Made by a program: the position numbers and the translations under genes. 64,000 nt of DNA. Source: Bacteroidota bacterium (GTDB taxonomy: Bacteria > Bacteroidota > Bacteroidia > Chitinophagales > Chitinophagaceae). The stretch spans positions 18,638 through 82,637 of the forward strand of contig CANGEP010000008.1 of the NCBI GenBank assembly GCA_947452905.1. The letters run 5' to 3'. Of this stretch, positions 1 through 64,000 are shown piece after piece. The notes beneath the pieces are model-generated. The model ran no database searches, had not been told where the DNA came from, and worked only from the letters and a program-made list of their open reading frames with translations. Each line of letters opens with the position of its first letter. The first letter of the stretch is position 1.

Positions 1-416
1 CTAATAACTGCTGCATATTCTGGCTCACTGTTTTTTATTTCAATGTTTTTATCGTTAGGAGTGGGTAGTTTATTTGAATTATATTTTTCGGGCATCACAA
101 AACTCATGCTAGAGCCTTTGTCGGTCATATTCATTCGCACTGGAGCTGTCATAGAAATACTTTCTTTTTGCTCATTGCCTCCAAAAATAAAACCTGCTAA
201 TTTTCTAAAGCCATTATTAGCTATTCCCTTATAATTGGTAGCATTGGAATACACTGTAGCCATTGTGGCACTTGGATAAAAGCGCAGTTCAAAATCGGCA
301 TCTTTAAATACCAATCTAAATTTTTGTTTTTCGGTTTTTAAGGCACTCACACTAATAAATGATTGAAAAATAAAATAAATTCCTATTAAAGCTGCAGCTA
401 TTAGAACAGTTTTCAT
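1..416 (-). CDS. SOUL family heme-binding protein (3' end runs off the window; not in the ORF track)
   Basis: Manual translation from ATG at 416: MKTVLIAAALIGIYFIFQSF...FELRFYPSATMA...GFRKLAGFIFGGNEQKESISMTAPVRM...MSFVMP. FRxLAGFIFGGN and ISMTAPV are SOUL motifs; hydrophobic N-terminus. Confidence 0.85.
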   Translation of the reverse strand, partial: MKTVLIAAALIGIYFIFQSFISVSALKTEKQKFRLVFKDADFELRFYPSATMATVYSNATNYKGIANNGFRKLAGFIFGGNEQKESISMTAPVRMNMTDKGSSMSFVMPEKYNSNKLPTPNDKNIEIKNSEPEYAAVI

Positions 417-472
417 AACAATGTTTAGGTAATAACAATTAATAGTCATGAATTGTTCAGCAGTTCATTAAA

Positions 473-1225
473 CTATCTTGCCACCAATCCCCCATCCATT
501 ACCAAATCTGCTCCTGTCATAAAAGAGGATTCATCGGATGCTAAAAACAAAGCCCCCGTGGCAATCTCAATTGGATCGGCCATACGTCCCTGAGGGGACA
601 TTTGCTTAATCAACTCTTCCATCCCTGTTGCTTTCATTAAACCCTCTGTCATGGGAGTTAAAACGCCCCCAGGACAAATGGTATTTACTCTAATCTTATC
701 CTTGGCAAGGGTAACCGCCAAATCTTTGCTAAATAAAACTAAACCGCCTTTTGAGGCCGAATAGGCTGAACCATTACCCCCTACCACCCCAGCGATAGAA
801 GCTACATTTATAATAGAACCACCTCCCGATAATCTTAAATAGGGAATACAAATTTTACACCCTATGAATGGGCCTGTTAAATTGACGGCTAAGATGTTTC
901 CCCATAATTCAATGCTTGTGTTTTCACAATCAACAAATCCAGGATAAATACCTGCATTATTCACCAAGATATCAAGTCGACCGAATAATTGCATGGCTTT
1001 ATCAGCAACTTTTTTCCAATCTGATTCACTAGTAACATGATGTTTCATATATTCTATTTCCAGTCCTTCTGCTCTCGCCGCTGTAACCCAAATTTTTAAC
1101 TTCTCTTCATTAGAATCGGTAGCTATTACCTTAGCCCCCTCTTTGGCAAAAAGTTTGGCTTCGACTGCACCCATGCCCCCAGCAGCTCCTGTTACAATTG
1201 CTACTTTATCTGATAAACGTTTCAT
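473..1225 (-). CDS. SDR family oxidoreductase (3-alpha,20-beta-HSD/cyclopentanol dehydrogenase-like)
   Basis: TGAAGGMG Rossmann motif, NNAG, YSASK catalytic motif, FMTGADLVMDGG C-terminus. Confidence 0.9.
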   Translation of the reverse strand: MKRLSDKVAIVTGAAGGMGAVEAKLFAKEGAKVIATDSNEEKLKIWVTAARAEGLEIEYMKHHVTSESDWKKVADKAMQLFGRLDILVNNAGIYPGFVDCENTSIELWGNILAVNLTGPFIGCKICIPYLRLSGGGSIINVASIAGVVGGNGSAYSASKGGLVLFSKDLAVTLAKDKIRVNTICPGGVLTPMTEGLMKATGMEELIKQMSPQGRMADPIEIATGALFLASDESSFMTGADLVMDGGLVAR

Positions 1226-1346
1226 GACATTAATTTGTAAACAAGGTAGGCTTGTTGGTTGCTAAATGGAATGACAATTATCATTTTTATGAATCATTCA
1301 TAATAATTAGACTTTAGCCTAATTAAAAATATATTACATTTAGTAT

Positions 1347-2204
1347 ATGCAAACGAAGCCTATGAAACCAAATGCTTTTACACCCGAACAAATTGCACAA
1401 TACCTTAGTGATGGTTTTATTATTGTTAAAAAATTTTGTAGCCAAGAGGAGATTGAAAAAATGTATAGCATTGCTCTTGCTGATGATGCTATGGCTAAAA
1501 ATGCCTTAGACTTAAATGATCAAACTGGTAAAAAAACAAAACTTTCATTATGGTTTACGCCAGGTAATGATATTTTCGGTTATCTCACAAGAAGTGAAAG
1601 AATGGTAAACAGAGTAGCGCAAGTTTTGGATAGTACAGCACCTGTTTGTCATTTTCATTCCAAGCTAATGCAAAAAGAACCAAAAGTAGGTGGTGCTTGG
1701 GAATGGCATCAGGATTATGGCTACTGGTATAAAAATCAGTTTATGTTCCCCGACCAATTAGTAAGTGTGATGGTGGCTTTAACACCTGCAAACAAACAAA
1801 ATGGTTGCATTCAAGTTATAAAAGGTTCTCATAAATTAGGTAGGGTAAATCATGGTTTTGCTGGAGAACAAGTGGGTGCAGATATGACCATGGTAAACAA
1901 TGCATTAGCAACCATGGAACTCGTATATGTAGAAATTGAAGCGGGAGATGCTCTATTTTTTCATAGCAATATCTTACACCGATCCGAAGCCAATACTTCT
2001 GATAAACCCAGATGGTCGATTATCTCCTGTTACAATGCACAAAGTAATTTAGCGTATAACGAAATATCTACTTCCTGGAAAGACCCCATTCAAGTAGTGC
2101 CCGATGAAGCCATCCTTGAATGGAAATATGATAGCTTAGGTGGTGCCGATTTTTTAAAAAAAGAAAACGACCCTGCCCTAAAAGAAACCGGTTGGGAAAA
2201 ATAA
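1347..2204 (+). CDS. Phytanoyl-CoA dioxygenase (PhyH) family Fe(II)/2-oxoglutarate dioxygenase
   Basis: WHQD (HxD), distal H in LFFHSNILHRS, conserved R in KPRWS. The start may be 1362. Confidence 0.85.
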   Translation: MQTKPMKPNAFTPEQIAQYLSDGFIIVKKFCSQEEIEKMYSIALADDAMAKNALDLNDQTGKKTKLSLWFTPGNDIFGYLTRSERMVNRVAQVLDSTAPVCHFHSKLMQKEPKVGGAWEWHQDYGYWYKNQFMFPDQLVSVMVALTPANKQNGCIQVIKGSHKLGRVNHGFAGEQVGADMTMVNNALATMELVYVEIEAGDALFFHSNILHRSEANTSDKPRWSIISCYNAQSNLAYNEISTSWKDPIQVVPDEAILEWKYDSLGGADFLKKENDPALKETGWEK

Positions 2205-2211
2205 AATTGCC

Positions 2212-4557
2212 CTATTTGCAATTAGCAGCTATATAAGTATCTACCCCTGGATAGTTTTTCTTTTTTGCATCTGCAAGTGCTGCACATACCAATTCTTTTT
2301 TACCTAGCGCAATTAAAGCCATAGCTTTAAAAAAGGAGGATTTACCCGATGTATTAGCGGAAAACTGATTAGCTCTATCAAAATAAGCTAAACACTTTTC
2401 ATAATTTTTATTAGAGTAAAAACATATACCTATATTTTCAAAATGAGTAAAATTATTAGGCTCCTCTTCGCTAGCTTTAATATAATAATTGGCCGCTGCC
2501 GCAAAATTTCCTTTTTGAAAAGCTTGCACTCCTTTGGCTGAATTTTGATTTATATTGGCCACACCTGCTGCCGCTGCCGCTCCCGCTGTTCCTCTGCCTA
2601 TGATGTTTCTAGTGCTTGCTAATAATGCAGAATCACTAGGGAATTTTTTTACTGCAGTATCTAATAAATCAATCATTCTTTTATCGGCACCTCCTTTTAC
2701 TTCATAGAGTGCTAATAAATATTGATGATAGGCTTCACCACCCGTTCGATATTTATTGTATAAATTAAAGGCTTTATTAATTTCTACGGTATCTCTTTTT
2801 TTAGCTGCGGCAAAAAGTGCATTTTTATAATAACTAGTTGCACGAGGCCAATTATAAAAAGCTTTATAGGCAAAATAAGCAGTACTGTCATAATTTTGCT
2901 TAGCAGCATATATAGCAGTTCTAATAAAATCATTATAATGCAAATAAGGATTATCATTTTCGCTCTCCTTTAATAATCGTAATGCCTCCTCATAATGTTT
3001 ATCTCTAAATTGATACCTTGCCACTAAGGCTTTAATAGGTAAAGTAGAGGTAGATAAATTAGGATATTCAGGAAAAGCAGATTCAACATCTGCCAATGCC
3101 ATTTTAGGATCGGCGTCAATTTCCCCCATCACAAATCTTTGTACTTTTAAAGATTCGTATACTTGTTTATTAACATTTATAGAATATCCAATTAATCCAA
3201 GTCCCATTATAAAATAAATAGGCGGCATGATTTTTACAATCTTTCCCAAAGGCTTTGAGCTAGTAGGCAATAAATAAGCCGGCGCAAAAATGAGCGCTGC
3301 CGATAATGTAAGCATAGTTTGCATCGAAGTACGCTCGGTAGGAAAATTTAAAAAAGCATCTACAAAATAACAGGTTAAAGCCATAAAGGAAATAGTAGCA
3401 AAAAAACGATACTCCTTATATTCCTTTTTAAACCAAAGTTGTAGGGTGAAAATAAAAGCTAGGACAAAAAGTCCTAAAAAAGCCGCACCACCTATAATAC
3501 CTAAATCCGCCGCAGCTTCGATAAAATCGTTATGGGAATGATAAGGCACAAACAAATCGTTGGTAAATTCTTTCTCGTAAGGGATAGAGGCTAATTTCCA
3601 GTTACCATAGCCATCCCCAATAAAGGGGTGTTTAGAGAAATAATCGAGGCCTGCTTGCCAAAGATGTAGTCGACTACTTTTTTCACTCGCTACGGTAATA
3701 TCACCGATTCTTTTAGTAACAGTACCATACCCTCCCTGTGACTCCTGCATTTTAATAGCATTACCTAAAACCAAGTTGGCACAAAAGAAAGCCATTACAA
3801 CAGGCAATATAAAAGATCCTAATTGTAAAGCAATTTTATTTTTTTCGTCTTTGTATCTGTAATAAATAGTAGTAACAGAAAAAATTATCATGATTAAAAG
3901 CAAACCCACATAAGTAGATCTTGTATTTAAAACAAATAAAGCAAAGACACCTATAAAAATAGAAACTAGTCCAAAAATACGTCCTGCTAATTTTGATCTT
4001 AAGGCAACAAAAAGCGCAAAGGGGACTTTTATTAATAAGCTTGCTGCCATTACGTTTTTATTGCCATTGTTCCCCATTAAGCTAATAATATTCTGATCTA
4101 AATTCATGGTATATACATTATTGGAAAAACCTACCAATACTTGTAAACTATCATACAACAAAACCAGGGTAATTAAAACAGAGACTGGCATATAATACGA
4201 CTTAATATCTTTTTGATATAAAAGAATAGCCATATTCGTAAAAATAAAAAAGGTACTCACTAAACGAGCTAAACAAACTATAGCTTCCGTAACATTGATG
4301 GCATAGGAAACAGAAGCTAAAGCCCAAATAAAATATAAAGTATAGAGCAGGGTAAATTTGTGACTAAAAACGGCAGCTATAGCTTCGGCATATTTTGCAC
4401 GATTCCAAATGATAATTCCTAGTACTAAAAAATCCAAGATACTTGTATATAACCATTGCGCACCCATCACATCGGCACCCCCTAAATCGGGCACAAAATG
4501 GACTATTAAATAAAGGGCTGCAATAACTATTAATAAAGGGCTGGACTGGTTTTTCAT
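2212..4557 (-). CDS. O-antigen ligase (Wzy_C/WaaL)-like membrane protein with C-terminal TPR repeats
   Basis: Many TM segments, LNTRSTYVG, HPFIGDGYGNW and HSHNDFIE motifs; the helical C-terminus has TPR-like segments (FENIGICFYSNKNYEKCLAYFDRA). Confidence 0.8.
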   Translation of the reverse strand: MKNQSSPLLIVIAALYLIVHFVPDLGGADVMGAQWLYTSILDFLVLGIIIWNRAKYAEAIAAVFSHKFTLLYTLYFIWALASVSYAINVTEAIVCLARLVSTFFIFTNMAILLYQKDIKSYYMPVSVLITLVLLYDSLQVLVGFSNNVYTMNLDQNIISLMGNNGNKNVMAASLLIKVPFALFVALRSKLAGRIFGLVSIFIGVFALFVLNTRSTYVGLLLIMIIFSVTTIYYRYKDEKNKIALQLGSFILPVVMAFFCANLVLGNAIKMQESQGGYGTVTKRIGDITVASEKSSRLHLWQAGLDYFSKHPFIGDGYGNWKLASIPYEKEFTNDLFVPYHSHNDFIEAAADLGIIGGAAFLGLFVLAFIFTLQLWFKKEYKEYRFFATISFMALTCYFVDAFLNFPTERTSMQTMLTLSAALIFAPAYLLPTSSKPLGKIVKIMPPIYFIMGLGLIGYSINVNKQVYESLKVQRFVMGEIDADPKMALADVESAFPEYPNLSTSTLPIKALVARYQFRDKHYEEALRLLKESENDNPYLHYNDFIRTAIYAAKQNYDSTAYFAYKAFYNWPRATSYYKNALFAAAKKRDTVEINKAFNLYNKYRTGGEAYHQYLLALYEVKGGADKRMIDLLDTAVKKFPSDSALLASTRNIIGRGTAGAAAAAGVANINQNSAKGVQAFQKGNFAAAANYYIKASEEEPNNFTHFENIGICFYSNKNYEKCLAYFDRANQFSANTSGKSSFFKAMALIALGKKELVCAALADAKKKNYPGVDTYIAANCK

Positions 4558-4587
4558 AGGATAAATTTAATATATTTATCTTTAACT

Positions 4588-5319
4588 ATGTGTTACGTTA
4601 TTGGCATAAAAATTCCTAAAAAGCAAACCATTAAGATAGGCGATAAAAATATCGACCTAGACCCTATCGATATTCCACTACAATCAGGTTTTTCTTATCA
4701 AAATTGGCCTGTGGTGTATAATGAAACTACAAGACAAGAATCCATAACAAGACCAGGTCTTATGCATTGGGAACTTATCCCTAATTGGGTTAGAAATAAA
4801 AAAGAGTTATCGGAATCAAGAAAAAAATATACCACCCTAAACATAAAAGGAGAATCTATTTTAACCAATAAAGTAGCACAGGCAGTAATACATACTAATC
4901 GTTGCTTGGTGTTAGCCTCCCATTTTTTTGAATGGCAGCAGATAGAAAAAGAAAAGTATCCATATTTTATTAATATCCCAACTCAGCCCTTGTTTTTTAT
5001 AGCAGGAGTTTGGAATACTTGGAAAGATTTTAGCAGCGGAGAATTGATAAATAGTTTTGGAATAATTACAACAGAAGCCAATCATTTGATGAGTAAAATT
5101 CACAATGTAAAAAAGAGAATGCCCACCATACTTAACGAAGATTTGGCCACAACATGGTTAGAGGAAACATTAAGTCCTCATCAAATTGAACAGATAGCAA
5201 CCCATCAATTTGACAGTGAAAAAATGCAAGGCTATACAGTTGCGAAAAATTTTCAACAATCACAAAATCCAACTGAGAAAACAGCGTATCAAATTTTTAC
5301 ACCACAAAGTTTGTTTTAG
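4588..5319 (+). CDS. SOS response-associated peptidase (SRAP/HMCES/YedK family; abasic-site cross-linking protein)
   Basis: N-terminal Met-Cys, RCLVLASHFFEW, IITTEAN, IHNVKKRMP motifs. Confidence 0.88.
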   Translation: MCYVIGIKIPKKQTIKIGDKNIDLDPIDIPLQSGFSYQNWPVVYNETTRQESITRPGLMHWELIPNWVRNKKELSESRKKYTTLNIKGESILTNKVAQAVIHTNRCLVLASHFFEWQQIEKEKYPYFINIPTQPLFFIAGVWNTWKDFSSGELINSFGIITTEANHLMSKIHNVKKRMPTILNEDLATTWLEETLSPHQIEQIATHQFDSEKMQGYTVAKNFQQSQNPTEKTAYQIFTPQSLF

Positions 5320-5331
5320 CCCAATCGCTAT

Positions 5332-6735
5332 TTATTGAAGTATAAAAGTTTCATGCATCTCTGGTACAATTACTTCTTTAAACCCTTTCTTGCGTAATCT
5401 TTCGGCAAAATGATCTTGCACTTCGGCCTCCCCATGCACTACAAAAATTTGACTCACAAGTTCGGGCGTTTGACAGGCCAAAAATTGCATTAAATCCTCG
5501 TAATCCCCATGTGCACTCATGCTTCTGATAGAGCCTACTTTAGCTATAACCGAATACAATTCGCTATATATTTTAACTTCCTTTTGTCCATTTTGCAAAC
5601 GCCCCCCTAAGGAATGTGGCTCGCAATAGCCTACTAGCAAGATGGCAGATTTAGGATTTTCAATATTGTTTTTAATATGATGCTTTACTCTTCCAGCATC
5701 GGCCATTCCAGAAGCAGATATAATTACTTTAGGATGCAAATCCTCATTTAAAGCCTTGCTCTCATCCACCGATTTAATGTAACGTAGCCCTTCAAAATCA
5801 AATGGATCGTCATCAACTTCTAAAATGTGTTGGATCTTTTTATTAAAATATTTAGGAAATTTTTTAATAACCTCAGTGGCTTCAATACTGAGAGGGCTAT
5901 CTACATAAATAGGCACATGAGGTAAACGTTTTTCCAAAGACAACTGATTAAGTTCATATAATATTTCTTGGGTACGCCCTACACTAAAAGCAGGAATGAT
6001 TAAATTTCCTTTTTGCTCTATACAAATTTCTTGAATCCACTTTAACAAATCATCGGGTGTGGTATGAATGAGGTCATGCAATTTATCGCCATAAGTGCTT
6101 TCAATAATAATAAAATCGGCAGGAGGAAAAACGGCAGGCGATCTTAATATCATATCTCGATACCTTCCAATATCACCACTAAAAGTGAGTGTTTTTGTTT
6201 GGACGCCTTCTTTAATTTTTAAATTCACCGCTGCACTTCCAATTATGTGCCCTGCGTCGGTATATAACAACTCAACAGAAGACGAAATTTGGGTAGGTTT
6301 ATTATATTCCACTACGGTTAATAAAGGGATGGTTAAATTAACATCGTCTAAATCGTATAAAGGATCAATGGGAGGCAATCCTTGCTTAGCTCTACGCTTA
6401 TTGCCAAACTTTGCATCATCACGCTGAATCATGGCAGAGTCATTTAATAATATCTCAGTTAAATCGCGGGTAGCAGGAGTACAATAAATTTTCCCTTTAA
6501 ATCCTTCCTTTACTAATTTAGGTAGCAAACCAGAATGATCGATATGTGCGTGTGATAAAATAACATAGTCTACTTTGGTAGGATCAAATCCAAATACTGC
6601 ATTTAAACTATCCGTATCTCGTCCCATTCCCTGAAACAATCCGCAGTCTAGTAAAAAGCATTCCCCATTTTCTAATTCTACTAAATGCTTGGACCCTGTA
6701 ACTGTGCGTGCTGCACCATGAAAACTTACTTTCAT
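5332..6735 (-). CDS. MBL-fold beta-CASP metallo-hydrolase/ribonuclease
   Basis: HAHIDHSG, AGHIIGS, ESTYG, PAFSVGRTQE, SAHGD and VHGE motifs. Confidence 0.9.
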   Translation of the reverse strand: MKVSFHGAARTVTGSKHLVELENGECFLLDCGLFQGMGRDTDSLNAVFGFDPTKVDYVILSHAHIDHSGLLPKLVKEGFKGKIYCTPATRDLTEILLNDSAMIQRDDAKFGNKRRAKQGLPPIDPLYDLDDVNLTIPLLTVVEYNKPTQISSSVELLYTDAGHIIGSAAVNLKIKEGVQTKTLTFSGDIGRYRDMILRSPAVFPPADFIIIESTYGDKLHDLIHTTPDDLLKWIQEICIEQKGNLIIPAFSVGRTQEILYELNQLSLEKRLPHVPIYVDSPLSIEATEVIKKFPKYFNKKIQHILEVDDDPFDFEGLRYIKSVDESKALNEDLHPKVIISASGMADAGRVKHHIKNNIENPKSAILLVGYCEPHSLGGRLQNGQKEVKIYSELYSVIAKVGSIRSMSAHGDYEDLMQFLACQTPELVSQIFVVHGEAEVQDHFAERLRKKGFKEVIVPEMHETFILQ

Positions 6736-6764
6736 TATAAAAATTTATACTACTAAGTTACCAA

Positions 6765-7502
6765 TTATAATGCAAGTGCTGCCACCAAATAATCGGCTAC
6801 TAAAATAAGTATACAACTCACCACCACTGATTGAGTTCCTGCTTTACCAATTTCCAAAGCACCGCCTTTTACGTAGTAACCAAAATAAGCGGGGACCGTA
6901 CTTACAATAAAAGAAAATATAAATGATTTGTAAAAAGCAATGGTAATATAATGAGTATCTAACCCTTTTCTAATACCGGTTATAAAAACTTCATTGGGCA
7001 CAGAACCAGTCCATCCACCCACTAAATAGCCACCCCAAATTCCAATGACTGCAGAGATACCTACTAATAAAGGCACCACCGTAAAAGCGCCTAAAATCTT
7101 TGGCAAGATTAAATAGTTCTTAGTATTAATACCCATGATTTCGATAGAGTCTATTTGCTCAGACAAACGCATATTTCCTAATTCACTGGCGATCTTACTA
7201 CCCACCACCCCTGCAAGCACAATACATAAAAAAGTGGGCGCGAATTCAAGTATCATGCCATCACGAACTATAATACCAATAGTAGATAGAGGAATCATGG
7301 GGTTTACTAATTGTGCTGCAGTTTGCACTGTCATTACCGCCCCTAAAAAAAATGAGATGATAACTACAATAGGCAAAGAGCCAATACCAATGTCGACACA
7401 TTGTTTGATATACTCCTTCCAAAACATTCGATTGTTTTCGGCACGCACAAACATGCCTTTAAGCATGATGAGATATTTACCAAAATGAGTGAACACATTC
7501 AT
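6765..7502 (-). CDS. mlaE: MlaE family ABC transporter permease
   Basis: IASELGNMRLSEQIDSIEIMGIN motif; multiple TM helices. Confidence 0.85.
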   Translation of the reverse strand: MNVFTHFGKYLIMLKGMFVRAENNRMFWKEYIKQCVDIGIGSLPIVVIISFFLGAVMTVQTAAQLVNPMIPLSTIGIIVRDGMILEFAPTFLCIVLAGVVGSKIASELGNMRLSEQIDSIEIMGINTKNYLILPKILGAFTVVPLLVGISAVIGIWGGYLVGGWTGSVPNEVFITGIRKGLDTHYITIAFYKSFIFSFIVSTVPAYFGYYVKGGALEIGKAGTQSVVVSCILILVADYLVAALAL

Positions 7503-7516
7503 GCCCTAAAATTAGG

Positions 7517-9859
7517 CTATTTCTTTCTCTTTTTCATACGCTTCCACCAGCTGGTTCTTTCCACTTCGGTTGCAGTATCAATTCTTGTCTTTAACTGCGC
7601 ATCTACTACCGATACGGTTGCCATATTGATTATATTACGCACATCCGAACCTAATTGCAATACGTTCACTGGTTTTTTCAAACCTAATAAAATAGGACCA
7701 ATAATATCAACACCCCCTACTTCTTTTAATAAATGATAAGATATATTACCAGCAGTAAGATTGGGGAAAATTAAAACGTTTACTTCGGCATCCACTAAAT
7801 CGCTAAATGGATAGTTCTCTCTTAAAATTTCTTTATTAAATGCTAGCATCCCTTGCATTTCGCCATCCACAATTAAATTAGGATTTTTTTGCTTTACAAT
7901 TTTTGTAGCTTCCGCCATTTTTCTTGCTTCTTCAGTATCACTACTTCCAAAATTTGAATAGGAAAGCATCGCCACTCTTGGCACCATATTAAAATTTCGC
8001 ACTTCTTTAGCAACAAGTAAAGTGATATCTGCTATCTCTTCGGCCGTTGGATTAATGTTAACAGTAGTATCCGCTAAAAACAAAGGGCCTTTTTTGGTAA
8101 GCAGCAAATACATACCTGCAATTTTGCTAGCCCCTTCTTCTACACCAATGGTTTGAAGCGCAGGTTTAATACCATCGGCATAATTACGTGTTAAACCCGA
8201 CAACATAGCATCTGCCTCACCAGTCTCCACCATCATCGCACCAAAATAATTTTGAGTACGCATTAATTTTAAGCTCTCATATTTATTAACACCCTTACGT
8301 TGTCTTTTTTGGAATAATAAAGAACCAAAAAAATCACGCTTGGCTTCCATTTCATCACTACGAACATCTATAATAGGTAAATCACTAATATCAATATTAT
8401 TGGCTTCGGCTATATTTTTAATTCTTGTTTCATTGCCTAATAAAATGGGGTAAGCAATACCATCATCGTACACAATACTGGCTGCTTTTAAAATTTTTGT
8501 ATTCTCTGCATCCGCAAACACCAAGCGTTTTGGATCACGTCTGGCCTTATTGCTTAATATGCGCATTAACTGATTATCTAAGCCTAAACGTTTATTTAAT
8601 TGTAACACATAATTATCCCAATTACCAATGGGTTGTTGTGCCACACCAGATTCCATTGCTGCTTTGGCCACGGCTGGTGCAAGCGTACTTAATAATCTTG
8701 GATCGAGTGGTTTAGGAATTATATACTCAGAACCAAAACATAAATTTTGTTGATTATACGCCATGTTTACAATATCAGGCACCGATGTTTTAGCTAGCTC
8801 CGCCAACGCTTTTACTGCAGCTAATTTCATGGCTTCGTTAATTTGTTTGGCACGCACATCTAAAGCTCCTCTAAAAATATAAGGGAACCCTAAAACATTA
8901 TTTACTTGATTTGGGAAATCGGTACGACCTGTTGCCATGATAATATCTTTACGCGTAGCTGTAGCAGTATCATAAGCAATCTCAGGATCAGGATTTGCAA
9001 GCGCAAATACAATTGGATTTTTAGGCATAGAAGCCACCATCTCGGCAGTTACTACATTACCCACACTTAATCCCAAAAACACATCGGCTGTTTTAAATAC
9101 TTGATCCAAAGTAACAGTCGAAGATTTAATAGCAAAGGGCTTACGATCTTCCCCTAAATCCGTACGGCCTTGATGCAAAACGCCATCCTTATCAAACAAA
9201 GTAAAGTTTTCATATTTGGCACCTAAGGCTACATATAATTTAATACAAGCCATAGCGGCAGCACCCGCTCCATTCACCACAAACTTTGCTTTATCAATTT
9301 TCTTTTTTTGTAATTCTAAGGCATTTAATAATGCAGCACTACTAATAATGGCTGTTCCGTGTTGGTCATCATGCATGACCGGAATATTCATCTGTTCTTT
9401 TAACTTTTGCTCGATATAAAAACATTCGGGTGCTTTAATATCTTCTAAATTAATTCCTCCAAAAGTGGGCTCTAATGATTTTACAATTTGAACAAATTTA
9501 TCAGGATCGGTTTCGTTAATCTCAATATCAAAAACATCAATGTCGGCAAAGATTTTAAAAAGTACTGCCTTCCCTTCCATTACTGGTTTACTGGCTTCGG
9601 GTCCAATATTACCTAAACCTAAAACAGCTGTTCCATTCGTAATCACCCCAACTAAGTTTCCTTTAGCAGTGTATTTATAAACATCCGAAGGATTGTTTTT
9701 AATTTCCGTACAAGGGATGGCTACACCAGGACTATACGCTAAGGATAAATCTTTTTGAGTTTTGGTTTCTTTAGTAGGTATTACTTCAATTTTTCCAGGA
9801 CGTCCCCCGGAATGGTATTCAAGGGCTTGGTCTTTTCTAAGATTATCTTTATTAGACAT
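7517..9859 (-). CDS. maeB: NADP-dependent malic enzyme with phosphotransacetylase-like C-terminal domain
   Basis: [43 protein letters not shown]; PTA-like C-terminal half. Confidence 0.95.
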
Positions 9860-9957
9860 GCAATTAATTTAACGAATGTTAGTTTTAAGAGATTACAAAT
9901 CTACTGAATTAATACAAAATGCATTTTTTGAAAACTAAATGATTGATTTTCAGTAAA

Positions 9958-11139
9958 CTAAGAATATAATTTTGTTCCCAACCAAGCCATCATACCCACC
10001 CCATGGGCGATGGCATCTTCGTCAACTTTAAAGTTAGGGGTATGTACATTATGTATGGCATCCTTAGATTCGTTTCTTACACCTAATCTAAAAAAGCAAC
10101 CAGGAATTACTTGAGAATAATAACCAAAATCCTCGGCGCCCATTCTAAGTTCGGTTTCCTCAACATTATTAGCCCCCATATATTCATCCGCTAGTTTCCA
10201 AGCAGCTTCGGTAATTACGAGTTCATTGTCCACTGTAGGATAACCAACATCTACCCTAAAATCTATTTCGGCACCTGTGGCTAAAGATAATCCTTTAGCT
10301 TGTTGCAGCATTAATTCATGTGCTTTAAAACGCCACTGTTCGTCCATTGCTCTAAAGGTACCCATCAACTTAACCTCACTCGGAATAACATTAGTGGTAT
10401 TTCCTCCATGCACCGAACATATAGAAAGTACAGATGGATTTTGTGGATTACGATTACGAGAAATAATAGTTTGCAAACTAGTAATTAATTGAGCAGCCAC
10501 TAAAACAGTATCCACCGTTTGATGAGGTGTAGCAGCATGCCCACCTGGCCCTTTGATTGAAATATATAATTCATCGGCACTTGCCATTACTCTCCCTTTT
10601 CTAAAACTTAATTTACCAAAGGGCAAACCTGGATGGACGTGTAATCCAATGATACCTTGTGGTGTAGGATTTTGTAAAGCCCCATCACGAATCATATAAC
10701 TGGCACCACCTGGATTTTTTTCTTCTCCAGGTTGGAATAATAATTTTATAGTTCCCTCGAACTCCTCTCTCAAAGTCCATAGTATTTTAGCTGCTCCTAA
10801 TAAAATGGTAGTGTGCACATCGTGACCACAAGCATGCATTACTCCTTCATTTTTAGATTTATACTCCACTTCATTTTCTTCTAAAATAGGAAGCGCATCC
10901 ATATCGGCTCGAAGAGCGATCACTCTTTTTGTAGGATTTTTTCCTTCGATAATACCTAAGACACCTGTAGTGGCAATAACAGAAAAAGGAATACCAATTT
11001 CGGTTAATTTAGCTTGCACGTATTTACAAGTTTCAAATTCTTGATAACTTAATTCTGGATTTGCATGCAGATGACGACGTGTAGCAATGTTTTCGGATTG
11101 CCCAGCTGCTGCTAATGATTTTATTTTTTCTAGTAACAT
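9958..11139 (-). CDS. M20 family amidohydrolase
   Basis: RRHLHANPELS, RADMDALP, MHACGHD, FQPGEE, AEDF motifs. Confidence 0.9.
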   Translation of the reverse strand: MLLEKIKSLAAAGQSENIATRRHLHANPELSYQEFETCKYVQAKLTEIGIPFSVIATTGVLGIIEGKNPTKRVIALRADMDALPILEENEVEYKSKNEGVMHACGHDVHTTILLGAAKILWTLREEFEGTIKLLFQPGEEKNPGGASYMIRDGALQNPTPQGIIGLHVHPGLPFGKLSFRKGRVMASADELYISIKGPGGHAATPHQTVDTVLVAAQLITSLQTIISRNRNPQNPSVLSICSVHGGNTTNVIPSEVKLMGTFRAMDEQWRFKAHELMLQQAKGLSLATGAEIDFRVDVGYPTVDNELVITEAAWKLADEYMGANNVEETELRMGAEDFGYYSQVIPGCFFRLGVRNESKDAIHNVHTPNFKVDEDAIAHGVGMMAWLGTKLYS

Positions 11140-11182
11140 AGTAGTAAACGAAAATTAAATAGTGCTTTATTAAAGTTACTTA

Positions 11183-11860
11183 TTAATAGTTACTTTTTAA
11201 AGTATCTGTGGCTGCTCCGGTAACAATAGCAACTCCTGCACTACAGCCAATTCGAGTGGCACCTGCTTCAATCATTTGTTTTGCTGTAGCAAAATCTCTG
11301 ATACCACCAGATGCTTTTATATGCACAGCCTCTGGTAAATGTTTACGAAACAATTGAACATCCTCTACACTAGCCCCTTTTTCGGCATAGCCTGTAGAGG
11401 TTTTTAAAAAATCAATACCTGCCACTCCATATATATCGCAACACTTGATAATTTCCTCCTTGGTTAACACCCCCGATTCAATAATAATTTTAATCGATTT
11501 GCCCTTGGATCTAATAATAGGCATGATGTGATTAATCTCGTCTGCAATGGCGGCCCAATCCCCATTTTTAATAGCCGAAATATTGGCCACCACATCTAAT
11601 TCATCGGCACCGTCTACCATTGCTAAAATAATTTCTGCAATCTTGGCTTCGGTAGCGCTATAACCAAAAGGAAAACCAATTACAGTGGCTACTTTAACCT
11701 CAGTATCTTGTAACTGCTGTTTAGCTAATTTTACAAAATTGGGGGGAACACAAACAGCAGCAAAATTGTATTGCTTTGCTTCGGCACATAATTTTTCAAT
11801 ATCTGCCACTAAGCAAGTAGGTTTTAAAACTGTATGATCGATGTATTTATTAAGCGGCAT
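11183..11860 (-). CDS. deoC: Deoxyribose-phosphate aldolase
   Basis: IDHTVLKP, VIGFPFG, FLKTSTG, IKASGGIR, RIGCS. The start is most likely MPLNKY at 11860, overlapping the secA stop, not the ORF-track start at 11923. Confidence 0.93.
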   Translation of the reverse strand: MPLNKYIDHTVLKPTCLVADIEKLCAEAKQYNFAAVCVPPNFVKLAKQQLQDTEVKVATVIGFPFGYSATEAKIAEIILAMVDGADELDVVANISAIKNGDWAAIADEINHIMPIIRSKGKSIKIIIESGVLTKEEIIKCCDIYGVAGIDFLKTSTGYAEKGASVEDVQLFRKHLPEAVHIKASGGIRDFATAKQMIEAGATRIGCSAGVAIVTGAATDTLKSNY

Positions 11861-14800
11861 CTTTTCCATGACAAGCTTTATATTTTTTACCACTGCCACA
11901 AGGACAAGGATCGTTACGACCAATTTTTGGACCTACACTAATAGGTGCTTGCTTTTGTTCGCTTGGATCATGGTATTGTTTTTCACCTACACCTTCCTCA
12001 GTTCTGTTGGCACTTAATCGAGATAAATCTGTTTTTTGTTGACGCCCTTCTTTTACGCCATTTTCAATAGGCAAATGTACATGACATAGAAACTGAATTA
12101 GCTTATGATTAATTTCGATATCCATTTTACGGAATAATTCAAAAGCTTCCATTTTATAAATTACTAAGGGATCTTTTTGTTCATAGGTAGCTGTTTGTAC
12201 CGATTGCTTTAAATCGTCCATGGCACGTAAATGCTCTTTCCAAGCATCATCAATTAAACTTAAAGAAATTGATTTTTCGGCCTGTGTGGCTAAAGCTTGG
12301 CCTCCACTACTTACATTTTTATCTAAATTCACCAACACATTGTATGCCACTTTTCCATCGCCTACAGGCACAATTACATTCTCGATATGACTACCTTGTT
12401 CTAAGCGAATTTTCTTAAATACAGGAATACTTTCTTGCATAATTTCACGCTTACGATATTCGTAATGTGCCAATGCTTCTTGATAAGCTATCTCCACTAA
12501 TTCTTGATCATTGGTTTTGCTAAATTGATCCTCTGTAATTTTACTATCAAATCCTGCATGAACAATTAATGACAATTTAAAGTTTTCAAAATTATTGGTT
12601 GTCTTATGAGACATTACCAATCCTTCAATCACTTGATAAAAGGCATTATCAATATCCAAAGCTAATCTTTCGCCGAATAAAGCATGATTACGTTTTTTGT
12701 AGATTACTGCTCTTTGCTTATTCATTACATCATCATATTCTAATAAGCGTTTTCTAATGCCAAAGTTATTTTCCTCCACTTTCTTTTGTGCACGCTCAAT
12801 TGATTTAGTGATCATGCTGTGCTGAATCACTTCTCCTTCTTTATACCCTGCAAAGTCCATTACTTTTGCAATTCTTTCACTTCCAAACATGCGCATTAAG
12901 TCGTCTTCTAAAGAAACAAAAAATTGAGAAGAACCTGGATCCCCTTGACGACCTGCACGACCTCGCAATTGTCTATCCACACGACGAGATTCATGTCGCT
13001 CTGTACCTAATATCGCTAAACCACCAGCAGCTTTTACTTCGGGGCTTAATTTAATATCTGTACCACGACCCGCCATATTGGTAGCAATGGTTACTGCGCC
13101 GGTTAAACCTGCTTCGGCAACTACTTGTGCTTCACGTGCATGTTGCTTGGCATTAAGTACATTATGAGGAATATTTTTTTGACGTAGCATTCTTGATAAT
13201 AATTCACTTACTTCTACACTCGTAGTTCCCACTAAAACGGGACGGCCTTTTTCACGCAAGTCTACAATAGCATCAATCACAGCACCAAATTTTTCACGCT
13301 TGGTTTTAAACACCATGTCCTGCTCATCAAAACGAACTGCAGGAATATTAGTGGGTATCGTAACCACATCTAATTTGTAAATGCTCCAAAACTCTGCTGC
13401 CTCTGTTTCGGCAGTTCCTGTCATACCACCTAATTTGTGATACATTCTAAAGAAGTTTTGTAAAGTAATGGTGGCGTAGGTTTGTGTAGCTGCTTCAATT
13501 TTTACATTTTCTTTGGCTTCAATCGCTTGGTGTAAACCATCGGAGTAACGACGACCTTCCATGATACGGCCAGTTTGCTCATCTACAATTTTTACTTGGC
13601 CTTCGATCACTACATACTCTACATCATTGTCAAATAAAGTATAAGCTTTTAATAATTGATTCACGGTGTGAATGCGATCGGCCTTGATACTATATTCAGA
13701 AATAATTTCTTCTTTTTGTTTTAATTTTTCGTCCGCACTTAATGCTAGGTTTTGATCGATTGCATTAAGCGTTATACTGATATCTGGCAACAAGAAAAAG
13801 TTTGGATCTTCTCCCGATTTTGTAATTAAGCTTAACCCCTTTTCAGTTAATTCAACTGAGTTATTTTTTTCGTCGATATGAAAAAATAATTCTTCATCTA
13901 CTATGGGCATTTCTCTTTGTTGATCGGCCAAATAGTAGTTCTCTGATTTTTGTAATTTAACTCTTACGCCAGGTTCACTTAAATATTTAATTAAGGCGCC
14001 ATTTTTAGGCAAACCTCTAAAGGCACGATATAATGCCAATCCACCATCTTTAGGATCGTCATTGTTTTCTCCAATTTTCTTTTTGGCTTCTATTAAAAAT
14101 TGACTCACTACTTTCTTTTGTGCTTCTACCAATTTTTCGATTCTTGGTTTTAACTCAAAAAATTGTTGCTCTCCCGTTTGATGGCCAATGGGACCAGAAA
14201 TAATTAAAGGGGTACGGGCATCATCAATTAAAACACTATCCACCTCATCCACCATGGCATAATGATGTTTGCGTTGCACCATCTCCTCTGGTGTATGCAC
14301 CATATTATCTCTTAGGTAATCAAAACCAAATTCATTATTAGTTCCATAAGTAATACCTGCACGATAAGCGTTACGACGCTCTTCAGAATTGGGCTGATGC
14401 TTATCGATACAATCCACTGTAATACCTAACCATTCAAAAATAGTTCCATTCCACTCACTATCACGTTTGGCTAAATAATCATTCACAGTTACGATGTGTA
14501 CTCCTTCGCCTGCAAGTGCATTTAAATAAGCAGGTAAGGTTGATACCAAAGTTTTACCCTCACCGGTAGACATCTCAGCGATCTTACCTTGATGTAAAAC
14601 GATACCTCCTAATAACTGCACATCATAGTGCACCATGTTCCAAGTAATGGGGGTGCCTGCAGCTTTCCAGGTTGTTTGGAAAACGGCATCATTGCCTTTT
14701 ATACTGATATATTCTTTTTTTACTGAAAGCTCACGGTCTAAATCGGTTGCCGCCGACACTAATTCTTCGTTATCTGTAAATCGACGTGCTGTTTCTTTTA

Positions 14801-15146
14801 CCACCGCAAAAGCCTCAGGTAAAATTTCCCATAATATTTTCTCTAATTCCTGATCACGATCCTTTTTAATTTTATCTATGTTTTCATAGATGGTATCGCG
14901 ACCCATTAAATCGCTTAATTCTAATGCTTCGGCTGCTGCTTGTTGAGATTCAATTTCTGCATCCAGGGGGGCAACATGTGCTTTAATTCTAGCTTGAAAC
15001 TCGCTAGTTTTTGCTCTTAATTCATCGTTTGAGAGCGTTTTATAAGACGCAAAATGCCCGTTTATAACGGCCACTAAATGCTGTATTTTTTTGACGTCTT
15101 TCTCACTTTTCGATCCGCCAAACAGTTTACTGATAATTTGCAACAT
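11850..15146 (-). CDS. secA: Preprotein translocase ATPase SecA
   Basis: EMSTGEGKT, VDEVDSVLIDDARTPLIISG, TNMAGRGTDI, QLRGRAGRQGDPG; C-terminal zinc motif CPCGSGKKYKACH. Confidence 0.98.
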   Translation of the reverse strand: MLQIISKLFGGSKSEKDVKKIQHLVAVINGHFASYKTLSNDELRAKTSEFQARIKAHVAPLDAEIESQQAAAEALELSDLMGRDTIYENIDKIKKDRDQELEKILWEILPEAFAVVKETARRFTDNEELVSAATDLDRELSVKKEYISIKGNDAVFQTTWKAAGTPITWNMVHYDVQLLGGIVLHQGKIAEMSTGEGKTLVSTLPAYLNALAGEGVHIVTVNDYLAKRDSEWNGTIFEWLGITVDCIDKHQPNSEERRNAYRAGITYGTNNEFGFDYLRDNMVHTPEEMVQRKHHYAMVDEVDSVLIDDARTPLIISGPIGHQTGEQQFFELKPRIEKLVEAQKKVVSQFLIEAKKKIGENNDDPKDGGLALYRAFRGLPKNGALIKYLSEPGVRVKLQKSENYYLADQQREMPIVDEELFFHIDEKNNSVELTEKGLSLITKSGEDPNFFLLPDISITLNAIDQNLALSADEKLKQKEEIISEYSIKADRIHTVNQLLKAYTLFDNDVEYVVIEGQVKIVDEQTGRIMEGRRYSDGLHQAIEAKENVKIEAATQTYATITLQNFFRMYHKLGGMTGTAETEAAEFWSIYKLDVVTIPTNIPAVRFDEQDMVFKTKREKFGAVIDAIVDLREKGRPVLVGTTSVEVSELLSRMLRQKNIPHNVLNAKQHAREAQVVAEAGLTGAVTIATNMAGRGTDIKLSPEVKAAGGLAILGTERHESRRVDRQLRGRAGRQGDPGSSQFFVSLEDDLMRMFGSERIAKVMDFAGYKEGEVIQHSMITKSIERAQKKVEENNFGIRKRLLEYDDVMNKQRAVIYKKRNHALFGERLALDIDNAFYQVIEGLVMSHKTTNNFENFKLSLIVHAGFDSKITEDQFSKTNDQELVEIAYQEALAHYEYRKREIMQESIPVFKKIRLEQGSHIENVIVPVGDGKVAYNVLVNLDKNVSSGGQALATQAEKSISLSLIDDAWKEHLRAMDDLKQSVQTATYEQKDPLVIYKMEAFELFRKMDIEINHKLIQFLCHVHLPIENGVKEGRQQKTDLSRLSANRTEEGVGEKQYHDPSEQKQAPISVGPKIGRNDPCPCGSGKKYKACHGKDAA

Positions 15147-15168
15147 AATCCTTCACTTTATAGGGTCT

Positions 15169-15176
15169 CAAAGGTA
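15169..15176 (-). promoter_or_regulatory. Bacteroidota -7 promoter element for secA
   Basis: Minus-strand TACCTTTG matches the TAnnTTTG consensus, about 22 nt upstream of the secA ATG. Confidence 0.7.
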
Positions 15177-15268
15177 AGCAATTGAGGGCAGTTTGACCCT
15201 TTTAAAGCCCCCCCAATATAAAAATTAAGTTGAAGCGGCTGAAAAGAGGAAAATGGGGGAAAAAATTA

Positions 15269-15276
15269 TACCTTTG
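15269..15276 (+). promoter_or_regulatory. Bacteroidota -7 promoter element for atpG
   Basis: TACCTTTG matches TAnnTTTG, 30 nt upstream of the atpG ATG. Confidence 0.7.
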
Positions 15277-15306
15277 CTCGCCTAAAACAACGGAAACAAT
15301 AAAGCT

Positions 15307-16176
15307 ATGGCTGGTCAATTAAAAGAAGTAAGAAATAGGATAAAAAGTACCCAAAGTACTCAGCAAATAACAAAAGCCATGAAAATGGTGAGTGCTGCTA
15401 AATTACGTCGTGCGCAGGATGCCATTACCCAAATGCGTCCTTATTCTCGTAAACTACAAGATATGCTTAGTAATATCATAGGTAGTTTAGAGGGAGATAT
15501 GAATTTGGCTTTAGCCGAAAATCGTCCAGTGAAAAACGTATTGTTGATAGTGATTACTTCGGATCGTGGATTGTGTGGTGGTTATAACGCCAATGTGGTA
15601 AAATTAGCCAAAGCAACCATTGCAGAAAAATACCCTACCCAAAAAGTAACTATTTGGAATATTGGTAAAAAAGGATTTGAAAGTTTATCCAAATCTGGTT
15701 TTAATACCAATGCCGATTTTAAAGATATCTTTTTACAATTAACTTTTAGCAATGTTCAAAAAGCTGCGAAAGCTGCGATGGATGCATTTGCTAATAAAGA
15801 GTTTGATGCTATCGATATTATTTATAGTGAATTTAAAAACGCTGCTACACAAGAGTTTAAAGCAGAAGCGTTTTTACCTATCCCTAAGATAGCCAAGAAA
15901 GATAATCAGAAAAAAACTGATTTTATTTTTGAACCACAAAAAGAAACTTTGGTAGCTGAATTAATGCCAAAGATTTTAAATACACAATTATTCAAAGCCA
16001 TATTAGACGCTAATGCAAGTGAGCATGGTGCTAGAATGACCGCAATGGATAAGGCTTCTGAGAATGCCAACGAATTATTAAAATCATTGAAAATATCTTA
16101 TAACCGAGCACGTCAAGCTGCTATTACTACCGAATTAACGGAGATTGTAAGTGGTGCTGCTGCCTTAAACGGTTAA
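15307..16176 (+). CDS. atpG: F1 ATP synthase gamma subunit
   Basis: QITKAMKMVSAAKLRRAQ, ITSDRGLCG, SEHGARMTAMDKASENA, RQAAITTELTEIVSGA. Confidence 0.97.
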   Translation: MAGQLKEVRNRIKSTQSTQQITKAMKMVSAAKLRRAQDAITQMRPYSRKLQDMLSNIIGSLEGDMNLALAENRPVKNVLLIVITSDRGLCGGYNANVVKLAKATIAEKYPTQKVTIWNIGKKGFESLSKSGFNTNADFKDIFLQLTFSNVQKAAKAAMDAFANKEFDAIDIIYSEFKNAATQEFKAEAFLPIPKIAKKDNQKKTDFIFEPQKETLVAELMPKILNTQLFKAILDANASEHGARMTAMDKASENANELLKSLKISYNRARQAAITTELTEIVSGAAALNG

Positions 16177-16187
16177 GAAACTATTAT

Positions 16188-16880
16188 ATGGAAATTAGTC
16201 AAATCATTCCTCATATCGAAGCATTAATCTTTGCCAGTGACAAAGCATTAAACGCCAACGACATTACCGAATTAATTAATAATGCATTTGCATTTTTAGA
16301 AGAGCGCATTACACCCGATCAAGTGGATAGTGCCCTAAATGGTATTCAAGAGAAGTATGCGACCGAATTTTATCCCTTTGAGTTAAAACAAAGTGGTGGT
16401 GGCTGGCAATTTTTAACCAAGCCCGATTTTCATAAAACCATTGCTCAATTAAATGGCGACAAATTCTTAAAGCGTTTATCCAACGCTGCTTTAGAATCTT
16501 TAGCGATTATTGCTTACAAACAACCTATCACCAAAGGTGAAGTGGAAGCCATCAGAGGCGTGAATAGCGATTATTCTATTCAAAAATTATTAGAAAAAGA
16601 ACTGATAGTAATATCAGGCCGAAATGAAACCTTACCTGGTAAGCCATTGGTATACTCTACTTCTAAAAACTTCATGGATTATTTTGGCATTAACTCTACC
16701 GACGATTTACCTAAAATCAAAGAAGTATTAGCTGAGCAAATTGTAGAAGCAACTGTTATTAAACCCGAAGATTTTACCGATAATAGCGTTTTTGAACAAA
16801 CCGAAACCCCCAACACCGACGAAGAAAATGGGGAAGCAGAAAATGGGGATGACAACTACGAGATTGGCGCTCAAGACTAA
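16188..16880 (+). CDS. scpB: SMC-Scp complex subunit ScpB
   Basis: IEALIFAS, LESLAIIAYKQPITKGEVEAIRGV, PGKPLVYSTSKNFMDYFGI; acidic tail. Confidence 0.92.
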   Translation: MEISQIIPHIEALIFASDKALNANDITELINNAFAFLEERITPDQVDSALNGIQEKYATEFYPFELKQSGGGWQFLTKPDFHKTIAQLNGDKFLKRLSNAALESLAIIAYKQPITKGEVEAIRGVNSDYSIQKLLEKELIVISGRNETLPGKPLVYSTSKNFMDYFGINSTDDLPKIKEVLAEQIVEATVIKPEDFTDNSVFEQTETPNTDEENGEAENGDDNYEIGAQD

Positions 16881-16913
16881 GCCCCGCATTTCTTAATATT
16901 GTATCTTCGTAGT

Positions 16914-18125
16914 ATGAAATCCAGTTTATCCTACGAACAATTAAAAGCAGCTGCTAACCAGTATGGGACACCTTTGTATGTGTATCATGCAGAGAAGATA
17001 CAATCTCAATATCAAAATCTTTTAACTCATTTTGGAAACAACCATGCACGCTTTTTTTACGCTTGCAAGGCACTTACTAATATTCATATTTTAGACCTTA
17101 TAAAAAGAATAGGTTGCAATGTAGATTGTAGTTCAATTAATGAAGCTAAACTAGCCTTACATGTAGGCTTTAATCCTAAAAATGTTTTATACACAAGCAA
17201 TAGTGTAAGCTTTGAAGAAATTTGTGAAGCAGTGGGCTTAGGTATTCATGTAAATATTGACAGTTTATCTAATCTCGAAAAATTTGGCGCCAAGTTTGGT
17301 AGTAATTATCCAGTGGGGGTTCGTATTAGACCTAATATTATGGCTGGCGGGAACTTAAAAATTTCTACAGGGCATGATAAAAGTAAATTTGGTATCCCAG
17401 TTACACAAATTGACGAACTTAAAGCGATTCAAGAAAAATATGCTATAAATATTGCAACACTTCATATACATACGGGTAGTGAAATTAAAGACGTACAAGT
17501 ATTTATGCTATCAGCCGATGTGTTTGATGCTTTACTAAGCTACTTCCCTAGCGTAAATGTATTAGATTTTGGCGGAGGCTTTAAAGTTCCCTACAAGCCC
17601 GATGAGAAAGGGACGGACATTGCTTTATTAGGTGCGGAGGTTAATAAAGTAATAGAAAAATTATCTGCCAAATATGGTCGTCCGCTCATTGCTTGGTTTG
17701 AACCTGGAAAGTATATGGTGAGTGAAGCAGGTTATTTTTTAGCACAAGTAAATGTGTTAAAAAAATCTGGCGACATCCAATTTGCAGGTATAAACACAGG
17801 GCTCAATCATTTAATTCGTCCTATGTTTTACGATGCTTATCATTATATCGACAATATTAGTAGCCCGCTAAAAGAAAAACAAAACTATGCAGTGGTAGGA
17901 AACATTTGCGAGACCGATACTTTTGCATGGGATAGAGAAATTCCTGAAATTAAGGAACAAGATATTTTAGTATTTTATAACGCAGGTGCTTATGGCTATG
18001 AGATGGCTAGTAACTATAATGCCAGATATAAGCCTGCACAGGTATTATATGAAAACGACCAACATAAATTAATTAGCCGTAGAGATAATTTTGAAGACTT
18101 ACTGCATTTACAAATGCCTTTATAA
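16914..18125 (+). CDS. lysA: Diaminopimelate decarboxylase
   Basis: YGTPLYVY, FYACKAL (PLP lysine), HIHTGS, FGGGF, EPGKY, GNICET. The start is likely 16914 (ORF track gives 16899). Confidence 0.93.
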   Translation: MKSSLSYEQLKAAANQYGTPLYVYHAEKIQSQYQNLLTHFGNNHARFFYACKALTNIHILDLIKRIGCNVDCSSINEAKLALHVGFNPKNVLYTSNSVSFEEICEAVGLGIHVNIDSLSNLEKFGAKFGSNYPVGVRIRPNIMAGGNLKISTGHDKSKFGIPVTQIDELKAIQEKYAINIATLHIHTGSEIKDVQVFMLSADVFDALLSYFPSVNVLDFGGGFKVPYKPDEKGTDIALLGAEVNKVIEKLSAKYGRPLIAWFEPGKYMVSEAGYFLAQVNVLKKSGDIQFAGINTGLNHLIRPMFYDAYHYIDNISSPLKEKQNYAVVGNICETDTFAWDREIPEIKEQDILVFYNAGAYGYEMASNYNARYKPAQVLYENDQHKLISRRDNFEDLLHLQMPL

Positions 18126-18132
18126 ATAGCGC

Positions 18133-18903
18133 ATGATTAAAATCGAAAATATCAGTAAAAAATTTGGGGACAAGATTGTTCTTGATGATATTTCTGCGCA
18201 TTTTGTTCAGGGTAAGTGTAATTTAATTATCGGTGCTAGCGGTAGTGGCAAAACGGTACTTATTAAATGCATGGTGGATTTAATTCAGGCCGATAAAGGA
18301 AAAATATTGTTTGAAAATATTAACCTGGGCTCGATGAACAAGGAGGAAAGAAAAGATTTACGACATAATATTGGCATGCTTTTTCAGGGTAATGCCTTAT
18401 TTGACTCAATGACAGTAGAGGAAAATGTAAAATTTCCTTTAGACATGTTTTCGAATTTACTAGAAACCGAAAAATTAGATAAAGTAAATAAAATGTTGGC
18501 GCGTGTTAATTTAACTGGCGCCAATGACAAATATCCGGCTGAGATAAGTGGAGGAATGAAAAAAAGAGTAGGCTTGGCAAGAGCTTTGGTACTTAATCCT
18601 AAGTATTTATTTTGTGACGAGCCTAACTCGGGCTTAGATCCTCAAACATCCATGGTGATAGATAAGTTAATTCATGAACTTACCATCGAATACAATATTA
18701 CAACCATTGTGGTTACCCACGACATGAATAGTGTTATGGAAATTGGAGATAAAATTATTTATTTACACCAAGGCAAGAAAGAATGGGAAGGATCTAAGAA
18801 AGACATCATCTACTGCCAAAACGAACTTTTAAATAATTTTATTTTCGCTTCCGACTTTTTACAAGACGCGAAGGAAAAAAGAATGATGGATACTAAATTA
18901 TAA
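18133..18903 (+). CDS. mlaF: ABC transporter ATP-binding protein, MlaF family
   Basis: GASGSGKT, ISGGMKKRVGLARA, FCDEPNSGLDP, VVTHD. Confidence 0.82.
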   Translation: MIKIENISKKFGDKIVLDDISAHFVQGKCNLIIGASGSGKTVLIKCMVDLIQADKGKILFENINLGSMNKEERKDLRHNIGMLFQGNALFDSMTVEENVKFPLDMFSNLLETEKLDKVNKMLARVNLTGANDKYPAEISGGMKKRVGLARALVLNPKYLFCDEPNSGLDPQTSMVIDKLIHELTIEYNITTIVVTHDMNSVMEIGDKIIYLHQGKKEWEGSKKDIIYCQNELLNNFIFASDFLQDAKEKRMMDTKL

Positions 18904-18920
18904 TTTATAAAAGTGAAACT

Positions 18921-19418
18921 ATGAAGTACCTTGTATTATGCCTATTGTGTGTTGGATTATCAAGTAGCCTTTGGGCCCAATCCGATCCCAATGCCCCTTA
19001 TCAAAAAGATAAAAATTTACCCAATTTTAGCTTGATCTCTGTGGATGGCAAAGAAGTGACTAACAAACAAATGCCTACCAAATACAAGTATACTTTTATA
19101 CTCATTTTTAGCCCCGACTGTTCACATTGCGAACATGAGGCCGAGGAGCTAAATAAGAATATGGATAAGTTTAAAGATGTCTTATTTATTTGGGATAGCT
19201 ATAGAGATATGGAGGCTATCAAGAAATTTGCTACAAAATATAACCTTGCGGGCAAGCCTAATATTATTATAGGCCGTGATCCTGGCTTTACCCTGCCCGT
19301 CTTTTTCAGACCTCGTATGACCCCTTTTATGGCTATCTATAAAAACGGGTTATTGGTTAAGATATTTGAACAAGGTGCTGAAGTAGGAGATTTACTTAAA
19401 ATTGTGCAAGGCAATTAA
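18921..19418 (+). CDS. Exported thioredoxin-fold (redoxin/TlpA-like) protein
   Basis: Signal peptide, FSPDCSHC (CxxC), and a cis-Pro-like MTPF motif. Confidence 0.75.
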   Translation: MKYLVLCLLCVGLSSSLWAQSDPNAPYQKDKNLPNFSLISVDGKEVTNKQMPTKYKYTFILIFSPDCSHCEHEAEELNKNMDKFKDVLFIWDSYRDMEAIKKFATKYNLAGKPNIIIGRDPGFTLPVFFRPRMTPFMAIYKNGLLVKIFEQGAEVGDLLKIVQGN

Positions 19419-19427
19419 GGAATTGCC

Positions 19428-19435
19428 TAACTTTG
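19428..19435 (+). promoter_or_regulatory. -7 promoter element for mdh
   Basis: TAACTTTG matches TAnnTTTG, followed by an A-rich leader. Confidence 0.7.
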
Positions 19436-19475
19436 CCCCGTAAAAAAACAATCATTTACTTATAAATTACACCAC

Positions 19476-20405
19476 ATGAAAATTACTGTAGTTGGAGCAG
19501 GTGCTGTTGGCGCTACTTGTGCCGATAATATTGCTCGTAAAGAATTAGCCACTGAGCTTGTTTTATTAGACATTAAAGAAGGTTTTGCAGAAGGTAAAGC
19601 GCAAGACATGATGCAGACAGCTGCTTTATTAGGTTTTGATACTCGCATTTCTGGTAGCACTAATGATTATAGCAAAACAGCGAATTCGGATGTGGTAGTA
19701 ATTACCTCTGGCTTACCTCGTAAACCAGGGATGACGCGCGAAGAATTAATTGGCACCAATGCAGGAATTGTAAAAGGTGTGTGTGAAAATATTTTAAAGT
19801 TTTCTCCAAATGCTATTATCATTGTTATTAGTAATCCTATGGATACAATGACTTATTTAGCTTTACAGTCAACTGGTTTACCTAAAAACAGAATCATTGG
19901 AATGGGTGGCACTTTAGACAGCGCTCGTTTTAAATATCAATTAAGCACTACCTTAAATTGTAGCCCTGCCGATTTAAATGCTTTAGTAGTTGGTGGTCAT
20001 GGTGATACCACTATGATTCCTTTAATTAAACATGCTACTTGGAATAGCATCCCCGTAACTAAATTTTTAGACGAAGCACAACAAGAAAAAATTATTGCTG
20101 ACACCATGGTAGGTGGTGCCACTTTAACAAAATTATTAGGCACTTCGGCTTGGTATGCTCCAGGTGCTGCAGGAGCAGCTTTGGTTGAAAGTATTGTAAG
20201 AGATGAAAAGAAATTATTTACTTGTTGCGTAAGCTTGAACGGCGAATATGGTCAAAATGATATTTGCTTGGGCGTACCTGTTGTTATTGGCAAAAATGGA
20301 TGGGAGAAAATTGTGGAGATGGATTTATCTGCTGATGAACAAGCTGCCTTTAACAAAAGTGCAGAAGCTGTAAGAAGCATGAACGATGTGTTAAAAACAT
20401 TATAA
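19476..20405 (+). CDS. mdh: Malate dehydrogenase (LDH-like)
   Basis: VGAGAVG, PRKPGMTREEL, SNPMDT, LDSARF, GGHGD, SAWYAP. Confidence 0.95.
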   Translation: MKITVVGAGAVGATCADNIARKELATELVLLDIKEGFAEGKAQDMMQTAALLGFDTRISGSTNDYSKTANSDVVVITSGLPRKPGMTREELIGTNAGIVKGVCENILKFSPNAIIIVISNPMDTMTYLALQSTGLPKNRIIGMGGTLDSARFKYQLSTTLNCSPADLNALVVGGHGDTTMIPLIKHATWNSIPVTKFLDEAQQEKIIADTMVGGATLTKLLGTSAWYAPGAAGAALVESIVRDEKKLFTCCVSLNGEYGQNDICLGVPVVIGKNGWEKIVEMDLSADEQAAFNKSAEAVRSMNDVLKTL

Positions 20406-20420
20406 TACACTTTATTAAAT

Positions 20421-20454
20421 AAAAAAAGCCTCACTTTGCAGTGAGGCTTTTTTT
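20421..20454. terminator. Bidirectional intrinsic terminator between mdh and the GT9 gene
   Basis: AAAAAAAGCCTCAC-tttgca-GTGAGGCTTTTTTT between convergent genes. Confidence 0.9.
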
Positions 20455-20469
20455 ATTAGAGATAATTAA

Positions 20470-21450
20470 TTAATTGTTTACCGCTTGGGCGATTATGTTT
20501 GTATCCTGATCCATCATACATTTAAAATGTCCTTTTGGACAACGATGCCCACCTTGTTTAGAACAGGGCTGGCAGCTCAAATTAGGTACAATGGCATTGG
20601 TTCTTTGAACCATCGAATTGGAGGCATAATAAGCCTCAAATTGCAAAACAGGACTAGTGGCTCCCCAAATAGTGACAGTGGGTTTATTAAAAGCTGCTGC
20701 AATATGTAAAAAGCCTGTGTCGTGTGAAACTACTTTATGCGCATGTTGAATAAGTAAAGCTGATTCGCTCAATGTATATTTACCACAAGCGTTAAAAATT
20801 TTATGCGGAAAAGCAGAAGCTAATTGTTCGGCATTTTCAGCATCCGCATTATCTCCAATAATCACTATGGGTGTATTCGTTTTTTCAAAAAGCTCTTTCC
20901 ATTTTGCAATTGGCATCTTTTTGGTTTCATAAGAGGCACCTATCACACAAGCCGTGTACCCCTGATCAAATTTGGGTGGTAAATCGGTATATACTGGCCT
21001 TATATTTGAGGGAATAAAATAATCTAGCCCTGCCCCATCATTTATTACACCAAAATTTAATAATGTATTTAAATAACGCTCGCATACATGAGACTTGGGC
21101 AACCAATTTATTTTAGTTACCGCCAATAGCCATTTTTGAATGCTTAGTTTTTGATATGAAAAAGCTTTTACACCCAATGCTTTTTTTATACGCCAGCTTC
21201 TTTGGTTATGGTGTAAATCAATTACGTAATCAAACCCGATTTGCTGTAGCGGAGCTACTGTATCAGCTATAGAATCTTTTAAATAATGTACTTGATCAAT
21301 GTAAGGGTTGGCAATTACCAAGTCCTTCATGGATGCTTTGGTTAAAAAATGAATCTCCACTCCGGGGATTTGTTTTTTAGCACAACGTATAGCAGGGCTT
21401 GTGAGTACTATATCACCAATCGAAGAAAAACGTATAAATAATAAACGCAT
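20470..21450 (-). CDS. Glycosyltransferase family 9 (LPS heptosyltransferase-like)
   Basis: RFSSIGDIVLT, VIDLH, HDTGFLHIAAA, WGAT, CQPCSKQG motifs. Confidence 0.9.
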   Translation of the reverse strand: MRLLFIRFSSIGDIVLTSPAIRCAKKQIPGVEIHFLTKASMKDLVIANPYIDQVHYLKDSIADTVAPLQQIGFDYVIDLHHNQRSWRIKKALGVKAFSYQKLSIQKWLLAVTKINWLPKSHVCERYLNTLLNFGVINDGAGLDYFIPSNIRPVYTDLPPKFDQGYTACVIGASYETKKMPIAKWKELFEKTNTPIVIIGDNADAENAEQLASAFPHKIFNACGKYTLSESALLIQHAHKVVSHDTGFLHIAAAFNKPTVTIWGATSPVLQFEAYYASNSMVQRTNAIVPNLSCQPCSKQGGHRCPKGHFKCMMDQDTNIIAQAVNN

Positions 21451-21459
21451 GGTATTATA

Positions 21460-22710
21460 TTATGGAAGAGGTTGATCCAATTCCAAATAATCTAAATCTT
21501 TATGATAAGTTTCTTCGGTAAATACAAAAGCAATCATCGTTACCGACATTACTATCACAGCAGTAAGTATTCCACTTTGCACAATGGTCCAACCCAATGA
21601 CTTTTGTAAAATATCCAAGAATAAAAAATTAATTAAGGGTAAAGCGCCTCTCACCATATTAGGAATAGTGGTAGCAGCAGTAGCTCTTAAATTAGTGCCA
21701 AATTGCTCGGCTGCCATAGTGTTAAATATGGCCCAATAGCCAGTACTAAAACCTAAAAAGCAACAGATGGCATACATGCGTGTATCGTTAGCATTCACCG
21801 AACTAAAAAATAATACCATACCCACTACACTCAAACTATAAAATACTAATAAAGCTTTTTTTCGACTCTTAAAATATTGACTTACGTAACCAATTAATAA
21901 ATCACCAAAAGCAATGCCTATATAGGCAAACATAACAGAACGACCCGAGTCAATTAAATTATCTCCATATAAATGTGTAGCAAATTTATTACTATAGTTA
22001 ACCATCACCCCAATTACAAACCATGTGGGTAATCCAATAAGTATTGCTTTTATGTATTTTGAAAAGCGTGCGTAGCTCTTAAAAAATTGTAAGAAATTTC
22101 CTTTTTGAACATTGGCTAGCTTTACCGACTCAAACATAAATGATTCTGCCACACGCACACGAAGTATTAATAAAAACACACCTAGGCCTCCGCCAATTTG
22201 ATAACATAATCTCCAGTCCTTGGTATATTGGTAAGTAAAGTATGCAAATACAGCGCCAAACAACCCAATACCCGCAACCATCGAAGTGCCAATGCCACGT
22301 TTATTTTTAGGTAGCATCTCAGACACTAAAGTTATGCCAGCACCAAGTTCACCCGCAAGTCCAATACCTCCTATAAAACGACAATAAGCATATTGATCAA
22401 CGGTTTGAACAAAAGAGGTAAGAATATTGGCAACAGAATATAAAACAATAGATCCAAATAATACTTTTAATCGTCCTTGCTTATCACCCACTACGCCCCA
22501 TAAAATGCCACCAATTAACAATCCCGACATTTGCCAGTTAATAATATGGGCACTATCAACAATAATAGATTCTGCAGTAGCCCCTACAGCCATTACACTT
22601 GGCTGGCGAACTATAGTAAATAATAATAGATCATATACGTCAACAAAATAGCCTAAAGCTGCAACAAAAACAGGCAAAGACAATAAACCTATTTGCTTAT
22701 TGGTCGTCAT
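21460..22710 (-). CDS. MFS transporter
   Basis: About 12 TM segments, GVVGDKQGRLK motif A, AGELGAGITLVSE, EQFGTNLRATA. Confidence 0.88.
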   Translation of the reverse strand: MTTNKQIGLLSLPVFVAALGYFVDVYDLLLFTIVRQPSVMAVGATAESIIVDSAHIINWQMSGLLIGGILWGVVGDKQGRLKVLFGSIVLYSVANILTSFVQTVDQYAYCRFIGGIGLAGELGAGITLVSEMLPKNKRGIGTSMVAGIGLFGAVFAYFTYQYTKDWRLCYQIGGGLGVFLLILRVRVAESFMFESVKLANVQKGNFLQFFKSYARFSKYIKAILIGLPTWFVIGVMVNYSNKFATHLYGDNLIDSGRSVMFAYIGIAFGDLLIGYVSQYFKSRKKALLVFYSLSVVGMVLFFSSVNANDTRMYAICCFLGFSTGYWAIFNTMAAEQFGTNLRATAATTIPNMVRGALPLINFLFLDILQKSLGWTIVQSGILTAVIVMSVTMIAFVFTEETYHKDLDYLELDQPLP

Positions 22711-22715
22711 ACAAA

Positions 22716-23384
22716 TTATTTTGATTTGTGAGTCAATACTTTAATAAGAACAGGAACTGTGGTTACAAAAACTATTCCCAAAACAATTACTTCTAAATGC
22801 TTTTTTAAATCAAATTGAAAATGATTTAGTATCCATGATTGTAAGAAATGACCGGCGCATAACATACTTGCCACCCATGCCACACTTCCTACAATATTAA
22901 AATACATAAATTTATTTTTATCCATGCGAACGATACCTGCAATGATGGGTGCAAATGTTCGAACGATAGGTATAAAACGAGCAATCACAATAGCACGTCC
23001 ACCATGTTTTTCATAAAATTCTTGTGCTTGTACTAAATACTTTTTCTTAAAAAAAATGTTCTCTTCCCAATCGTACATGGCAGGTCCTACGTTTTTGCCA
23101 ATACTATAGCCAACATAATTTCCTAAGATACCAGCCACTGTTATAAATGAAAAAATAATGCCCAAGTTGAGCCACTCATTTTGCGTTTCAAAAATTTGTG
23201 CTGCCAAAGGTGCACTATAAATGCCCGCCACAAATAATAAACTATCACCTGGTAAAAAGAAACCAAAAAATAAACCTGTTTCGGCAAACACTACTAATAA
23301 CAATAACCACAACCCTCCATTTTCGATATAATATTGAGGTTGCAATAATTGACTCCAATGAAAAGCGTCTAATAAGGTTATCAT
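22716..23384 (-). CDS. DedA family membrane protein
   Basis: FAETGLFFGFFLPGDSLLF and ARFIPIVRTFAP motifs. Confidence 0.92.
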   Translation of the reverse strand: MITLLDAFHWSQLLQPQYYIENGGLWLLLLVVFAETGLFFGFFLPGDSLLFVAGIYSAPLAAQIFETQNEWLNLGIIFSFITVAGILGNYVGYSIGKNVGPAMYDWEENIFFKKKYLVQAQEFYEKHGGRAIVIARFIPIVRTFAPIIAGIVRMDKNKFMYFNIVGSVAWVASMLCAGHFLQSWILNHFQFDLKKHLEVIVLGIVFVTTVPVLIKVLTHKSK

Positions 23385-23394
23385 TAAAAATATT

Positions 23395-24648
23395 TTAAGC
23401 TTGTGATGGATGCTCTAAAGCGCCTTCCCATTTACTTACTACTGTAGTAGCTAAACTATTTCCTAAAACATTGGTAGCCGTTCGGAACATATCACAAAAA
23501 TGGTCAATCGGTAATATTAAGGCAATCCCTTCTGGAGGAATATGAAACATCGCACAGGTAGCCGTCACCACCACTAGCGAGGCTCTTGGCACACCTGCAA
23601 TTCCCTTACTAGTTAACATTAAAACAATCAACATGGTTAACTGTGTACCAATATCTAGATGTATCCCGTATGCTTGCGCAATAGCCATACTCGCAAAAGT
23701 CATATACATCATGCTACCATCTAAGTTAAAAGAATAACCCAATGGCAAAATAAAAGAAACAATTTTATCCTTACATCCAAAACGCTCTAACTCTTCCGTT
23801 AATTTTGGAAATACTGCTTCGCTACTAGTGGTACTAAAAGCAATTACTAAAGGACTTGTGATATGTTTTACCAAGGAGGGCAATCTTTTCTTAAGCACCA
23901 AAACACCCACTGCTAACAAGAAAATCCAAAGCGTGCCTATTCCTATTAAAAAGTATAAAAGATATTTGCCATAAAAAATAAATACAGCCAACCCTTTGGT
24001 GGCAATCACAGCGGCAATAGCGCCAAAAACTCCCAAGGGGGCAAAATTCATTACATAGCCTACCATTTTTAAAATAATATGCGAAAATGTATCTAATGCT
24101 TTTATTAACCCTTTTGCATGATCACCCATTGCAGCGGCTGCCACACCAAAGAAAATACTAAAAATAACTATTTGTAGAATTTCATTATTCGCCATAGACT
24201 CAAACATGCTTTTTGGAAAAACATGCTCCACAAAATTCAATAAACTAAATGCTTGCGATTTGCCCATCACATCTTTTGCTCCACTCATATCAGCATTTGA
24301 TAAGGCAATGCCTTCGCCAGGCTTAAAAATATTTACGAGCACTAGTCCAATTAACAAACTCACTAAAGAGGCAGTCACAAACCAAAGTAAGGCCTTACCT
24401 CCGACTCGACCCACTGTTTTTAAATCACCCAATTTAGCAATACCAACCACTAAGGTTGAGAAAACTAATGGCGCGATAATCATTTGCACCAATCTTAAGA
24501 AAATGGTAGTTAAAAGCTTTATATTTTTGGAGAAGACCTCGATAGTAGCGGCCTCGTAATTTTCATGAATAAAATATCCCAAAATGGCTCCTGCCACCAT
24601 GGCAACAACAATATACAAGGTGAGTTTATTAGACTTTTTCATAGGCAT
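23395..24648 (-). CDS. Dicarboxylate/amino acid:cation symporter (GltP/DctA family)
   Basis: FSTTSSEA, LPLGYSFNLDGS, KGIAGVPRAS, DMFRTATNV. Confidence 0.92.
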   Translation of the reverse strand: MPMKKSNKLTLYIVVAMVAGAILGYFIHENYEAATIEVFSKNIKLLTTIFLRLVQMIIAPLVFSTLVVGIAKLGDLKTVGRVGGKALLWFVTASLVSLLIGLVLVNIFKPGEGIALSNADMSGAKDVMGKSQAFSLLNFVEHVFPKSMFESMANNEILQIVIFSIFFGVAAAAMGDHAKGLIKALDTFSHIILKMVGYVMNFAPLGVFGAIAAVIATKGLAVFIFYGKYLLYFLIGIGTLWIFLLAVGVLVLKKRLPSLVKHITSPLVIAFSTTSSEAVFPKLTEELERFGCKDKIVSFILPLGYSFNLDGSMMYMTFASMAIAQAYGIHLDIGTQLTMLIVLMLTSKGIAGVPRASLVVVTATCAMFHIPPEGIALILPIDHFCDMFRTATNVLGNSLATTVVSKWEGALEHPSQA

Positions 24649-24753
24649 GTAAGTACTGCAATATAAGACTAGATTTTCATAAAAAAGGGCTGTGTTTTTG
24701 AGAAAAAAGTGCTATTTTTCAACATAAATTGATTAAAAATCAAACTAAAAATT

Positions 24754-26244
24754 ATGAGTTTATTTAGAAAAAAGGATTTAGCTGCCATGTTAGCACAAGC
24801 TGAAGATGGTGGTAAAGGTTTAAAACGCACTTTAGGTGCTGGTAACCTTGTGGCCTTAGGTGTGGGTGCCATTATTGGTGCTGGTTTATTTGTGAGAACT
24901 GCCGCTGCAGCAGGTCAAGCTGCGGGACCAGCCGTTACACTTTCTTTTATTGTTGCTGCTATAGGTTGTGCTTTTGCAGGTTTATGTTATGCCGAATTTG
25001 CTGCCATGATCCCTATTTCGGGTAGTGCTTACGCTTATTCTTATGTAACAATGGGTGAAACAGTTGCTTGGATTATTGGCTGGGCATTAATAATGGAGTA
25101 TGCCTTAGGTGCAGCAACCGTATCTATTGCATGGAGTGAGTATTTAAATAAGCTGCTCGGAGGAAGCATCCCTTATGAATGGAGTCACTCCCCTTTTGAG
25201 AGCATTACCGATTCGGCAGGTGTTTTACATCATGGAATCATGAATGCTCCTGCATTAATTATTCTTTTAGCCCTTACTTTATTATTAATTAAGGGAACAC
25301 AAGAGTCTGCAATTGTAAATGCGATTATCGTATTTATTAAAGTAGCCATTGTAATTATATTTATCATTTTAGGATGGCAATTTATTCGCCCCGAAAATCA
25401 TACACCTTATTTTATTCCTGCTAACCAACCTCCATTATTAGATGGAGCTGGTAAAGTTGTAGCCGATTACTCTGGCGCCTTTAAACATGGCTGGGGTGGT
25501 GTTTTAGGCGGTGCTGCCATTGTGTTCTTTGCCTTTATTGGTTTTGACGCTGTTTCAACTGCGGCTCAAGAAGCAAAAAATCCAAAAAGAGATATGCCCA
25601 TTGGTATCTTAGGCTCATTAGTAGTTTGTACAATTTTGTATATTTTATTTGGACACGTTTTAACTGGTGTAGCTAACTGGAAAGACTTTGTAGATCCTTT
25701 AAAAGGTCGTGAAGCATCAGTAGCCTATGCTATTTCAACTTATATGACTGGCTATGGTTGGTTAGCCACTGCAGTTACAGTAGCTATCTTAGCTGGATTT
25801 AGTTCTGTAATATTAGTAATGTTAATGGGCCAATCACGTGTGTTCTATTCAATGGCCAATGACGGATTATTACCTAAAGTATTCTCTGACTTGCATCCTA
25901 AATACAGAACACCTTATAAATCTAACTGGATACTATTTGTATTTGTAGGTGCTTTTGCGGCTTTTGTACCAGGAAGTGTGGCCGGAGATTTAACCTCTTT
26001 CGGAACCTTATTTGCCTTCGTATTAGTAAGTGCAGGGGTTTGGATTTTACGTGTTAAATCGCCAGGTATGGAGCGTCCATTTAAAACACCTTTAGTACCA
26101 TTGGTTCCTATTTTAGGGGCTGTTATTTGCTTAGCTATGATTTGTGCTCTAGATGCCCAAACCCTTAAAGTAGCTTTTGCTTGGATGGCTTTAGGATTAG
26201 TGGTTTACTTTGCTTATTCACGCAAACACAGTAAGCTCAACTAA
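24754..26244 (+). CDS. APC family amino acid permease
   Basis: GAIIGAGLF, YAEFAAMIPISGSAY, FAFIGFDAVST, QSRVFYSMA. Confidence 0.92.
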   Translation: MSLFRKKDLAAMLAQAEDGGKGLKRTLGAGNLVALGVGAIIGAGLFVRTAAAAGQAAGPAVTLSFIVAAIGCAFAGLCYAEFAAMIPISGSAYAYSYVTMGETVAWIIGWALIMEYALGAATVSIAWSEYLNKLLGGSIPYEWSHSPFESITDSAGVLHHGIMNAPALIILLALTLLLIKGTQESAIVNAIIVFIKVAIVIIFIILGWQFIRPENHTPYFIPANQPPLLDGAGKVVADYSGAFKHGWGGVLGGAAIVFFAFIGFDAVSTAAQEAKNPKRDMPIGILGSLVVCTILYILFGHVLTGVANWKDFVDPLKGREASVAYAISTYMTGYGWLATAVTVAILAGFSSVILVMLMGQSRVFYSMANDGLLPKVFSDLHPKYRTPYKSNWILFVFVGAFAAFVPGSVAGDLTSFGTLFAFVLVSAGVWILRVKSPGMERPFKTPLVPLVPILGAVICLAMICALDAQTLKVAFAWMALGLVVYFAYSRKHSKLN

Positions 26245-26265
26245 GCTTATAAATGTTCTATAATT

Positions 26266-26298
26266 AAATAGTCCCGATTTTCGGGACTATTTTTTTTG
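26266..26298 (+). terminator. Intrinsic terminator after the APC permease
   Basis: AAATAGTCCCGA-ttt-TCGGGACTATTT followed by a U-run. Confidence 0.85.
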
Positions 26299-26301
26299 TA
26301 T

Positions 26302-26309
26302 TACTTTTG
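26302..26309 (+). promoter_or_regulatory. -7 promoter element for yebC
   Basis: TACTTTTG matches TAnnTTTG, directly after the terminator. Confidence 0.65.
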
Positions 26310-26329
26310 CAGACCTTAAATACATTACT

Positions 26330-27052
26330 ATGGGAAGGATATTTGAAGTTAGAAAAGCCACGATGTTTAAACGTTTTGACCGTATGGCCAAGCAGTTTAC
26401 ACGTATAGGTAAAGAAATTGTAATTGCCGTAAAAGCAGGTGGGCCCAATCCTGATGATAACCCAGCTTTAAGAAGATGTTACCAGAATGCCCGTAGTGTA
26501 GGTATGCCAAAGGATAGAGTGGAAGCAGCTATTAAGCGTGCGATGGGTAAGGATACAAGTAATTACGAGGAAATTTTATACGAAGGATACGCCCCTCATG
26601 GTGTAGCTATATTAGTAGAAACAGCTACAGACAATCATGTTCGTACAGTAGCGAATGTAAAATCTCATTTTAATAAAGGCGGTGGCGCTATGGGAAATAG
26701 TGGAAGTGTAAGTTTTCAGTTTAAAAAAATGGGGGTTTTTAAATTAAACCCTGAGGGACTAATAATGGATGATCTAGAATTAGAATTAATTGATCATGGT
26801 TTAGATGAATTAGGAGAAAGTAATGATGACAATGGCAATCCTATTTTAGTATTAAGATGTGCCTTTACCGATTTTGGTAACTTACAAAAAGAGTTAGAAG
26901 CGAAAAAATTAAACGTTATTAGTGCAGAATTTGAATGGATTCCTTCTACGACTGTTCCTGTAACCGATGAGCAAGCCGAAGATATAAGTAAATTAATTGA
27001 TCGATTAGAAGAAGACGAAGACGTGAACAAAGTGTTTCACAACATGGGATAG
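26330..27052 (+). CDS. yebC: YebC/PmpR family protein
   Basis: [42 protein letters not shown]. Confidence 0.92.
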
Positions 27053-27068
27053 CCCAATTTCAAAATCA

Positions 27069-27335
27069 ATGAATTTATTAAACATACTATTATTGGCAGG
27101 ATCTTTGTCGCCTAAAATTAAAGACACTGTAAAACCTGTGTTCAATATTTATGCGATAAGTGCGCAAACTAAAGTGCCCCCCAATTACTATACTACTAAA
27201 ACCGGATTTTTTTGTAATACTGAAAGGGCAATACAAAAGCAAACTCAGGTACAAGTTAAATTTAGACTAGGCTCTTTAGAGCATACACAAAAACTAGAAG
27301 GGTATAATTTATCTACTCTGCCATCATCTCACTAA
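27069..27335 (+). CDS. Small hypothetical protein, probably exported
   Basis: Hydrophobic N-terminus and a GFFC...FRLGS...LEG motif I recall from Chitinophagaceae hypothetical proteins (not verified by search). The 3' end overlaps the convergent E1 gene by 23 bp. Confidence 0.6.
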   Translation: MNLLNILLLAGSLSPKIKDTVKPVFNIYAISAQTKVPPNYYTTKTGFFCNTERAIQKQTQVQVKFRLGSLEHTQKLEGYNLSTLPSSH

Positions 27336-29691
27336 CTACTTTGATGATATCTTCTGTATTAGGCTTGGAGAAATAATCACCATCACTTCCAAAGGCTGGA
27401 CGATGTGCTTTACTGCTAAGGGTGCGTGCAGCAACATCTAAATATTTATAGCCACCTTGTTCTTCTATCACTTGTTGATACATAAAAGCAGAAGCGCCAC
27501 CTGGTACATCTTCATCTACAAATAAAATTCGATTCGTTTTTTGTAGTGAAGCTACAATCATATGGTTAATATCAAAGGGCAGTAAAGTTTGTATGTCCAT
27601 GATTTCACAATCAATGCCCATAGCTGCTAAACGAATGGCCGCATCCTCTATAATACGCAAAGTAGAGCCATAAGAAACAATAGTTACATCCAACCCTTCA
27701 CGGATTATTTCTGGCTTACCTAAAGCTACTGTGAACTCGCCAATATTGGAAGGCATTTTTTCTTTTAATCGATACCCGTTTAAACATTCTATCAACAATG
27801 CTGGGTCATTTCCTTTGAGTAAAGTATTATACATACCTGCTGCTTGAACCATATTGCGTGGCACACAAACATACATTCCTCTCAATGAATTTATAATAAG
27901 TCCCATGGGTGATCCGCTATGAAAAATACCTTCTAGTCGATGGCCTCTTGTGCGAATAATTACAGGACTACTTTGAGCACCATTGGTACGATAATGCATG
28001 GTTGCTACATCATCACTTAATGTTTGTAAACCGTACAATAAATAATCTAAATATTGTATTTCAGCAATAGGTCTTAAACCCCTTAATGCCATTCCGTGCG
28101 CCTGTCCCATAATGGACTGCTCACGAATACCTGTGTCAAAAATACGATCTTCCCCATGCTTGGCCTGTAAACCCGCAAAGCCTTGATTCACATCTCCTAT
28201 ATTTCCCAAGTCTTCCCCAAATGCATACACTAAGGGATTACTTTCCATTAATTGATCAAAATAATGATTGAGTACTTCGTACCCATTGATGATTTTTGAG
28301 TCCTCATTATAAATTGGATCTACTATAGAAACATTTAAAGCACTCATTGGTCCTTCATTATATAAATGTTGACTATAATATGGTGCTTGTTCTTTATTAT
28401 AGGTTTCTATAAAATTACGGATAGCCAATAAATTTGGATGAGTTGGTAAGCTTTCCATTACAGTATGAACAGTTCTGAAAATATCTCTTTTTAAAGGCTC
28501 GATATTATTGGCTAAATCTTGTAAAAGGAACTGCGCTTTTGCTAATTCAGCAGCAGGTAAACCATGCGAACAAATACTAATGGCTTCTTTTACTTTTTCT
28601 TTGATAGGATTTATATATTTATCCCAAGCAGCTTGTTTAGCTAGGCGTACTTCTTTTTTAATATCCGTTTCTAATTGCTGAAGTGCTTCTTCGTTAGTGA
28701 GTTCATTTAAAATTAACCACTCGCGCATTTTTTTATTACAATCCCACTCACGCTCCCATTCTAATCTTTCGGCTGGTTTATATCTTTCATGTGAACCGCT
28801 GGTAGAATGACCTTGTGGTTGTGTCATTTCTTGTATATGAAATAAAACTGGGGTATGGGTTTCTCTAGTATAAGCGATGCCTTCTTCAAAGGTTTCACAT
28901 AAAGAAGCATAATCCCACCCTTTTACTGTAAATATTTTAATACCATTGGTGCCTTCTTTTTTTTGCATCCCTCTTAATGCTTCAGAGATGGATCCTTTAG
29001 TAGTTTGTAATTTAGTAGGAACCGAAATTCCATACCCATCGTCATAAACAAATATAGCTAAGGGAACTTGCAATACTCCTGCCGCATTCACTACTTCCCA
29101 AAAATGACCTTCAGATGTGCTCGCATCTCCAATGGTACAAAAGCAAACCTCTGAACCATTATTACTTAAATGTTTAAATTGATCTTTGTGCTTTGATGTT
29201 CTAAAACAATTGGAAGCAAAAGCTAGTCCCAAACCTCTCACCATCTGTCCAGCAGTAGGTGCAATATCAGCTGAGATGTTAAATTGATTTACCAAATTAT
29301 TCCATTGGCCCTCTTTATTCACAAATTCGGTAGAAAAATGCGCATTCATATTTTTCCCGCCACTATAAGGATCGTTAAAAATATCGGCATATAATTGAGA
29401 GAAATAATCTTCCACATTGGCCACACCCAGGGCAAACATAAAAGTTTGGTCACGATAATAGCCACTTCTAAAATCACCTTTCTGGAAAAATTTAGCAAGT
29501 GCCACTTGGGCAATTTCTTTGCCATCTCCAAAAATGCCAAATTTTGCTTTTCCTGTTAGCACTTCTCGCCTTCCCAATAAACTCACTTCTCTACTAGTTA
29601 AGGCAATTTTATAATCTGCAATTACAGAATTTCTAAAAGCCTCAAAAGAGAGCATGTCCGCAGAAGATACCGCTTCAAGGGTGGATTCCAT
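27313..29691 (-). CDS. Fused alpha/beta 2-oxoacid dehydrogenase E1 (branched-chain/pyruvate type, TPP-dependent)
   Basis: GDASTSEG TPP motif, GHSTSGSHERY, FGED, DTGIREQ, EIQYLDY, RGHRLEG. The start is likely MESTL at 29691 (ORF track gives 29718). Confidence 0.9.
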   Translation of the reverse strand: MESTLEAVSSADMLSFEAFRNSVIADYKIALTSREVSLLGRREVLTGKAKFGIFGDGKEIAQVALAKFFQKGDFRSGYYRDQTFMFALGVANVEDYFSQLYADIFNDPYSGGKNMNAHFSTEFVNKEGQWNNLVNQFNISADIAPTAGQMVRGLGLAFASNCFRTSKHKDQFKHLSNNGSEVCFCTIGDASTSEGHFWEVVNAAGVLQVPLAIFVYDDGYGISVPTKLQTTKGSISEALRGMQKKEGTNGIKIFTVKGWDYASLCETFEEGIAYTRETHTPVLFHIQEMTQPQGHSTSGSHERYKPAERLEWEREWDCNKKMREWLILNELTNEEALQQLETDIKKEVRLAKQAAWDKYINPIKEKVKEAISICSHGLPAAELAKAQFLLQDLANNIEPLKRDIFRTVHTVMESLPTHPNLLAIRNFIETYNKEQAPYYSQHLYNEGPMSALNVSIVDPIYNEDSKIINGYEVLNHYFDQLMESNPLVYAFGEDLGNIGDVNQGFAGLQAKHGEDRIFDTGIREQSIMGQAHGMALRGLRPIAEIQYLDYLLYGLQTLSDDVATMHYRTNGAQSSPVIIRTRGHRLEGIFHSGSPMGLIINSLRGMYVCVPRNMVQAAGMYNTLLKGNDPALLIECLNGYRLKEKMPSNIGEFTVALGKPEIIREGLDVTIVSYGSTLRIIEDAAIRLAAMGIDCEIMDIQTLLPFDINHMIVASLQKTNRILFVDEDVPGGASAFMYQQVIEEQGGYKYLDVAARTLSSKAHRPAFGSDGDYFSKPNTEDIIKVVSEMMAE

Positions 29692-29818
29692 GATACAAAA
29701 GTAGGGGTCAAAATGCAATAAAAATCAAGATGTAGATAAAATCAGTCAATTACCGATTTTTCAATAATTTAGCTTGATAAATAACCCATTTTTGGGTATA
29801 AATAATTAACTCTATCGT

Positions 29819-30193
29819 ATGAAAAAGACCCTTTTATTTACCTTCTTAATGGTTGCTCTTTTAATAGGAGCCAAAAGCTACGCACAAGGCAATATTAAAT
29901 TTGATCAGTTAAGCCATAATTTTGGCAAGATTAAAAAAGCAGTACACAAATCCGTCATTTTTTCTTACACCAACCAAGGTGCAAAACCAGCAGTTATAGA
30001 ATTCGCCAATGCAGAATGTGGATGTACCCAACCAGAATATAATCAAAACCCGATTTTAAAAGGACAAAAAGGAACTATTAAAGTTACCTATACCGCACCT
30101 AATGAAGGACAATTCAAAAAAAGAGTGACGGTAAAATTTGCAGGAGATAAAGAACTTTCTGAATTAGTAATCGAAGGAGAAGTTATTAAATAA
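29819..30193 (+). CDS. DUF1573 domain-containing exported protein
   Basis: Signal peptide, HNFGKI, AECGCTQP, PILKGQKGTIKVTY. Confidence 0.85.
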   Translation: MKKTLLFTFLMVALLIGAKSYAQGNIKFDQLSHNFGKIKKAVHKSVIFSYTNQGAKPAVIEFANAECGCTQPEYNQNPILKGQKGTIKVTYTAPNEGQFKKRVTVKFAGDKELSELVIEGEVIK

Positions 30194-30218
30194 CTTACAC
30201 TAGTTACTTTTCAAAAAT

Positions 30219-30251
30219 AAAAAGCGATACAAATTCAGTATCGCTTTTTTT
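30219..30251 (+). terminator. Intrinsic terminator after the DUF1573 gene
   Basis: AAAAAGCGATAC-aaattca-GTATCGCTTTTTTT. Confidence 0.85.
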
Positions 30252-30280
30252 ATACCTAGGTGGCGCCTATCTTTGCGCGA

Positions 30281-31480
30281 ATGATTACCATTAGCGATAG
30301 AGGATTACAAATGCCTTCTTCTCCTATTAGAAAGCTAGCGCCACTTGCAGAAGCTGCTAAAAAAGAAGGGGTAAAAGTATACCATTTAAATATTGGACAA
30401 CCTGATATTGAAACACCCTCCATTATGATGGAAGCGGTAAAAAATGCAGATGTAAAAGTTTTAGAGTATACGGATAGTGCTGGTATTTTAAGTTTTAGAA
30501 AAAAATTAGCCGACTACTATATATCAAAAGGCATCGCTGTGGATTACACGGATATTTTAATTACCATTGGTGGTAGTGAGGGAATTTTATTTGCTTTTAT
30601 GGCCTGCCTTGATGCAGGAGATGAAATTATTGTGCCAGAACCTTTTTATGCCAATTATATTGGATTTGCGATGGCAGCTGGCATTAAAATTATTCCTATT
30701 ACATCCACTATTGAATCTGGATTTGCACTTCCACCCATCGACTTCTTTAGAAAAAAAATTACCTCTAAAACAAAAGGGATATTTATTTGCAATCCAAATA
30801 ATCCTACGGGTTATGTATATAGCGAAAACGAATTATTGCAAATTAGAGATTTAATAAAAGAAAAAGATTTGTATTTGTTTTCGGACGAAGCTTATACCGA
30901 GTTTAGTTATGAAAATAAAGTAAAGAGCACTTTAACACTTGAGGGTGTAGAAGATAGAGTAATCATGATTGATACTTTCTCCAAAAAATACTCTGCATGT
31001 GGTGCACGTATAGGTGCATTAGTGACAAAAAATAAAGCAGTGATTGAAGCGGTGATGAAGTTCTCTCAGGCAAGATTAAGCCCACCCACTCTCGAGCAAA
31101 TTGCTGCCGAAGCCGCCTTAAGCTTACCCTCCGATTATTTTGAAGCTACCCGTTTGGCGTATAAAAACAGAAGAGCGGTTTTAATAAAAAGATTATCCGA
31201 AATGGAAGGGGTATACTGCCCTGCTCCTCAAGGTGCTTTTTATGCCATGGCAAAACTTCCTGTGGAAGATACCGATCATTTTTGCGCTTGGTTATTAAGT
31301 GAATTTAGATTTAATAATGCCACTGTAATGCTCGCACCCGCTAGTGGATTTTATACCACACCAGGACTTGGAAAAAACGAGGTTAGATTGGCCTATGTAT
31401 TAAATGAAACAGAGATTCATAATGCCATGGATTGTTTAGAAGCCGCATTATTATCTTACGCCTATCGTTTGCGTAAATAG
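30281..31480 (+). CDS. Class I/II PLP-dependent aminotransferase (aspartate aminotransferase-like)
   Basis: HLNIGQPD, CNPNNPTG, SDEAY, DTFSKKYSACGARIG. The start is likely 30281 (ORF track gives 30260). Confidence 0.9.
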   Translation: MITISDRGLQMPSSPIRKLAPLAEAAKKEGVKVYHLNIGQPDIETPSIMMEAVKNADVKVLEYTDSAGILSFRKKLADYYISKGIAVDYTDILITIGGSEGILFAFMACLDAGDEIIVPEPFYANYIGFAMAAGIKIIPITSTIESGFALPPIDFFRKKITSKTKGIFICNPNNPTGYVYSENELLQIRDLIKEKDLYLFSDEAYTEFSYENKVKSTLTLEGVEDRVIMIDTFSKKYSACGARIGALVTKNKAVIEAVMKFSQARLSPPTLEQIAAEAALSLPSDYFEATRLAYKNRRAVLIKRLSEMEGVYCPAPQGAFYAMAKLPVEDTDHFCAWLLSEFRFNNATVMLAPASGFYTTPGLGKNEVRLAYVLNETEIHNAMDCLEAALLSYAYRLRK

Positions 31481-31570
31481 TAAGCTTACCAATCATCACA
31501 ATTAAGCCACCACTCCTACTAATTTAACATAAAGTTGTTTTGAAAATTAAACAACCTTAGTAATTTTGTG

Positions 31571-31647
31571 TTGTTATAGTGTGGGTTTGATTTTAACTCT
31601 ATAGCAAGCAATCGTAAACGCCCGTTGTTTCTACAATGGGCTTTTTT
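31571..31647 (+). ncRNA. Candidate stand-alone small RNA (~75 nt)
   Basis: TTTG (31539-42), 18 nt, then TAATTTTG (31561-68). Hairpin TTGTTATAG/CTATAGCAA, then terminator GCCCGTTGT-ttct-ACAATGGGC-TTTTTT. No meaningful ORF, and the downstream gene is convergent. Confidence 0.5.
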
Positions 31648-31683
31648 ACGCCCCTACCTTTTGGATACCAACATTCCCTCAAC

Positions 31684-31713
31684 AAAAAGGCCCCCGACAA
31701 GTCGGAGGCCTTT
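31684..31713 (-). terminator. Intrinsic terminator of the susC1-susD1 operon
   Basis: Minus strand AAAGGCCTCCGAC-tt-GTCGGGGGCCTTTTT, just after the susD stop. Confidence 0.85.
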
Positions 31714-31736
31714 AGTATAGATAGTTAAACTAAATA

Positions 31737-33260
31737 TTAGTCAACATCCCAGAAGATCTTAGTAGCTAAAGGATCGATTGTTCCTTGAGCAGTTACGTTA
31801 GCACCATTAGAACCTAATTCAGTTCCAGGGTAGTATAAACGTAATGGACGTGAAGTACCTACATAGTTCTTAGACTGAGGCGTTACAGGATAGTTATTTT
31901 TACGGTATTCAGACCATGCTTCTAATCCATTGTAGTTGGCATAGCATAACCATTTTTGATAACCAATCGCTTGTAACTTGTTAGTAGAAGCTACGAAGTC
32001 AACATCTTGAACACCACTTGCTAATAATCTTGTAGCATCGGCAGCAGATGCGCCTAATGTTCTATAAGATTCTTTAACACCCGCTTCGTAGTATGATTGT
32101 GCAGTACCTGTTAAAGTAACTGACGCACCATAACGTTGCTTGGCTTCTGCTAAATTGAATTGAGCTTCAGCAGCTGTCATTAAAATAAAAGACTTGTTAA
32201 AAGCACCTTTCACTAATACAGATGGACCAGGAGCAGAAGTAACAGCTGGTAAGAAACCAGCGCTAGATCCGAAAGGAACACCTACATAGTTGGCAGCAAT
32301 TTCTGCTTTAGCACTTACACCAGGATTAGCACCATCTTCATTACCAATTGCATAAAAAATGCGCTTTAAACGAACTGTATCACCAGTTGATTTTAAGTTA
32401 TTGATAAAGAATTCAGTACCTCTAGGCCAGTTATTGTTTGCTCTTCTAGCATTTGTCTCACTATAACCATAATTATCATAGAAAGGATTAATTTGACCAG
32501 CAGAAGCCACATAACCAGGGTTAACACCTGCATCAGCTCCAGATAAAACACCCGTACCTTCTGCATTGATTTTATTTACCTCTGCAGTAATGTAAGCATC
32601 TCTTCCGCTTACTCTTGCTTGACGCATTAAAATACGCAATTTCAAAGAGTTAGCAAATTTGATCCAGTTGGTTGTGTTTCCTTTGAAGATGATATCAGAA
32701 CCTGTATAAGCACTTGCAAATGCATTTGCTTTTAAGTCAACAATCGCACCATCTAATAAAGTAATTAAACCTTCATATACAGTTTTTTGATCGTCAAACT
32801 TAGGTGCTAATTTTTTAACACCTTGTAAGGCTTCTGTAAATGGAATGTTACCGTAAAGGTCTACAAGTTTTTGGAATGCCATAGCTTGCATAACTTTTGC
32901 AGGTCCTTTTAAGTAAGGTTGACCAGCTGTTACAGCATTGTCAATTACATATTGATAATCAAAAAGGTTATCATAAGTATTATCCCAATAGTTAAAATCA
33001 CCATTGGTAAAGCTGTAAGAGAATAATGTAGTACTAATGATATAACCATTAGACTGTGTCCATTGGCCACCCCAGAACATACCAGTTTCATTTGGAGAAA
33101 CCATATTGATGGCTGATTGGTTCAAGGCGTTGGCAAGAACAAACGCAGGCGTTGCGGTTGGAAGTGAATTCGGGTTGGTATTGACATCTAGATAGTCTTT
33201 TTTACAACCTGTTCCCACAATGACCAAAAACGCGGCGATATATAATTTATTTAGTTTCAT
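31737..33260 (-). CDS. susD: SusD/RagB family outer-membrane lipoprotein
   Basis: Lipobox VGTGC20, DYLDVNTNPN, LVDLYGNIPFTEAL, EAWSEYRK, IFWD C-terminus; directly downstream of a SusC. Confidence 0.9.
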   Translation of the reverse strand: MKLNKLYIAAFLVIVGTGCKKDYLDVNTNPNSLPTATPAFVLANALNQSAINMVSPNETGMFWGGQWTQSNGYIISTTLFSYSFTNGDFNYWDNTYDNLFDYQYVIDNAVTAGQPYLKGPAKVMQAMAFQKLVDLYGNIPFTEALQGVKKLAPKFDDQKTVYEGLITLLDGAIVDLKANAFASAYTGSDIIFKGNTTNWIKFANSLKLRILMRQARVSGRDAYITAEVNKINAEGTGVLSGADAGVNPGYVASAGQINPFYDNYGYSETNARRANNNWPRGTEFFINNLKSTGDTVRLKRIFYAIGNEDGANPGVSAKAEIAANYVGVPFGSSAGFLPAVTSAPGPSVLVKGAFNKSFILMTAAEAQFNLAEAKQRYGASVTLTGTAQSYYEAGVKESYRTLGASAADATRLLASGVQDVDFVASTNKLQAIGYQKWLCYANYNGLEAWSEYRKNNYPVTPQSKNYVGTSRPLRLYYPGTELGSNGANVTAQGTIDPLATKIFWDVD

Positions 33261-33285
33261 ATCTGTTGTTTTAAGTTAGTGGTGA

Positions 33286-36200
33286 TTAAAAAACAAAGTT
33301 TACGTTGAAACCAATTTGACGTACAGGAGGCGTTTGAGCAGTATTACTAATACCACTACCGTTACCTGCTGTATAGCTGAACTCAGGATCAGTAAACTGA
33401 TTCTTAGCATCAACTATTGTAAATAAGTTTCTACCATAAATTGCTACGTTAGCAGCAGAGAAAATCTTAGACTTTTTAACCAATGCGCTTGGTAAATTAT
33501 AAGACAAGTTAATGTCTCTTAATTTAATAAACCAGGCTGGTGCTACGAAATTCTCAGAAATCAAACGGTAGTTGTTAACCCATAAAGCGTACTCTGGTTC
33601 ACGTACTTTGATAGTAGTGTTAGGTACATTCGCTCCAGATACTGGATCGATATAATAAGAGTTAGCAAAAACTTGATCTGTTCTGTTTGAAGTCCATGCA
33701 CCAGATCCAGTAAAGGTCATTTGACGACCTAAGTCAGAGAACATGTAGTTTCCACCACGGTATTCAAAGTTAAAGGCTAAACGGAAATCTTTGTAAGACA
33801 CTGTTGATCCTAAACCTACCATATCACGAGGTAATGTACCACCACGCTCTTTTAAAGTTGGATCTAACACTGGATAACCAGTAGTCGCGTTTACTCTTCT
33901 TCTGCCCGCTTCATCATAATAATAACCGTTGGTTTTTAAGATAGGGAAGCGTTGGCCTAAGATAACGTTTGAAGTAGCATAAGAGTATCCACCATAAGCG
34001 AATGCAGTAATGCCAGGATACAAGCTAACCACTTTGTTATCGTTATTAGAGTATTTAATGTTCACATCCCATTTCACTTTCGTGTCACGTAAAATTTGAA
34101 CTTTTAAATCTGCTTCATAACCAAAGTTATTTACTTCACCCACGTTAATTAACAAGTTAGAGAAACCAGTTGAGTTAGGAACTTTAACTGTTAATACTTG
34201 ACCTTCAGATTTTTGAGTATACCAAGAAACGTCTAAGTTTACTCTGTTTTTGAACATGCTAAACTCACCACCCACTTCCATAGCTGTTACAAACTCAGGC
34301 TTTAAATTAGCATCAGGTAAAGTATTACCTACTGTTAAACCTACGTTGTTACCATAAGGGAAGTTAGTACCGTTAGCATAAGCAAGGTCTAAACCATATA
34401 AAGGAATATTGTCGTTACCGTTCTTGTTGTATGAAGTACGCAATTTAGCATAGTTTAACACATCGCTTTTCAATTTAGGAATCGCGTCTGTTAAAATTAA
34501 TGATAAGGCCGCACCATAATACAAGTAAGAATATTGATCGGTAGCTCTGGTAGATTTATAGAAACGAGAAGTGGCGTCGTAACGACCAGTCAAGTTTAAA
34601 TTGATCCACTCTAAGTTCTTTATGTTTGTGTTTAAATCCGCATAGTAACCATACTTACGCTCAGTTGTGTTAGCTTCTGATCCTGCTAAGTTACCTTGTC
34701 TGTTCGCGATGTTATAAACATCAGGAACCACGATAGAGCTTGAGCTTACAGAAATGGCTTTAGTATAACGTTGATACAAAGAATAACCTAAGTTTAATTT
34801 ATTTTGAGTGATACCTAAATCTTTTTGTAAACGAACTTGGAATTCATTGTTTAGAACGTTCTCTGTAGAAGAGTAATCACTTACAGAACCTAAGATATCA
34901 GAAATCGCACGGTAAATACCAGGATAATCATCATCATGTGTCCAAGGACTTGGAATATACGCACTGTTTTTTGCCCAATCAGAATATTGGAATTTCTCTT
35001 GCGTATTTTTTTGAGTACGAGAATTATTCATAATACCTAAACGGTTATATAATTGTAACCAAGGTAAAGCACGATAAGTGATATCGAAATTACCAGAAAG
35101 GTTAGCATCTTTATAACGAGCACGGTTAATATCCTTGTTAAAATAAGGGTTATTATAATAGTCATTATAGTAACCATTAGGATTCGCAAAAGGATTTGTT
35201 CTCCAGTTTCTCATGGTAGTTAAATCTACCCAAGAAGCTGTGTTAATGATATCATTTTGGAAATCCGAAGTAGTTCTGTCATACATAGCTTGTGTGTAAG
35301 AAGCATTAAAGCTGGTAGAAACTTTACCATACTCTCTTGTAGATTTTACACGCACACCAGTTCTATCACTTAAATCACCAGGTACGATACCGTTGATTTT
35401 TTGATTTTCAACTGATAAATAATAGCTACCATTATCATCACCACCTTGGAAGCTAGCTTGGTTGTTTGTAGAAACACCCACATCAAAGCTTTTTAGACGA
35501 ACATTTGCAACGTCTGCATAAGGGATAACTAATTTGCTACCATCTTGTAAAACACGACCCGCAATACGTAAGCTACCATCGTAAGCATCACCATATTGTT
35601 GGTTTTCATAAGGTCTCCAGTTTTCTTTAGAACGAGCTACCGCATCAGCATTATAGCCAGCTTGACCATATACTAAAGGATAGTATTGAGAACCAGAACC
35701 ATATTTATTTTGGAAAGCAGGTAAGAAACTTACTTGTTCAAAGTTGGTTGTATTTGAATACTGAACTTTTAATTTTCCTTTATTACCTTGTTTGGTAGTG
35801 ATTACTAAAGCACCGTTTACACCGGCAGAACCATACAATGTAGCCGCTTGACCACCCTTAAGGATAGACACGTTTTCTACATCATTTGGATTAATTAAAG
35901 CTAAAGCAGTAGAGGTAGTTTGCATACCATCAATTACTACTAAGGCTTCGTTATTACCAGTTAATGAACGGTAACCACGTAATACCACTTTTACAGCAGG
36001 ATCAACGCTATTGTTTACAGTGTACACCGCTAAACCAGAAACCTTACCCGCAAGGGCTTGTGTTAACTGAGGCGAGTGACCTACTGTAAGTTCATCACTA
36101 GATACTTTTGCATAAGAATATCCAATCTCTTTAGATTTTTTACGGATACCTTGAGCGGTAACAACTACATTATCAAGTTCATCCACTTGACGGTTCAAAA

Positions 36201-36471
36201 CCACGCTGATGGTAGTTGCACTAGCTTTTACTTCTGTTGAAGCGAAACCAGTGGCACTTACTTGCAAAGTTGCGTTTGCAGCAGCATTAATTTTGAAGTT
36301 ACCTTTTTCGTCAGCTACGATAGCTGAATTTTGACCCTTTACTTTAACTGTTGCGTAAGGGACAGCTGTTCCTTTGTCGTCTTTAACCGAACCGGCTACA
36401 GAACGAACCTGGGCGTTAGCTGTTACTAATACGAACACAGCTAAGAAGAGCGAGGTTACAATTTTCTTCAT
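33286..36471 (-). CDS. susC: SusC/RagA family TonB-dependent transporter
   Basis: Signal peptide, N-terminal extension, plug (LAGKVSGL...INPNDVENVSILKG...YGSAGVNGALVITTK), LKPEFVT, C-terminal FNVNFVF. Confidence 0.95.
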   Translation of the reverse strand: MKKIVTSLFLAVFVLVTANAQVRSVAGSVKDDKGTAVPYATVKVKGQNSAIVADEKGNFKINAAANATLQVSATGFASTEVKASATTISVVLNRQVDELDNVVVTAQGIRKKSKEIGYSYAKVSSDELTVGHSPQLTQALAGKVSGLAVYTVNNSVDPAVKVVLRGYRSLTGNNEALVVIDGMQTTSTALALINPNDVENVSILKGGQAATLYGSAGVNGALVITTKQGNKGKLKVQYSNTTNFEQVSFLPAFQNKYGSGSQYYPLVYGQAGYNADAVARSKENWRPYENQQYGDAYDGSLRIAGRVLQDGSKLVIPYADVANVRLKSFDVGVSTNNQASFQGGDDNGSYYLSVENQKINGIVPGDLSDRTGVRVKSTREYGKVSTSFNASYTQAMYDRTTSDFQNDIINTASWVDLTTMRNWRTNPFANPNGYYNDYYNNPYFNKDINRARYKDANLSGNFDITYRALPWLQLYNRLGIMNNSRTQKNTQEKFQYSDWAKNSAYIPSPWTHDDDYPGIYRAISDILGSVSDYSSTENVLNNEFQVRLQKDLGITQNKLNLGYSLYQRYTKAISVSSSSIVVPDVYNIANRQGNLAGSEANTTERKYGYYADLNTNIKNLEWINLNLTGRYDATSRFYKSTRATDQYSYLYYGAALSLILTDAIPKLKSDVLNYAKLRTSYNKNGNDNIPLYGLDLAYANGTNFPYGNNVGLTVGNTLPDANLKPEFVTAMEVGGEFSMFKNRVNLDVSWYTQKSEGQVLTVKVPNSTGFSNLLINVGEVNNFGYEADLKVQILRDTKVKWDVNIKYSNNDNKVVSLYPGITAFAYGGYSYATSNVILGQRFPILKTNGYYYDEAGRRRVNATTGYPVLDPTLKERGGTLPRDMVGLGSTVSYKDFRLAFNFEYRGGNYMFSDLGRQMTFTGSGAWTSNRTDQVFANSYYIDPVSGANVPNTTIKVREPEYALWVNNYRLISENFVAPAWFIKLRDINLSYNLPSALVKKSKIFSAANVAIYGRNLFTIVDAKNQFTDPEFSYTAGNGSGISNTAQTPPVRQIGFNVNFVF

Positions 36472-36558
36472 TTGCTTTTGTTTTACTTAAGCCTCTAAAT
36501 TAAGAAAATTTTCTCGTAATTGTTAATAGAACGTTAACGATTTAGAGCAAAAACTAAC

Positions 36559-36590
36559 AAAAAAGCCATAAATTATAAATTTATGGCTTT
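36559..36590 (-). terminator. Intrinsic terminator after the 55-aa ORF, insulating susC1
   Basis: AAAGCCATAAAT/ATTTATGGCTTT 12-bp stem with a U-run on the minus strand. Confidence 0.8.
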
Positions 36591-36629
36591 AAAATATTGA
36601 AAAACAAGTATTTATAAAGTAGAAAAAGA

Positions 36630-36797
36630 TCAACTTCCTCTAGATCCACCAGTCTTTATAGGCTTCTTATTGGCCCCGCCTGAGGATTTTGTACTCGCTT
36701 TGGCTATGAATTTAGACGCACCCCCCGCTTGTGGAGTGGTTTTATTTTGTGTAGCTGCTTTTTTATCGGCTACTTTTTTATTAATGGCAAATCCCAT
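36630..36797 (-). CDS. Small basic Lys/Gly/Ala/Ser-rich protein, 55 aa (below the ORF-track cutoff)
   Basis: Manual translation: MGFAINKKVADKKAATQNKTTPQAGGASKFIAKASTKSSGGANKKPIKTGGSRGS*. It occupies a GC-richer island in AT-rich intergenic DNA and is followed by a terminator. Confidence 0.7.
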   Translation of the reverse strand: MGFAINKKVADKKAATQNKTTPQAGGASKFIAKASTKSSGGANKKPIKTGGSRGS

Positions 36798-36853
36798 AGA
36801 ATGTAGTTTAGGTTATAAAAGTAATTAAATATATGCAGAATACTGCTGTAGTT

Positions 36854-37390
36854 TTATGAATCCTTTTGGGAAAAATAAGACAAAACCTCGGACCAATTAT
36901 TGAGTCTTATATGCTTGGTAATATTGGCATTATGAGAAGCCGAAAATAATAAAGGCACTCCTTTACAAAAATCTAAATTTTTACAATGATCATCAATTAA
37001 GTAATCACTGGCAATTACCGATTTGTCGCCACATAAAATAATATTTTTCCAACTTATAAAAGGGAAATGTTCTTGCAACCAATCATGTTTTTCGATGAGT
37101 GATTGTGGAAATTCCATCGCAGCAGAAACCACATACACTTCATATTTTTCGGATAATTTTTTAACCGCTTCCACCGCACCATCCATTACCGGTACTGTTC
37201 TAAAAAAACCCGGTGTTAATACATAATTCCAAACTGCTTTTTTATCGGGAAAGGCTTCTGACTCTGGAATCCCTTGCATAGCAGCCCTATCCACACGAAT
37301 ACCAAAATCACGCTCATAAGAGTTTATTAAATGTGTTTCAATATCAGCCATCACATTGTCCATATCAATGGCTATAATTTTTTTTATCAT
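36854..37390 (-). CDS. 5'(3')-deoxyribonucleotidase (NT5C/HAD family)
   Basis: IAIDMDNVMAD (DxDxV), EKHDWLQEHFPFI, GDKSVI, YLIDD motifs. Confidence 0.88.
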   Translation of the reverse strand: MIKKIIAIDMDNVMADIETHLINSYERDFGIRVDRAAMQGIPESEAFPDKKAVWNYVLTPGFFRTVPVMDGAVEAVKKLSEKYEVYVVSAAMEFPQSLIEKHDWLQEHFPFISWKNIILCGDKSVIASDYLIDDHCKNLDFCKGVPLLFSASHNANITKHIRLNNWSEVLSYFSQKDS

Positions 37391-37419
37391 AGTAACAACT
37401 TATGTAATAAATGAATCTA

Positions 37420-39615
37420 CTAAACTTTTAGCAATCCCACTTTCATCAAAGTGGATACTGGTTTATTATCCCAAAATAATTCAAATCCCTCTAATCCTGC
37501 TTCCTTATAAGAAGATTTTATTTCAGATAAGGTCCAGCCATTATTTTTTTGATTTTTTAATTGCACTAGTAGGTTAAATAACCATTCACCCTTTGTAAGA
37601 TCTACCGCAATTTTTACTTCCTTCTGGGCGCCAATAAAGTGCAGTTGCAACTCCTCCCACTTGCTACCTTTCTTAGATTTTTGAAGAATTGTTTTTTGTG
37701 GTAAGCTACCAATAAATAAAACTTTATATGCAGTTCGATCATCAATTTCGGGTTCTTCGAGTAATTTTTGTAGGTAGTCTTTAGGTACACTCACCGCAGG
37801 TATAGGAAAGTCGAACCATTTTTGCAAAGGCCAATCAAAACAGCTGCCATGCATATAATTAAATAAGGCCTTCTTTAATCCAAAACCAAATATTTCATGA
37901 TTTGCCCCAGTAGGGTCGGTATGTTCAATATCATTGTTGGCAAAGGTTCCTATTTGATCTGTTCTTTTTTTAACTTTAAAATCGGCTGGTGCTAAACCCA
38001 CTGGACTATGTGCCGTCATAGTAAATAAATGCCAAAAGGCAGATTGTAAAACACCTTTGGCAAACATTTGTCTAACCATCTCCAAAGAGTCCACTGTTTC
38101 TTGCACTGTTTGTGTAGGAAACCCATACATTAAATAAGCATGTACCATAATACCTGCTTCGGTAAAATGTTTACTTACTTTAGCCACTTGTGCTACTGTA
38201 ACTCCTTTGTTTATTAAAGTTAATAAACGGTCCGATGCTACTTCCAAACCACCACTTACCGCAATACAACCAGCAGCTTTTAAAAGTAAACACAGGTCTG
38301 CTGTAAAACTTTTATCAAACCTTACATTGGCCCACCAACTTACCACTAATTTTCTTTTAATGATTTCAATTGAAATAGCTTTCATTAAAGAAGGAGGAGC
38401 CGCTTCATCTACAAAATGAAAACCTGTTTCACCAGTTTTTTCGATGAGCTCTTGCATTCGGTCCACAATTAAGGAGGCCGAAATGGGTTCATAAGATTTT
38501 ATATAATCTAAAGAGATATCACAAAAAGTACATTTGGCCCAATAACATCCATGTGCCATGGTTAATTTATTCCATCTTCCATCGCTCCATAAACTATGCA
38601 TGGGATTAACCACTTCAATAGCTGAAATATATTTATCTAATAATAAACCCTCATAATCGGGTGTACCCACTTGCCCTTGTTTATAATCGGCACATGAGGT
38701 ATTGTTAATGTATTTTACTTCGCCTTCTACCAATGTAAAACAACGTTTTAAAGCTTCTTGTTCTACTTTACCATCGATATGATCTATTAAAATTTTTAAA
38801 GGTGCTTCCCCATCATCCAAAGTAATAAAATCATAAAATTCAAAAACCCTTTTATCGGAGAGTGACCTAAGCTCAGTGTTTGCAAAACCTCCACCCATGG
38901 CCACTTTAGCGGATGGAAAGTTATTTTTAACCCATTGACCACATCGTAAGGAAGTATATAAATTGCCCGGGAAAGGAACCGATATGCAAACTAGTTTAGG
39001 ATTTATTTCAATTATTTTTTTTGAAAATATTTGAATTAAAATTTCATCAATATAAGTAAGTGGCTTTTGTAAAGCTTCGTATAACTCATCAAAACTATTG
39101 GCCGATCTTGCCAAACTTTCGGCATATCTACTAAACCCAAAATAGGGGTCAACTGTTTGTTTAATTAAATCGCTTAAATCTTCTAAATATAGAGTGGCTA
39201 TATGTTTGGCTTTATCTTGTTTACCCATACTGCCAAATGCCCAATCTAAATTATCAATTTGCTCAAATCTACTCGCTTCAGGTAAAAATTGTCGTGCACT
39301 TATTAAATGGGCCAATGTATTTTGCTTTCCTTGTAAAAACAAAACAACTTCATCGATAGTTTTGATATAATGCTCTTTAAGGGCTACCATTCTTTTGCCA
39401 TTATCCGAAAGTTCGTTTTCGAATTTTTCAATGGTAGTAAATAAATCGGTGAGTCCTTTTTTAGTAAAAAGTTCGATAATAACTTCAATGCCTAAATCGG
39501 CCTGAAACGATTTTATTTGCTGTGTATTAAAAAAACCTTTTAAATAGGCCGTTGCTGGATAGGGCGTATTTAACTGTGTAAAAGGAGGGGTAATTAAAAA
39601 AACAGATTCGCTCAA
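37420..39615 (-). CDS. B12-binding-domain radical SAM protein
   Basis: GCYWAKCTFC (CxxxCxxC), FHFVDE, SGGLE, YLMYGFP; N-terminal B12-binding-like region; TTG start with TATTTTTG promoter element at 39635-39642. Confidence 0.85.
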   Translation of the reverse strand: MSESVFLITPPFTQLNTPYPATAYLKGFFNTQQIKSFQADLGIEVIIELFTKKGLTDLFTTIEKFENELSDNGKRMVALKEHYIKTIDEVVLFLQGKQNTLAHLISARQFLPEASRFEQIDNLDWAFGSMGKQDKAKHIATLYLEDLSDLIKQTVDPYFGFSRYAESLARSANSFDELYEALQKPLTYIDEILIQIFSKKIIEINPKLVCISVPFPGNLYTSLRCGQWVKNNFPSAKVAMGGGFANTELRSLSDKRVFEFYDFITLDDGEAPLKILIDHIDGKVEQEALKRCFTLVEGEVKYINNTSCADYKQGQVGTPDYEGLLLDKYISAIEVVNPMHSLWSDGRWNKLTMAHGCYWAKCTFCDISLDYIKSYEPISASLIVDRMQELIEKTGETGFHFVDEAAPPSLMKAISIEIIKRKLVVSWWANVRFDKSFTADLCLLLKAAGCIAVSGGLEVASDRLLTLINKGVTVAQVAKVSKHFTEAGIMVHAYLMYGFPTQTVQETVDSLEMVRQMFAKGVLQSAFWHLFTMTAHSPVGLAPADFKVKKRTDQIGTFANNDIEHTDPTGANHEIFGFGLKKALFNYMHGSCFDWPLQKWFDFPIPAVSVPKDYLQKLLEEPEIDDRTAYKVLFIGSLPQKTILQKSKKGSKWEELQLHFIGAQKEVKIAVDLTKGEWLFNLLVQLKNQKNNGWTLSEIKSSYKEAGLEGFELFWDNKPVSTLMKVGLLKV

Positions 39616-39658
39616 GGAGAGATTATTTAATACGCAAAAATAAGGGGTTCCTTTTTAC

Positions 39659-40261
39659 TTAATGATCTTTCTTTAAAGAATCCACCATCTTAGTAATGTC
39701 CGACTTTTTCATCTGATTTTTATCGGCATAGTAATTTAAATCCTCCCCTTTTCTTGTATAAATTGCCAATGTAGCCGAAGAGGCAGAGCCTCCAGTAGTT
39801 AAAGAACCGCCAGGGGGAAAATATTTTACTAAAGCCACATCCCTAGGATATAAGTCATATAAAAATTCGGGATCGGACATTTGTTCATCCACATATAATT
39901 TTACCCCACCATCATCAGTAAAAGAATTCACGCGCATGGTAGACAAAACATAATTCCCATTCATTCCCTTGTTAATATATAAACCATTTATTTTACCTCT
40001 TAAGTATTCCATGATAGGCATTAATACATCTGGTGGAGGGTTGTCAATAAAGTCTAAAGTTTTAACATTCACCATACTTCTAAACATGCCGCGAATAATA
40101 TATCGGTCATTAACAATGGCTACATTTGAAGGAAGTTTTTTATTTACTTTAGCTTCTTGAAGCGTAAATTTATTGGCAGTATCTGTATTGGACTGGGCAA
40201 GAACCTCAGGAGCCTGTAATAAAAAAAACAAACCACTTAAAATTGTAAATATACCTTTCAA
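39659..40261 (-). CDS. Exported protein with a TonB-receptor plug-like domain and no beta-barrel
   Basis: Signal peptide; YLRGKINGL...LYVDE...LYPRDVALVKYF...TLAIYTRKG parallels the SusC plug motif; only 200 aa. Confidence 0.6.
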   Translation of the reverse strand: MKGIFTILSGLFFLLQAPEVLAQSNTDTANKFTLQEAKVNKKLPSNVAIVNDRYIIRGMFRSMVNVKTLDFIDNPPPDVLMPIMEYLRGKINGLYINKGMNGNYVLSTMRVNSFTDDGGVKLYVDEQMSDPEFLYDLYPRDVALVKYFPPGGSLTTGGSASSATLAIYTRKGEDLNYYADKNQMKKSDITKMVDSLKKDH

Positions 40262-40344
40262 ACTATTTGCTTCTTGTTATTTAATAATAATACCATTTTT
40301 GTAACTTGTATGACTACTTAAAGTTAACCTTAATACTTGATACT

Positions 40345-41586
40345 ATGCTTACTTCTATAATGGACCATTTAGAGCAACCAGAAATATTGGAAGCCATGTA
40401 TCAACAAAACAAATCGGCTTTTGAGAAAGAATTTGAAATTCAATACCCTTTACACAAAGAAAATAAAGTTTTTCAGTTTTGGCACGCACGTATACATTAT
40501 AAATCAAATAGCCTTCAACTTGGCAGTAAACAAGAGATTGTTTTTATCATTATATGCTCTTTGTTGGCAGGTTTAGTAGCTAATATTCCTAATTATACTG
40601 GCATTAATGAGGAAACATTTTTCTCCAGAAATATTGCGTTTATCGTTTTCCCCTTTCTTAGCGCCTATTATTTATGGAAACAAGAAAAATCTTTATTCAA
40701 AATTCTCCTTGTTACCTTACTAATAATCGTTTCAGCCACCTATATTAATCTAATACCCCATCAAAAAACAGATTCTATTTTTCTAATCTTAATTCACATT
40801 CCCCTATTACTATGGGCTATATTGGGTTATGCATTTTTAGGCAATCAAACATATGACACCCAAAAAAGAATTCAGTTTTTGAGATTCAATGGGGACCTTA
40901 TTGTTACTATAGGAATTATGTTTTTAGCAGGGGTTGTTTTTACGATGATCACTTTTGGTTTGTTCGAATTAATCAATCTAAAAATTGAAACATTTTATAT
41001 AAAAAATATTGCCTCCTGGGGTTTGGCTGCCATTCCAATTATCGCTAATTATTTAATTCATAATAATCCATCGCTCATTAACAAAATATCTCCCACTATT
41101 GCGAAAATTTTTACCCCTTTAGTAACTTTATTGTTGTTGGTTTATTTAGTAGCAGTTTTATATACGGGCAAAAGCCCCTACTCCGATCGTAATTTATTAA
41201 TTGTATTTAATGCACTCTTAATTTTAGTCATGGCGCTAATACTATTTTCTGTTGCCGAAATGGAAAAAAATAAACTAACTAATTTCAAGTTGTTTTTATT
41301 ACTTACACTTTCTTTTATTACCATTCTCATCAATAGTATTGCTCTTTATGCTATTATTCACAGATTGCTCAATTTAGGCATGACCCCTAATAGATTGGCC
41401 GTACTAGGAAGTAACTTGTTTATTTTCTTCAATTTGGTTATAGTGGGAGTAAAATTTTTTCAAATTATACGCAACAATGAGAATTTAGACGCAGTTGAAA
41501 CAACCATTGCCAAGTACTTACCCGTTTACATCGTTTGGATTGTCTTTGTGAGTTTCCTGCTTCCCCTCCTTTTTCAGTTTAAGTAA
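40345..41586 (+). CDS. Multi-pass membrane protein (DUF4153-like)
   Basis: About 10 TM segments; GMTPNRLAVLG and IAKIFTPLV motifs. The start is likely 40345 (ORF track gives 40306). Confidence 0.6.
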   Translation: MLTSIMDHLEQPEILEAMYQQNKSAFEKEFEIQYPLHKENKVFQFWHARIHYKSNSLQLGSKQEIVFIIICSLLAGLVANIPNYTGINEETFFSRNIAFIVFPFLSAYYLWKQEKSLFKILLVTLLIIVSATYINLIPHQKTDSIFLILIHIPLLLWAILGYAFLGNQTYDTQKRIQFLRFNGDLIVTIGIMFLAGVVFTMITFGLFELINLKIETFYIKNIASWGLAAIPIIANYLIHNNPSLINKISPTIAKIFTPLVTLLLLVYLVAVLYTGKSPYSDRNLLIVFNALLILVMALILFSVAEMEKNKLTNFKLFLLLTLSFITILINSIALYAIIHRLLNLGMTPNRLAVLGSNLFIFFNLVIVGVKFFQIIRNNENLDAVETTIAKYLPVYIVWIVFVSFLLPLLFQFK

Positions 41587-41624
41587 AAAATAAGTTCCTA
41601 AATTGCCTTCTTTATATTATTTAT

Positions 41625-41666
41625 AATACATATATATTAGTTACTACTAATCAATATATATGTATT
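41625..41666. repeat. Perfect 14-bp inverted repeat upstream of susC2
   Basis: AATACATATATATT (41625-38), 14-nt spacer, AATATATATGTATT (41653-66). Confidence 0.75.
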
Positions 41667-41790
41667 TAACATGTGATATACTCTTATTATATTGGTAAAT
41701 TCTATGTAAATAATGGCCAAATTACAGGCCGATATCAATATATATTAACAAAACTTTAGTTAATTTAGTCGTTCGAAAAATATAAAAATT

Positions 41791-44784
41791 ATGAGAAAAT
41801 TTGTCGCAATCCTTTTATGCGCAGTTTTGACAGTAACTCAGGTTATGGCTCAAAACAAAACCATAAGAGGTAAGGTTACAGAAGACGGGAAAAAACCTGT
41901 CGCAAATGCCTCTGTCGTTATTAAAGGTTCTACAACTGGAACCAAAACTGACGACCAAGGTAATTATACATTAGCTGTTCCAGCAAATGCAAAAGTATTA
42001 GTTTTTAGTGCCTTAAATTATGAAGCACAAGAAACTAGCATTGGTTCTAAAACTGAAATTAATGTAGTATTAGCTACAACTGTTTCTGAGTTACAACAAG
42101 TAATTGTTACTGGTTATGGTACCACTAAAAAGGCAACTAACACTGGTTCAATCGCTATTGTTAAAGCTGCAGATATTGAAAGTTTACCTTTCAGCTCAGT
42201 TGATAAAGCTTTACAAGGTAAAGTAGCAGGTTTACAATCTGTTGCTGCTTCTGGTCAACCAGGTGCTAGCCAATCTATCTTAATTCGTGGTGCTAGTTCT
42301 ATCAATGCAAGTACTTCACCATTGTGGGTAATTGATGGGGTTCCAGTGAATGCTGGTGACGCTTCTCGTTTACAAACTACTGGAAACTTGTTAAGTACAT
42401 TAAATCCAAATGATATCGAGAGCATCTCTGTCTTAAAAGACGCTGCTTCTCAATCTATCTATGGTAGCCGTGCGGCAAATGGTGTAATCGTGGTAACCAC
42501 TAAAAAAGGTAAAAGCGGTAAAACTAAATTTAGATTTGATACTGAAGTAGGTAACTCTAATGTTGCTTATCAAAACCCTAAATACTTACCATTGGATGCC
42601 AATGAGTACATTAACATTACACGTGAAGGTTTAGTGAATGCTGGTTACCCAACTGCTACTGTAAATGCTCAAGCAATTGCATTAGGAGAAGGTAATGGCA
42701 ATAACTTTAACTGGTATGATCATGTAATGAGAACGGGTCAACAAAAGCAATATAACTTAAGTGCCGAAGGTGGTAACGATAAAACAACTTTCTTCTTATC
42801 AGGTGGTCGTTTCTTCCAAGAAGGTACTTCTATCAACTCTCAATTAGAGAGAAACAACTTGAATGTTAGAATTAACAACAAAGCTACTGATAGATTAAAC
42901 CTTGGTTTTAATATGAATGTGGGTAATGTGAGTCAAAGAGCGCCTTTATCAGGTGGTGCATTTGGTAACCCATTATTAAGTTCTTACTTCTTATTACCTA
43001 CCTATTCTGCTTACAATGCAGATGGCTCATATAACTATGTATTAAACGGTGGTTTACATAATACAGTTGCCTTATCAGAATTAGATAAGCGTTTTTTACG
43101 TCAAACAAGTGCAAGAGGTAGCTTAACTGCTGATTATAAAATTTTAGATAATCTTAAATTTAAATCAGTATACGGTATCGACTATAACAACTTAGAGGAA
43201 GATCAGTACAATAACCCAATTCATGGTGATGGTGCTGCAACAAATGGTCGTGCTTTTGCATACTACACACGTTACTTTAACTATGTTTGGACAAATACTT
43301 TAGATTTCCAACAAAACATTACTCGTAATGGTGACCTTTCTAGCTCTACTCAAATTGGCTATGAAGCACAAAAATCTATGGGTTATTTCTCCTCTTTACA
43401 ATCTCAACAATTTCCTCCATCATTATCTTTAGTTTGGCCTGCATCTGGTGCTAGTCCAACTACTGCAAGTGCAAGTATTTCTGATTATTCATTTGAATCT
43501 CAATTTGCTTCTACCAACTTAAACTATCAAAATAGATTTGTTCTTTCTGCTAGTTTCCGTCGTGATGGATCATCTCGTTTTAGCCCTAATAACAGATACG
43601 GTAATTTCTGGTCTGTGGGTGGTACATGGAATATGGAGAAAGAAAAATTCATGAGCAATCAAAGAATTTTCGATCAATTAAAACTACGTGCTTCTTATGG
43701 TGTGAACGGTAACGCAGGTATTGGTAACTACGATGCTCCTGCTTTATATGGTTTTGGATATAACTATAACCAATTACCAGGTTCGGCTCCAACCAACGTA
43801 GGTGACCCTAATTTAACTTGGGAATTAAACAAACCAATGAACGTGGGTATCGATTTTAGTGTATTAAAAAATCGTATCAATGTAACATTTGATTACTATG
43901 TTAGAAAATCTGAAAACTTATTATTGAGTGTGCCTTTGTCAACCACTTCTGGTTTTTCATCTGCGACTCGTAATATTGGTGCTATGGAAAATAGAGGTAT
44001 TGAACTTTCTATTAATACTGTTCCAGTACAAACCAAAGATTTCCGTTGGGATTTAGATTTCAATTTTGCGAACAACAATAACAAAATTACTAGCTTACCT
44101 AACCACGCTGATATCCTTTCTGGAAACTTTATTATTCGCGAAGGTCAAAGTTTAAATACTTTCTTCCTACGTGAGTGGGCAGGTGTTAACCCAGGTACTG
44201 GTGATCCAATGTGGTACGATAGCGATAAACACGCTGGTTCTACCAATATTTACCCAGGTGCTAGTGCACGTATCTTAGCAGGTCAAGCTTTACCTAAGTT
44301 TTTTGGTTCTTTAACCAATGCACTTACTTATAAAGGCTTTACATTAAGCGCTCAATTGTATTACAACTTTGGCAACCAAGTATTTGATACATGGAGAGGC
44401 TACTACTTAGGTTCTGGTTTTGGTGCTTCTTTCAACAAAGTTAAACGTCAGTTAGATGCTTGGAAAAAACCAGGTGATATTACTGATATACCTAAGTATG
44501 TATACAATGGTAATAAGAGCTTTAATAGTGCTTCAACATTTAACTTAAATGACGGTAGTTTTGTACGTGTTAGAGATATTCAATTAGGTTATAACTTACC
44601 AAAAGCGGTAACTGAAAAATTAAAAATTGGAACTGCTAATTTCTATGTAAGAGGTACTAACTTGTTTACATGGGTTAAGGATAAGAACTTACCATTTGAT
44701 CCAGAGCAAGGTACTTCTAGTGCAACCAACTTGAATGTATTCATCCCTAAAACAGTCACTGTTGGGCTTAGCCTAACTTTCTAA
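41791..44784 (+). CDS. susC: SusC/RagA family TonB-dependent transporter
   Basis: VVTGYGT-like, ALQGKVAGLQ, LNPNDIESISVLKDAASQSIYGSRAANGVIVVTTKKG, NLTWE, C-terminal GLSLTF. Confidence 0.95.
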   Translation: MRKFVAILLCAVLTVTQVMAQNKTIRGKVTEDGKKPVANASVVIKGSTTGTKTDDQGNYTLAVPANAKVLVFSALNYEAQETSIGSKTEINVVLATTVSELQQVIVTGYGTTKKATNTGSIAIVKAADIESLPFSSVDKALQGKVAGLQSVAASGQPGASQSILIRGASSINASTSPLWVIDGVPVNAGDASRLQTTGNLLSTLNPNDIESISVLKDAASQSIYGSRAANGVIVVTTKKGKSGKTKFRFDTEVGNSNVAYQNPKYLPLDANEYINITREGLVNAGYPTATVNAQAIALGEGNGNNFNWYDHVMRTGQQKQYNLSAEGGNDKTTFFLSGGRFFQEGTSINSQLERNNLNVRINNKATDRLNLGFNMNVGNVSQRAPLSGGAFGNPLLSSYFLLPTYSAYNADGSYNYVLNGGLHNTVALSELDKRFLRQTSARGSLTADYKILDNLKFKSVYGIDYNNLEEDQYNNPIHGDGAATNGRAFAYYTRYFNYVWTNTLDFQQNITRNGDLSSSTQIGYEAQKSMGYFSSLQSQQFPPSLSLVWPASGASPTTASASISDYSFESQFASTNLNYQNRFVLSASFRRDGSSRFSPNNRYGNFWSVGGTWNMEKEKFMSNQRIFDQLKLRASYGVNGNAGIGNYDAPALYGFGYNYNQLPGSAPTNVGDPNLTWELNKPMNVGIDFSVLKNRINVTFDYYVRKSENLLLSVPLSTTSGFSSATRNIGAMENRGIELSINTVPVQTKDFRWDLDFNFANNNNKITSLPNHADILSGNFIIREGQSLNTFFLREWAGVNPGTGDPMWYDSDKHAGSTNIYPGASARILAGQALPKFFGSLTNALTYKGFTLSAQLYYNFGNQVFDTWRGYYLGSGFGASFNKVKRQLDAWKKPGDITDIPKYVYNGNKSFNSASTFNLNDGSFVRVRDIQLGYNLPKAVTEKLKIGTANFYVRGTNLFTWVKDKNLPFDPEQGTSSATNLNVFIPKTVTVGLSLTF

Positions 44785-44812
44785 TAAAGTTAAATTCAAA
44801 TAGAAAAAGATT

Positions 44813-46213
44813 ATGAAACGATTTACAATAAAAAATATGATAGTAGCAACAGTGTTGATGCTATCATTTGCTTCTTGTGAAAAGAGCTTCTTGGAATTAC
44901 AACCTCCAACCTCTTTAACACCAGAATATGCATTAGCTACGGAAGCCGATTTACAAGTGGCTTTACGTGGTGCTTATGCAGGTTTAAAAACTACCGGCTT
45001 ATACGGTAGATCTTTACCTGTTTTAGGCGATATCATGGCCGACAATACTTACCAATCTGTATCTAATACTAACCGTTATACAGCGTTTAACTTGTATAAC
45101 TACACAGTTTTAGATGGTGATGTGCAAGCTTTATGGACTAATGCTTACACCGTAATTTTACGTGCCAACAATATCATTAACTCTAGTGTTGCTGATAATG
45201 CTAACGTATTACAATATAAGGGTGAAGCATATGCTATTCGCGCATTAGCTTACTTTAATTTAGTACGTTATTTTGCAACTCCTTATACTCAAGATCCAAC
45301 TGCATTAGGGGTTCCTATTGTAACTACTTACAAAGCAGATTTAAAACCATCAAGAGCAAAAGTGTCTGAAGTATATGACCTTATTAATAAGGACTTAACA
45401 ATGGCAGCTACTATGATGACTAAGTTTACGAACTCTTCTCAGTTTAGTAAATATGCTGCAAAAGCTTTACAAGCTAAAGTATTATTAGCTATGGGCGATA
45501 TGACAAATGCTAAGGCTGTAGCTTTAGATGTTATTGCTAATAGTGGTTTTACTGCAGTAACTGCTGCAGCGCACGCAGGTTATTGGTCAGCTGTTGCACC
45601 TAGGACTGATAAAGTGGAAACTTTATTTGAAGTTTCATTTGATGCAGTTTCTAACAACGGTTTTGATGCCTTAGCTTATATTTACTTACAATCAGGTAAC
45701 TATGGTGATATGTTATGTAACACCGACTTTTATAAAACATTTGACGCTGCAGACGTAAGAAAAGCTTTATATGCAACAGGTACAAGAGGTGGTTTAGCTT
45801 CCGTATTTGTAAACAAGTTTTCTTCCTATAGTGGTGACCATACAGATACTAAAGTGGTTAGATTATCAGAAATGTATTTAATTGCTGCCGAAGCTTCTTA
45901 TCCTTCTAACTCTGCAGATGCTTTAAAATATATCAATGAAGTTACAAGCCGTAGAGGTGCTCCAGCGATCGCTTCTTCAGGTGCTGCTTTATTAGAAGAT
46001 ATCATTGCTGAAAGAAGAAGAGAATTAGCTTTCGAAGGTGAGCGTTATTTAGATATGCAAAGATTAAAGAGAAACATTACTCGTAGCACTGACTACCCAG
46101 CCTCTGCTAGAGCAATTGACTTTGCTAATTTCAGAAGAATAATGCCTATTCCACAAGTGGAATTAGATGCTAATCCTAATATTAGATCTCAACAAAATCC
46201 AGGCTGGAACTAG
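44813..46213 (+). CDS. susD: RagB/SusD family outer-membrane lipoprotein
   Basis: Lipobox SFASC, GEAYAIRALAYFNLVRYF, VRLSEMYLIAAEA, ERRRELAFEGER, QNPGW. Confidence 0.92.
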   Translation: MKRFTIKNMIVATVLMLSFASCEKSFLELQPPTSLTPEYALATEADLQVALRGAYAGLKTTGLYGRSLPVLGDIMADNTYQSVSNTNRYTAFNLYNYTVLDGDVQALWTNAYTVILRANNIINSSVADNANVLQYKGEAYAIRALAYFNLVRYFATPYTQDPTALGVPIVTTYKADLKPSRAKVSEVYDLINKDLTMAATMMTKFTNSSQFSKYAAKALQAKVLLAMGDMTNAKAVALDVIANSGFTAVTAAAHAGYWSAVAPRTDKVETLFEVSFDAVSNNGFDALAYIYLQSGNYGDMLCNTDFYKTFDAADVRKALYATGTRGGLASVFVNKFSSYSGDHTDTKVVRLSEMYLIAAEASYPSNSADALKYINEVTSRRGAPAIASSGAALLEDIIAERRRELAFEGERYLDMQRLKRNITRSTDYPASARAIDFANFRRIMPIPQVELDANPNIRSQQNPGWN

Positions 46214-46233
46214 TATCCAACTGTTACTTTTAC

Positions 46234-46267
46234 ATAAAGGCTGCCCTAAGGCAGCCTTTATTTTTTT
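46234..46267 (+). terminator. Intrinsic terminator of susC2-susD2
   Basis: ATAAAGGCTGCC-ctaa-GGCAGCCTTTAT followed by a U-run. Confidence 0.9.
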
Positions 46268-46328
46268 AACGATTATTTATTTTATAAAATCGATTAAAGC
46301 ATTTAGTTTTAGGTTCTAAAAAAATGGT

Positions 46329-46991
46329 ATGAAAAAAGTTTTTATTGCTCTATTACTTACACTTGCTTTACAAAATGCACAGGCTCAAATATTACAATTA
46401 CAAGATCCTGTATCAAGTAAAAACTTTAATTCAGATAAGTATGCTGGCATAAGAGGTACCCCTTTTTTACAAGACAAATGGAATCGTGGAATAGTCATTA
46501 CTAATAATGGCGTGTACAACGACTTGGAATTAAAAATAGACCTATTTGATAGTAAAGTATATTTTAATAAAAACGAGGATCCTTTTGAGTTATTAGATCC
46601 CATTGTTGGATTAAAATTATATCCCAAATGGCCCGATACCAGTGCCGCAATTTCTTTTATGAGAGGAATTAATCAAAACGGAATTAAGCCCGAACAATAT
46701 GTACAAATATTAGTAGGCTCAGGAGCTATTCAGTTTTATCGTTCCGATATTAAACAATTATCTGAGATGAGTGAAATTAATGCAGGTATGGTAAAAACAT
46801 TTGCCAATACCAGCAGATATTATATTAAAAAAGGTGACCAATATAAATTAATAAAACTGGCAAAGGAAGAGGTTGTTCCTTTTTTACAAGACAAAGAAGA
46901 AGCCGTTAACGGAATTATTGCCGATCAAAAATTAAACTTAAAAAAAGAGGGTGATATTGTAAAATTATTACAAGCTTACAATCGTCTTTAA
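46329..46991 (+). CDS. Exported hypothetical protein
   Basis: Signal peptide; GTPFLQDKW...LKIDLFD pattern resembles Bacteroidota hypothetical proteins (from recall). Overlaps the convergent GNAT gene by 24 bp. Confidence 0.75.
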   Translation: MKKVFIALLLTLALQNAQAQILQLQDPVSSKNFNSDKYAGIRGTPFLQDKWNRGIVITNNGVYNDLELKIDLFDSKVYFNKNEDPFELLDPIVGLKLYPKWPDTSAAISFMRGINQNGIKPEQYVQILVGSGAIQFYRSDIKQLSEMSEINAGMVKTFANTSRYYIKKGDQYKLIKLAKEEVVPFLQDKEEAVNGIIADQKLNLKKEGDIVKLLQAYNRL

Positions 46992-47525
46992 AATATACAT
47001 TCCTCTGTATTCGGGTTTCATAAGCGTAAATACTTTATCGGGTAATCTATATTCCCCTACAATTTTGTAGCCATGTTTTTCATAAAAAGCCAATGCTTTA
47101 TGGGCACTGTCCATGGCTTTTAAAACAATATGCTTTTTATGATATTGCTTTGCTAATTTCATGGTAAAGTTCATAAGTAAACTACCTATGCCCTTTTGAA
47201 TAGCATTTACATCTATATAAATTCTTTCGAGTTCCATGGTGTTGACAGGATCAAAATCCTTGATACTAGTGCAAATATTTATTTTTAAATACGCTACCGC
47301 TTTTTCATGATCATACACGATATAGTGTAAGTTATTGGGATCTTGAAGCTCTTGGGTGATCTTTTCTACAGGATATGCATATTCATTAATATACCAATCT
47401 ATGCCCCCTTCATTCCATAAATAAGGATAATGTGGGGGATAAATTTTTTTAGCCAATTCACTTAATTCATTGGCTTGCTTTTCATCAATTGATTGAATAT
47501 GAATGGTATCCATCATTGCCTGCAA
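46968..47525 (-). CDS. GNAT family N-acetyltransferase (PaiA-like)
   Basis: ELERIYI, QKGIGSLL (motif A), ALAFYEKHGY. The start may be 47516 or 47513. Confidence 0.85.
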   Translation of the reverse strand: MQAMMDTIHIQSIDEKQANELSELAKKIYPPHYPYLWNEGGIDWYINEYAYPVEKITQELQDPNNLHYIVYDHEKAVAYLKINICTSIKDFDPVNTMELERIYIDVNAIQKGIGSLLMNFTMKLAKQYHKKHIVLKAMDSAHKALAFYEKHGYKIVGEYRLPDKVFTLMKPEYRGMYILKTIVSL

Positions 47526-47527
47526 AT

Positions 47528-48223
47528 CTATAACTTAATAGTGCTCATGCCACCATCTACATGTAAAACCTGGCCTGTTATCCAACCCGATTTATTAGAT
47601 AATAAAAAGCAAGTCATCTCGGCAATGTCTTCGGCTTTCCCTACTCTTTTTAATGGATGCCTTTGGGCATTGGCCTCTAGTTTTTGTTCGCTGTTCAATA
47701 AACTGGCAGCTAAAGGGGTATCGGTTAAAGAGGGCGCAATACAATTTACTCTTATTGTGGGTGCTAATTCGGCAGATAAGGCTTTAGTCAGTCCTTCAAT
47801 AGCACCTTTACTTACAGCTACTTGAGTATGAAAATTAAGCCCCAATTGAGCTGCCACTGTAGAATATAAAATAATAGAGGCATTACCTGATGCTTTTAAA
47901 GCTGGCAATGCGGCTTGTATAATTTTAATAGCTCCCACTACTTGTAAATTAAAATCATTGGTAAAATCGGCCCCCTGAATTCTGGCAAAAGGTCTTAAAT
48001 TTATCGATCCAGGACAGTATACTAATCCATCCAAACTAGCAGGTAAAAAACTTAGATCAATTGTATCAGCTTGAACATTTAAAAAATGGGCTGATAAATG
48101 ATTACTGGACACAATAGGATGGGTATTGTAAGTAGCAAATACCTGGTGACCTTCGTTTTGCAATTGTGTTGCAACAGCACTACCTATTCCTGAGGAAGCG
48201 CCAATAATTAAGAAATTACCCAT
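47528..48223 (-). CDS. SDR family oxidoreductase
   Basis: IIGASSGIG, IRVNCIAP, WITGQVLHVDGG. The start is likely 48223 (ORF track gives 48259). Confidence 0.88.
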   Translation of the reverse strand: MGNFLIIGASSGIGSAVATQLQNEGHQVFATYNTHPIVSSNHLSAHFLNVQADTIDLSFLPASLDGLVYCPGSINLRPFARIQGADFTNDFNLQVVGAIKIIQAALPALKASGNASIILYSTVAAQLGLNFHTQVAVSKGAIEGLTKALSAELAPTIRVNCIAPSLTDTPLAASLLNSEQKLEANAQRHPLKRVGKAEDIAEMTCFLLSNKSGWITGQVLHVDGGMSTIKL

Positions 48224-48325
48224 AATGATTGATTGTTCTCTATTAACAAGTTTACACACAAAAGGTTGATTATTTAAATAATAAGTTCTTGAATTTTAAC
48301 TAAATTGAAGGGTAAATCATTCAAT

Positions 48326-49726
48326 ATGAAAAATAACGATGCTAACTCTCGAAGAAAATTTCTTCAACAAATTGGTGCCACAAGTTTATTAGCCGCTGCT
48401 ACGCCTTTTGCTTCTATGGCGAGCAATGCCAAAGCCGAAGAACGTTTATTAATTTATGACAGAAAGATTACCGCTAATGATAGAATTAGAATTGGCGTAA
48501 TTGGTTATGGCGTGCAAGGGCATTTTGATTTAAGAACCGCATTAAAAGTACCCGGAGTTGAACTTGCTGGTATATGTGATTTATACCAAGGTAGATTAGT
48601 GAATGCGAAAGAGCAATTTGGAGAACAATTATTTACCACAAATAATTACAAAGATCTTTTAAATAGAAGCGATATTGATGCTGTACTAATTTGCACTACC
48701 GATGTTTGGCACGCGCGCATTACCTTGGATGCTTTAGCTAAAGGCAAACATGTGTATTGCGAAAAACCCATGGTATTTAAAATTAATGAAGGCTACCCGG
48801 TAATAGAAGCTGCTAAAAAATCGGGCAAAGTAGTACAGGTGGGTAGTCAAAGAGTAAGTAGTATTGGCTATTTAAAAGCAAAAGAACTATTAGCCGCTGG
48901 TGAAATTGGAGAATTAAATATGGTGAACGCCGTATATGACAGACAAAGTTCTATAGGTGCTTGGGAATATACCATTCCTAAAGATGCAAATGCCCTTACA
49001 ACCAACTGGGATAAATTTATCGAAGCCACCGAAAAAATGGAATTTGATGCAAAAAAGTTTTTCTGGTGGAGAGCTTTTAAAGAAGTGGGCACTGGTGTGG
49101 CGGGTGATTTATTTATTCATTTATTAAGTGGCACCCATTTAATCACAGGCTCTAAAGGCCCTGAAAGTATTTTTAGCACTGGTCAATTTAGTTATTGGAA
49201 AGATGGTAGAAACTTACCTGATGTAATGTCGGGTGTTTTGCAATATCCAAAAACAAAAGAGCATGCTGCCTTCTTAATGACCCTTCAAGTTAATTTTATT
49301 AGCGGAACAGGTGGTCAAGAAATTATTCGATTGATAGGTTCTGAAGGGGTGATCGAAGTAAACGGTAATAACATTTCAGTAAAACACAGCTTAATGCCTG
49401 AGGCACCTGGTTTCGGAGGTTATGATTCCTTATTTACTTTCTCTAAAAGTATGCAAGAAGAGATGCAAAAAGACTATAACGCTAAATGGACGGCAGAGCA
49501 ACAAAAAAGAAAAACCAAAAGCGATATCATTTTTAAGGCACCAGCAGGATACGACGACCATTTAGATCACTTCACTAATTTCTTTGACTCCATTAGAACA
49601 GGTAAGCCAGTAGTTGAAGATGCTGAATTTGGTTTTAGAGCAGCAGCTCCTGCCTTATCTTGTAACGAAAGTTATTTGACAAAGAAAATTATTGGATGGG
49701 ATCCGGTAAATATGAAACTTAAGTAA
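48326..49726 (+). CDS. Gfo/Idh/MocA family oxidoreductase with a Tat signal peptide
   Basis: SRRKFLQ twin-arginine motif, GVIGYGVQG, HVYCEKP, QVGSQR. The start is likely 48326. Confidence 0.88.
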   Translation: MKNNDANSRRKFLQQIGATSLLAAATPFASMASNAKAEERLLIYDRKITANDRIRIGVIGYGVQGHFDLRTALKVPGVELAGICDLYQGRLVNAKEQFGEQLFTTNNYKDLLNRSDIDAVLICTTDVWHARITLDALAKGKHVYCEKPMVFKINEGYPVIEAAKKSGKVVQVGSQRVSSIGYLKAKELLAAGEIGELNMVNAVYDRQSSIGAWEYTIPKDANALTTNWDKFIEATEKMEFDAKKFFWWRAFKEVGTGVAGDLFIHLLSGTHLITGSKGPESIFSTGQFSYWKDGRNLPDVMSGVLQYPKTKEHAAFLMTLQVNFISGTGGQEIIRLIGSEGVIEVNGNNISVKHSLMPEAPGFGGYDSLFTFSKSMQEEMQKDYNAKWTAEQQKRKTKSDIIFKAPAGYDDHLDHFTNFFDSIRTGKPVVEDAEFGFRAAAPALSCNESYLTKKIIGWDPVNMKLK

Positions 49727-49727
49727 G

Positions 49728-50870
49728 TTAATTGGCAACACATCTAAATCCTGTATGCTCCAATCCAGTGTCAGGGGATGTTTTCATTCTTGCAGTAACT
49801 CTATAGCCTTTACAATAAGAGGCGTTGCATAAAAAAGAACCCCCTCTCACCACTCGCTTGGGTGCATTAGGCTCTTGTGGGTCATAACTATCTTTTGGTC
49901 CTATCGGATTTACAATTACTTGAGCATTGTTATTTTGTAATTGACTTTTGTAGGTATCTTCTCTATACCAATCGGAGCACCACTCCCATACATTTCCAGC
50001 CATATCATATAAACCTACTGCATTAGGTGCAAAAGATTTTACGGGCGATAATCCTTCAAAATGATCCCAATCTGTATTAGTGCTAGGAAAACTACCTTGC
50101 CAAGTATTTGCTTTTGGTTTACCTTTTTCAATATCCTCCTCACCCCAAGTATATTTTGAACTAAGTCCACCCCTTGCGGCGGCCTCCCATTGTGCTTCGG
50201 TTGGTAATTTTTTTCCTGCCCATTTGCAATAGGCTTGTGCATCATCCCAGGAAATATGCACCACCGGATAATTATCTTTGCCTTTAATTGAAGATTCAGG
50301 CCCTTTTGGATGTTTCCAATTAGCTCCTTTTTTCCATGACCACCAAGCGCCTGGATTATCTAAACTTGTTCCAATAGGTTGTGGCACAAATACAAGTGAG
50401 GCCGCTACCAAGACATCTTCCGAAGGCTTTGGCGTACCTGGAGGTAATTGCTGTTTTATTAATTCCCAATCTGGTTTTTTTTCTGCTGTTGTTACATAGC
50501 CAGTAGCCTCAATAAATTTTTTAAACTGAGCATTGGTTACTTCTGTTACATCTATCCAAAAATTCGCTAGTTGCACTTTGTGTTGAGGATATTCATCTAC
50601 TCTTCCTTCTTTATCATTAGCCCCCATTAAAAATGTTTGTGCCTTTATAAGCACCATACCCTCATGGGAAACATTTGTGTCCATTTCTGTTACACTGGAA
50701 TCAGCATTATTTAGAGCACCCCCATTTCCAAATCGAGAAGGTAAATTTGTTGTACAATGCAAAAGACTGTCTTTTTTGGCGGCTTCTGCTTTTTCGGTGG
50801 CTGATTGACAAGCAGAAAATATTATTAAAAATACTACTAAATAGAATGATAAGAAAAATTTTAGATTCAT
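49728..50870 (-). CDS. Formylglycine-generating enzyme (FGE/SUMF1 family), predicted lipoprotein
   Basis: EVTNAQF, LPTEAQWEAAARGG, GLYDMAGNVWEWCSD, RGGSFLCNASYCKGYRVTAR (Cys pair as in human FGE); lipobox FSAC21. Confidence 0.88.
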   Translation of the reverse strand: MNLKFFLSFYLVVFLIIFSACQSATEKAEAAKKDSLLHCTTNLPSRFGNGGALNNADSSVTEMDTNVSHEGMVLIKAQTFLMGANDKEGRVDEYPQHKVQLANFWIDVTEVTNAQFKKFIEATGYVTTAEKKPDWELIKQQLPPGTPKPSEDVLVAASLVFVPQPIGTSLDNPGAWWSWKKGANWKHPKGPESSIKGKDNYPVVHISWDDAQAYCKWAGKKLPTEAQWEAAARGGLSSKYTWGEEDIEKGKPKANTWQGSFPSTNTDWDHFEGLSPVKSFAPNAVGLYDMAGNVWEWCSDWYREDTYKSQLQNNNAQVIVNPIGPKDSYDPQEPNAPKRVVRGGSFLCNASYCKGYRVTARMKTSPDTGLEHTGFRCVAN

Positions 50871-50952
50871 AAATGTATAGGAATTTACAGGAACAAGATA
50901 GGATTCAAATTAGTATAATTTTTTGAATTATATAGCACTATAAAATGTAAGT

Positions 50953-51783
50953 CTATCTAATACTTGCTATCGCTACTGGATCCATGTCAGTGAACTCTTT
51001 ATTTTCACCTGCCATGCCCCATATAAAACCATAATTAGAAGTACCTACACCAAAATGCATACTCCAAGGAGCAGATAAAACAGCTTCGTTATTGGCTACA
51101 ACTATATGTCTTGTATCTTGCGGCTCTCCCATAAAATGCATCACACGATGTGCCTCATTTATATCAAAATAAAAATAAGCTTCCATTCTTCTTGTGTGTG
51201 TATGTGGTGGGACTGAATTCCAAACACAGCCTTCTTCTAATGTGGTTAACCCCATTACTAATTGACAGCTTTGAATGCCATCATTATGGATGTATTTGTA
51301 AATAGTTCTTTTATTGGAAGTGCTAAAATCGCCTAAATGAACTGGAGAAGCCTCCGCTTTAGTTATTAATTTATTAGGATAACCAGCATGTGCAGGTGTT
51401 GATAATAAATAAAATAAAGCTGGTGTAGTATTTAAATCACTAACAAAAGAAACTTCTTTGGTGCCTTTTCCTAAGTAAGTGCATTCTAATTTATCTAATT
51501 CATAAATTATCCCATCTGCTATCACTTTCCCTTTACCGCCAACATTAATAATCCCCATTTCTCTACGCTCTAGAAAATAATTAGCTTTTAATTCGGTTTC
51601 GTTGGGAAGTGCAATAGGATTTGAAGTTGGCACCACGCCACCTACTATGACTCTATCATAATGAGAATAGGTAAGTTTAATTTTCCCTGCCACCATTAAA
51701 TCTTGGATTAAAAAATTATCTCTAGTTTCTTTAGTTGACATTGCAGCAGTCTCTTTTGGACTGTTTTGAAATCTTACTTGCAT
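50953..51783 (-). CDS. kduI: 5-dehydro-4-deoxy-D-glucuronate (DKI) isomerase
   Basis: YSHYDRVIVGG, LERREMGIIN, SCQLVMG, WNSVPPHTHTRRMEAYFYF, FIWGMAGEN. Confidence 0.95.
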   Translation of the reverse strand: MQVRFQNSPKETAAMSTKETRDNFLIQDLMVAGKIKLTYSHYDRVIVGGVVPTSNPIALPNETELKANYFLERREMGIINVGGKGKVIADGIIYELDKLECTYLGKGTKEVSFVSDLNTTPALFYLLSTPAHAGYPNKLITKAEASPVHLGDFSTSNKRTIYKYIHNDGIQSCQLVMGLTTLEEGCVWNSVPPHTHTRRMEAYFYFDINEAHRVMHFMGEPQDTRHIVVANNEAVLSAPWSMHFGVGTSNYGFIWGMAGENKEFTDMDPVAIASIR

Positions 51784-51804
51784 TCTATTTTTGGTTTAAC
51801 TTAA

Positions 51805-52998
51805 TTATAAAATTCTTAAAAGTAATTTTTTTGATTCTGGAGATTGATTGTAGATAAATGGTAAGCATTCATTACAAGCATTGTGTTTACTCGCACTTAA
51901 TAAAAGTGGATAAGCATTTTCTGCATCAAAATGTTTTAAAATAGGCCAAGTCCATTGTTTTTTCCCTAATAAATAAGGAGTTAAAAAATCATAAGCATTT
52001 TTTAAAGACATGCCATTACTGAGCTTTGTATTTCTAAAATCAACATTAATATTATGGGCCGATTGTGCAATTGACTCAAAGGCATTTAAAATAAATACGG
52101 AATAATGTAATGAATTAGTTCGAGCTAATTCCTGGGGGAAAGCGCCTTTAGTATCCATCTCTTCTTTTAGTCTTCCTAAAGCTCGATTGATAATTTTTTT
52201 AGACTCTTCAAGGCTATCTAAGTAATTAGTGATCGCTAAAGATTGAGCATCATACCAAATACCATGATTATTTGGTGCATTTTTCTCATCTACTCCATTT
52301 TTGCTATTATTCATCCAATGATAATAGGCACGAAACCAAGTTTTTAAAGCATCGTTGTCTTTTTGAGTCCAACTTTTAGAAGCATTTAAAATATTAACTC
52401 CATCTAACAAATAGATAAAATGTCTCGTATCAATTAAACCCTCGCCCCTTCCCTCAAAAATTCCTTTAACCGCTTGGCCATAATTTACATTAGGATTCAT
52501 TTTAGTATTACTATCTAAAAACCAAACTCTAATTAATTCACTAGCTTTTTTGGCATACACTTCATTGTCTGAAAAATAAAACCCTAAAGATAATTCGTAT
52601 ACTTTTTCACAAACCCTAGGCATATTTTCTTTGTCAGGATAGTTATTTACTTCAGGATTAACATCGCCATCTTTTCTTATATATGGCAGTCCCCCTTTTT
52701 TGGTAGGATCTGGCCACCAATAAGGTGCAAGACTCATATAATCATGCTTGTTGCCACTTGGCGGAAAATCTGTTTTATCCATCACAGAATAAGGGCCAAA
52801 AGATAAATTTTTATTACAGAGGCTAATTAAATTATTATAAGCAGGCATTACATCGGCAGCCTTTTCTTTTACTTTAACTTTACTCACTAGTAAAGATTTA
52901 AAATCCATAGTAACAATATCGGCCCTAGATAATTTTCCTTGAGGAAAAGCAACTACGACAAACAAGGAGAATCCTATAGAAAATATATATTTTTTCAT
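51805..52998 (-). CDS. Polysaccharide lyase, alginate_lyase Pfam fold, PL38-like
   Basis: SGNKHDYMSLAPYWWPDP..GGLPYIRKDG, MNPNVNYGQ, GLIDT, NNHG, QELARTNSLHYS; signal peptide. Motifs recalled from PL38 enzymes. Confidence 0.8.
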   Translation of the reverse strand: MKKYIFSIGFSLFVVVAFPQGKLSRADIVTMDFKSLLVSKVKVKEKAADVMPAYNNLISLCNKNLSFGPYSVMDKTDFPPSGNKHDYMSLAPYWWPDPTKKGGLPYIRKDGDVNPEVNNYPDKENMPRVCEKVYELSLGFYFSDNEVYAKKASELIRVWFLDSNTKMNPNVNYGQAVKGIFEGRGEGLIDTRHFIYLLDGVNILNASKSWTQKDNDALKTWFRAYYHWMNNSKNGVDEKNAPNNHGIWYDAQSLAITNYLDSLEESKKIINRALGRLKEEMDTKGAFPQELARTNSLHYSVFILNAFESIAQSAHNINVDFRNTKLSNGMSLKNAYDFLTPYLLGKKQWTWPILKHFDAENAYPLLLSASKHNACNECLPFIYNQSPESKKLLLRIL

Positions 52999-52999
52999 T

Positions 53000-54304
53000 T
53001 TAATTTTTATTTTGTTTCTTTTTTACCTTTGTAGCGTGTCTACCACTTCCATCACCATGATCTATATAACCCGAGGCTGGATCTAACTGATCTAATACTT
53101 TTTGAAGATTTTCTTTTATACTTTTTGTATGCTCGGTTTCAGTGGTTAATTTTTCTTCGAAAGGTGCATTGTGCATGTCGAAAAGTTCGCCAGCTCGATT
53201 TAATTTCCAATTGGCTTCTCTAACGTACCAATCGTTTCCTAGTTCGGTAAAAATCCAATTTCTTGAATTAGCCTTTCCGGTTTTAATTTGATTTGCAAAA
53301 CTTGTACCATCTATTTTTTTATCTACAGGCAAAGTTGCCCCTGCAATTTCTGCAAAAGTGGGTACGAAATCGGAAGCATCTACTAACTGATTTGTCACAG
53401 TTTGTTTTTTAATAACTCCAGGCCAATTTATAATTAAAGGAACTAAACTTCCCCCTTCTTGCATAGTGCCTTTTTTACCAATAATTTTTTTGCCGTTAAC
53501 AGTGCCTATAGCTGCCGCTTGACCTGCAGTACCATTATCTCCAAAAAATACGATTAAAGTGTTATCTCTTAACTTAAGGCTATCTAATGTATGTATCAAT
53601 TTCCCAACCAATTTATCCATATAGTTTATGTTATCGGTATATAAGTCTTTAAAATCAGTAGTGCCTGGATTAGTATCGGGCGTAGGCTTAATTTCACCAT
53701 GCACTTGTACTAATGAATAATATAAGTAAAAAGGATCTTTGGTGTGATTGGATAAAAACTCTACCATATGATTATGCATTAAATCGGGCATATATTCATT
53801 GTCTTTTAAAACTAAATCCTTGCCATTTAAAATATACTTTTCTTTCTTAACATCTGAATTCAAATAAACACCACTTCCAAAAAAACGCATATAATCATCA
53901 AAACCAAATTCTGCAGGACCTAATGGTAATTGACCCCACTTGCCTATCATTGAAGTAGTATAACCAGCAGTCTTTAAAATTTTAGACATCATTGTTTCGT
54001 CAGATGGTTTAAACTCGCCAGTTTGATCTTGATTAACAGCACCTGTTCTAAAAGCATATCTACCTGTTAATATCATAGCTCTTGATGGTCCGCATAATGG
54101 AGCTGTGTATGCATTTGTATATCTTATGCCATTTTTAGCAAGCTTATCTATTTCGGGAGTTTTATATAAGTCGGCTCCGTAGCAACTAACCCCATCAATA
54201 CCTAAATCATCTGCTAATACAAAAATAATATTGGGTTTTTTATTTTGTGCAGAAACACTAAAAGTTAAAAGTGTTAAGCTAAAAAGAAATAAAGGGACTT
54301 TCAT
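53000..54304 (-). CDS. S1 formylglycine-dependent sulfatase (Cys-type), exported
   Basis: KPNIIFVLADDLG, LCGPSRAMILTG, GDNG; atypical GKWGQL instead of GKWH. Confidence 0.88.
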   Translation of the reverse strand: MKVPLFLFSLTLLTFSVSAQNKKPNIIFVLADDLGIDGVSCYGADLYKTPEIDKLAKNGIRYTNAYTAPLCGPSRAMILTGRYAFRTGAVNQDQTGEFKPSDETMMSKILKTAGYTTSMIGKWGQLPLGPAEFGFDDYMRFFGSGVYLNSDVKKEKYILNGKDLVLKDNEYMPDLMHNHMVEFLSNHTKDPFYLYYSLVQVHGEIKPTPDTNPGTTDFKDLYTDNINYMDKLVGKLIHTLDSLKLRDNTLIVFFGDNGTAGQAAAIGTVNGKKIIGKKGTMQEGGSLVPLIINWPGVIKKQTVTNQLVDASDFVPTFAEIAGATLPVDKKIDGTSFANQIKTGKANSRNWIFTELGNDWYVREANWKLNRAGELFDMHNAPFEEKLTTETEHTKSIKENLQKVLDQLDPASGYIDHGDGSGRHATKVKKKQNKN

Positions 54305-54334
54305 AGATTATATTAATAGGTTTAAAATATATTT

Positions 54335-56062
54335 TTATTTTTTTGCTTTTTTATCCCAAGGCCAAGGCAAAGCTTTAGTTCGTATTGCTTCCTGCTCCCA
54401 TAGTAAAGCTAATTCTTTCACTTTAGAAGTATATTGACCAGCTAGATCTTTGGTTTCACTTGGATCTTTATCTAAATTATATAACTCCCAGGCATTTTGA
54501 TCCTTATCGGTAAAAACTTTATTTTTTTCAGTTTTGGAAACTAATTTCCATGGTCCCGCTTTTATAGCGCGATTGCCTTCATGTTCCCAAAAAATAAAAT
54601 CACGCTTTATTGGTTTATTATGAATGGCGCCCACTAAACTTTTACCTTCCATGGGTTGAATAGAATGACCATTGTAATTTGTAGGGTATTTTATTCCAGC
54701 AATATCAACGCAGGTAGCCATGATATCAATTAAATGAGCATCTTCATTTAGAATAGCTCCTTTTTGTTTAATAGCTTTTGGCCAATAAACAATTAAAGGT
54801 GAGGCTATCCCTCCTTGGTGGGTCCAATGCTTATACATTTTAAAAGGAGTATTACTTACATTAGCCCACTCAATACCATATGTTAACCAAGTATTAGCCT
54901 TCCCAGGCATCACGCCCATGCCACTTCTTATAAAATTACCCTCTCTTGTATAATTGGGTTTTTTACCAACAAAAATAGAATCCTTTGCAAAAGGATGAAT
55001 TTTTTGCTGATCGGATGTCATTGCAATTTCGGGTTGATCTGAATCTAAAGGTTCAGCACAACCTCCATTATCATGCATGTAAAAAATAACGGTATTGTCA
55101 AGTATTCCCTTATTTTCTAAAGTCGTGATAATTTTACCTATTCCCTGATCCATGATGTCAATCATGGCAGCATACACTTGCATTTTTCGTATTTGCCAAT
55201 CTTTCATTGGAGCATTTTCCCAAGCTGGAATACTCACTCCTCTTTCGGTTAAGGTAGCTTCTTTACTTATGATACCCAATTTTTGCAATTTATTAAACCT
55301 TGCTACTCTAATCGCATCCCATCCTTTATCATATACACCCTTATATTTTTGTATTTCTTTTTCTGGTGCATGTAAAGGCCAATGTGCAGCCGTATAAGCA
55401 ATATAAAAGAAGAAAGGATTAGCAGTTTTATGTTCGTTAATAAATTTAACTGCTGTATCTGTAATGGCATTAGTATAATAAAAATTATCTCCAGGAGTGA
55501 TGTATGTATTGTTGCTTACTAAAGTACCCGGGTCATAATAACTTCCCGATCCGTTTAAGGTTCCGAAATATCTTTGAAACCCTCTTTGCACCGGCCAATT
55601 ACTAATATCTTTTTTATCCAGAATATCTTTAGCAATATGCCATTTACCAGTCATATAGGTTGCATAGCCAGATGATTTAAATACTTCTGCCATCGTAACA
55701 GCATTCTTACTTAAATCATCCACATAACCCTCTTCGTTATAATTTTCGGTAGATAAATGACCCATCCCAGCTTGATGAGGATAGAGCCCTGTTAACAAGG
55801 AAGCCCTAGAAGGACTACATCTAGCTGTATTATAAAAATGGCTAAATCTTACCCCTTTGTTCGCTAACTTATCAATATTGGGGGTGTTTATTTCGGAACC
55901 ATAGCAACCTATATCTGAGAATCCCATATCATCGGTTAATATAACAATGATATTAGGTTTTTTACTTTTAGCATTTTTAGATGTCACTTGGGCGTTTAAA
56001 ACAAAAACAGAAGTAAATGATAATGCTGTAAATAAAGTAAAATATTTAAAACATTTATTCAT
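54335..56062 (-). CDS. Arylsulfatase (S1, Cys-type), exported
   Basis: KPNIIVILTDDMG, RCSPSRASLLTG, GKWH, AAHWPLHAP, HDNGG, HLIDIMAT. Confidence 0.92.
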   Translation of the reverse strand: MNKCFKYFTLFTALSFTSVFVLNAQVTSKNAKSKKPNIIVILTDDMGFSDIGCYGSEINTPNIDKLANKGVRFSHFYNTARCSPSRASLLTGLYPHQAGMGHLSTENYNEEGYVDDLSKNAVTMAEVFKSSGYATYMTGKWHIAKDILDKKDISNWPVQRGFQRYFGTLNGSGSYYDPGTLVSNNTYITPGDNFYYTNAITDTAVKFINEHKTANPFFFYIAYTAAHWPLHAPEKEIQKYKGVYDKGWDAIRVARFNKLQKLGIISKEATLTERGVSIPAWENAPMKDWQIRKMQVYAAMIDIMDQGIGKIITTLENKGILDNTVIFYMHDNGGCAEPLDSDQPEIAMTSDQQKIHPFAKDSIFVGKKPNYTREGNFIRSGMGVMPGKANTWLTYGIEWANVSNTPFKMYKHWTHQGGIASPLIVYWPKAIKQKGAILNEDAHLIDIMATCVDIAGIKYPTNYNGHSIQPMEGKSLVGAIHNKPIKRDFIFWEHEGNRAIKAGPWKLVSKTEKNKVFTDKDQNAWELYNLDKDPSETKDLAGQYTSKVKELALLWEQEAIRTKALPWPWDKKAKK

Positions 56063-56065
56063 GAC

Positions 56066-57676
56066 TTATTTAGTTTTTACTTGAGATGCAAAATAAGCTA
56101 ACATTTGTGCCTTTAATTTTTTCGTAACCGCCTCATATTTTAGTTCCTTCGCAACATTTACTTTTTCTAGTGGATCCGCTGTGTAATCATATAATTCATC
56201 CCCTATTACAGATTCTTTTTTAAAGGGTTGTGTAGATCTAAAACCATTTTTCATCCAAATGGTATATCTGTATTGACTATTTCGAATAGAGTATCCCATT
56301 ACATTTGCAGGACCATATCCTAAACGATCATTCTCCTCGTCCACACCACTTCTTGGATATTGGCTTATTGAATACTCTTTGACCTTAACCAATGGTTTTT
56401 TCATGATAGGTTGTAAACTTTTACCTTGTAACTGAGTGGGTATAGCAATTCCAGCTAAATCACAAAGAGTTGGAAAAATATCTAAATGCTCCGAAAATGA
56501 TTTTGTTTTATTAGAAACATAACCTGGTGCACTAATAATTAAAGGCGCATGAGTTGCTTGTTCAAAATTACTATGCTTACACCACAAATTATGGTCTCCC
56601 AAATGCCAACCATGATCGCCCCATAAAACTATAATTGTGTTTTTAGTTAATCCTAATGAATCTAGTGTATTTAAAAGTTTACCTACCAATGCATCGGTAT
56701 AAGATATAGCAGCATAATAGCCATGTAATAATTCCTTCTGTTTATCTACTGATAATGTTAAACCAAGTTCTTTTTGAGGAGTAGTTGCTATAATAGAAGG
56801 AATATCGGTATAAGCTCTTAATTCACCTGCATTATGATAAGCAACATCGATTGGATTTTTATTAATTTCCTGAAAAGGCGCTAAAACAATATCTTCTCTT
56901 TTATATAAATCCCAATATTTTTTAGGTGCCACAAAGGGTAAGTGTGGTTTGGCAATCCCCACTGCAAAAAAGAAAGGTTCGTTTTTACGACTCAATTGAA
57001 CTAAAATATCTTTTGCTTGTAAAATATTAGCACCATCATTGTAGGCATTATCTGGTACATCAATAGATTCTGTTGAAGGGCGAACTTTAGCAGTTGCTTC
57101 ATTGTTTGCTTCTGCTTTTGTCATCCCCTTTGCGAGTGCTTCCTTAATTACTTTTTCTGCCGCTAATTTTGTTTCTTTTAGTTGATACCTTCCTTCTGCT
57201 GGCTCCCCTAATTCAGGAACATAATATTTTTTATCTGTTTTATAATAGGGAACACTCCAAGAAACTTTATCTATATTTTCATCCACATTTCTAACATCAA
57301 ATACTTTACCAATACCTTGCGTAGTATATCCTTGTGTAATTAAATACTGAGGCATTGTAACTATATCCGGACTTACATCACGAATTTGTGTTTTTAAATC
57401 CCAAATTTTGGTCATGTCTGGTCGCATACCAGTTAATAAACTTGCGCGTGTTGGTCCACAAACCGCTTGCTGACAATAATTATTTAAAAAGGTGGTACCC
57501 ATTTTAGCCAATCTATCAATATTGGGTGTTTTTATAAAAGTATTTCCATAAGCCCCAAGTATGGGTTTTAGATCATCTACTGCTATAAATAATATATTTG
57601 GCTTTGATTTTGTTTGGGCAACTGAATGGCTTTGGATTAACCCAATGAATAAACAAAATAAAATTATCTTTTTCAT
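56066..57676 (-). CDS. Iduronate-2-sulfatase-like sulfatase (S1_7-like), GKVFD variant
   Basis: NILFIAVDDLKP, VCGPTRASLLTG, KPHLPF, WGDHGWHLG, WCKHSNFE. Confidence 0.88.
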   Translation of the reverse strand: MKKIILFCLFIGLIQSHSVAQTKSKPNILFIAVDDLKPILGAYGNTFIKTPNIDRLAKMGTTFLNNYCQQAVCGPTRASLLTGMRPDMTKIWDLKTQIRDVSPDIVTMPQYLITQGYTTQGIGKVFDVRNVDENIDKVSWSVPYYKTDKKYYVPELGEPAEGRYQLKETKLAAEKVIKEALAKGMTKAEANNEATAKVRPSTESIDVPDNAYNDGANILQAKDILVQLSRKNEPFFFAVGIAKPHLPFVAPKKYWDLYKREDIVLAPFQEINKNPIDVAYHNAGELRAYTDIPSIIATTPQKELGLTLSVDKQKELLHGYYAAISYTDALVGKLLNTLDSLGLTKNTIIVLWGDHGWHLGDHNLWCKHSNFEQATHAPLIISAPGYVSNKTKSFSEHLDIFPTLCDLAGIAIPTQLQGKSLQPIMKKPLVKVKEYSISQYPRSGVDEENDRLGYGPANVMGYSIRNSQYRYTIWMKNGFRSTQPFKKESVIGDELYDYTADPLEKVNVAKELKYEAVTKKLKAQMLAYFASQVKTK

Positions 57677-57717
57677 TTATAACGTTTTATAGATTTTAAT
57701 ACTTGTACTAGAGCGTA

Positions 57718-59304
57718 TTATCTAGTTTCTTGAGATTTGAAAAAATTAATCATCTTAGCATACATATCTTTTGCAGCTTCTTTATAATTTGCTGAATTAT
57801 AAATATTAACTTTCTCTAAAGGATCTGCAGAATAATCATACATTTCTGTGGCATAAATCTTTTTAGACTCAAAAGGTTGACTAGTAGTAAAGTCATTCAT
57901 CCAAATAGTAAAACGATATTTGCCAGTTCTTAAACTATACCCCATAATTTTATTTGACTCATACCCTGCTTTTTTAGCTTCTTCCTTATTTAACTTTCTT
58001 GGATACTGACTCACCGAGAATTCTTTTACTGAACTTCTATTATTTTGCATTATTGGTTTTAAACTTTTCCCTTGTAAATGCTTTGGTATACTTAATCCAG
58101 CTAAATCGCATATAGTAGGAAATATGTCAAGATGTTCTGACAAGGAAGTAGATTTACCTGGCTTCATTCCAGGTGCAGCTACAATTAATGGGGCGCGAGT
58201 TGCATTTTCCAAATTAGTATGCTTCTCCCATAAATCATGATCCCCTAAATGCCAACCATGGTCACCCCATAAAACAATGATGGTATTATTTAAAGTGCCT
58301 AAAGAATCTAAAGTATTTAATAATATCCCCACTTGCGCATCCATATAAGAAACGGCCGCAAAATAACCATGTATTAATTCCTTTTGTTTTTCTTCCTTCA
58401 AATAAACATGATTCCCTGGTTGGTTATAAGTGGCAAATGCAGGGATGTCTAAATAATTCCTTAACTCACCCGACTTATGATAAGCAACCTCAGGAGCATC
58501 TTTTGCATGTTCTGTAAAAGTTGCTAAAGGCATATCTGCCCTATTATATAAATCCCAGTATTTTTTAGGTGCTACAAAAGGTAAATGCGGTTTATGAAAA
58601 CCTACAGCCATAAAATAAGGACTACTTTTCTTAGTCAACTCAATAATTTTATTTTTTGCTAGTAAAGCAATCACTCCATCGTCATAAGCATTATCTGGCA
58701 CATCAATACACTCCGACGAAGGGCCTTTAATGGTGGTAGGCTCTTCGTCATCATTATCTCTTTTTTCTCTTTCTTTTTTAACTAAAAAAAGAGCTTTGTT
58801 TTCTGGTTTTTGATATTGAGAGTTTGCTGGCTTACCTAAGTTATTTGCATAGTCAGACTCTTTAGGGTCTAAGTAAGGCAGGTTCCAACTTGCAGGATCA
58901 ATTCTGTTGATAGCGCTACTAGGATGATAAATCTTGCCTGTTCCAACAGTTTTATATCCTTGTGTAATTAGATATTGAGGTAGTGTTACAATATCAGGAT
59001 TCATATCACGCATTTGCGTTTTTAGATCCCAGACTTTTGTATAATCAGGACGCATCCCTGTCATTAAACTTGCACGTGTTGGTCCACATACTGCTTGTTG
59101 ACAATAATTATTTAAAAACACGGTTGACATTTTTGCAAGTCTATCAATATTTGGAGTTTTGATTAACTTATTTCCATAAGCTCCAAGTTCGGGCTTAAGA
59201 TCATCTACCGCAATAAATAAAATATTGGGTTTGCTTTTTTGAGCTATACTCTTGCTGTTTAAAGAAAATAAAAGCAAAGTTGCAAATACTAATTTATTTT
59301 TCAT
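57718..59304 (-). CDS. Iduronate-2-sulfatase-like sulfatase (S1_7-like), canonical GKIYH
   Basis: NILFIAVDDLKP, VCGPTRASLMTG, GKIYH, GFHKPHLPF, WGDHGWHLG; tandem paralogue of 56066..57676. Confidence 0.9.
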   Translation of the reverse strand: MKNKLVFATLLLFSLNSKSIAQKSKPNILFIAVDDLKPELGAYGNKLIKTPNIDRLAKMSTVFLNNYCQQAVCGPTRASLMTGMRPDYTKVWDLKTQMRDMNPDIVTLPQYLITQGYKTVGTGKIYHPSSAINRIDPASWNLPYLDPKESDYANNLGKPANSQYQKPENKALFLVKKEREKRDNDDEEPTTIKGPSSECIDVPDNAYDDGVIALLAKNKIIELTKKSSPYFMAVGFHKPHLPFVAPKKYWDLYNRADMPLATFTEHAKDAPEVAYHKSGELRNYLDIPAFATYNQPGNHVYLKEEKQKELIHGYFAAVSYMDAQVGILLNTLDSLGTLNNTIIVLWGDHGWHLGDHDLWEKHTNLENATRAPLIVAAPGMKPGKSTSLSEHLDIFPTICDLAGLSIPKHLQGKSLKPIMQNNRSSVKEFSVSQYPRKLNKEEAKKAGYESNKIMGYSLRTGKYRFTIWMNDFTTSQPFESKKIYATEMYDYSADPLEKVNIYNSANYKEAAKDMYAKMINFFKSQETR

Positions 59305-59350
59305 ACTTATCTATATTGTAATTGTGCGATTGAATAATTTATGGTAAGCT

Positions 59351-59392
59351 AAAAACGAATACTACTGCTTTTTTAGACAGTAGTATTCGTTT
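59351..59392 (-). terminator. Strong hairpin/terminator between susD3 and the sulfatase genes
   Basis: Perfect 15-bp stem AAACGAATACTACTG (59353-67)/CAGTAGTATTCGTTT (59378-92); U-run on the minus strand. Confidence 0.75.
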
Positions 59393-59413
59393 AAAGTTTA
59401 ACCTAGATATTCA

Positions 59414-60955
59414 TTAATACCCCGGATTTTGTGGAATGGTAATTTTAGTGTTATTATCAATTTCACGCTGTGGTATTGGCAATAATAATTTATTAGAAGT
59501 TACATATGATTGAATCGTAGCCAAGGATGGAGGTGTGGGATATTTGCTATAATGTGTAGCCCACATTGCAGCATAATTTCCCTTAATGGTAGTGATGGCA
59601 TCTTGACTAGGCATGGTAGTATTATACCTTAAAATATCAAACCATCTCATATTTTCGAATGTAAATTCTAACCTTCTTTCATTGGCTAATTCTTTTTCGA
59701 ATATAGCAGTAGTAGTTACTGTTGCAGCGGTTAAAGCTGGCAAAGCTGCACGGGCTCTTGTTTGATTAATTAGAGCTAAACTAGCAGGAGTGTTTCCTTG
59801 TGCTTCCGCTAACATCAATAAAACATCCGCATATCTAATAACAATCCAATCATTTTCCGCATCTCCTAAAAGAGATACTTGTGAAATCATTTTTTTAGGA
59901 TATAAATTATTTAAAGCTGTACCGTAAGTAGCTATACTTACTGCCTTTCTAGTATCTAAAGCATTATAAGCATTGCTCAATTCCAAACATGGTGCATTTT
60001 GTCCCGATCCATCGCCATTAATTACCGCTACTCCACTTAATTCTGGTGCAAATAAATTAGGAAATGGTGAACCCTGTCCAATACCCCCTGCCTTGTATCT
60101 CACTGCAAACATTATCTCCTTGTTCATTTCATTAGTGATAGAGAAAACGTCTGCATAACTAGCAACTAATCCATAACCACTATTAGCAATTATGTCGGTT
60201 AATAATGGAATAGCATCTGATTTACGGTTTAATGTTAAATAAACTTTTGCTAATAAAGCTTTAGCTGCCCAAATATTTACTTTACCTAAATTAGCAGTAG
60301 GAATAGAAGCGTATTTTAAATTTGTACCATTATCAATTGAGTATTTAAGATCAGCTATGATGAATTTGTACATATCATCTGTAGTAGATCTGTTAATTTT
60401 GGTAGCTTCAAAAGGATCCACTGGTTCATCAATTAACATAACTCCTCCATATAATCTCACAAGATTAAAATAGTGATAGGCTCTAATAAATGAGGCTTCG
60501 GCACTTGCCACCTTTTTTTGCGCATCTGTAATTTGCACCTTAGTTGCACCAGCAGCTACTACACCCGAAGCTGGATCGTAATTCACATTCAAACTATTTA
60601 ATATGTTATTTACATTTCTAATGTTAAAATAATTAGCAATCCAATAGTTATAAATGGCAGCATGCGAGGTACTTGGGATAAACAAATCTAAGTCACTCAA
60701 GTCTCTGTTAGGCACCGACTTACTTGCCGAGCTGTACATAATGGTATTATCACTTCTCAACTCTGTTAATTTCCATTCTTCTAACAAAGGAGCTCTTAGT
60801 GCATTATAACAACCATTTAGGGCAATTTGAATATCATTTGCATTTTGATAAAAGTTTTCAGTTGTTATATTGGATTGTGGATACAAATCAATATTTTTCT
60901 CACAAGAAGCAAGAAATATAGAGGAAAGTATAAATAGGTTTAAAATCTTTTTCAT
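59414..60955 (-). CDS. susD: RagB/SusD family outer-membrane lipoprotein of the sulfatase PUL
   Basis: Lipobox FLASC, AEASFIRAYHYFNLVRLYGGV, IRYADVLLMLAEA, ERRLEFTFE, QNPGY. Confidence 0.92.
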   Translation of the reverse strand: MKKILNLFILSSIFLASCEKNIDLYPQSNITTENFYQNANDIQIALNGCYNALRAPLLEEWKLTELRSDNTIMYSSASKSVPNRDLSDLDLFIPSTSHAAIYNYWIANYFNIRNVNNILNSLNVNYDPASGVVAAGATKVQITDAQKKVASAEASFIRAYHYFNLVRLYGGVMLIDEPVDPFEATKINRSTTDDMYKFIIADLKYSIDNGTNLKYASIPTANLGKVNIWAAKALLAKVYLTLNRKSDAIPLLTDIIANSGYGLVASYADVFSITNEMNKEIMFAVRYKAGGIGQGSPFPNLFAPELSGVAVINGDGSGQNAPCLELSNAYNALDTRKAVSIATYGTALNNLYPKKMISQVSLLGDAENDWIVIRYADVLLMLAEAQGNTPASLALINQTRARAALPALTAATVTTTAIFEKELANERRLEFTFENMRWFDILRYNTTMPSQDAITTIKGNYAAMWATHYSKYPTPPSLATIQSYVTSNKLLLPIPQREIDNNTKITIPQNPGY

Positions 60956-60989
60956 AATTAAAATATTTTATATTTTTTCTTTTAGAAAA

Positions 60990-63900
60990 TTAAAAATTTA
61001 TATCAATACCAGCGGTAATTGTTTGTGGTATTGGGAAAGAACCTCTTTGATATCCATCAATCAATACAGATGAATAAGGTCCATTATTAAATCTACCTTC
61101 TGGATTTAATCCTCTATATCCATCTGCAGTATGGAAATATAAATTCTGTGCAGAAAAATATAATCTTACCGAGCTTACATTAAATCTTTTAATGGCAGCT
61201 GTTGGAATGGTATATCCTAAATTAACTTCTCTTAAAGCAAAATATGACGCATCTTCAATAACATAATCAGTTAACATCCAGTTAAAGCCATTGGTAGAAT
61301 AAGGTGTTTTCCCGTCTCCAGGATATTGTGCACTAATCCATCTATTTTGATTATATGTACGAATTGTTCTTCTAGATTCATTATAATTAGGGTCACCGTT
61401 AATTAACTTGCCACCTTGTACCCCTTGCACTAAGAAACTGAAATCAAAACCTTTAAACTTAAAATTATTAGTAATACCCCAGTTAAAATCAGGATAAGGA
61501 TTTCCTAAATCTGTTCTATCATTATTGTCAATCTTTCCGTCCTTATTCATATCTACAACCTTCAATCCTCCTGGAACAAACATAGCTGTTAAAGTAGACG
61601 TTAAACCAGATTGATTAATTTGATCTTGTGATAACCAAACACCATCAGTTTTAAATCCATAATATTTAACCAATGGGTCGCCAACTTTATTTCTATATAC
61701 TTCGGTACGCTCTCCTTGATTTAACAAAAATGCTTCTGTACCAAGTTCAAGAATTTTATTTCGATTTTGTGAAATGTTAGCAGAAGTTGTCCAAGTGAAA
61801 TCTTTTGTTTGAATATTTCTTGTATTAACTTCTAATTCAAAACCTTTATTTTCTAATTTACCTAAGTTATTCCAAAATTGTGGGACACCTGTAAATGCCA
61901 TAGCAGATTGTTGTAACAATAATCTATCTGTTACAGACTTATAAATATCTAAAGTGAAGCTCACTCTATTTGAAAATAAAGCTAAATCAACACCAAAGTT
62001 ATCTTGCTTAGTGCTTTCCCAAGTGATATTTGGATTTGATAAATAAGAGCTAGAGCTCACAAGACCTGGTGTAGTTACCCCTGTACCTGAACCATAGGTA
62101 TAGTTAGCACCATATAATAAATCTAAAAAGGCAAAGTCTACAATTCTATTATTTCCAGAAACACCATAGCTTTTACGTAATTTTAAATTACTTAACCAAG
62201 CTATATTACTAAATAACTTTTCTTTACTTAGAATCCAACCTGCAGAAATGGAAGGGAATTGACCCCATTTGTTTCCTTGAGCAAAATAAGAACTACCATC
62301 TGTTCTATAACTCGCCGAAATTAAATATTTATCGGCATAAGCATAATTAATACGTCCCAAATAGGAAATAAGTCCTATTTGATTATTGGTTCCAGTAGTT
62401 CCAGACTTGTCAATTTGAGCAGCACTATTTAAAGTTCTTATATCATCACTTGGGAAATCAATTCCTGTTGTTTGTTGGTTTTGTACTTTTGTAGTTTGGG
62501 AAGTAAAACCTGCAAGAATATTTAAGTTGCTTTTGTTTGTTTGTTTAGTATAGTTTAAAGTGTTTTCTGATAATAAATCAACATATTTATTATTAATAAA
62601 AACTCCTTTATTGATAGAACCTTCACTATTGTACTCTCTTTCATAAAAACTCAATCCATTCGTATAATACATTAAGTTAGATCCTATTGTTTTAAAAATT
62701 AAGCCTTTCGCAATTTCAACACTTAATTCGGCAGAAGATTGTAAACGATATTCGTTACTTGTAATATCAGATCGCATAACATCTGAGCGAGGATTCTGTT
62801 GAGCAGAGCCACTTGGGTTAGCCGTAGTTGGCGATGTCCATGTGGTGCCATCTGGCATTAAACCTGTATATTTTAAATTTGAAAAGTGACGTGGATGGGC
62901 AAAGTCACCAGGCAATATGCTAGCATATTGAGAATTGGTATTTACTAATGCAGCTGTTAAATCATTATGATATACTGGAAGCCATGTTGGAGCTCTCCAA
63001 AAGTTTGTAAAGTTTTGAGAAGGTGAAATTTTCTTTGTATAGGAAGGATTAAGATTTACTGATAGTTTTACCTTACTACTTAATTCAACGTCAACTCTAG
63101 TTCTGATATTAAATTTCTCATAATTGCTTTTGTATTGCATACCCTCGTCATTCTGATATCCTCCAGAAAGAAAATATCTCAAATCTTTAGAACCACCAGA
63201 AGCGCTTAATTGAATGTTTTTAAATCCTCCGGGTCTTAAGCTTTCGGATTGCCAATCCGTTGATTTATTACCTCTAAGTGCAGTTTCAATAATATACGAA
63301 GCTTTATCCGCATCTGCTACTATATTGGTTGATTGAACAACAGTTGGATCATTAGCTCTAAATAAAACTTCATTAAATAACATTTTAACATATTCCTGTG
63401 TGGTCATAATATCATATCGCTTGTAATCCTTTTTTTGACCTGCTGAATATTTAAAGTTGTATTTAGGTTTGCTTACAGATCCTTTTTTTGTGGTAACGAT
63501 AATAACACCACTTGCTCCTCTCGATCCGTAAATAGCTGCAGATGCAGCATCTTTTAAAACTTCAATTGATTCAATATCCGCAGGATTCAAAAACGATAAG
63601 GCATCTGGAACAGGTAACCCATCTACAACAATCAATGGACTGGCCCCTGCATATAATGAACTAATACCTCTTATACTAATTTTAGGTGCTGCGCCAGCTT
63701 CAGAGGATGTATTTTGAATGGTCAAACCAGCAATTTTACCTTGTAATGCTTGATCAATTCTAGCAACAGGCGCTTCGTCTAAATTTTCATTTTTAAACTT
63801 TGATATAGCTCCAGTTAAACTAGATTTTTTTTGCGTACCATAACCAATAACTACAACTTCACTTTGAACCGAATTATCTTGAACTAAGGAAATAACATAA

Positions 63901-64000
63901 TTAGTTTCTTGTCCTAAAGTAATTTTTTGTTCTAAATAACCAACATAAGAAAAAGTTACGTTTTTTACAGAAGAAGTAATAGGTAATGTAAAGGTACCGT
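60990..64000 (-). CDS. susC: SusC/RagA family TonB-dependent transporter of the sulfatase PUL (5' end outside the window)
   Basis: The frame stays open past the ORF-track start at 63725 to the edge: GTFTLPIT...FSYVGY...EVVVIGYGTQKK...IDQALQGKIAGL; plug motif LNPADIESIEVLKDAASAAIYGSRGASGVI; C-terminal GIDINF. Confidence 0.93.
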   Translation of the reverse strand, partial: GTFTLPITSSVKNVTFSYVGYLEQKITLGQETNYVISLVQDNSVQSEVVVIGYGTQKKSSLTGAISKFKNENLDEAPVARIDQALQGKIAGLTIQNTSSEAGAAPKISIRGISSLYAGASPLIVVDGLPVPDALSFLNPADIESIEVLKDAASAAIYGSRGASGVIIVTTKKGSVSKPKYNFKYSAGQKKDYKRYDIMTTQEYVKMLFNEVLFRANDPTVVQSTNIVADADKASYIIETALRGNKSTDWQSESLRPGGFKNIQLSASGGSKDLRYFLSGGYQNDEGMQYKSNYEKFNIRTRVDVELSSKVKLSVNLNPSYTKKISPSQNFTNFWRAPTWLPVYHNDLTAALVNTNSQYASILPGDFAHPRHFSNLKYTGLMPDGTTWTSPTTANPSGSAQQNPRSDVMRSDITSNEYRLQSSAELSVEIAKGLIFKTIGSNLMYYTNGLSFYEREYNSEGSINKGVFINNKYVDLLSENTLNYTKQTNKSNLNILAGFTSQTTKVQNQQTTGIDFPSDDIRTLNSAAQIDKSGTTGTNNQIGLISYLGRINYAYADKYLISASYRTDGSSYFAQGNKWGQFPSISAGWILSKEKLFSNIAWLSNLKLRKSYGVSGNNRIVDFAFLDLLYGANYTYGSGTGVTTPGLVSSSSYLSNPNITWESTKQDNFGVDLALFSNRVSFTLDIYKSVTDRLLLQQSAMAFTGVPQFWNNLGKLENKGFELEVNTRNIQTKDFTWTTSANISQNRNKILELGTEAFLLNQGERTEVYRNKVGDPLVKYYGFKTDGVWLSQDQINQSGLTSTLTAMFVPGGLKVVDMNKDGKIDNNDRTDLGNPYPDFNWGITNNFKFKGFDFSFLVQGVQGGKLINGDPNYNESRRTIRTYNQNRWISAQYPGDGKTPYSTNGFNWMLTDYVIEDASYFALREVNLGYTIPTAAIKRFNVSSVRLYFSAQNLYFHTADGYRGLNPEGRFNNGPYSSVLIDGYQRGSFPIPQTITAGIDINF

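What the first reader, a model, noticed from the sequence alone, without database searches (positions are those of the whole stretch)
31534..31653. Candidate undescribed small RNA: promoter, 5' hairpin and terminator in the gap between convergent genes
The sequence shows a -33 TTTG (31539-42) and an exact -7 TAATTTTG (31561-68). A 9-bp stem (31571-79/31599-607) encloses a G/U-rich region (UGUGGGUUUGAUUUUAACU), followed by a 12-nt linker and a 9-bp terminator stem (31620-41) plus U6. Both stems contain a G-U pair that works only on the plus strand. A 7-bp inverted repeat (GTTGTTT/AAACAAC, 31534-55) overlaps the -33 element like an operator. Alternative pairings exist (GGGUUU with AAACGCCC; GGGC 31638-41 with GCCC 31650-53). 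No plus-strand gene follows, so this is not a 5' leader. Inference: a regulated trans-acting sRNA of ~75 nt, possibly using the G/U-rich loop as a seed or protein-binding site.
Basis: partly seen in the sequence, partly recalled or inferred. Interest (0 to 1): 0.62.

Follow-up and report, generated by a model that had tools for sequence, protein, structure and literature searches.

The report
Conserved small RNA gene after aminotransferase
The 75-base stretch is a real, evolutionarily conserved structured RNA of freshwater Chitinophagaceae, with a promoter box, a 5' hairpin and a terminator; it matches no described RNA family, but its transcription start and its function remain untested.

Summary
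The promoter match alone is no better than chance. The evidence comes from relatives.

- **Conservation:** the same element follows the orthologous aminotransferase in all 8 related species genomes, and about 27 metagenome contigs carry it.
- **Where conservation sits:** it starts at the TAnnTTTG box and stops at the T-run. Identity is 85% within groups and 65% between groups, against 35% and 33% downstream.
- **Structure:** both helices covary. 90.7% of cells pair, 15 of 19 pairs show compensatory changes, and 0 of 500 shuffles reach this.
- **Invariant segments:** GUUUGRUU in the loop and GCAAGCAAUCG in the linker, both predicted single-stranded.
- **Independence from the aminotransferase:** the element persists where that gene is absent.
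- **Novelty:** Rfam 15, including FopS and GibS, does not match it.

Best reading: a roughly 73-75 nt small RNA transcribed from its own sigma-A promoter (predicted start 31573). It shares its terminator with the aminotransferase mRNA and probably acts by base-pairing.

Not supported: the proposed "operator" inverted repeat is not conserved, and no target stood out in the window. Metatranscriptome contigs show only co-transcription with the aminotransferase 3' end, so an independent start is unproven.

The parts
31486..31530 (+). Moderately conserved upstream block that ends in the motif TTTAACA (31523-31529). It may be a regulator-binding or UP-like region.
   Evidence: The block is shared by group A relatives, including L124 and L137, which lack the aminotransferase. 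TTTAACA lies 38-39 nt before the -7 box in groups A and C, and 48-49 nt before it in group B. Its function is inferred only.
31539..31542 (+). -33-like TTTG, 18 nt upstream of the -7 box.
   Evidence: Read directly from the sequence. It is present in groups A and B but not clearly in group C. The -33 element is known to be weak or absent in other Bacteroidota (PMC7366714).
31561..31568 (+). -7 box TAATTTTG, matching the Bacteroidota sigma-A consensus TAnnTTTG.
   Evidence: TA..TTTG is kept at a fixed distance from the hairpin in 26 loci of three lineages. The variants are TAATTTTG, TAATTTCG, TATTTTCG, TAGTTTTG and TACCTTTG, and the flanks are variable. In Flavobacterium the box occupies -12 to -5 (PMC9723704).
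31573..31647 (+). Predicted small RNA transcript of about 73-75 nt. The start at 31573 is inferred from the box position; the 3' end lies in the U-run.
   Evidence: The covariance model matches 31569-31648 at 97.4 bits, E = 6e-20, and 87.9 bits with model R2. The fold of 31573-31647 is -22.3 kcal/mol, z = -3.7. The start site is an inference, not an observation.
31571..31607 (+). 5' hairpin: stem 31571-79 with 31599-607 and loop 31580-98. The loop carries the conserved GGGUUUGAUU (31583-92).
   Evidence: Six stem pairs show changes on both sides across relatives, for example AUAG/CUAU to AUGG/CCAU, and U-G to C-G. GUUUGRUU is invariant in the 8 loci found through the protein, a search that did not select for it.
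31604..31619 (+). Linker with the invariant GCAAGCAAUCG (31604-14). From 31608 it is predicted single-stranded, making it the most likely seed or protein-binding site.
   Evidence: Invariant in the window and in L001-L008. Unpaired in the folds of all groups.
31620..31647 (+). Rho-independent terminator: a 9-bp stem with loop UUCU, then U6. It is shared with the upstream aminotransferase mRNA.
   Evidence: Found by the terminator scan. All 9 pairs covary and 97.8% of cells pair. Several metatranscriptome contigs end within 2 nt of the T-run: X24 record 6 and X22 record 4, and X43 record 13.
30260..31480 (+). Upstream gene, a PLP-dependent class I/II aminotransferase. It has no terminator of its own before the element.
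   Evidence: Pfam PF00155 at 2.4e-56. NCBIfam PRK07568 at 1e-175. No other plus-strand terminator lies between 31480 and 31620.
31689..31713 (-). Separate terminator of the convergent SusD-like gene (31737-33260, minus strand). It is not part of the RNA.
   Evidence: Read from the sequence. The weak Rfam hits to this hairpin reflect the terminator only. The gene matches SusD-like_2 at 1e-61.

Best explanation
The element is a small non-coding RNA gene of about 73-75 nt. It is specific to a clade of freshwater Chitinophagaceae.

**Transcription.** It is transcribed from its own sigma-A-type promoter (-7 box TAATTTTG at 31561-68, predicted start near 31573). The promoter sits in the 3' untranslated region of the aminotransferase gene. 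Transcription ends at the intrinsic terminator (31620-47), which also ends the aminotransferase mRNA. This is the arrangement of a '3'-UTR small RNA with an internal promoter'.

**Structure.** The RNA folds into a 5' hairpin that presents GGUUUGRUU in its loop, then a single-stranded AGCAAUCGWAA linker, then the terminator hairpin.

**Function.** These two invariant unpaired segments most likely base-pair with mRNAs encoded elsewhere in the genome, or bind an RNA-binding protein, to control translation or stability.

**Shown:** the conserved sequence, the covarying structure, the conserved promoter box, the terminator, and the lack of coding potential.

**Inferred:** the start site, independent transcription, and action in trans.
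For: 1. **Present in every close relative.** The element follows the orthologous aminotransferase in all 8 related species-representative genomes, which share 81-87% amino-acid identity. About 27 further metagenome loci match covariance model R1 with E from 1e-21 to 1e-4.
2. **Conservation is confined to the box-to-T-run interval.** Identity there is 85% within groups and 65% between groups. It is 58% and 43% in the 80 nt upstream, and 35% and 33% in the 80 nt downstream.
3. **Covariation.** 90.7% of cells pair, against 68.5% in shuffles. 15 of 19 pairs change on both sides, and the covariation score is 0.534 against 0.165 (0 of 500 shuffles reach it). Slid controls pair at only 37-48%.
4. **The promoter box behaves like a promoter box.** TAnnTTTG is kept at a fixed distance from the stem with variable nn and variable flanks. 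This is the sigma-A -7 box of the phylum, placed at -12 to -5 (PMC9723704; PMC7366714). The same organism uses TATCTTTG just before the aminotransferase start codon.
5. **It does not depend on the aminotransferase.** L123, L124 and L137 lack that gene but keep the box, the RNA and the terminator after the DUF1573 gene. More distant members lie after a tRNA-Cys or after a small lipoprotein ORF.
6. **It is not coding.** Close relatives differ by 1-, 2- and 4-nt insertions or deletions in the loop.
7. **The strand is defined.** G-U pairs and the fold energies favour the plus strand, -24.4 against -13.7 kcal/mol.
Against: - No transcription start site data exist for any carrier.
- All RNA evidence is from assembled metatranscriptome contigs at low depth. 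These extend upstream of the predicted start into the aminotransferase 3' end. Co-transcription is therefore shown, while independent initiation is not.
- The full promoter pattern is not above chance in the window.
- In every independent genomic context, a gene on the same strand lies upstream. This is also what a purely 3'-UTR-derived RNA would show.
- The distant members L083 and L187 have no canonical box at the corresponding place.
- No target complementarity above shuffled-seed background was found in the 64-kb window.
- The one 10-nt match, at the amino-acid permease start region, is not conserved in relatives.
- The invariance of the two motifs among L081-L200 is partly by construction, because the metagenome scan required both motifs.
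Confidence: 0.6

Rival explanations
1. The element has no promoter of its own. It is the structured 3' untranslated end of the upstream mRNA (aminotransferase or DUF1573). It acts in cis as a stability or termination module, or it is released by RNase processing as a 3'-UTR-derived small RNA.
For: - The aminotransferase has no other terminator.
- Metatranscriptome contigs join the aminotransferase 3' end to the element and stop at the T-run.
- Every context has an upstream gene on the same strand.
- In the possible distant members of group D, the element starts directly after a SusD-like stop codon.
Against: - A TA--TTTG island with free middle positions and unconserved flanks at a fixed distance from the hairpin is the signature of a -7 box, not of an RNA-level constraint.
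- Conservation rises sharply at the box rather than at the stop codon.
- The element keeps its sequence when the upstream coding gene is exchanged. That is unexpected for a gene-specific cis element.
Confidence: 0.27
2. The RNA works mainly by binding a protein, for example an RRM-type RNA-binding protein such as RbpB of Bacteroides, rather than by pairing with mRNAs. The invariant GCAAGCAAUCG and GUUUGRUU segments would be protein recognition sites.
For: - Two motifs stay strictly invariant and single-stranded across lineages in which the helices change freely.
- No mRNA partner was found locally.
- Bacteroidota small RNAs are bound by RbpB in single-stranded regions (PMC11697453).
Against: - There is only one copy of each motif, so a titrating sponge is unlikely.
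- No protein data exist.
- Invariant unpaired segments are equally typical of seed regions, as in GibS and FopS.
- This is a sub-case of the best explanation, not an exclusive rival.
Confidence: 0.1
3. The features are a chance hairpin plus an ordinary terminator in an AT-rich spacer, with a fortuitous promoter-like match.
For: The promoter pattern alone is not above chance: 2 were found against 4.5 expected. Terminators always covary.
Against: - The non-terminator part is conserved and covaries across three lineages.
- The covariance-model matches have E down to 1e-21.
- Identity is far above that of the flanks.
Confidence: 0.02

Closest known systems
FopS small RNA family and GibS of Bacteroides thetaiotaomicron (Rfam RF04319, RF04182)
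   Same: - Same phylum.
- Similar size: FopS is about 65-70 nt.
- Canonical TAnnTTTG-type promoter and an intrinsic terminator.
- A conserved single-stranded segment used as the seed.
- One FopS member is 3'-UTR-derived.
- FopS RNAs repress susC translation, and this element lies next to a SusC/SusD pair (PMC11697453; PMC7366714).
   Different: - No sequence or structure match to either Rfam model at E up to 10.
- The seed candidates lie in a loop and an internal linker, not at the 5' end.
- There is a single copy in 64 kb, whereas FopS has 12-15 copies per genome.
- No complementarity to the neighbouring susC start region was found.
- The family occurs in Chitinophagaceae, not Bacteroidaceae.
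3'-UTR small RNAs with an internal promoter that share the parental mRNA's terminator (the DapZ and MicL type in enterobacteria; the class is also defined for B. thetaiotaomicron)
   Same: The promoter lies downstream of, or within the end of, a coding gene. The terminator is shared with the parental mRNA. The seed is conserved. Readthrough and short transcripts coexist. The class definition is in PMC7366714; the DapZ and MicL examples come from my own knowledge.
   Different: There is no homology. The carriers lack Hfq and ProQ, a phylum-level statement from PMC7366714. The start site is not mapped here.
Conserved terminated elements downstream of the orthologous aminotransferase in Chitinophaga species (L010-L021)
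   Same: - Same genomic position and strand.
- A TAnnTTTG-like box (TATTTTTG or TAATTTCG).
- About 60 nt, with a 5' hairpin and a terminator whose stem shows a compensatory change.
- The 9-mer AUAACGUGG is shared with relative L004.
   Different: They lack GUUUGRUU and GCAAGCAAUCG. They are not detected by model R2 and only weakly by R1 (E = 0.03-0.15). Homology is therefore unproven. They also match no Rfam family; the best hit is FopS at 19.9 bits against a threshold of 56.

Membership tests
Bacterial small regulatory RNA gene (independent or 3'-UTR type with its own promoter) | A promoter element positioned to start the transcript | tested here: met
   TAnnTTTG is kept at a fixed distance from the hairpin in 26 loci of 3 lineages, with variable nn and flanks. 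The motif and its -12 to -5 position come from PMC9723704.
Bacterial small regulatory RNA gene (independent or 3'-UTR type with its own promoter) | An experimentally mapped primary 5' end and a discrete short transcript | not testable with these tools
   Only assembled contigs of metatranscriptomes were available. They cover the element but extend upstream of the predicted start.
Bacterial small regulatory RNA gene (independent or 3'-UTR type with its own promoter) | A Rho-independent terminator at the 3' end | tested here: met
   A 9-bp GC-rich stem followed by T6. All 9 pairs covary. Contigs end at the T-run.
Bacterial small regulatory RNA gene (independent or 3'-UTR type with its own promoter) | Sequence and structure conserved above the flanks, with compensatory changes | tested here: met
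Bacterial small regulatory RNA gene (independent or 3'-UTR type with its own promoter) | No protein-coding potential | tested here: met
   Close relatives differ by 1-, 2- and 4-nt insertions or deletions inside the element. No conserved ORF is present.
Bacterial small regulatory RNA gene (independent or 3'-UTR type with its own promoter) | Complementarity of a conserved unpaired segment to target mRNAs | tested here: inconclusive
   Only 46 start regions in the window could be scanned, and nothing exceeded shuffled-seed background. The permease match is not conserved. Whole genomes are needed.
FopS / GibS (Rfam RF04319, RF04182) | A match to the family covariance model | tested here: not met
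   Neither model hits the element at E up to 10 in the window, or at E up to 1 in 7 relatives.
FopS / GibS (Rfam RF04319, RF04182) | Multicopy paralogous family within one genome | tested here: inconclusive
   There is one copy in the 64-kb window and one per fetched contig. Whole genomes were not available.
FopS / GibS (Rfam RF04319, RF04182) | A seed complementary to susC translation initiation regions | tested here: not met
   The start regions of the susC-like genes in the window are not among the best duplexes.
Any described RNA family (Rfam 15) | A match at or near the gathering score | tested here: not met
   There are no gathering-score hits in the whole window. On the element itself there are only noise hits: mir-302 at E = 8 and RNAIII at 18.6 bits.
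Cis-regulatory 5' leader, riboswitch or attenuator | A conserved downstream gene on the same strand, controlled by the terminator | tested here: not met
   The downstream gene is convergent in the window and in most relatives, and it differs between lineages.

The most novel reading that the evidence does not exclude
The element is the founding member of a Chitinophagaceae-wide regulatory RNA locus. This locus would be anchored downstream of one aminotransferase gene and would include the differently sequenced tandem RNAs of Chitinophaga. It would be driven by a dedicated regulator that binds the conserved upstream TTTAACA block. It would act, like FopS in Bacteroides, as a post-transcriptional switch for nutrient-uptake or amino-acid genes, through two separate invariant seeds.
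Probability: 0.15. Interest if true: 0.6.

Novelty: new member of a known kind. Interest (0 to 1): 0.42.

Why it matters
RNA-based regulation in Bacteroidota is known almost only from gut Bacteroides and one Flavobacterium. No small RNA has been described for Chitinophagaceae, which are abundant in lakes and soils.

This candidate comes with a ready covariance model, a predicted start site, two sharply defined candidate seeds and about 35 natural sequence variants. It is directly testable.

If it is confirmed, it would give a first handle on post-transcriptional control in this family. It would also be a further example of small RNAs with their own promoter embedded in 3' UTRs in a phylum that lacks Hfq and ProQ. 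It is an ordinary kind of object, not a new mechanism.

Tried and rejected
1. **Local target search.** I computed duplex energies of the whole RNA body and of each seed against all start regions in the window, and searched for the exact complement of each seed. Nothing exceeded shuffled controls. Pairing with the aminotransferase start region in 8 species was also at background.
2. **Amino-acid permease lead.** A 10-nt perfect match to the loop lies at 24736-45, positions -18 to -9 of ORF 24754-26244. I rejected it because the orthologous 5' regions in L109, L124 and L092 lack it.
The inverted repeat is not conserved.
4. **Alternative pairing GGGUUU with AAAC..CCC.** There is no covariation signal. 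The GUUUG/CAAGC pairing proposed by RNAalifold on a poorly aligned set involves only invariant bases and cannot be judged.
5. **L117 as evidence for an autonomous unit.** I rejected it. The contig joins a truncated GDP-fucose synthase ORF to the promoter at a low-complexity 21-mer, so it is probably a chimeric assembly.
6. **Homology with the Chitinophaga elements.** It is not supported by the broader model R2.
7. **Metatranscriptomes.** Four read-laying runs (11, 40, 47, 81) returned only low-depth contigs without strand information. No start could be read. The searches offered no runs kept as raw reads.
8. **Link to dCas12f-sigmaE guide RNAs** (PMC13472631). I read the paper but did not pursue the idea. 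Those guides carry the guide at the 3' end and sit in rpoE-dcas12f loci, whereas this RNA ends in a terminator.
9. **TTTAACA-N-TAnnTTTG as a general promoter architecture.** Within the window it occurs only here. A Prevotellaceae match is an ordinary gene promoter.

Full report
**Observation.**
- TTTG at 31539-42.
- TAATTTTG at 31561-68.
- A 9-bp stem, 31571-79 with 31599-607, containing one U-G pair.
- A 12-nt linker.
- A 9-bp terminator stem at 31620-41 containing one G-U pair, followed by T6. The terminator scan also found it.
- The inverted repeat GTTGTTT/AAACAAC at 31534-55.

The plus strand folds to -24.4 kcal/mol (z = -4.6). The minus strand reaches only -13.7 kcal/mol (z = -1.9). The promoter pattern by itself is not significant: TTTG-N17-21-TAnnTTTG occurs twice in the window against 4.5 expected.

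**Surroundings.** The element lies between two convergent genes.
- Upstream is a PLP-dependent aminotransferase (30260-31480, plus strand; Pfam PF00155, NCBIfam PRK07568).
- Downstream is a convergent SusD-like gene (31737-33260, minus strand), followed by SusC (33286-36471, minus strand). The SusD gene has its own terminator at 31689-31713 on the minus strand.
- The aminotransferase has no plus-strand terminator other than the one in the element. Its mRNA must therefore run through the element.
- The window contains no tRNA and no Rfam family at gathering score.

**Relatives.** A genome scan with the aminotransferase places the window in a clade of uncultured freshwater Chitinophagaceae.
- All eight species-representative genomes with 81-87% identical aminotransferases (L001-L008) carry the same element right after the gene.
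- The next relatives, at 64% identity or below, including Chitinophaga, do not carry it.
- A metagenome pattern scan returned 120 loci. Covariance model R1 recognised about 27 of them with E from 1e-21 to 1e-4. The rest are chance matches inside coding regions.
- That scan required both conserved motifs. The invariance of the motifs is therefore unbiased only for L001-L008.

Members fall into five groups:

| Group | Members | Context |
|---|---|---|
| A | window-like | orthologous locus, after the aminotransferase or DUF1573 |
| B | L003-like | orthologous locus |
| C | L006-like | orthologous locus |
| E | L083, L173, L187 | after tRNA-Cys, or after a small lipoprotein ORF |
| D | L091, L113, L134, L191, L198 | linker plus terminator directly after a SusD-like stop codon; only possible members |

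**Structure.** On the model-guided alignment of 27 sequences:
- 90.7% of cells form standard pairs, against 68.5% in shuffles.
- 15 of 19 pairs show changes on both sides.
- The covariation score is 0.534 against 0.165, and 0 of 500 shuffles reach it.
- Sliding the 3' partners by 1-3 columns drops pairing to 37-48%.
- All nine terminator pairs and six pairs of the 5' hairpin covary. Examples: UUGUUAUAG/CUAUAGCAA in the window, UUGCUAUGGUU/AACCAUGGCAA in L197, and GCUUGCCA/UGGCAAGC in L187.

Two segments are invariant in the unbiased set, and both are unpaired in the folds of every group. They are GUUUGRUU in the loop and GCAAGCAAUCG, which spans the 3' foot of the hairpin and the linker.

Close relatives differ by 1-, 2- and 4-nt insertions or deletions in the loop. 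This excludes a coding function.

**Promoter.** In 26 loci of groups A-C, an 8-mer TA--TTTG lies at a fixed distance from the hairpin.
- The variants are TAATTTTG, TAATTTCG, TATTTTCG, TAGTTTTG and TACCTTTG. The two free positions and the flanks vary.
- This is the sigma-A -7 box of Bacteroidota (PMC7366714). In Flavobacterium psychrophilum it occupies -12 to -5 (PMC9723704). That predicts a start at 31573 and an RNA of about 73-75 nt.
- The same organism has TATCTTTG (30268-75) five bases before the likely aminotransferase start codon.
- Identity is highest from the box to the T-run: 85% within groups and 65% between groups. It is 58% and 43% in the 80 nt upstream, and 35% and 33% in the 80 nt downstream.
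- A further conserved motif, TTTAACA (31523-29), lies 38-39 nt before the box in groups A and C, and 48-49 nt before it in group B. Its role is unknown.

**Independence from the aminotransferase.** L123, L124 and L137 lack the aminotransferase altogether. They keep the upstream block, the box, the RNA and the terminator directly after the DUF1573 gene that precedes the aminotransferase in the window. I discounted L117, which looked like a relocation, as a probable chimeric contig. However, every independent context has an upstream gene on the same strand. Sharing of the terminator with an upstream transcript therefore seems to be the rule.

**Expression.** Many freshwater metatranscriptomes contain the element, but only as assembled, low-depth contigs without strand information.
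- Several contigs end within 2 nt of the T-run: X24 record 6, X22 record 4 and X43 record 13. This fits termination there.
- The same contigs extend upstream of the predicted start, and in two cases into the aminotransferase coding region.
- Other contigs run through the terminator.

This shows co-transcription with the aminotransferase, or DNA carry-over. It neither shows nor excludes an internal start.

**Function.**
- No complementarity above shuffled controls was found between either conserved segment and the 46 start regions of the window. This includes the SusC genes and the aminotransferase.
- A 10-nt match at the amino-acid permease start region is not conserved in relatives.
- The alternative pairing between the loop and the terminator foot has no covariation support.

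The mechanism I commit to is therefore an inference from the anatomy. It is a small RNA with its own promoter inside a 3' UTR, and it uses one or both invariant unpaired segments to pair with distant mRNAs. Protein binding is a sub-alternative.

**Comparison with what is known.**
- Rfam 15 has nothing that matches the window element or seven relatives.
- The nearest functional analogues are FopS and GibS of Bacteroides. These are 65-70 nt, use canonical promoters, carry single-stranded seeds and repress susC translation, which RbpB antagonises (PMC11697453). Their models do not match. The seed position differs, and only one copy is seen per contig.
- The gene arrangement equals that of 3'-UTR small RNAs with an internal promoter.
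- Chitinophaga species carry one or two differently sequenced, terminated 60-nt elements, with TAnnTTTG-like boxes, downstream of the orthologous aminotransferase. This is a positional analogue whose homology is not demonstrable.

**Verdict.** That it is an independently initiated small RNA is likely but unproven (about 0.6). The main rival is a promoter-less 3'-UTR element or a processed 3'-UTR RNA (about 0.27). It is a new member of a known kind and is of moderate interest.

Noticed in passing
window 30219-30283: The DUF1573 gene ends with its own terminator: stem 30224-30230 with 30238-30244, then a T-run at 30245-51. A TATCTTTG box at 30268-75 lies 5 nt before an in-frame ATG at 30281. The aminotransferase therefore probably starts at 30281, not at GTG 30260, on a leaderless or nearly leaderless mRNA. 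The box and the ATG context are conserved in relatives.
   Followed up: partly
L010-L021, e.g. L015:5569-5632 and L015:5789-5852: All Chitinophaga genomes fetched carry a highly conserved terminated element of about 60 nt, GUUUUUCAUAACGUGGAAUUUAUAAAGGCAAACGG plus a hairpin. It is preceded by TATTTTTG and lies 380-450 nt after the orthologous aminotransferase. The terminator stem shows a compensatory change, and about half the genomes have a second tandem copy. It matches no Rfam family and looks like a separate undescribed small RNA.
   Followed up: partly
L123, L124, L137 (e.g. L137:10845-11423, minus strand): In these relatives the aminotransferase gene is absent. The RNA element, with its upstream conserved block, directly follows the DUF1573 gene. 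The aminotransferase is therefore a variable insertion or deletion between two conserved neighbours.
   Followed up: yes
L117:700-960 (minus strand): This contig joins the first ~63 codons of a GDP-L-fucose synthase-like ORF to the RNA promoter, at the low-complexity sequence GATTTTTTTGAAAAAGAAAAA. It is probably an assembly chimera rather than a real rearrangement.
   Followed up: partly
L091, L113, L134, L191, L198 (e.g. L113:8905-9002, minus strand): A possible distant variant sits between a SusD-like gene and an FAD-dependent oxidoreductase-like gene (named from reading its translation; no family scan was run). GUUUGGUU starts 8-10 nt after the SusD stop codon. In three contigs it forms part of a TAAGTTTG box-like 8-mer. 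The 5' hairpin is missing, while GCAAGCAAUCG and a terminator remain.
   Followed up: partly
L083:3042-3271 and L173:5972-6270: In two distant members the element lies about 85-160 nt downstream of a tRNA-Cys(GCA) gene on the same strand. No canonical TAnnTTTG box is present at the expected place.
   Followed up: partly
L007:5252-5340: This MAG, labelled Sediminibacterium, has a deletion of about 6 nt that removes the 5' half of the outer hairpin stem, and its box reads TACCTTTA. It may be a decaying copy or an assembly variant.
   Followed up: no
window 24736-24745: AAAATCAAAC, the exact complement of the loop segment GUUUGAUUUU, lies at -18 to -9 of an amino-acid permease gene (24754-26244). 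It is not conserved in the orthologous 5' regions of L109, L124 and L092, so it is probably chance.
   Followed up: yes
window 31486-31530: The 3' UTR just after the aminotransferase stop codon contains a moderately conserved block, consensus ACC..CATC.TTTTTTCACCTCC.TTCATAATTTTTTAACA in relatives. It ends in TTTAACA at a fixed distance from the -7 box. In group B the distance is 10 nt longer, which is one helical turn. This suggests a protein-binding site.
   Followed up: partly
window 1-64000: No tRNA gene and no Rfam family at gathering score occur anywhere in the 64 kb. The window holds at least two SusC/SusD-like pairs (31737-36471 on the minus strand, 41791-46213 on the plus strand) and a B12-binding radical SAM gene (37420-39615, minus strand).
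   Followed up: no

Follow-up and report, generated by a model that had tools for sequence, protein, structure and literature searches.

The gut Bacteroides alginate cluster (B. ovatus CP926 / B. xylanisolvens) combines lyases of the families PL6_1, PL17_2 and PL38 with an MFS transporter and a DEH reductase (PMC12678894, bioRxiv 10.1101/2024.12.11.627697). Another PL38 enzyme, RiPL38, belongs to the GAG-PUL of Roseihalotalea indica, for which the accessible part of the report names PL8, PL35, PL38 and CE19, and it was described there as degrading hyaluronan and, weakly, chondroitin sulfate (PMC13027841). PL38 is therefore not limited to alginate or glucuronan, and a preliminary description of the DNA analyzed here, according to which characterised PL38 enzymes act on these two polymers only, is outdated on this point. 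Glucuronan lyases, as far as the accessible parts of the reports go, occur in both PL38 (CUL-I and TpPL38A) and PL17 (OPIT5_27565) (PMC13027841, PMC5966431). The tabulated content of the ulvan PUL of Formosa agariphila consists of PL28/PL40, GH105/GH88, GH78 and S1_7/S1_8/S1_25 sulfatases (Reisky et al., 2019, tabulated in PMC9096561).

The window, i.e., the whole stretch of DNA that was analyzed (64 kb), was examined together with 22 kb beyond it on a matching metagenome contig (L001/L094; 86 kb in total), which is identical to the window across 14,273 nt. The locus comes from lake and freshwater metagenomes and its host is an uncultured, Sediminibacterium-like freshwater Chitinophagaceae. 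At 49728-64000 lies one tight minus-strand operon of nine co-oriented ORFs with gaps of 1-109 nt. All nine received Pfam assignments (SusC with Plug and barrel, SusD, four times PF00884, PF05426, KduI, FGE-sulfatase), and the order given for them previously, SusC, SusD, four sulfatases, PL38-like lyase, KduI and FGE, is real:

60990..64000, minus strand: SusC-like TonB-dependent transporter, incomplete at the window end (Plug and barrel domains)
59414..60955, minus strand: SusD-like surface glycan-binding lipoprotein (PF07980 and PF14322; lipoprotein signal LASC)
57718..59304, minus strand: S1 sulfatase 1, 528 aa, S1_7-like (iduronate-2-sulfatase / ulvan Xyl2S sulfatase type; PF00884, PDB matches)
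56066..57676, minus strand: S1 sulfatase 2, 536 aa, S1_7-like paralog (PF00884, PDB matches)
54335..56062, minus strand: S1 sulfatase 3, 575 aa, S1_4-like (PF00884, PDB matches)
53000..54304, minus strand: S1 sulfatase 4, 434 aa (PF00884, motif CGPSR)
51805..52998, minus strand: PL38-like polyuronate lyase (PL38a), 397 aa, secreted (PF05426, match to BoPL38 8bdq)
50953..51783, minus strand: KduI, 5-dehydro-4-deoxy-D-glucuronate isomerase, cytoplasmic (PF04962, NCBIfam NF002091)
49728..50870, minus strand: formylglycine-generating enzyme (FGE), lipoprotein signal (PF03781, 3.1e-78)

The operon is, however, not self-contained, as had been supposed, since SusC is cut by the window end and L001/L094 carries further locus genes. 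The SusC frame stays open, without a stop, to 63998, and 58 codons, read from L001/L094, lie outside the window; the full gene (L001 6781-9966) encodes 1061 aa and starts 175 nt past the window. Past SusC follow a KdgF-like cupin (PDB match 5fpx, 1.5e-26), a LacI regulator whose palindromic operator is conserved, a two-domain PL6 lyase (PDB matches 8bwk, 5e-127, and AlyGC, 2e-122), a second PL38-like lyase (PL38b; PDB match 3nfv, 2e-47) and a secreted FmdA/AmdA-like amidase-like protein. Even so, the catabolic pathway is locally incomplete: KduD, an MFS inner-membrane transporter, KdgK and KdgA were not seen in the 86 kb, and a comparison with the locus genes of relatives found no KduD or MFS ortholog in the window. 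In line with the preliminary description, Pfam revealed no glycoside hydrolase inside the nine-gene operon, and GH88 is absent from the window and the 22 kb beyond. Just outside the locus lie a GH2, a cupin and a GH29 alpha-L-fucosidase, the GH2/GH29 pair at a distance of about 5 kb.

Among solved structures, BoPL38 (8bdq, E 1.8e-78) and 3nfv are the closest relatives of PL38a, and the PDB comparison gave no PL5 match at E<=0.01, which supports its naming as a PL38-like lyase. PL38a shares about 50% identity with BoPL38 and retains all active-site and tunnel residues of that enzyme, among them the counterparts of Y91, D108, Q173, N242, H243, R292, H297 and Y298. Indeed, all three lyases (PL38a, PL38b and PL6) are closest to characterised alginate lyases. 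As the BoPL38 residues are kept and close orthologs also exist without sulfatases (L008, L010), PL38a may cleave desulfated chains instead of having a sulfate-dependent specificity. Both observations weaken the idea of a new lyase specificity, which, with a GAG-active PL38 reported in 2026, would in any case be only partly new.

All four sulfatases possess a signal peptide and a C-x-P-x-R motif. With subfamilies taken from the best PDB matches and not from SulfAtlas, sulfatase 1 (CGPTR; 5fql, 3.1e-81, and 6hhm, 1.1e-76) and sulfatase 2 (CGPTR; 6hhm, 6.7e-79, and 5fql, 3.7e-76) are S1_7-like paralogs that are 58% identical to each other. Sulfatase 3 (CSPSR) best matches 7all (2.7e-125), which belongs to a B. 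thetaiotaomicron sulfatase set that also contains the S1_4 enzyme BT4683, and the P. aeruginosa arylsulfatase 1hdh (8.8e-85). Sulfatase 4 has an S1_19 enzyme as its top PDB match (1.9e-48), with several other subfamilies being nearly equal, and shares 59-90% identity with its partners in related loci. The earlier label of iduronate-2-sulfatase-like enzymes is thus appropriate for two of the four (5fql/6hhm, ~1e-76 to 1e-81), but neither for the S1_4-like third nor for the fourth, which has no clear subfamily. Of the three characterised activities in S1_7, two (human IDS and the ulvan endo-Xyl2S sulfatase) take a 2-O-sulfate off a uronate or off the corresponding decarboxy analogue (PMC9096561). 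The FGE matches true FGEs in the PDB (6s07, 1.8e-73; 1y1e; 2q17), keeps the catalytic Cys pair in GGSFLCNASYC and is the predicted activator of the Cys-type sulfatases.

KduI passes the NCBIfam NF002091 equivalog cut-off with 414.9 bits vs 250. The L-threo unsaturated uronate arises from GlcA, IdoA or GalA and not from alginate; with a bona fide KduI in the operon, the earlier reasoning towards an L-threo product holds.

Of 80 genomes that represent one species each and encode a PL38 homolog, many with truncated contigs and not phylogenetically independent in their counts, 26 have sulfatase orthologs within 10 kb of that homolog, and these loci stem from Chitinophagaceae, Sediminibacterium, Ferruginibacter and Flavobacterium MAGs. 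As the pairing recurs across genera, the PL38-sulfatase association is beyond chance. KduI is commoner in sulfatase-bearing loci (12/26 vs 12/54, Fisher p = 0.038, again from counts that are not phylogenetically independent). PL38s adjacent to sulfatases or KduI group in subclades apart from the PL17/PL6-linked ones: for 30 of the 33 members of subclades 3/4/6/8, KduI and/or these sulfatases are encoded at most 2.5 kb away, compared with 0/33 in the PL17/PL6-linked subclade 5. PL38a falls into a KduI/sulfatase-linked subclade, all eight members of which have KduI within 2.5 kb. Two related loci (L092 and L093) keep the order SusD, four sulfatases (83-92% identical), PL38, KduI and FGE, and L093 additionally carries a SASA esterase, KduD and an FBPase. 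The SusD of the window is 60-75% identical to SusD of sulfatase-bearing loci and 49-59% to that of sulfatase-free loci. Accessory genes in related loci encode lyases (PL6, PL17-like), esterases (SASA, BD-FAE) and an MFS transporter, and almost all of these loci are without a glycoside hydrolase.

The locus is best read as a conserved, previously undescribed type of PUL. The analysis directly shows what the genes encode, their catalytic motifs, how the operon is laid out, how far it is conserved and which genes co-occur; from this we infer the substrate, which positions carry sulfate and in what order the steps proceed. It appears somewhat probable that the substrate is an O-sulfated, mainly or wholly 4-linked uronic-acid polymer of gluco/ido (possibly galacto) configuration, such as a sulfated glucuronan-like or "gluco-alginate" exopolymer, and the operon would then be, with the same moderate confidence, the larger arm of a divergent PUL under LacI control. 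Counting against this, all three lyases have alginate lyases as their nearest characterised enzymes, the pathway is incomplete in the 86 kb, and we know of no natural sulfated homopolyuronan. In relatives the target polymer is probably also O-acetylated, and its producers are likely lake phototrophs or bacteria. Many freshwater Bacteroidota carry this set of lyase, sulfatases and FGE, which suggests that lakes contain a so far undescribed sulfated uronic-acid polymer.

For such a polymer, SusD, possibly with a surface lyase, would bind the chain, and oligomers would enter via SusC. In the periplasm the four FGE-activated Cys-type sulfatases would take off the sulfate esters; judged from their families, sulfatases 1 and 2 probably cleave 2-O-sulfate off uronates, and the S1_4-like sulfatase and sulfatase 4 probably act at other positions. 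The gene content suggests that beta-elimination by PL38a, PL38b and the two-domain PL6 breaks the whole chain into unsaturated monomers, which would make an unsaturated-uronyl hydrolase unnecessary. KdgF would linearise the unsaturated uronate, KduI would isomerise the L-threo product, and KduD and KdgK/KdgA encoded elsewhere would finish the route to pyruvate and glyceraldehyde-3-phosphate.

It is conceivable, though unlikely, that the locus instead serves that part of a complex sulfated heteropolysaccharide which is rich in uronates (EPS of, e.g., cyanobacteria, desmids or diatoms with GlcA/GalA, fucose, rhamnose and sulfate), with the needed GHs encoded elsewhere, e.g., by the GH2/GH29 pair. 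Cyanobacterial EPS is typically sulfated and uronate-rich, which fits this idea, as do the GH2, cupin and GH29 genes nearby. GH88-type genes adjoin just two related loci, L043 and L026, the former also having UxaA/UxaC, which handle saturated uronates. These GH88-family genes and the GH2/GH29 pair leave room for a heteropolymer. However, two opposite-strand genes separate GH2/GH29 from the locus, their adjacency is not kept in other genomes, and most of the 26 sulfatase-bearing loci consist of lyases, sulfatases, esterases and transporters only.

A GAG-type target (chondroitin/dermatan/heparan sulfate or hyaluronan-like, supplied by zooplankton, the mucus of fish or bacterial capsules), for which PL38 and PL6 would be GAG lyases and the S1_7 enzymes uronate-2-O-sulfatases, is distinctly improbable. 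KduI/KduD are the standard route for GAG-derived unsaturated uronates, the founder of S1_7 is the human iduronate-2-sulfatase, RiPL38 acts on GAGs and chondroitinase B belongs to PL6. Yet for the PL6 of the locus, two-domain exo-alginate lyases are a far closer match (5e-127) than chondroitinase B (1dbg, 1.7e-31). The GAG-like target proposed previously is disfavoured because GH88 is missing, as are domains of the PL8, PL12, PL13, PL15, PL21, PL29, PL33, PL35 or PL37 type, and because no sulfatase best-matches a GAG sulfatase (5g2t, 6s20, 6s21, 6j66 and 5g2v rank far below the top matches). Hexosamine catabolism genes are absent as well, and unsaturated disaccharides could not be split without a hydrolase.

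Equally doubtful appears a locus for bacterial or algal alginate, in which the sulfatases and FGE would serve another substrate or be evolutionary passengers and KduI would be spare or promiscuous. In its favour, the characterised enzymes nearest to PL38a and PL6 are alginate lyases (BoPL38 and a two-domain PL6, both of B. ovatus, and AlyGC), KdgF serves alginate catabolism too, the lyase families are shared with the gut alginate cluster (PMC12678894), and SusC/SusD of sulfatase-free sister loci are 50-60% identical to those of the window. But the sulfatases are embedded in the operon, flanked by SusD and the lyase and spaced by 1-41 nt, in an arrangement that relatives keep, and the subclade of PL38a is consistently KduI-adjacent. 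Moreover, the DEH reductase which alginate requires is lacking in the locus, with SDRs of the window being at most 31% identical to the locus SDRs of relatives, and sulfated alginates are unknown in nature according to Kappelmann et al. (PMC6298971).

An ulvan-like PUL, also suggested earlier, is very unlikely: ulvan PULs do join S1_7 sulfatases, KduI/KduD and uronate lyases, and the ulvan sulfatase P18_S1_7 (6hhm) is a top match for sulfatases 1 and 2, but the freshwater lake habitat and the Sediminibacterium-like host argue against it and the locus has no PL24/25/28/40, rhamnosidase (GH78), GH105/GH88 or xylosidase.

Read as a PUL for a sulfated uronic-acid polymer, the locus resembles the gut Bacteroides alginate cluster in its lyase families, including the two-domain type of PL6, and in relying on lyases without glycoside hydrolases, with a KdgF-type cupin in the present locus. 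Unlike that cluster, it holds four S1 sulfatases and an FGE within the operon, has KduI in place of the DEH reductase and a LacI with its own operator, shows no PL17 or MFS transporter in the 86 kb, and resides in a freshwater Chitinophagaceae with an implied product that is L-threo, not L-erythro. With the GAG-PUL of R. indica it shares a PL38 in a SusC/SusD locus for a gluco-configured uronate polymer; that marine system has PL8 and PL35 GAG lyases instead, and the genes listed in the accessible part of its report include no sulfatases, KduI or FGE (PMC13027841). The F. agariphila PUL likewise joins uronate lyases with S1_7 sulfatases, but, as far as its tabulated content shows, it has other lyase families, requires many hydrolases and targets a marine substrate, and none of its ulvan-specific families is found in the present locus. 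It reportedly also feeds KduI/KduD. To our knowledge, known glucuronans are unsulfated, some being acetylated, and a sulfatase-containing PUL for glucuronan has not yet been described. The PL38-like lyases of this locus are like glucuronan lyases in belonging to PL38, a likeness of family and not of direct sequence comparison, and glucuronan yields the L-threo product needed by KduI, which fits the PL38-KduD-KduI core present in relatives.

From position 49728 to the end of the window, the ORF listing contains nine co-oriented ORFs on the minus strand. Together with the Pfam assignments it confirms the order SusC-SusD-four sulfatases-lyase-KduI-FGE given in the preliminary description.

Genes of the SusC operon within the window, in order of transcription (coordinates, strand, product, basis)
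60990 to beyond 64000, minus strand, SusC-like transporter (Pfam)
59414-60955, minus strand, SusD-like protein (Pfam)
57718-59304, minus strand, sulfatase 1 (PF00884)
56066-57676, minus strand, sulfatase 2 (PF00884)
54335-56062, minus strand, sulfatase 3, 575 aa (PF00884)
53000-54304, minus strand, sulfatase 4, 434 aa (PF00884)
51805-52998, minus strand, 'alginate lyase' domain protein, PL38a (PF05426)
50953-51783, minus strand, KduI (Pfam)
49728-50870, minus strand, FGE-sulfatase domain protein (Pfam)

The gaps between these genes measure 34, 109, 41, 3, 30, 1, 21 and 82 nt, and with such short distances (1-109 nt) the nine genes are consistent with one operon. As SusC and SusD are adjacent and share the strand of the sulfatases and the lyase, the locus qualifies as a PUL. 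A sigma-70 promoter scan of 47000-64000, which does not cover Bacteroidota promoters, yielded 77 hits (76.6 in shuffled sequence), and a scan of the same region for intrinsic terminators yielded 14 (10.2 in shuffled sequence); with counts no different from those of shuffled sequence, both scans were uninformative. RNA runs containing the locus sequence, which were sought as evidence of co-expression, were not found.

The remainder of the window holds housekeeping genes and two other SusC/SusD pairs (41791-46991, plus strand; 31737-36471, minus strand), neither with a recognisable CAZyme adjoining. Proteins of 426 and 200 aa are encoded before the pair at 41791-46991 and one of 220 aa after it, all three without a Pfam match. 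The radical SAM protein encoded at 37420-39615 (minus strand; 731 aa) adjoins a 5'-nucleotidase-like gene and is unrelated to the locus; neither its size nor its context suggests an anaerobic sulfatase-maturating enzyme. Convergent to the operon lies a Gfo/Idh/MocA oxidoreductase gene with a twin-arginine signal (48305-49726, plus strand; RRKFLQQIG), whose product weakly resembles the BT_2158 glycoside 3-dehydrogenase family. It was not counted as a member of the locus because of its orientation, its sub-threshold family score and its identity of just 27% to the GFO genes of the related locus L092, which lie there between KduI and FGE and are unrelated to it.

The lyase PL38a is, judged by its solved relatives, PL38-like rather than PL5. 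Its best match is the B. ovatus alginate lyase BoPL38 (8bdq, E 1.8e-78, approximately 50% identity over residues 59-369), followed by 3nfv (E 7.1e-73), and no chain of any PL5 structure matched at E<=0.01. NCBIfam gave no match for this protein. The residues which form the catalytic site and tunnel of BoPL38 are Y91, D108, Q173, N242, H243, R292, H297 and Y298 (bioRxiv 10.1101/2024.12.11.627697). In the alignment to BoPL38 all eight have identical counterparts in PL38a (Y93, D110, Q175, N244, H245, R293, H298 and Y299), and these are invariant across the ortholog alignment. The orthologs form a distinct group with 59-83% identity, after which identity falls to 56% or less. A comparison of sulfatase-linked with other PL38s revealed residue differences (e.g., W94 and E186) and no clear gain of basic, sulfate-binding residues, a comparison that is confounded by phylogeny. 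Because the BoPL38 tunnel is fully kept and close orthologs occur in loci free of sulfatases, desulfation would mostly come before PL38 cleavage, with PL38 itself not recognising sulfate.

Beta-elimination at GlcA, IdoA or GalA gives an L-threo unsaturated uronate, whose conversion to KDG depends on KduI and KduD; from alginate the L-erythro isomer (DEH) is formed, and a reductase converts it directly. By its NCBIfam match the KduI gene product is a 5-dehydro-4-deoxy-D-glucuronate isomerase (equivalog NF002091, 414.9 bits against a cut-off of 250, residues 1-276). No DEH-reductase-type SDR occurs in the locus. The window contains no ortholog of the KduD-type SDR or of the MFS transporter that related loci carry; its own SDRs lie outside the operon and share at most 31% identity with the SDRs of those loci. 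Due to the missing KduD ortholog the local pathway is incomplete; KdgK and KdgA were likewise not seen in the window or its extension. The SASA esterase and KduD genes that flank PL38 in the related locus L093 (8055-11966) have no counterpart in the window's lineage (window 51784-51804 and 52999), and the FBPase gene preceding FGE in L093 is missing as well.

All four sulfatases carry PF00884 and an N-terminal signal peptide. Their maturation motifs (CGPTR, CGPTR, CSPSR and CGPSR for sulfatases 1-4) are of the Cys-type C-x-P-x-R, and all four are therefore clients of an FGE. The FGE-sulfatase domain protein of the operon is, by its structural matches, a true formylglycine-generating enzyme and not a paralog of the GldK/EgtB type: it matches 6s07 (1.8e-73), human SUMF1 (1y1e, 2.7e-69) and 2q17 (1.6e-65) far better than PorK (5e-26), and it keeps the catalytic cysteine pair (C348 and C353 in GGSFLCNASYC). 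Sulfatases 1 and 2 are mutual paralogs with 58% identity. Their best PDB matches are human iduronate-2-sulfatase (5fql), 6ioz and the Formosa ulvan sulfatase P18_S1_7 (6hhm), by which they can be classed as S1_7-like. Sulfatase 3 appears S1_4-like by its best relatives (7all, 2.7e-125; a Pseudomonas arylsulfatase, 8.8e-85), and the matches of sulfatase 4 do not single out one clear subfamily. The label 'iduronate-2-sulfatase-like', which had been attached to the sulfatases as a group, consequently fits two of the four and neither the 575-aa nor the 434-aa enzyme. NCBIfam returned solely sub-threshold generic arylsulfatase or choline-sulfatase matches, and GAG sulfatase structures were not among the best PDB matches of any of the four. 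Of the three S1_7 activities that have been characterised, two take a 2-O-sulfate off a 4-linked uronate or its decarboxy analogue xylose (PMC9096561). The sulfatase set points to sulfated uronates or close analogues.

The locus had been regarded as self-contained, which does not hold, as the reading frame of SusC continues without a stop up to the final base of the window. When the exact SusD protein was looked up, metagenome contigs and two MAGs came back. One of the contigs, L001, shows no difference from the window in any of the 14,273 bases that the two share, and it supplies the 58 missing SusC codons (L094 is an overlapping view of it). There, the operon is headed by a 116-aa cupin homologous to KdgF (7zyb, 6.5e-34; 5fpx, 1.5e-26; 5fq0, 6.6e-20). 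Across a divergent intergenic region of 273 nt, a second operon in the opposite direction encodes LacI, a two-domain PL6 (8bwk, 5e-127; AlyGC, 2e-122; chondroitinase B just 1.7e-31), a second PL38-like lyase, PL38b (best match 3nfv, 2e-47), and a secreted FmdA/AmdA-like (acetamidase/formamidase) protein. The latter (L094 13429-14427) closes the operon and was found in this species only; a role in the removal of amide or N-acyl decorations is conceivable. Between the cupin and LacI genes, approximately 250-300 nt past the window end (L001 6150-6195), lies a palindromic array, ATACCGGTACCGTTACCGGTAACGTATCGGTAT, with a perfect GTTACCGGTAAC core. It was found by eye and by pattern search; a generic search for inverted repeats between the divergent operons had missed it. 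As the GTTACCGGTAAC motif recurs at a 12-nt phase 30-70 nt upstream of LacI in many related loci from other genera, and forms a perfect 24-nt palindrome in one of them (L077), the array is a probable LacI operator. Still further out (L094 17045-21942, roughly 13-18 kb past the window end) lie the genes of a malectin-domain GH2, a secreted 254-aa cupin and an alpha-L-fucosidase of family GH29. They are located about 5 kb past the locus, with an opposite-strand abhydrolase and an M28 peptidase in between, and were not assigned to the locus as they are not kept beside it in other genomes.

The whole arrangement is kept in the closest relatives of the locus, L092 and L093. L092 (PL38 83% identical) contains SusC, SusD, the same four sulfatases (86-92%), PL38, KduI and FGE. 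L093 (PL38 66%) shares the four sulfatases (83-90%) and adds a SASA-type esterase, KduD and FBPase. The orthologous loci L007, L008, L010 and L012 all possess a core of cupin, PL38, KduD and KduI, with SASA and two sulfatases in L007 and L012 and without sulfatases in L008 and L010. As the SusD and four-sulfatase block of L092 and L093 is more conserved (83-93% identity to window 53000-60955) than the adjoining PL38 (83% and 66%), the sulfatase cassette and the lyase module seem to have partly separate histories.

A survey with one genome per species, combining a tblastn screen with gene maps, yielded 80 PL38-homolog loci, almost all of them in Bacteroidota that come from freshwater, soil or sludge. 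Sulfatases of the window's types (orthologs of at least 50% identity) were located within 10 kb of the PL38 homolog in 26 of these. The usual gene set of the 26 loci comprises LacI, PL6, KduI, KduD, a PL17-like lyase, cupin, PL38, SusC, SusD, PL38b, two S1_7 sulfatases, a sulfatase of the 434-aa type and FGE, sometimes with an S1_4 sulfatase, and accessory genes include an MFS transporter and BD-FAE or SASA esterases. KduI was more frequent in sulfatase-bearing loci than in the others (12/26 versus 12/54; Fisher p = 0.038). Glycoside hydrolases are almost absent from them, GH88-family genes occurring beside L043 and L026 only. In these two loci from Ferruginibacter/Sediminibacterium relatives (L043 13114-19778; L026 11213-12382) the PL38-KduD-KduI block is followed by genes encoding a KdgK-like kinase, the GH88-family protein, altronate dehydratase and glucuronate isomerase, which hints that some versions of the locus might also process saturated or galacto-configured uronates.

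When 73 PL38 sequences from the surveyed loci were clustered and neighbours within 2.5 kb of the lyase gene were scored, none of the 33 members of the largest subclade, typically linked to cupin, PL17 and PL6 genes, had KduI or sulfatases nearby, versus 30 of the 33 members of the other major subclades including the window's, in whose own subclade KduI adjoins PL38 in 8/8; these counts are not phylogenetically independent and many of the contigs are truncated. Judged by these gene neighbourhoods, the clustering shows that PL38a belongs to PL38 lineages whose genes are physically linked with those of the L-threo uronate pathway and with sulfatase genes.

The sequencing runs containing the stretch are labelled freshwater and lake water metagenome. 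SecA shares 86% identity with proteins of MAGs that are labelled Sediminibacterium sp. or Chitinophagia, and 76% with its counterparts in Sediminibacterium soli, S. magnilacihabitans and Hydrobacter, so the host is an uncultured Chitinophagaceae of freshwater. Such a host makes an ulvan-like target very unlikely, and gene content also speaks against it, with no PL24/25/28/40 lyase, GH105/GH88 or rhamnosidase in the window or extension.

The favoured reading of the locus, drawn from gene content and context, is a PUL whose target is a glucuronan-like or GlcA/IdoA polyuronate bearing O-sulfate and often also O-acetyl groups. The conserved PL38-(KduD)-KduI adjacency argues for a gluco/ido (or galacto) uronate and away from alginate; together with the KduI equivalog match it bears out the earlier reasoning that KduI implies an L-threo product. 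The earlier statement that GH88 and GH105 are not visible also extends past SusC. A lyase-only toolkit is the design known from homopolyuronates, for which exo-lyases release monomers, and the presence of three lyases (a PL17-like fourth in relatives) with no unsaturated-uronyl hydrolase points to a mostly uronic backbone. With four exported sulfatases and a dedicated FGE encoded, and the sulfatase genes placed between those of SusD and the lyase, the oligomers taken up are probably sulfated. Bacterial glucuronan is O-acetylated, and the esterases of related loci suggest an O-acetylated polymer. Both PL38 and PL17 contain glucuronan lyases (PMC13027841, PMC5966431). A wider proposal is advanced tentatively and is, as a whole, doubtful: a natural, previously undescribed sulfated homopolyuronan of freshwater (and soil or sludge), a 4-linked GlcA/IdoA 'gluco-alginate' that is O-sulfated and often O-acetylated, for which a PUL family of Chitinophagaceae and Flavobacterium would have evolved that relies on lyases and uronate sulfatases and does without glycoside hydrolases. 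The PL38 subclades linked to KduI and sulfatases would then be the first lyases dedicated to it.

It appears unlikely that the target is instead a heteropolysaccharide, such as a cyanobacterial or algal EPS, whose hydrolases are encoded elsewhere; the GH2/GH29 pair would fit this, yet its lack of conservation with the locus does not. A GAG PUL is a rather unlikely explanation. According to PMC13027841, RiPL38 from the GAG-PUL of Roseihalotalea indica acts on HA and CS, so that PL38 can cleave such polymers and the preliminary restriction of the family to unsulfated glucuronan or alginate falls. However, a search for the marks of a GAG PUL (GH88, GAG lyase families and the GAG sulfatases S1_9, S1_11, S1_15 and S1_27) revealed none of these in the locus, which also lacks hexosamine genes, and neither PF07470 nor a GAG-lyase domain is present in the window or L094. 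About as unlikely is an alginate locus with passenger sulfatases: the nearest characterised relatives of its lyases are alginate lyases, but KduI is present, a DEH reductase is absent, and the four sulfatases hold a conserved position within the operon. The preliminary idea of a PUL for a sulfated uronic-acid polymer is partly supported, stripped of self-containment, of four uniform sulfatases and of the narrow PL38 range.

Sulfated polysaccharides are usually seen as a marine feature. A conserved locus of lake bacteria which couples alginate-lyase-family enzymes and KduI with four sulfatases and FGE implies that a sulfated uronic-acid polymer recurs in lake carbon cycling, perhaps derived from cyanobacterial or algal blooms. 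SusD (in binding screens) and the lyases and sulfatases (as analytical enzymes) offer handles for finding it, and the locus could add uronate-sulfatase and PL38/PL6 specificities for biotechnology, e.g., to tailor sulfated uronans of a heparin-like kind. Should an ordinary GAG or alginate turn out to be the substrate, the locus would be no more than a routine PUL variant.

Literature searches on Sediminibacterium with sulfatase and alginate lyase, on glucuronan and sulfatase PULs and on freshwater Bacteroidota PULs found no description of such a locus. Its parts (SusC/D, PL6, PL38, S1 sulfatases, FGE, KdgF, KduI and LacI) are known; what is new, judged by these searches, is the way they are combined, how widely the set occurs in freshwater Bacteroidota and the substrate that it implies. 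Sulfated alginate-type polymers have been stated to be unknown in nature (PMC6298971). In contrast to the alginate cluster of gut Bacteroides, which has an SDR reductase and no KduI (PMC12678894), the locus in the window dispenses with a DEH reductase and encodes KduI.
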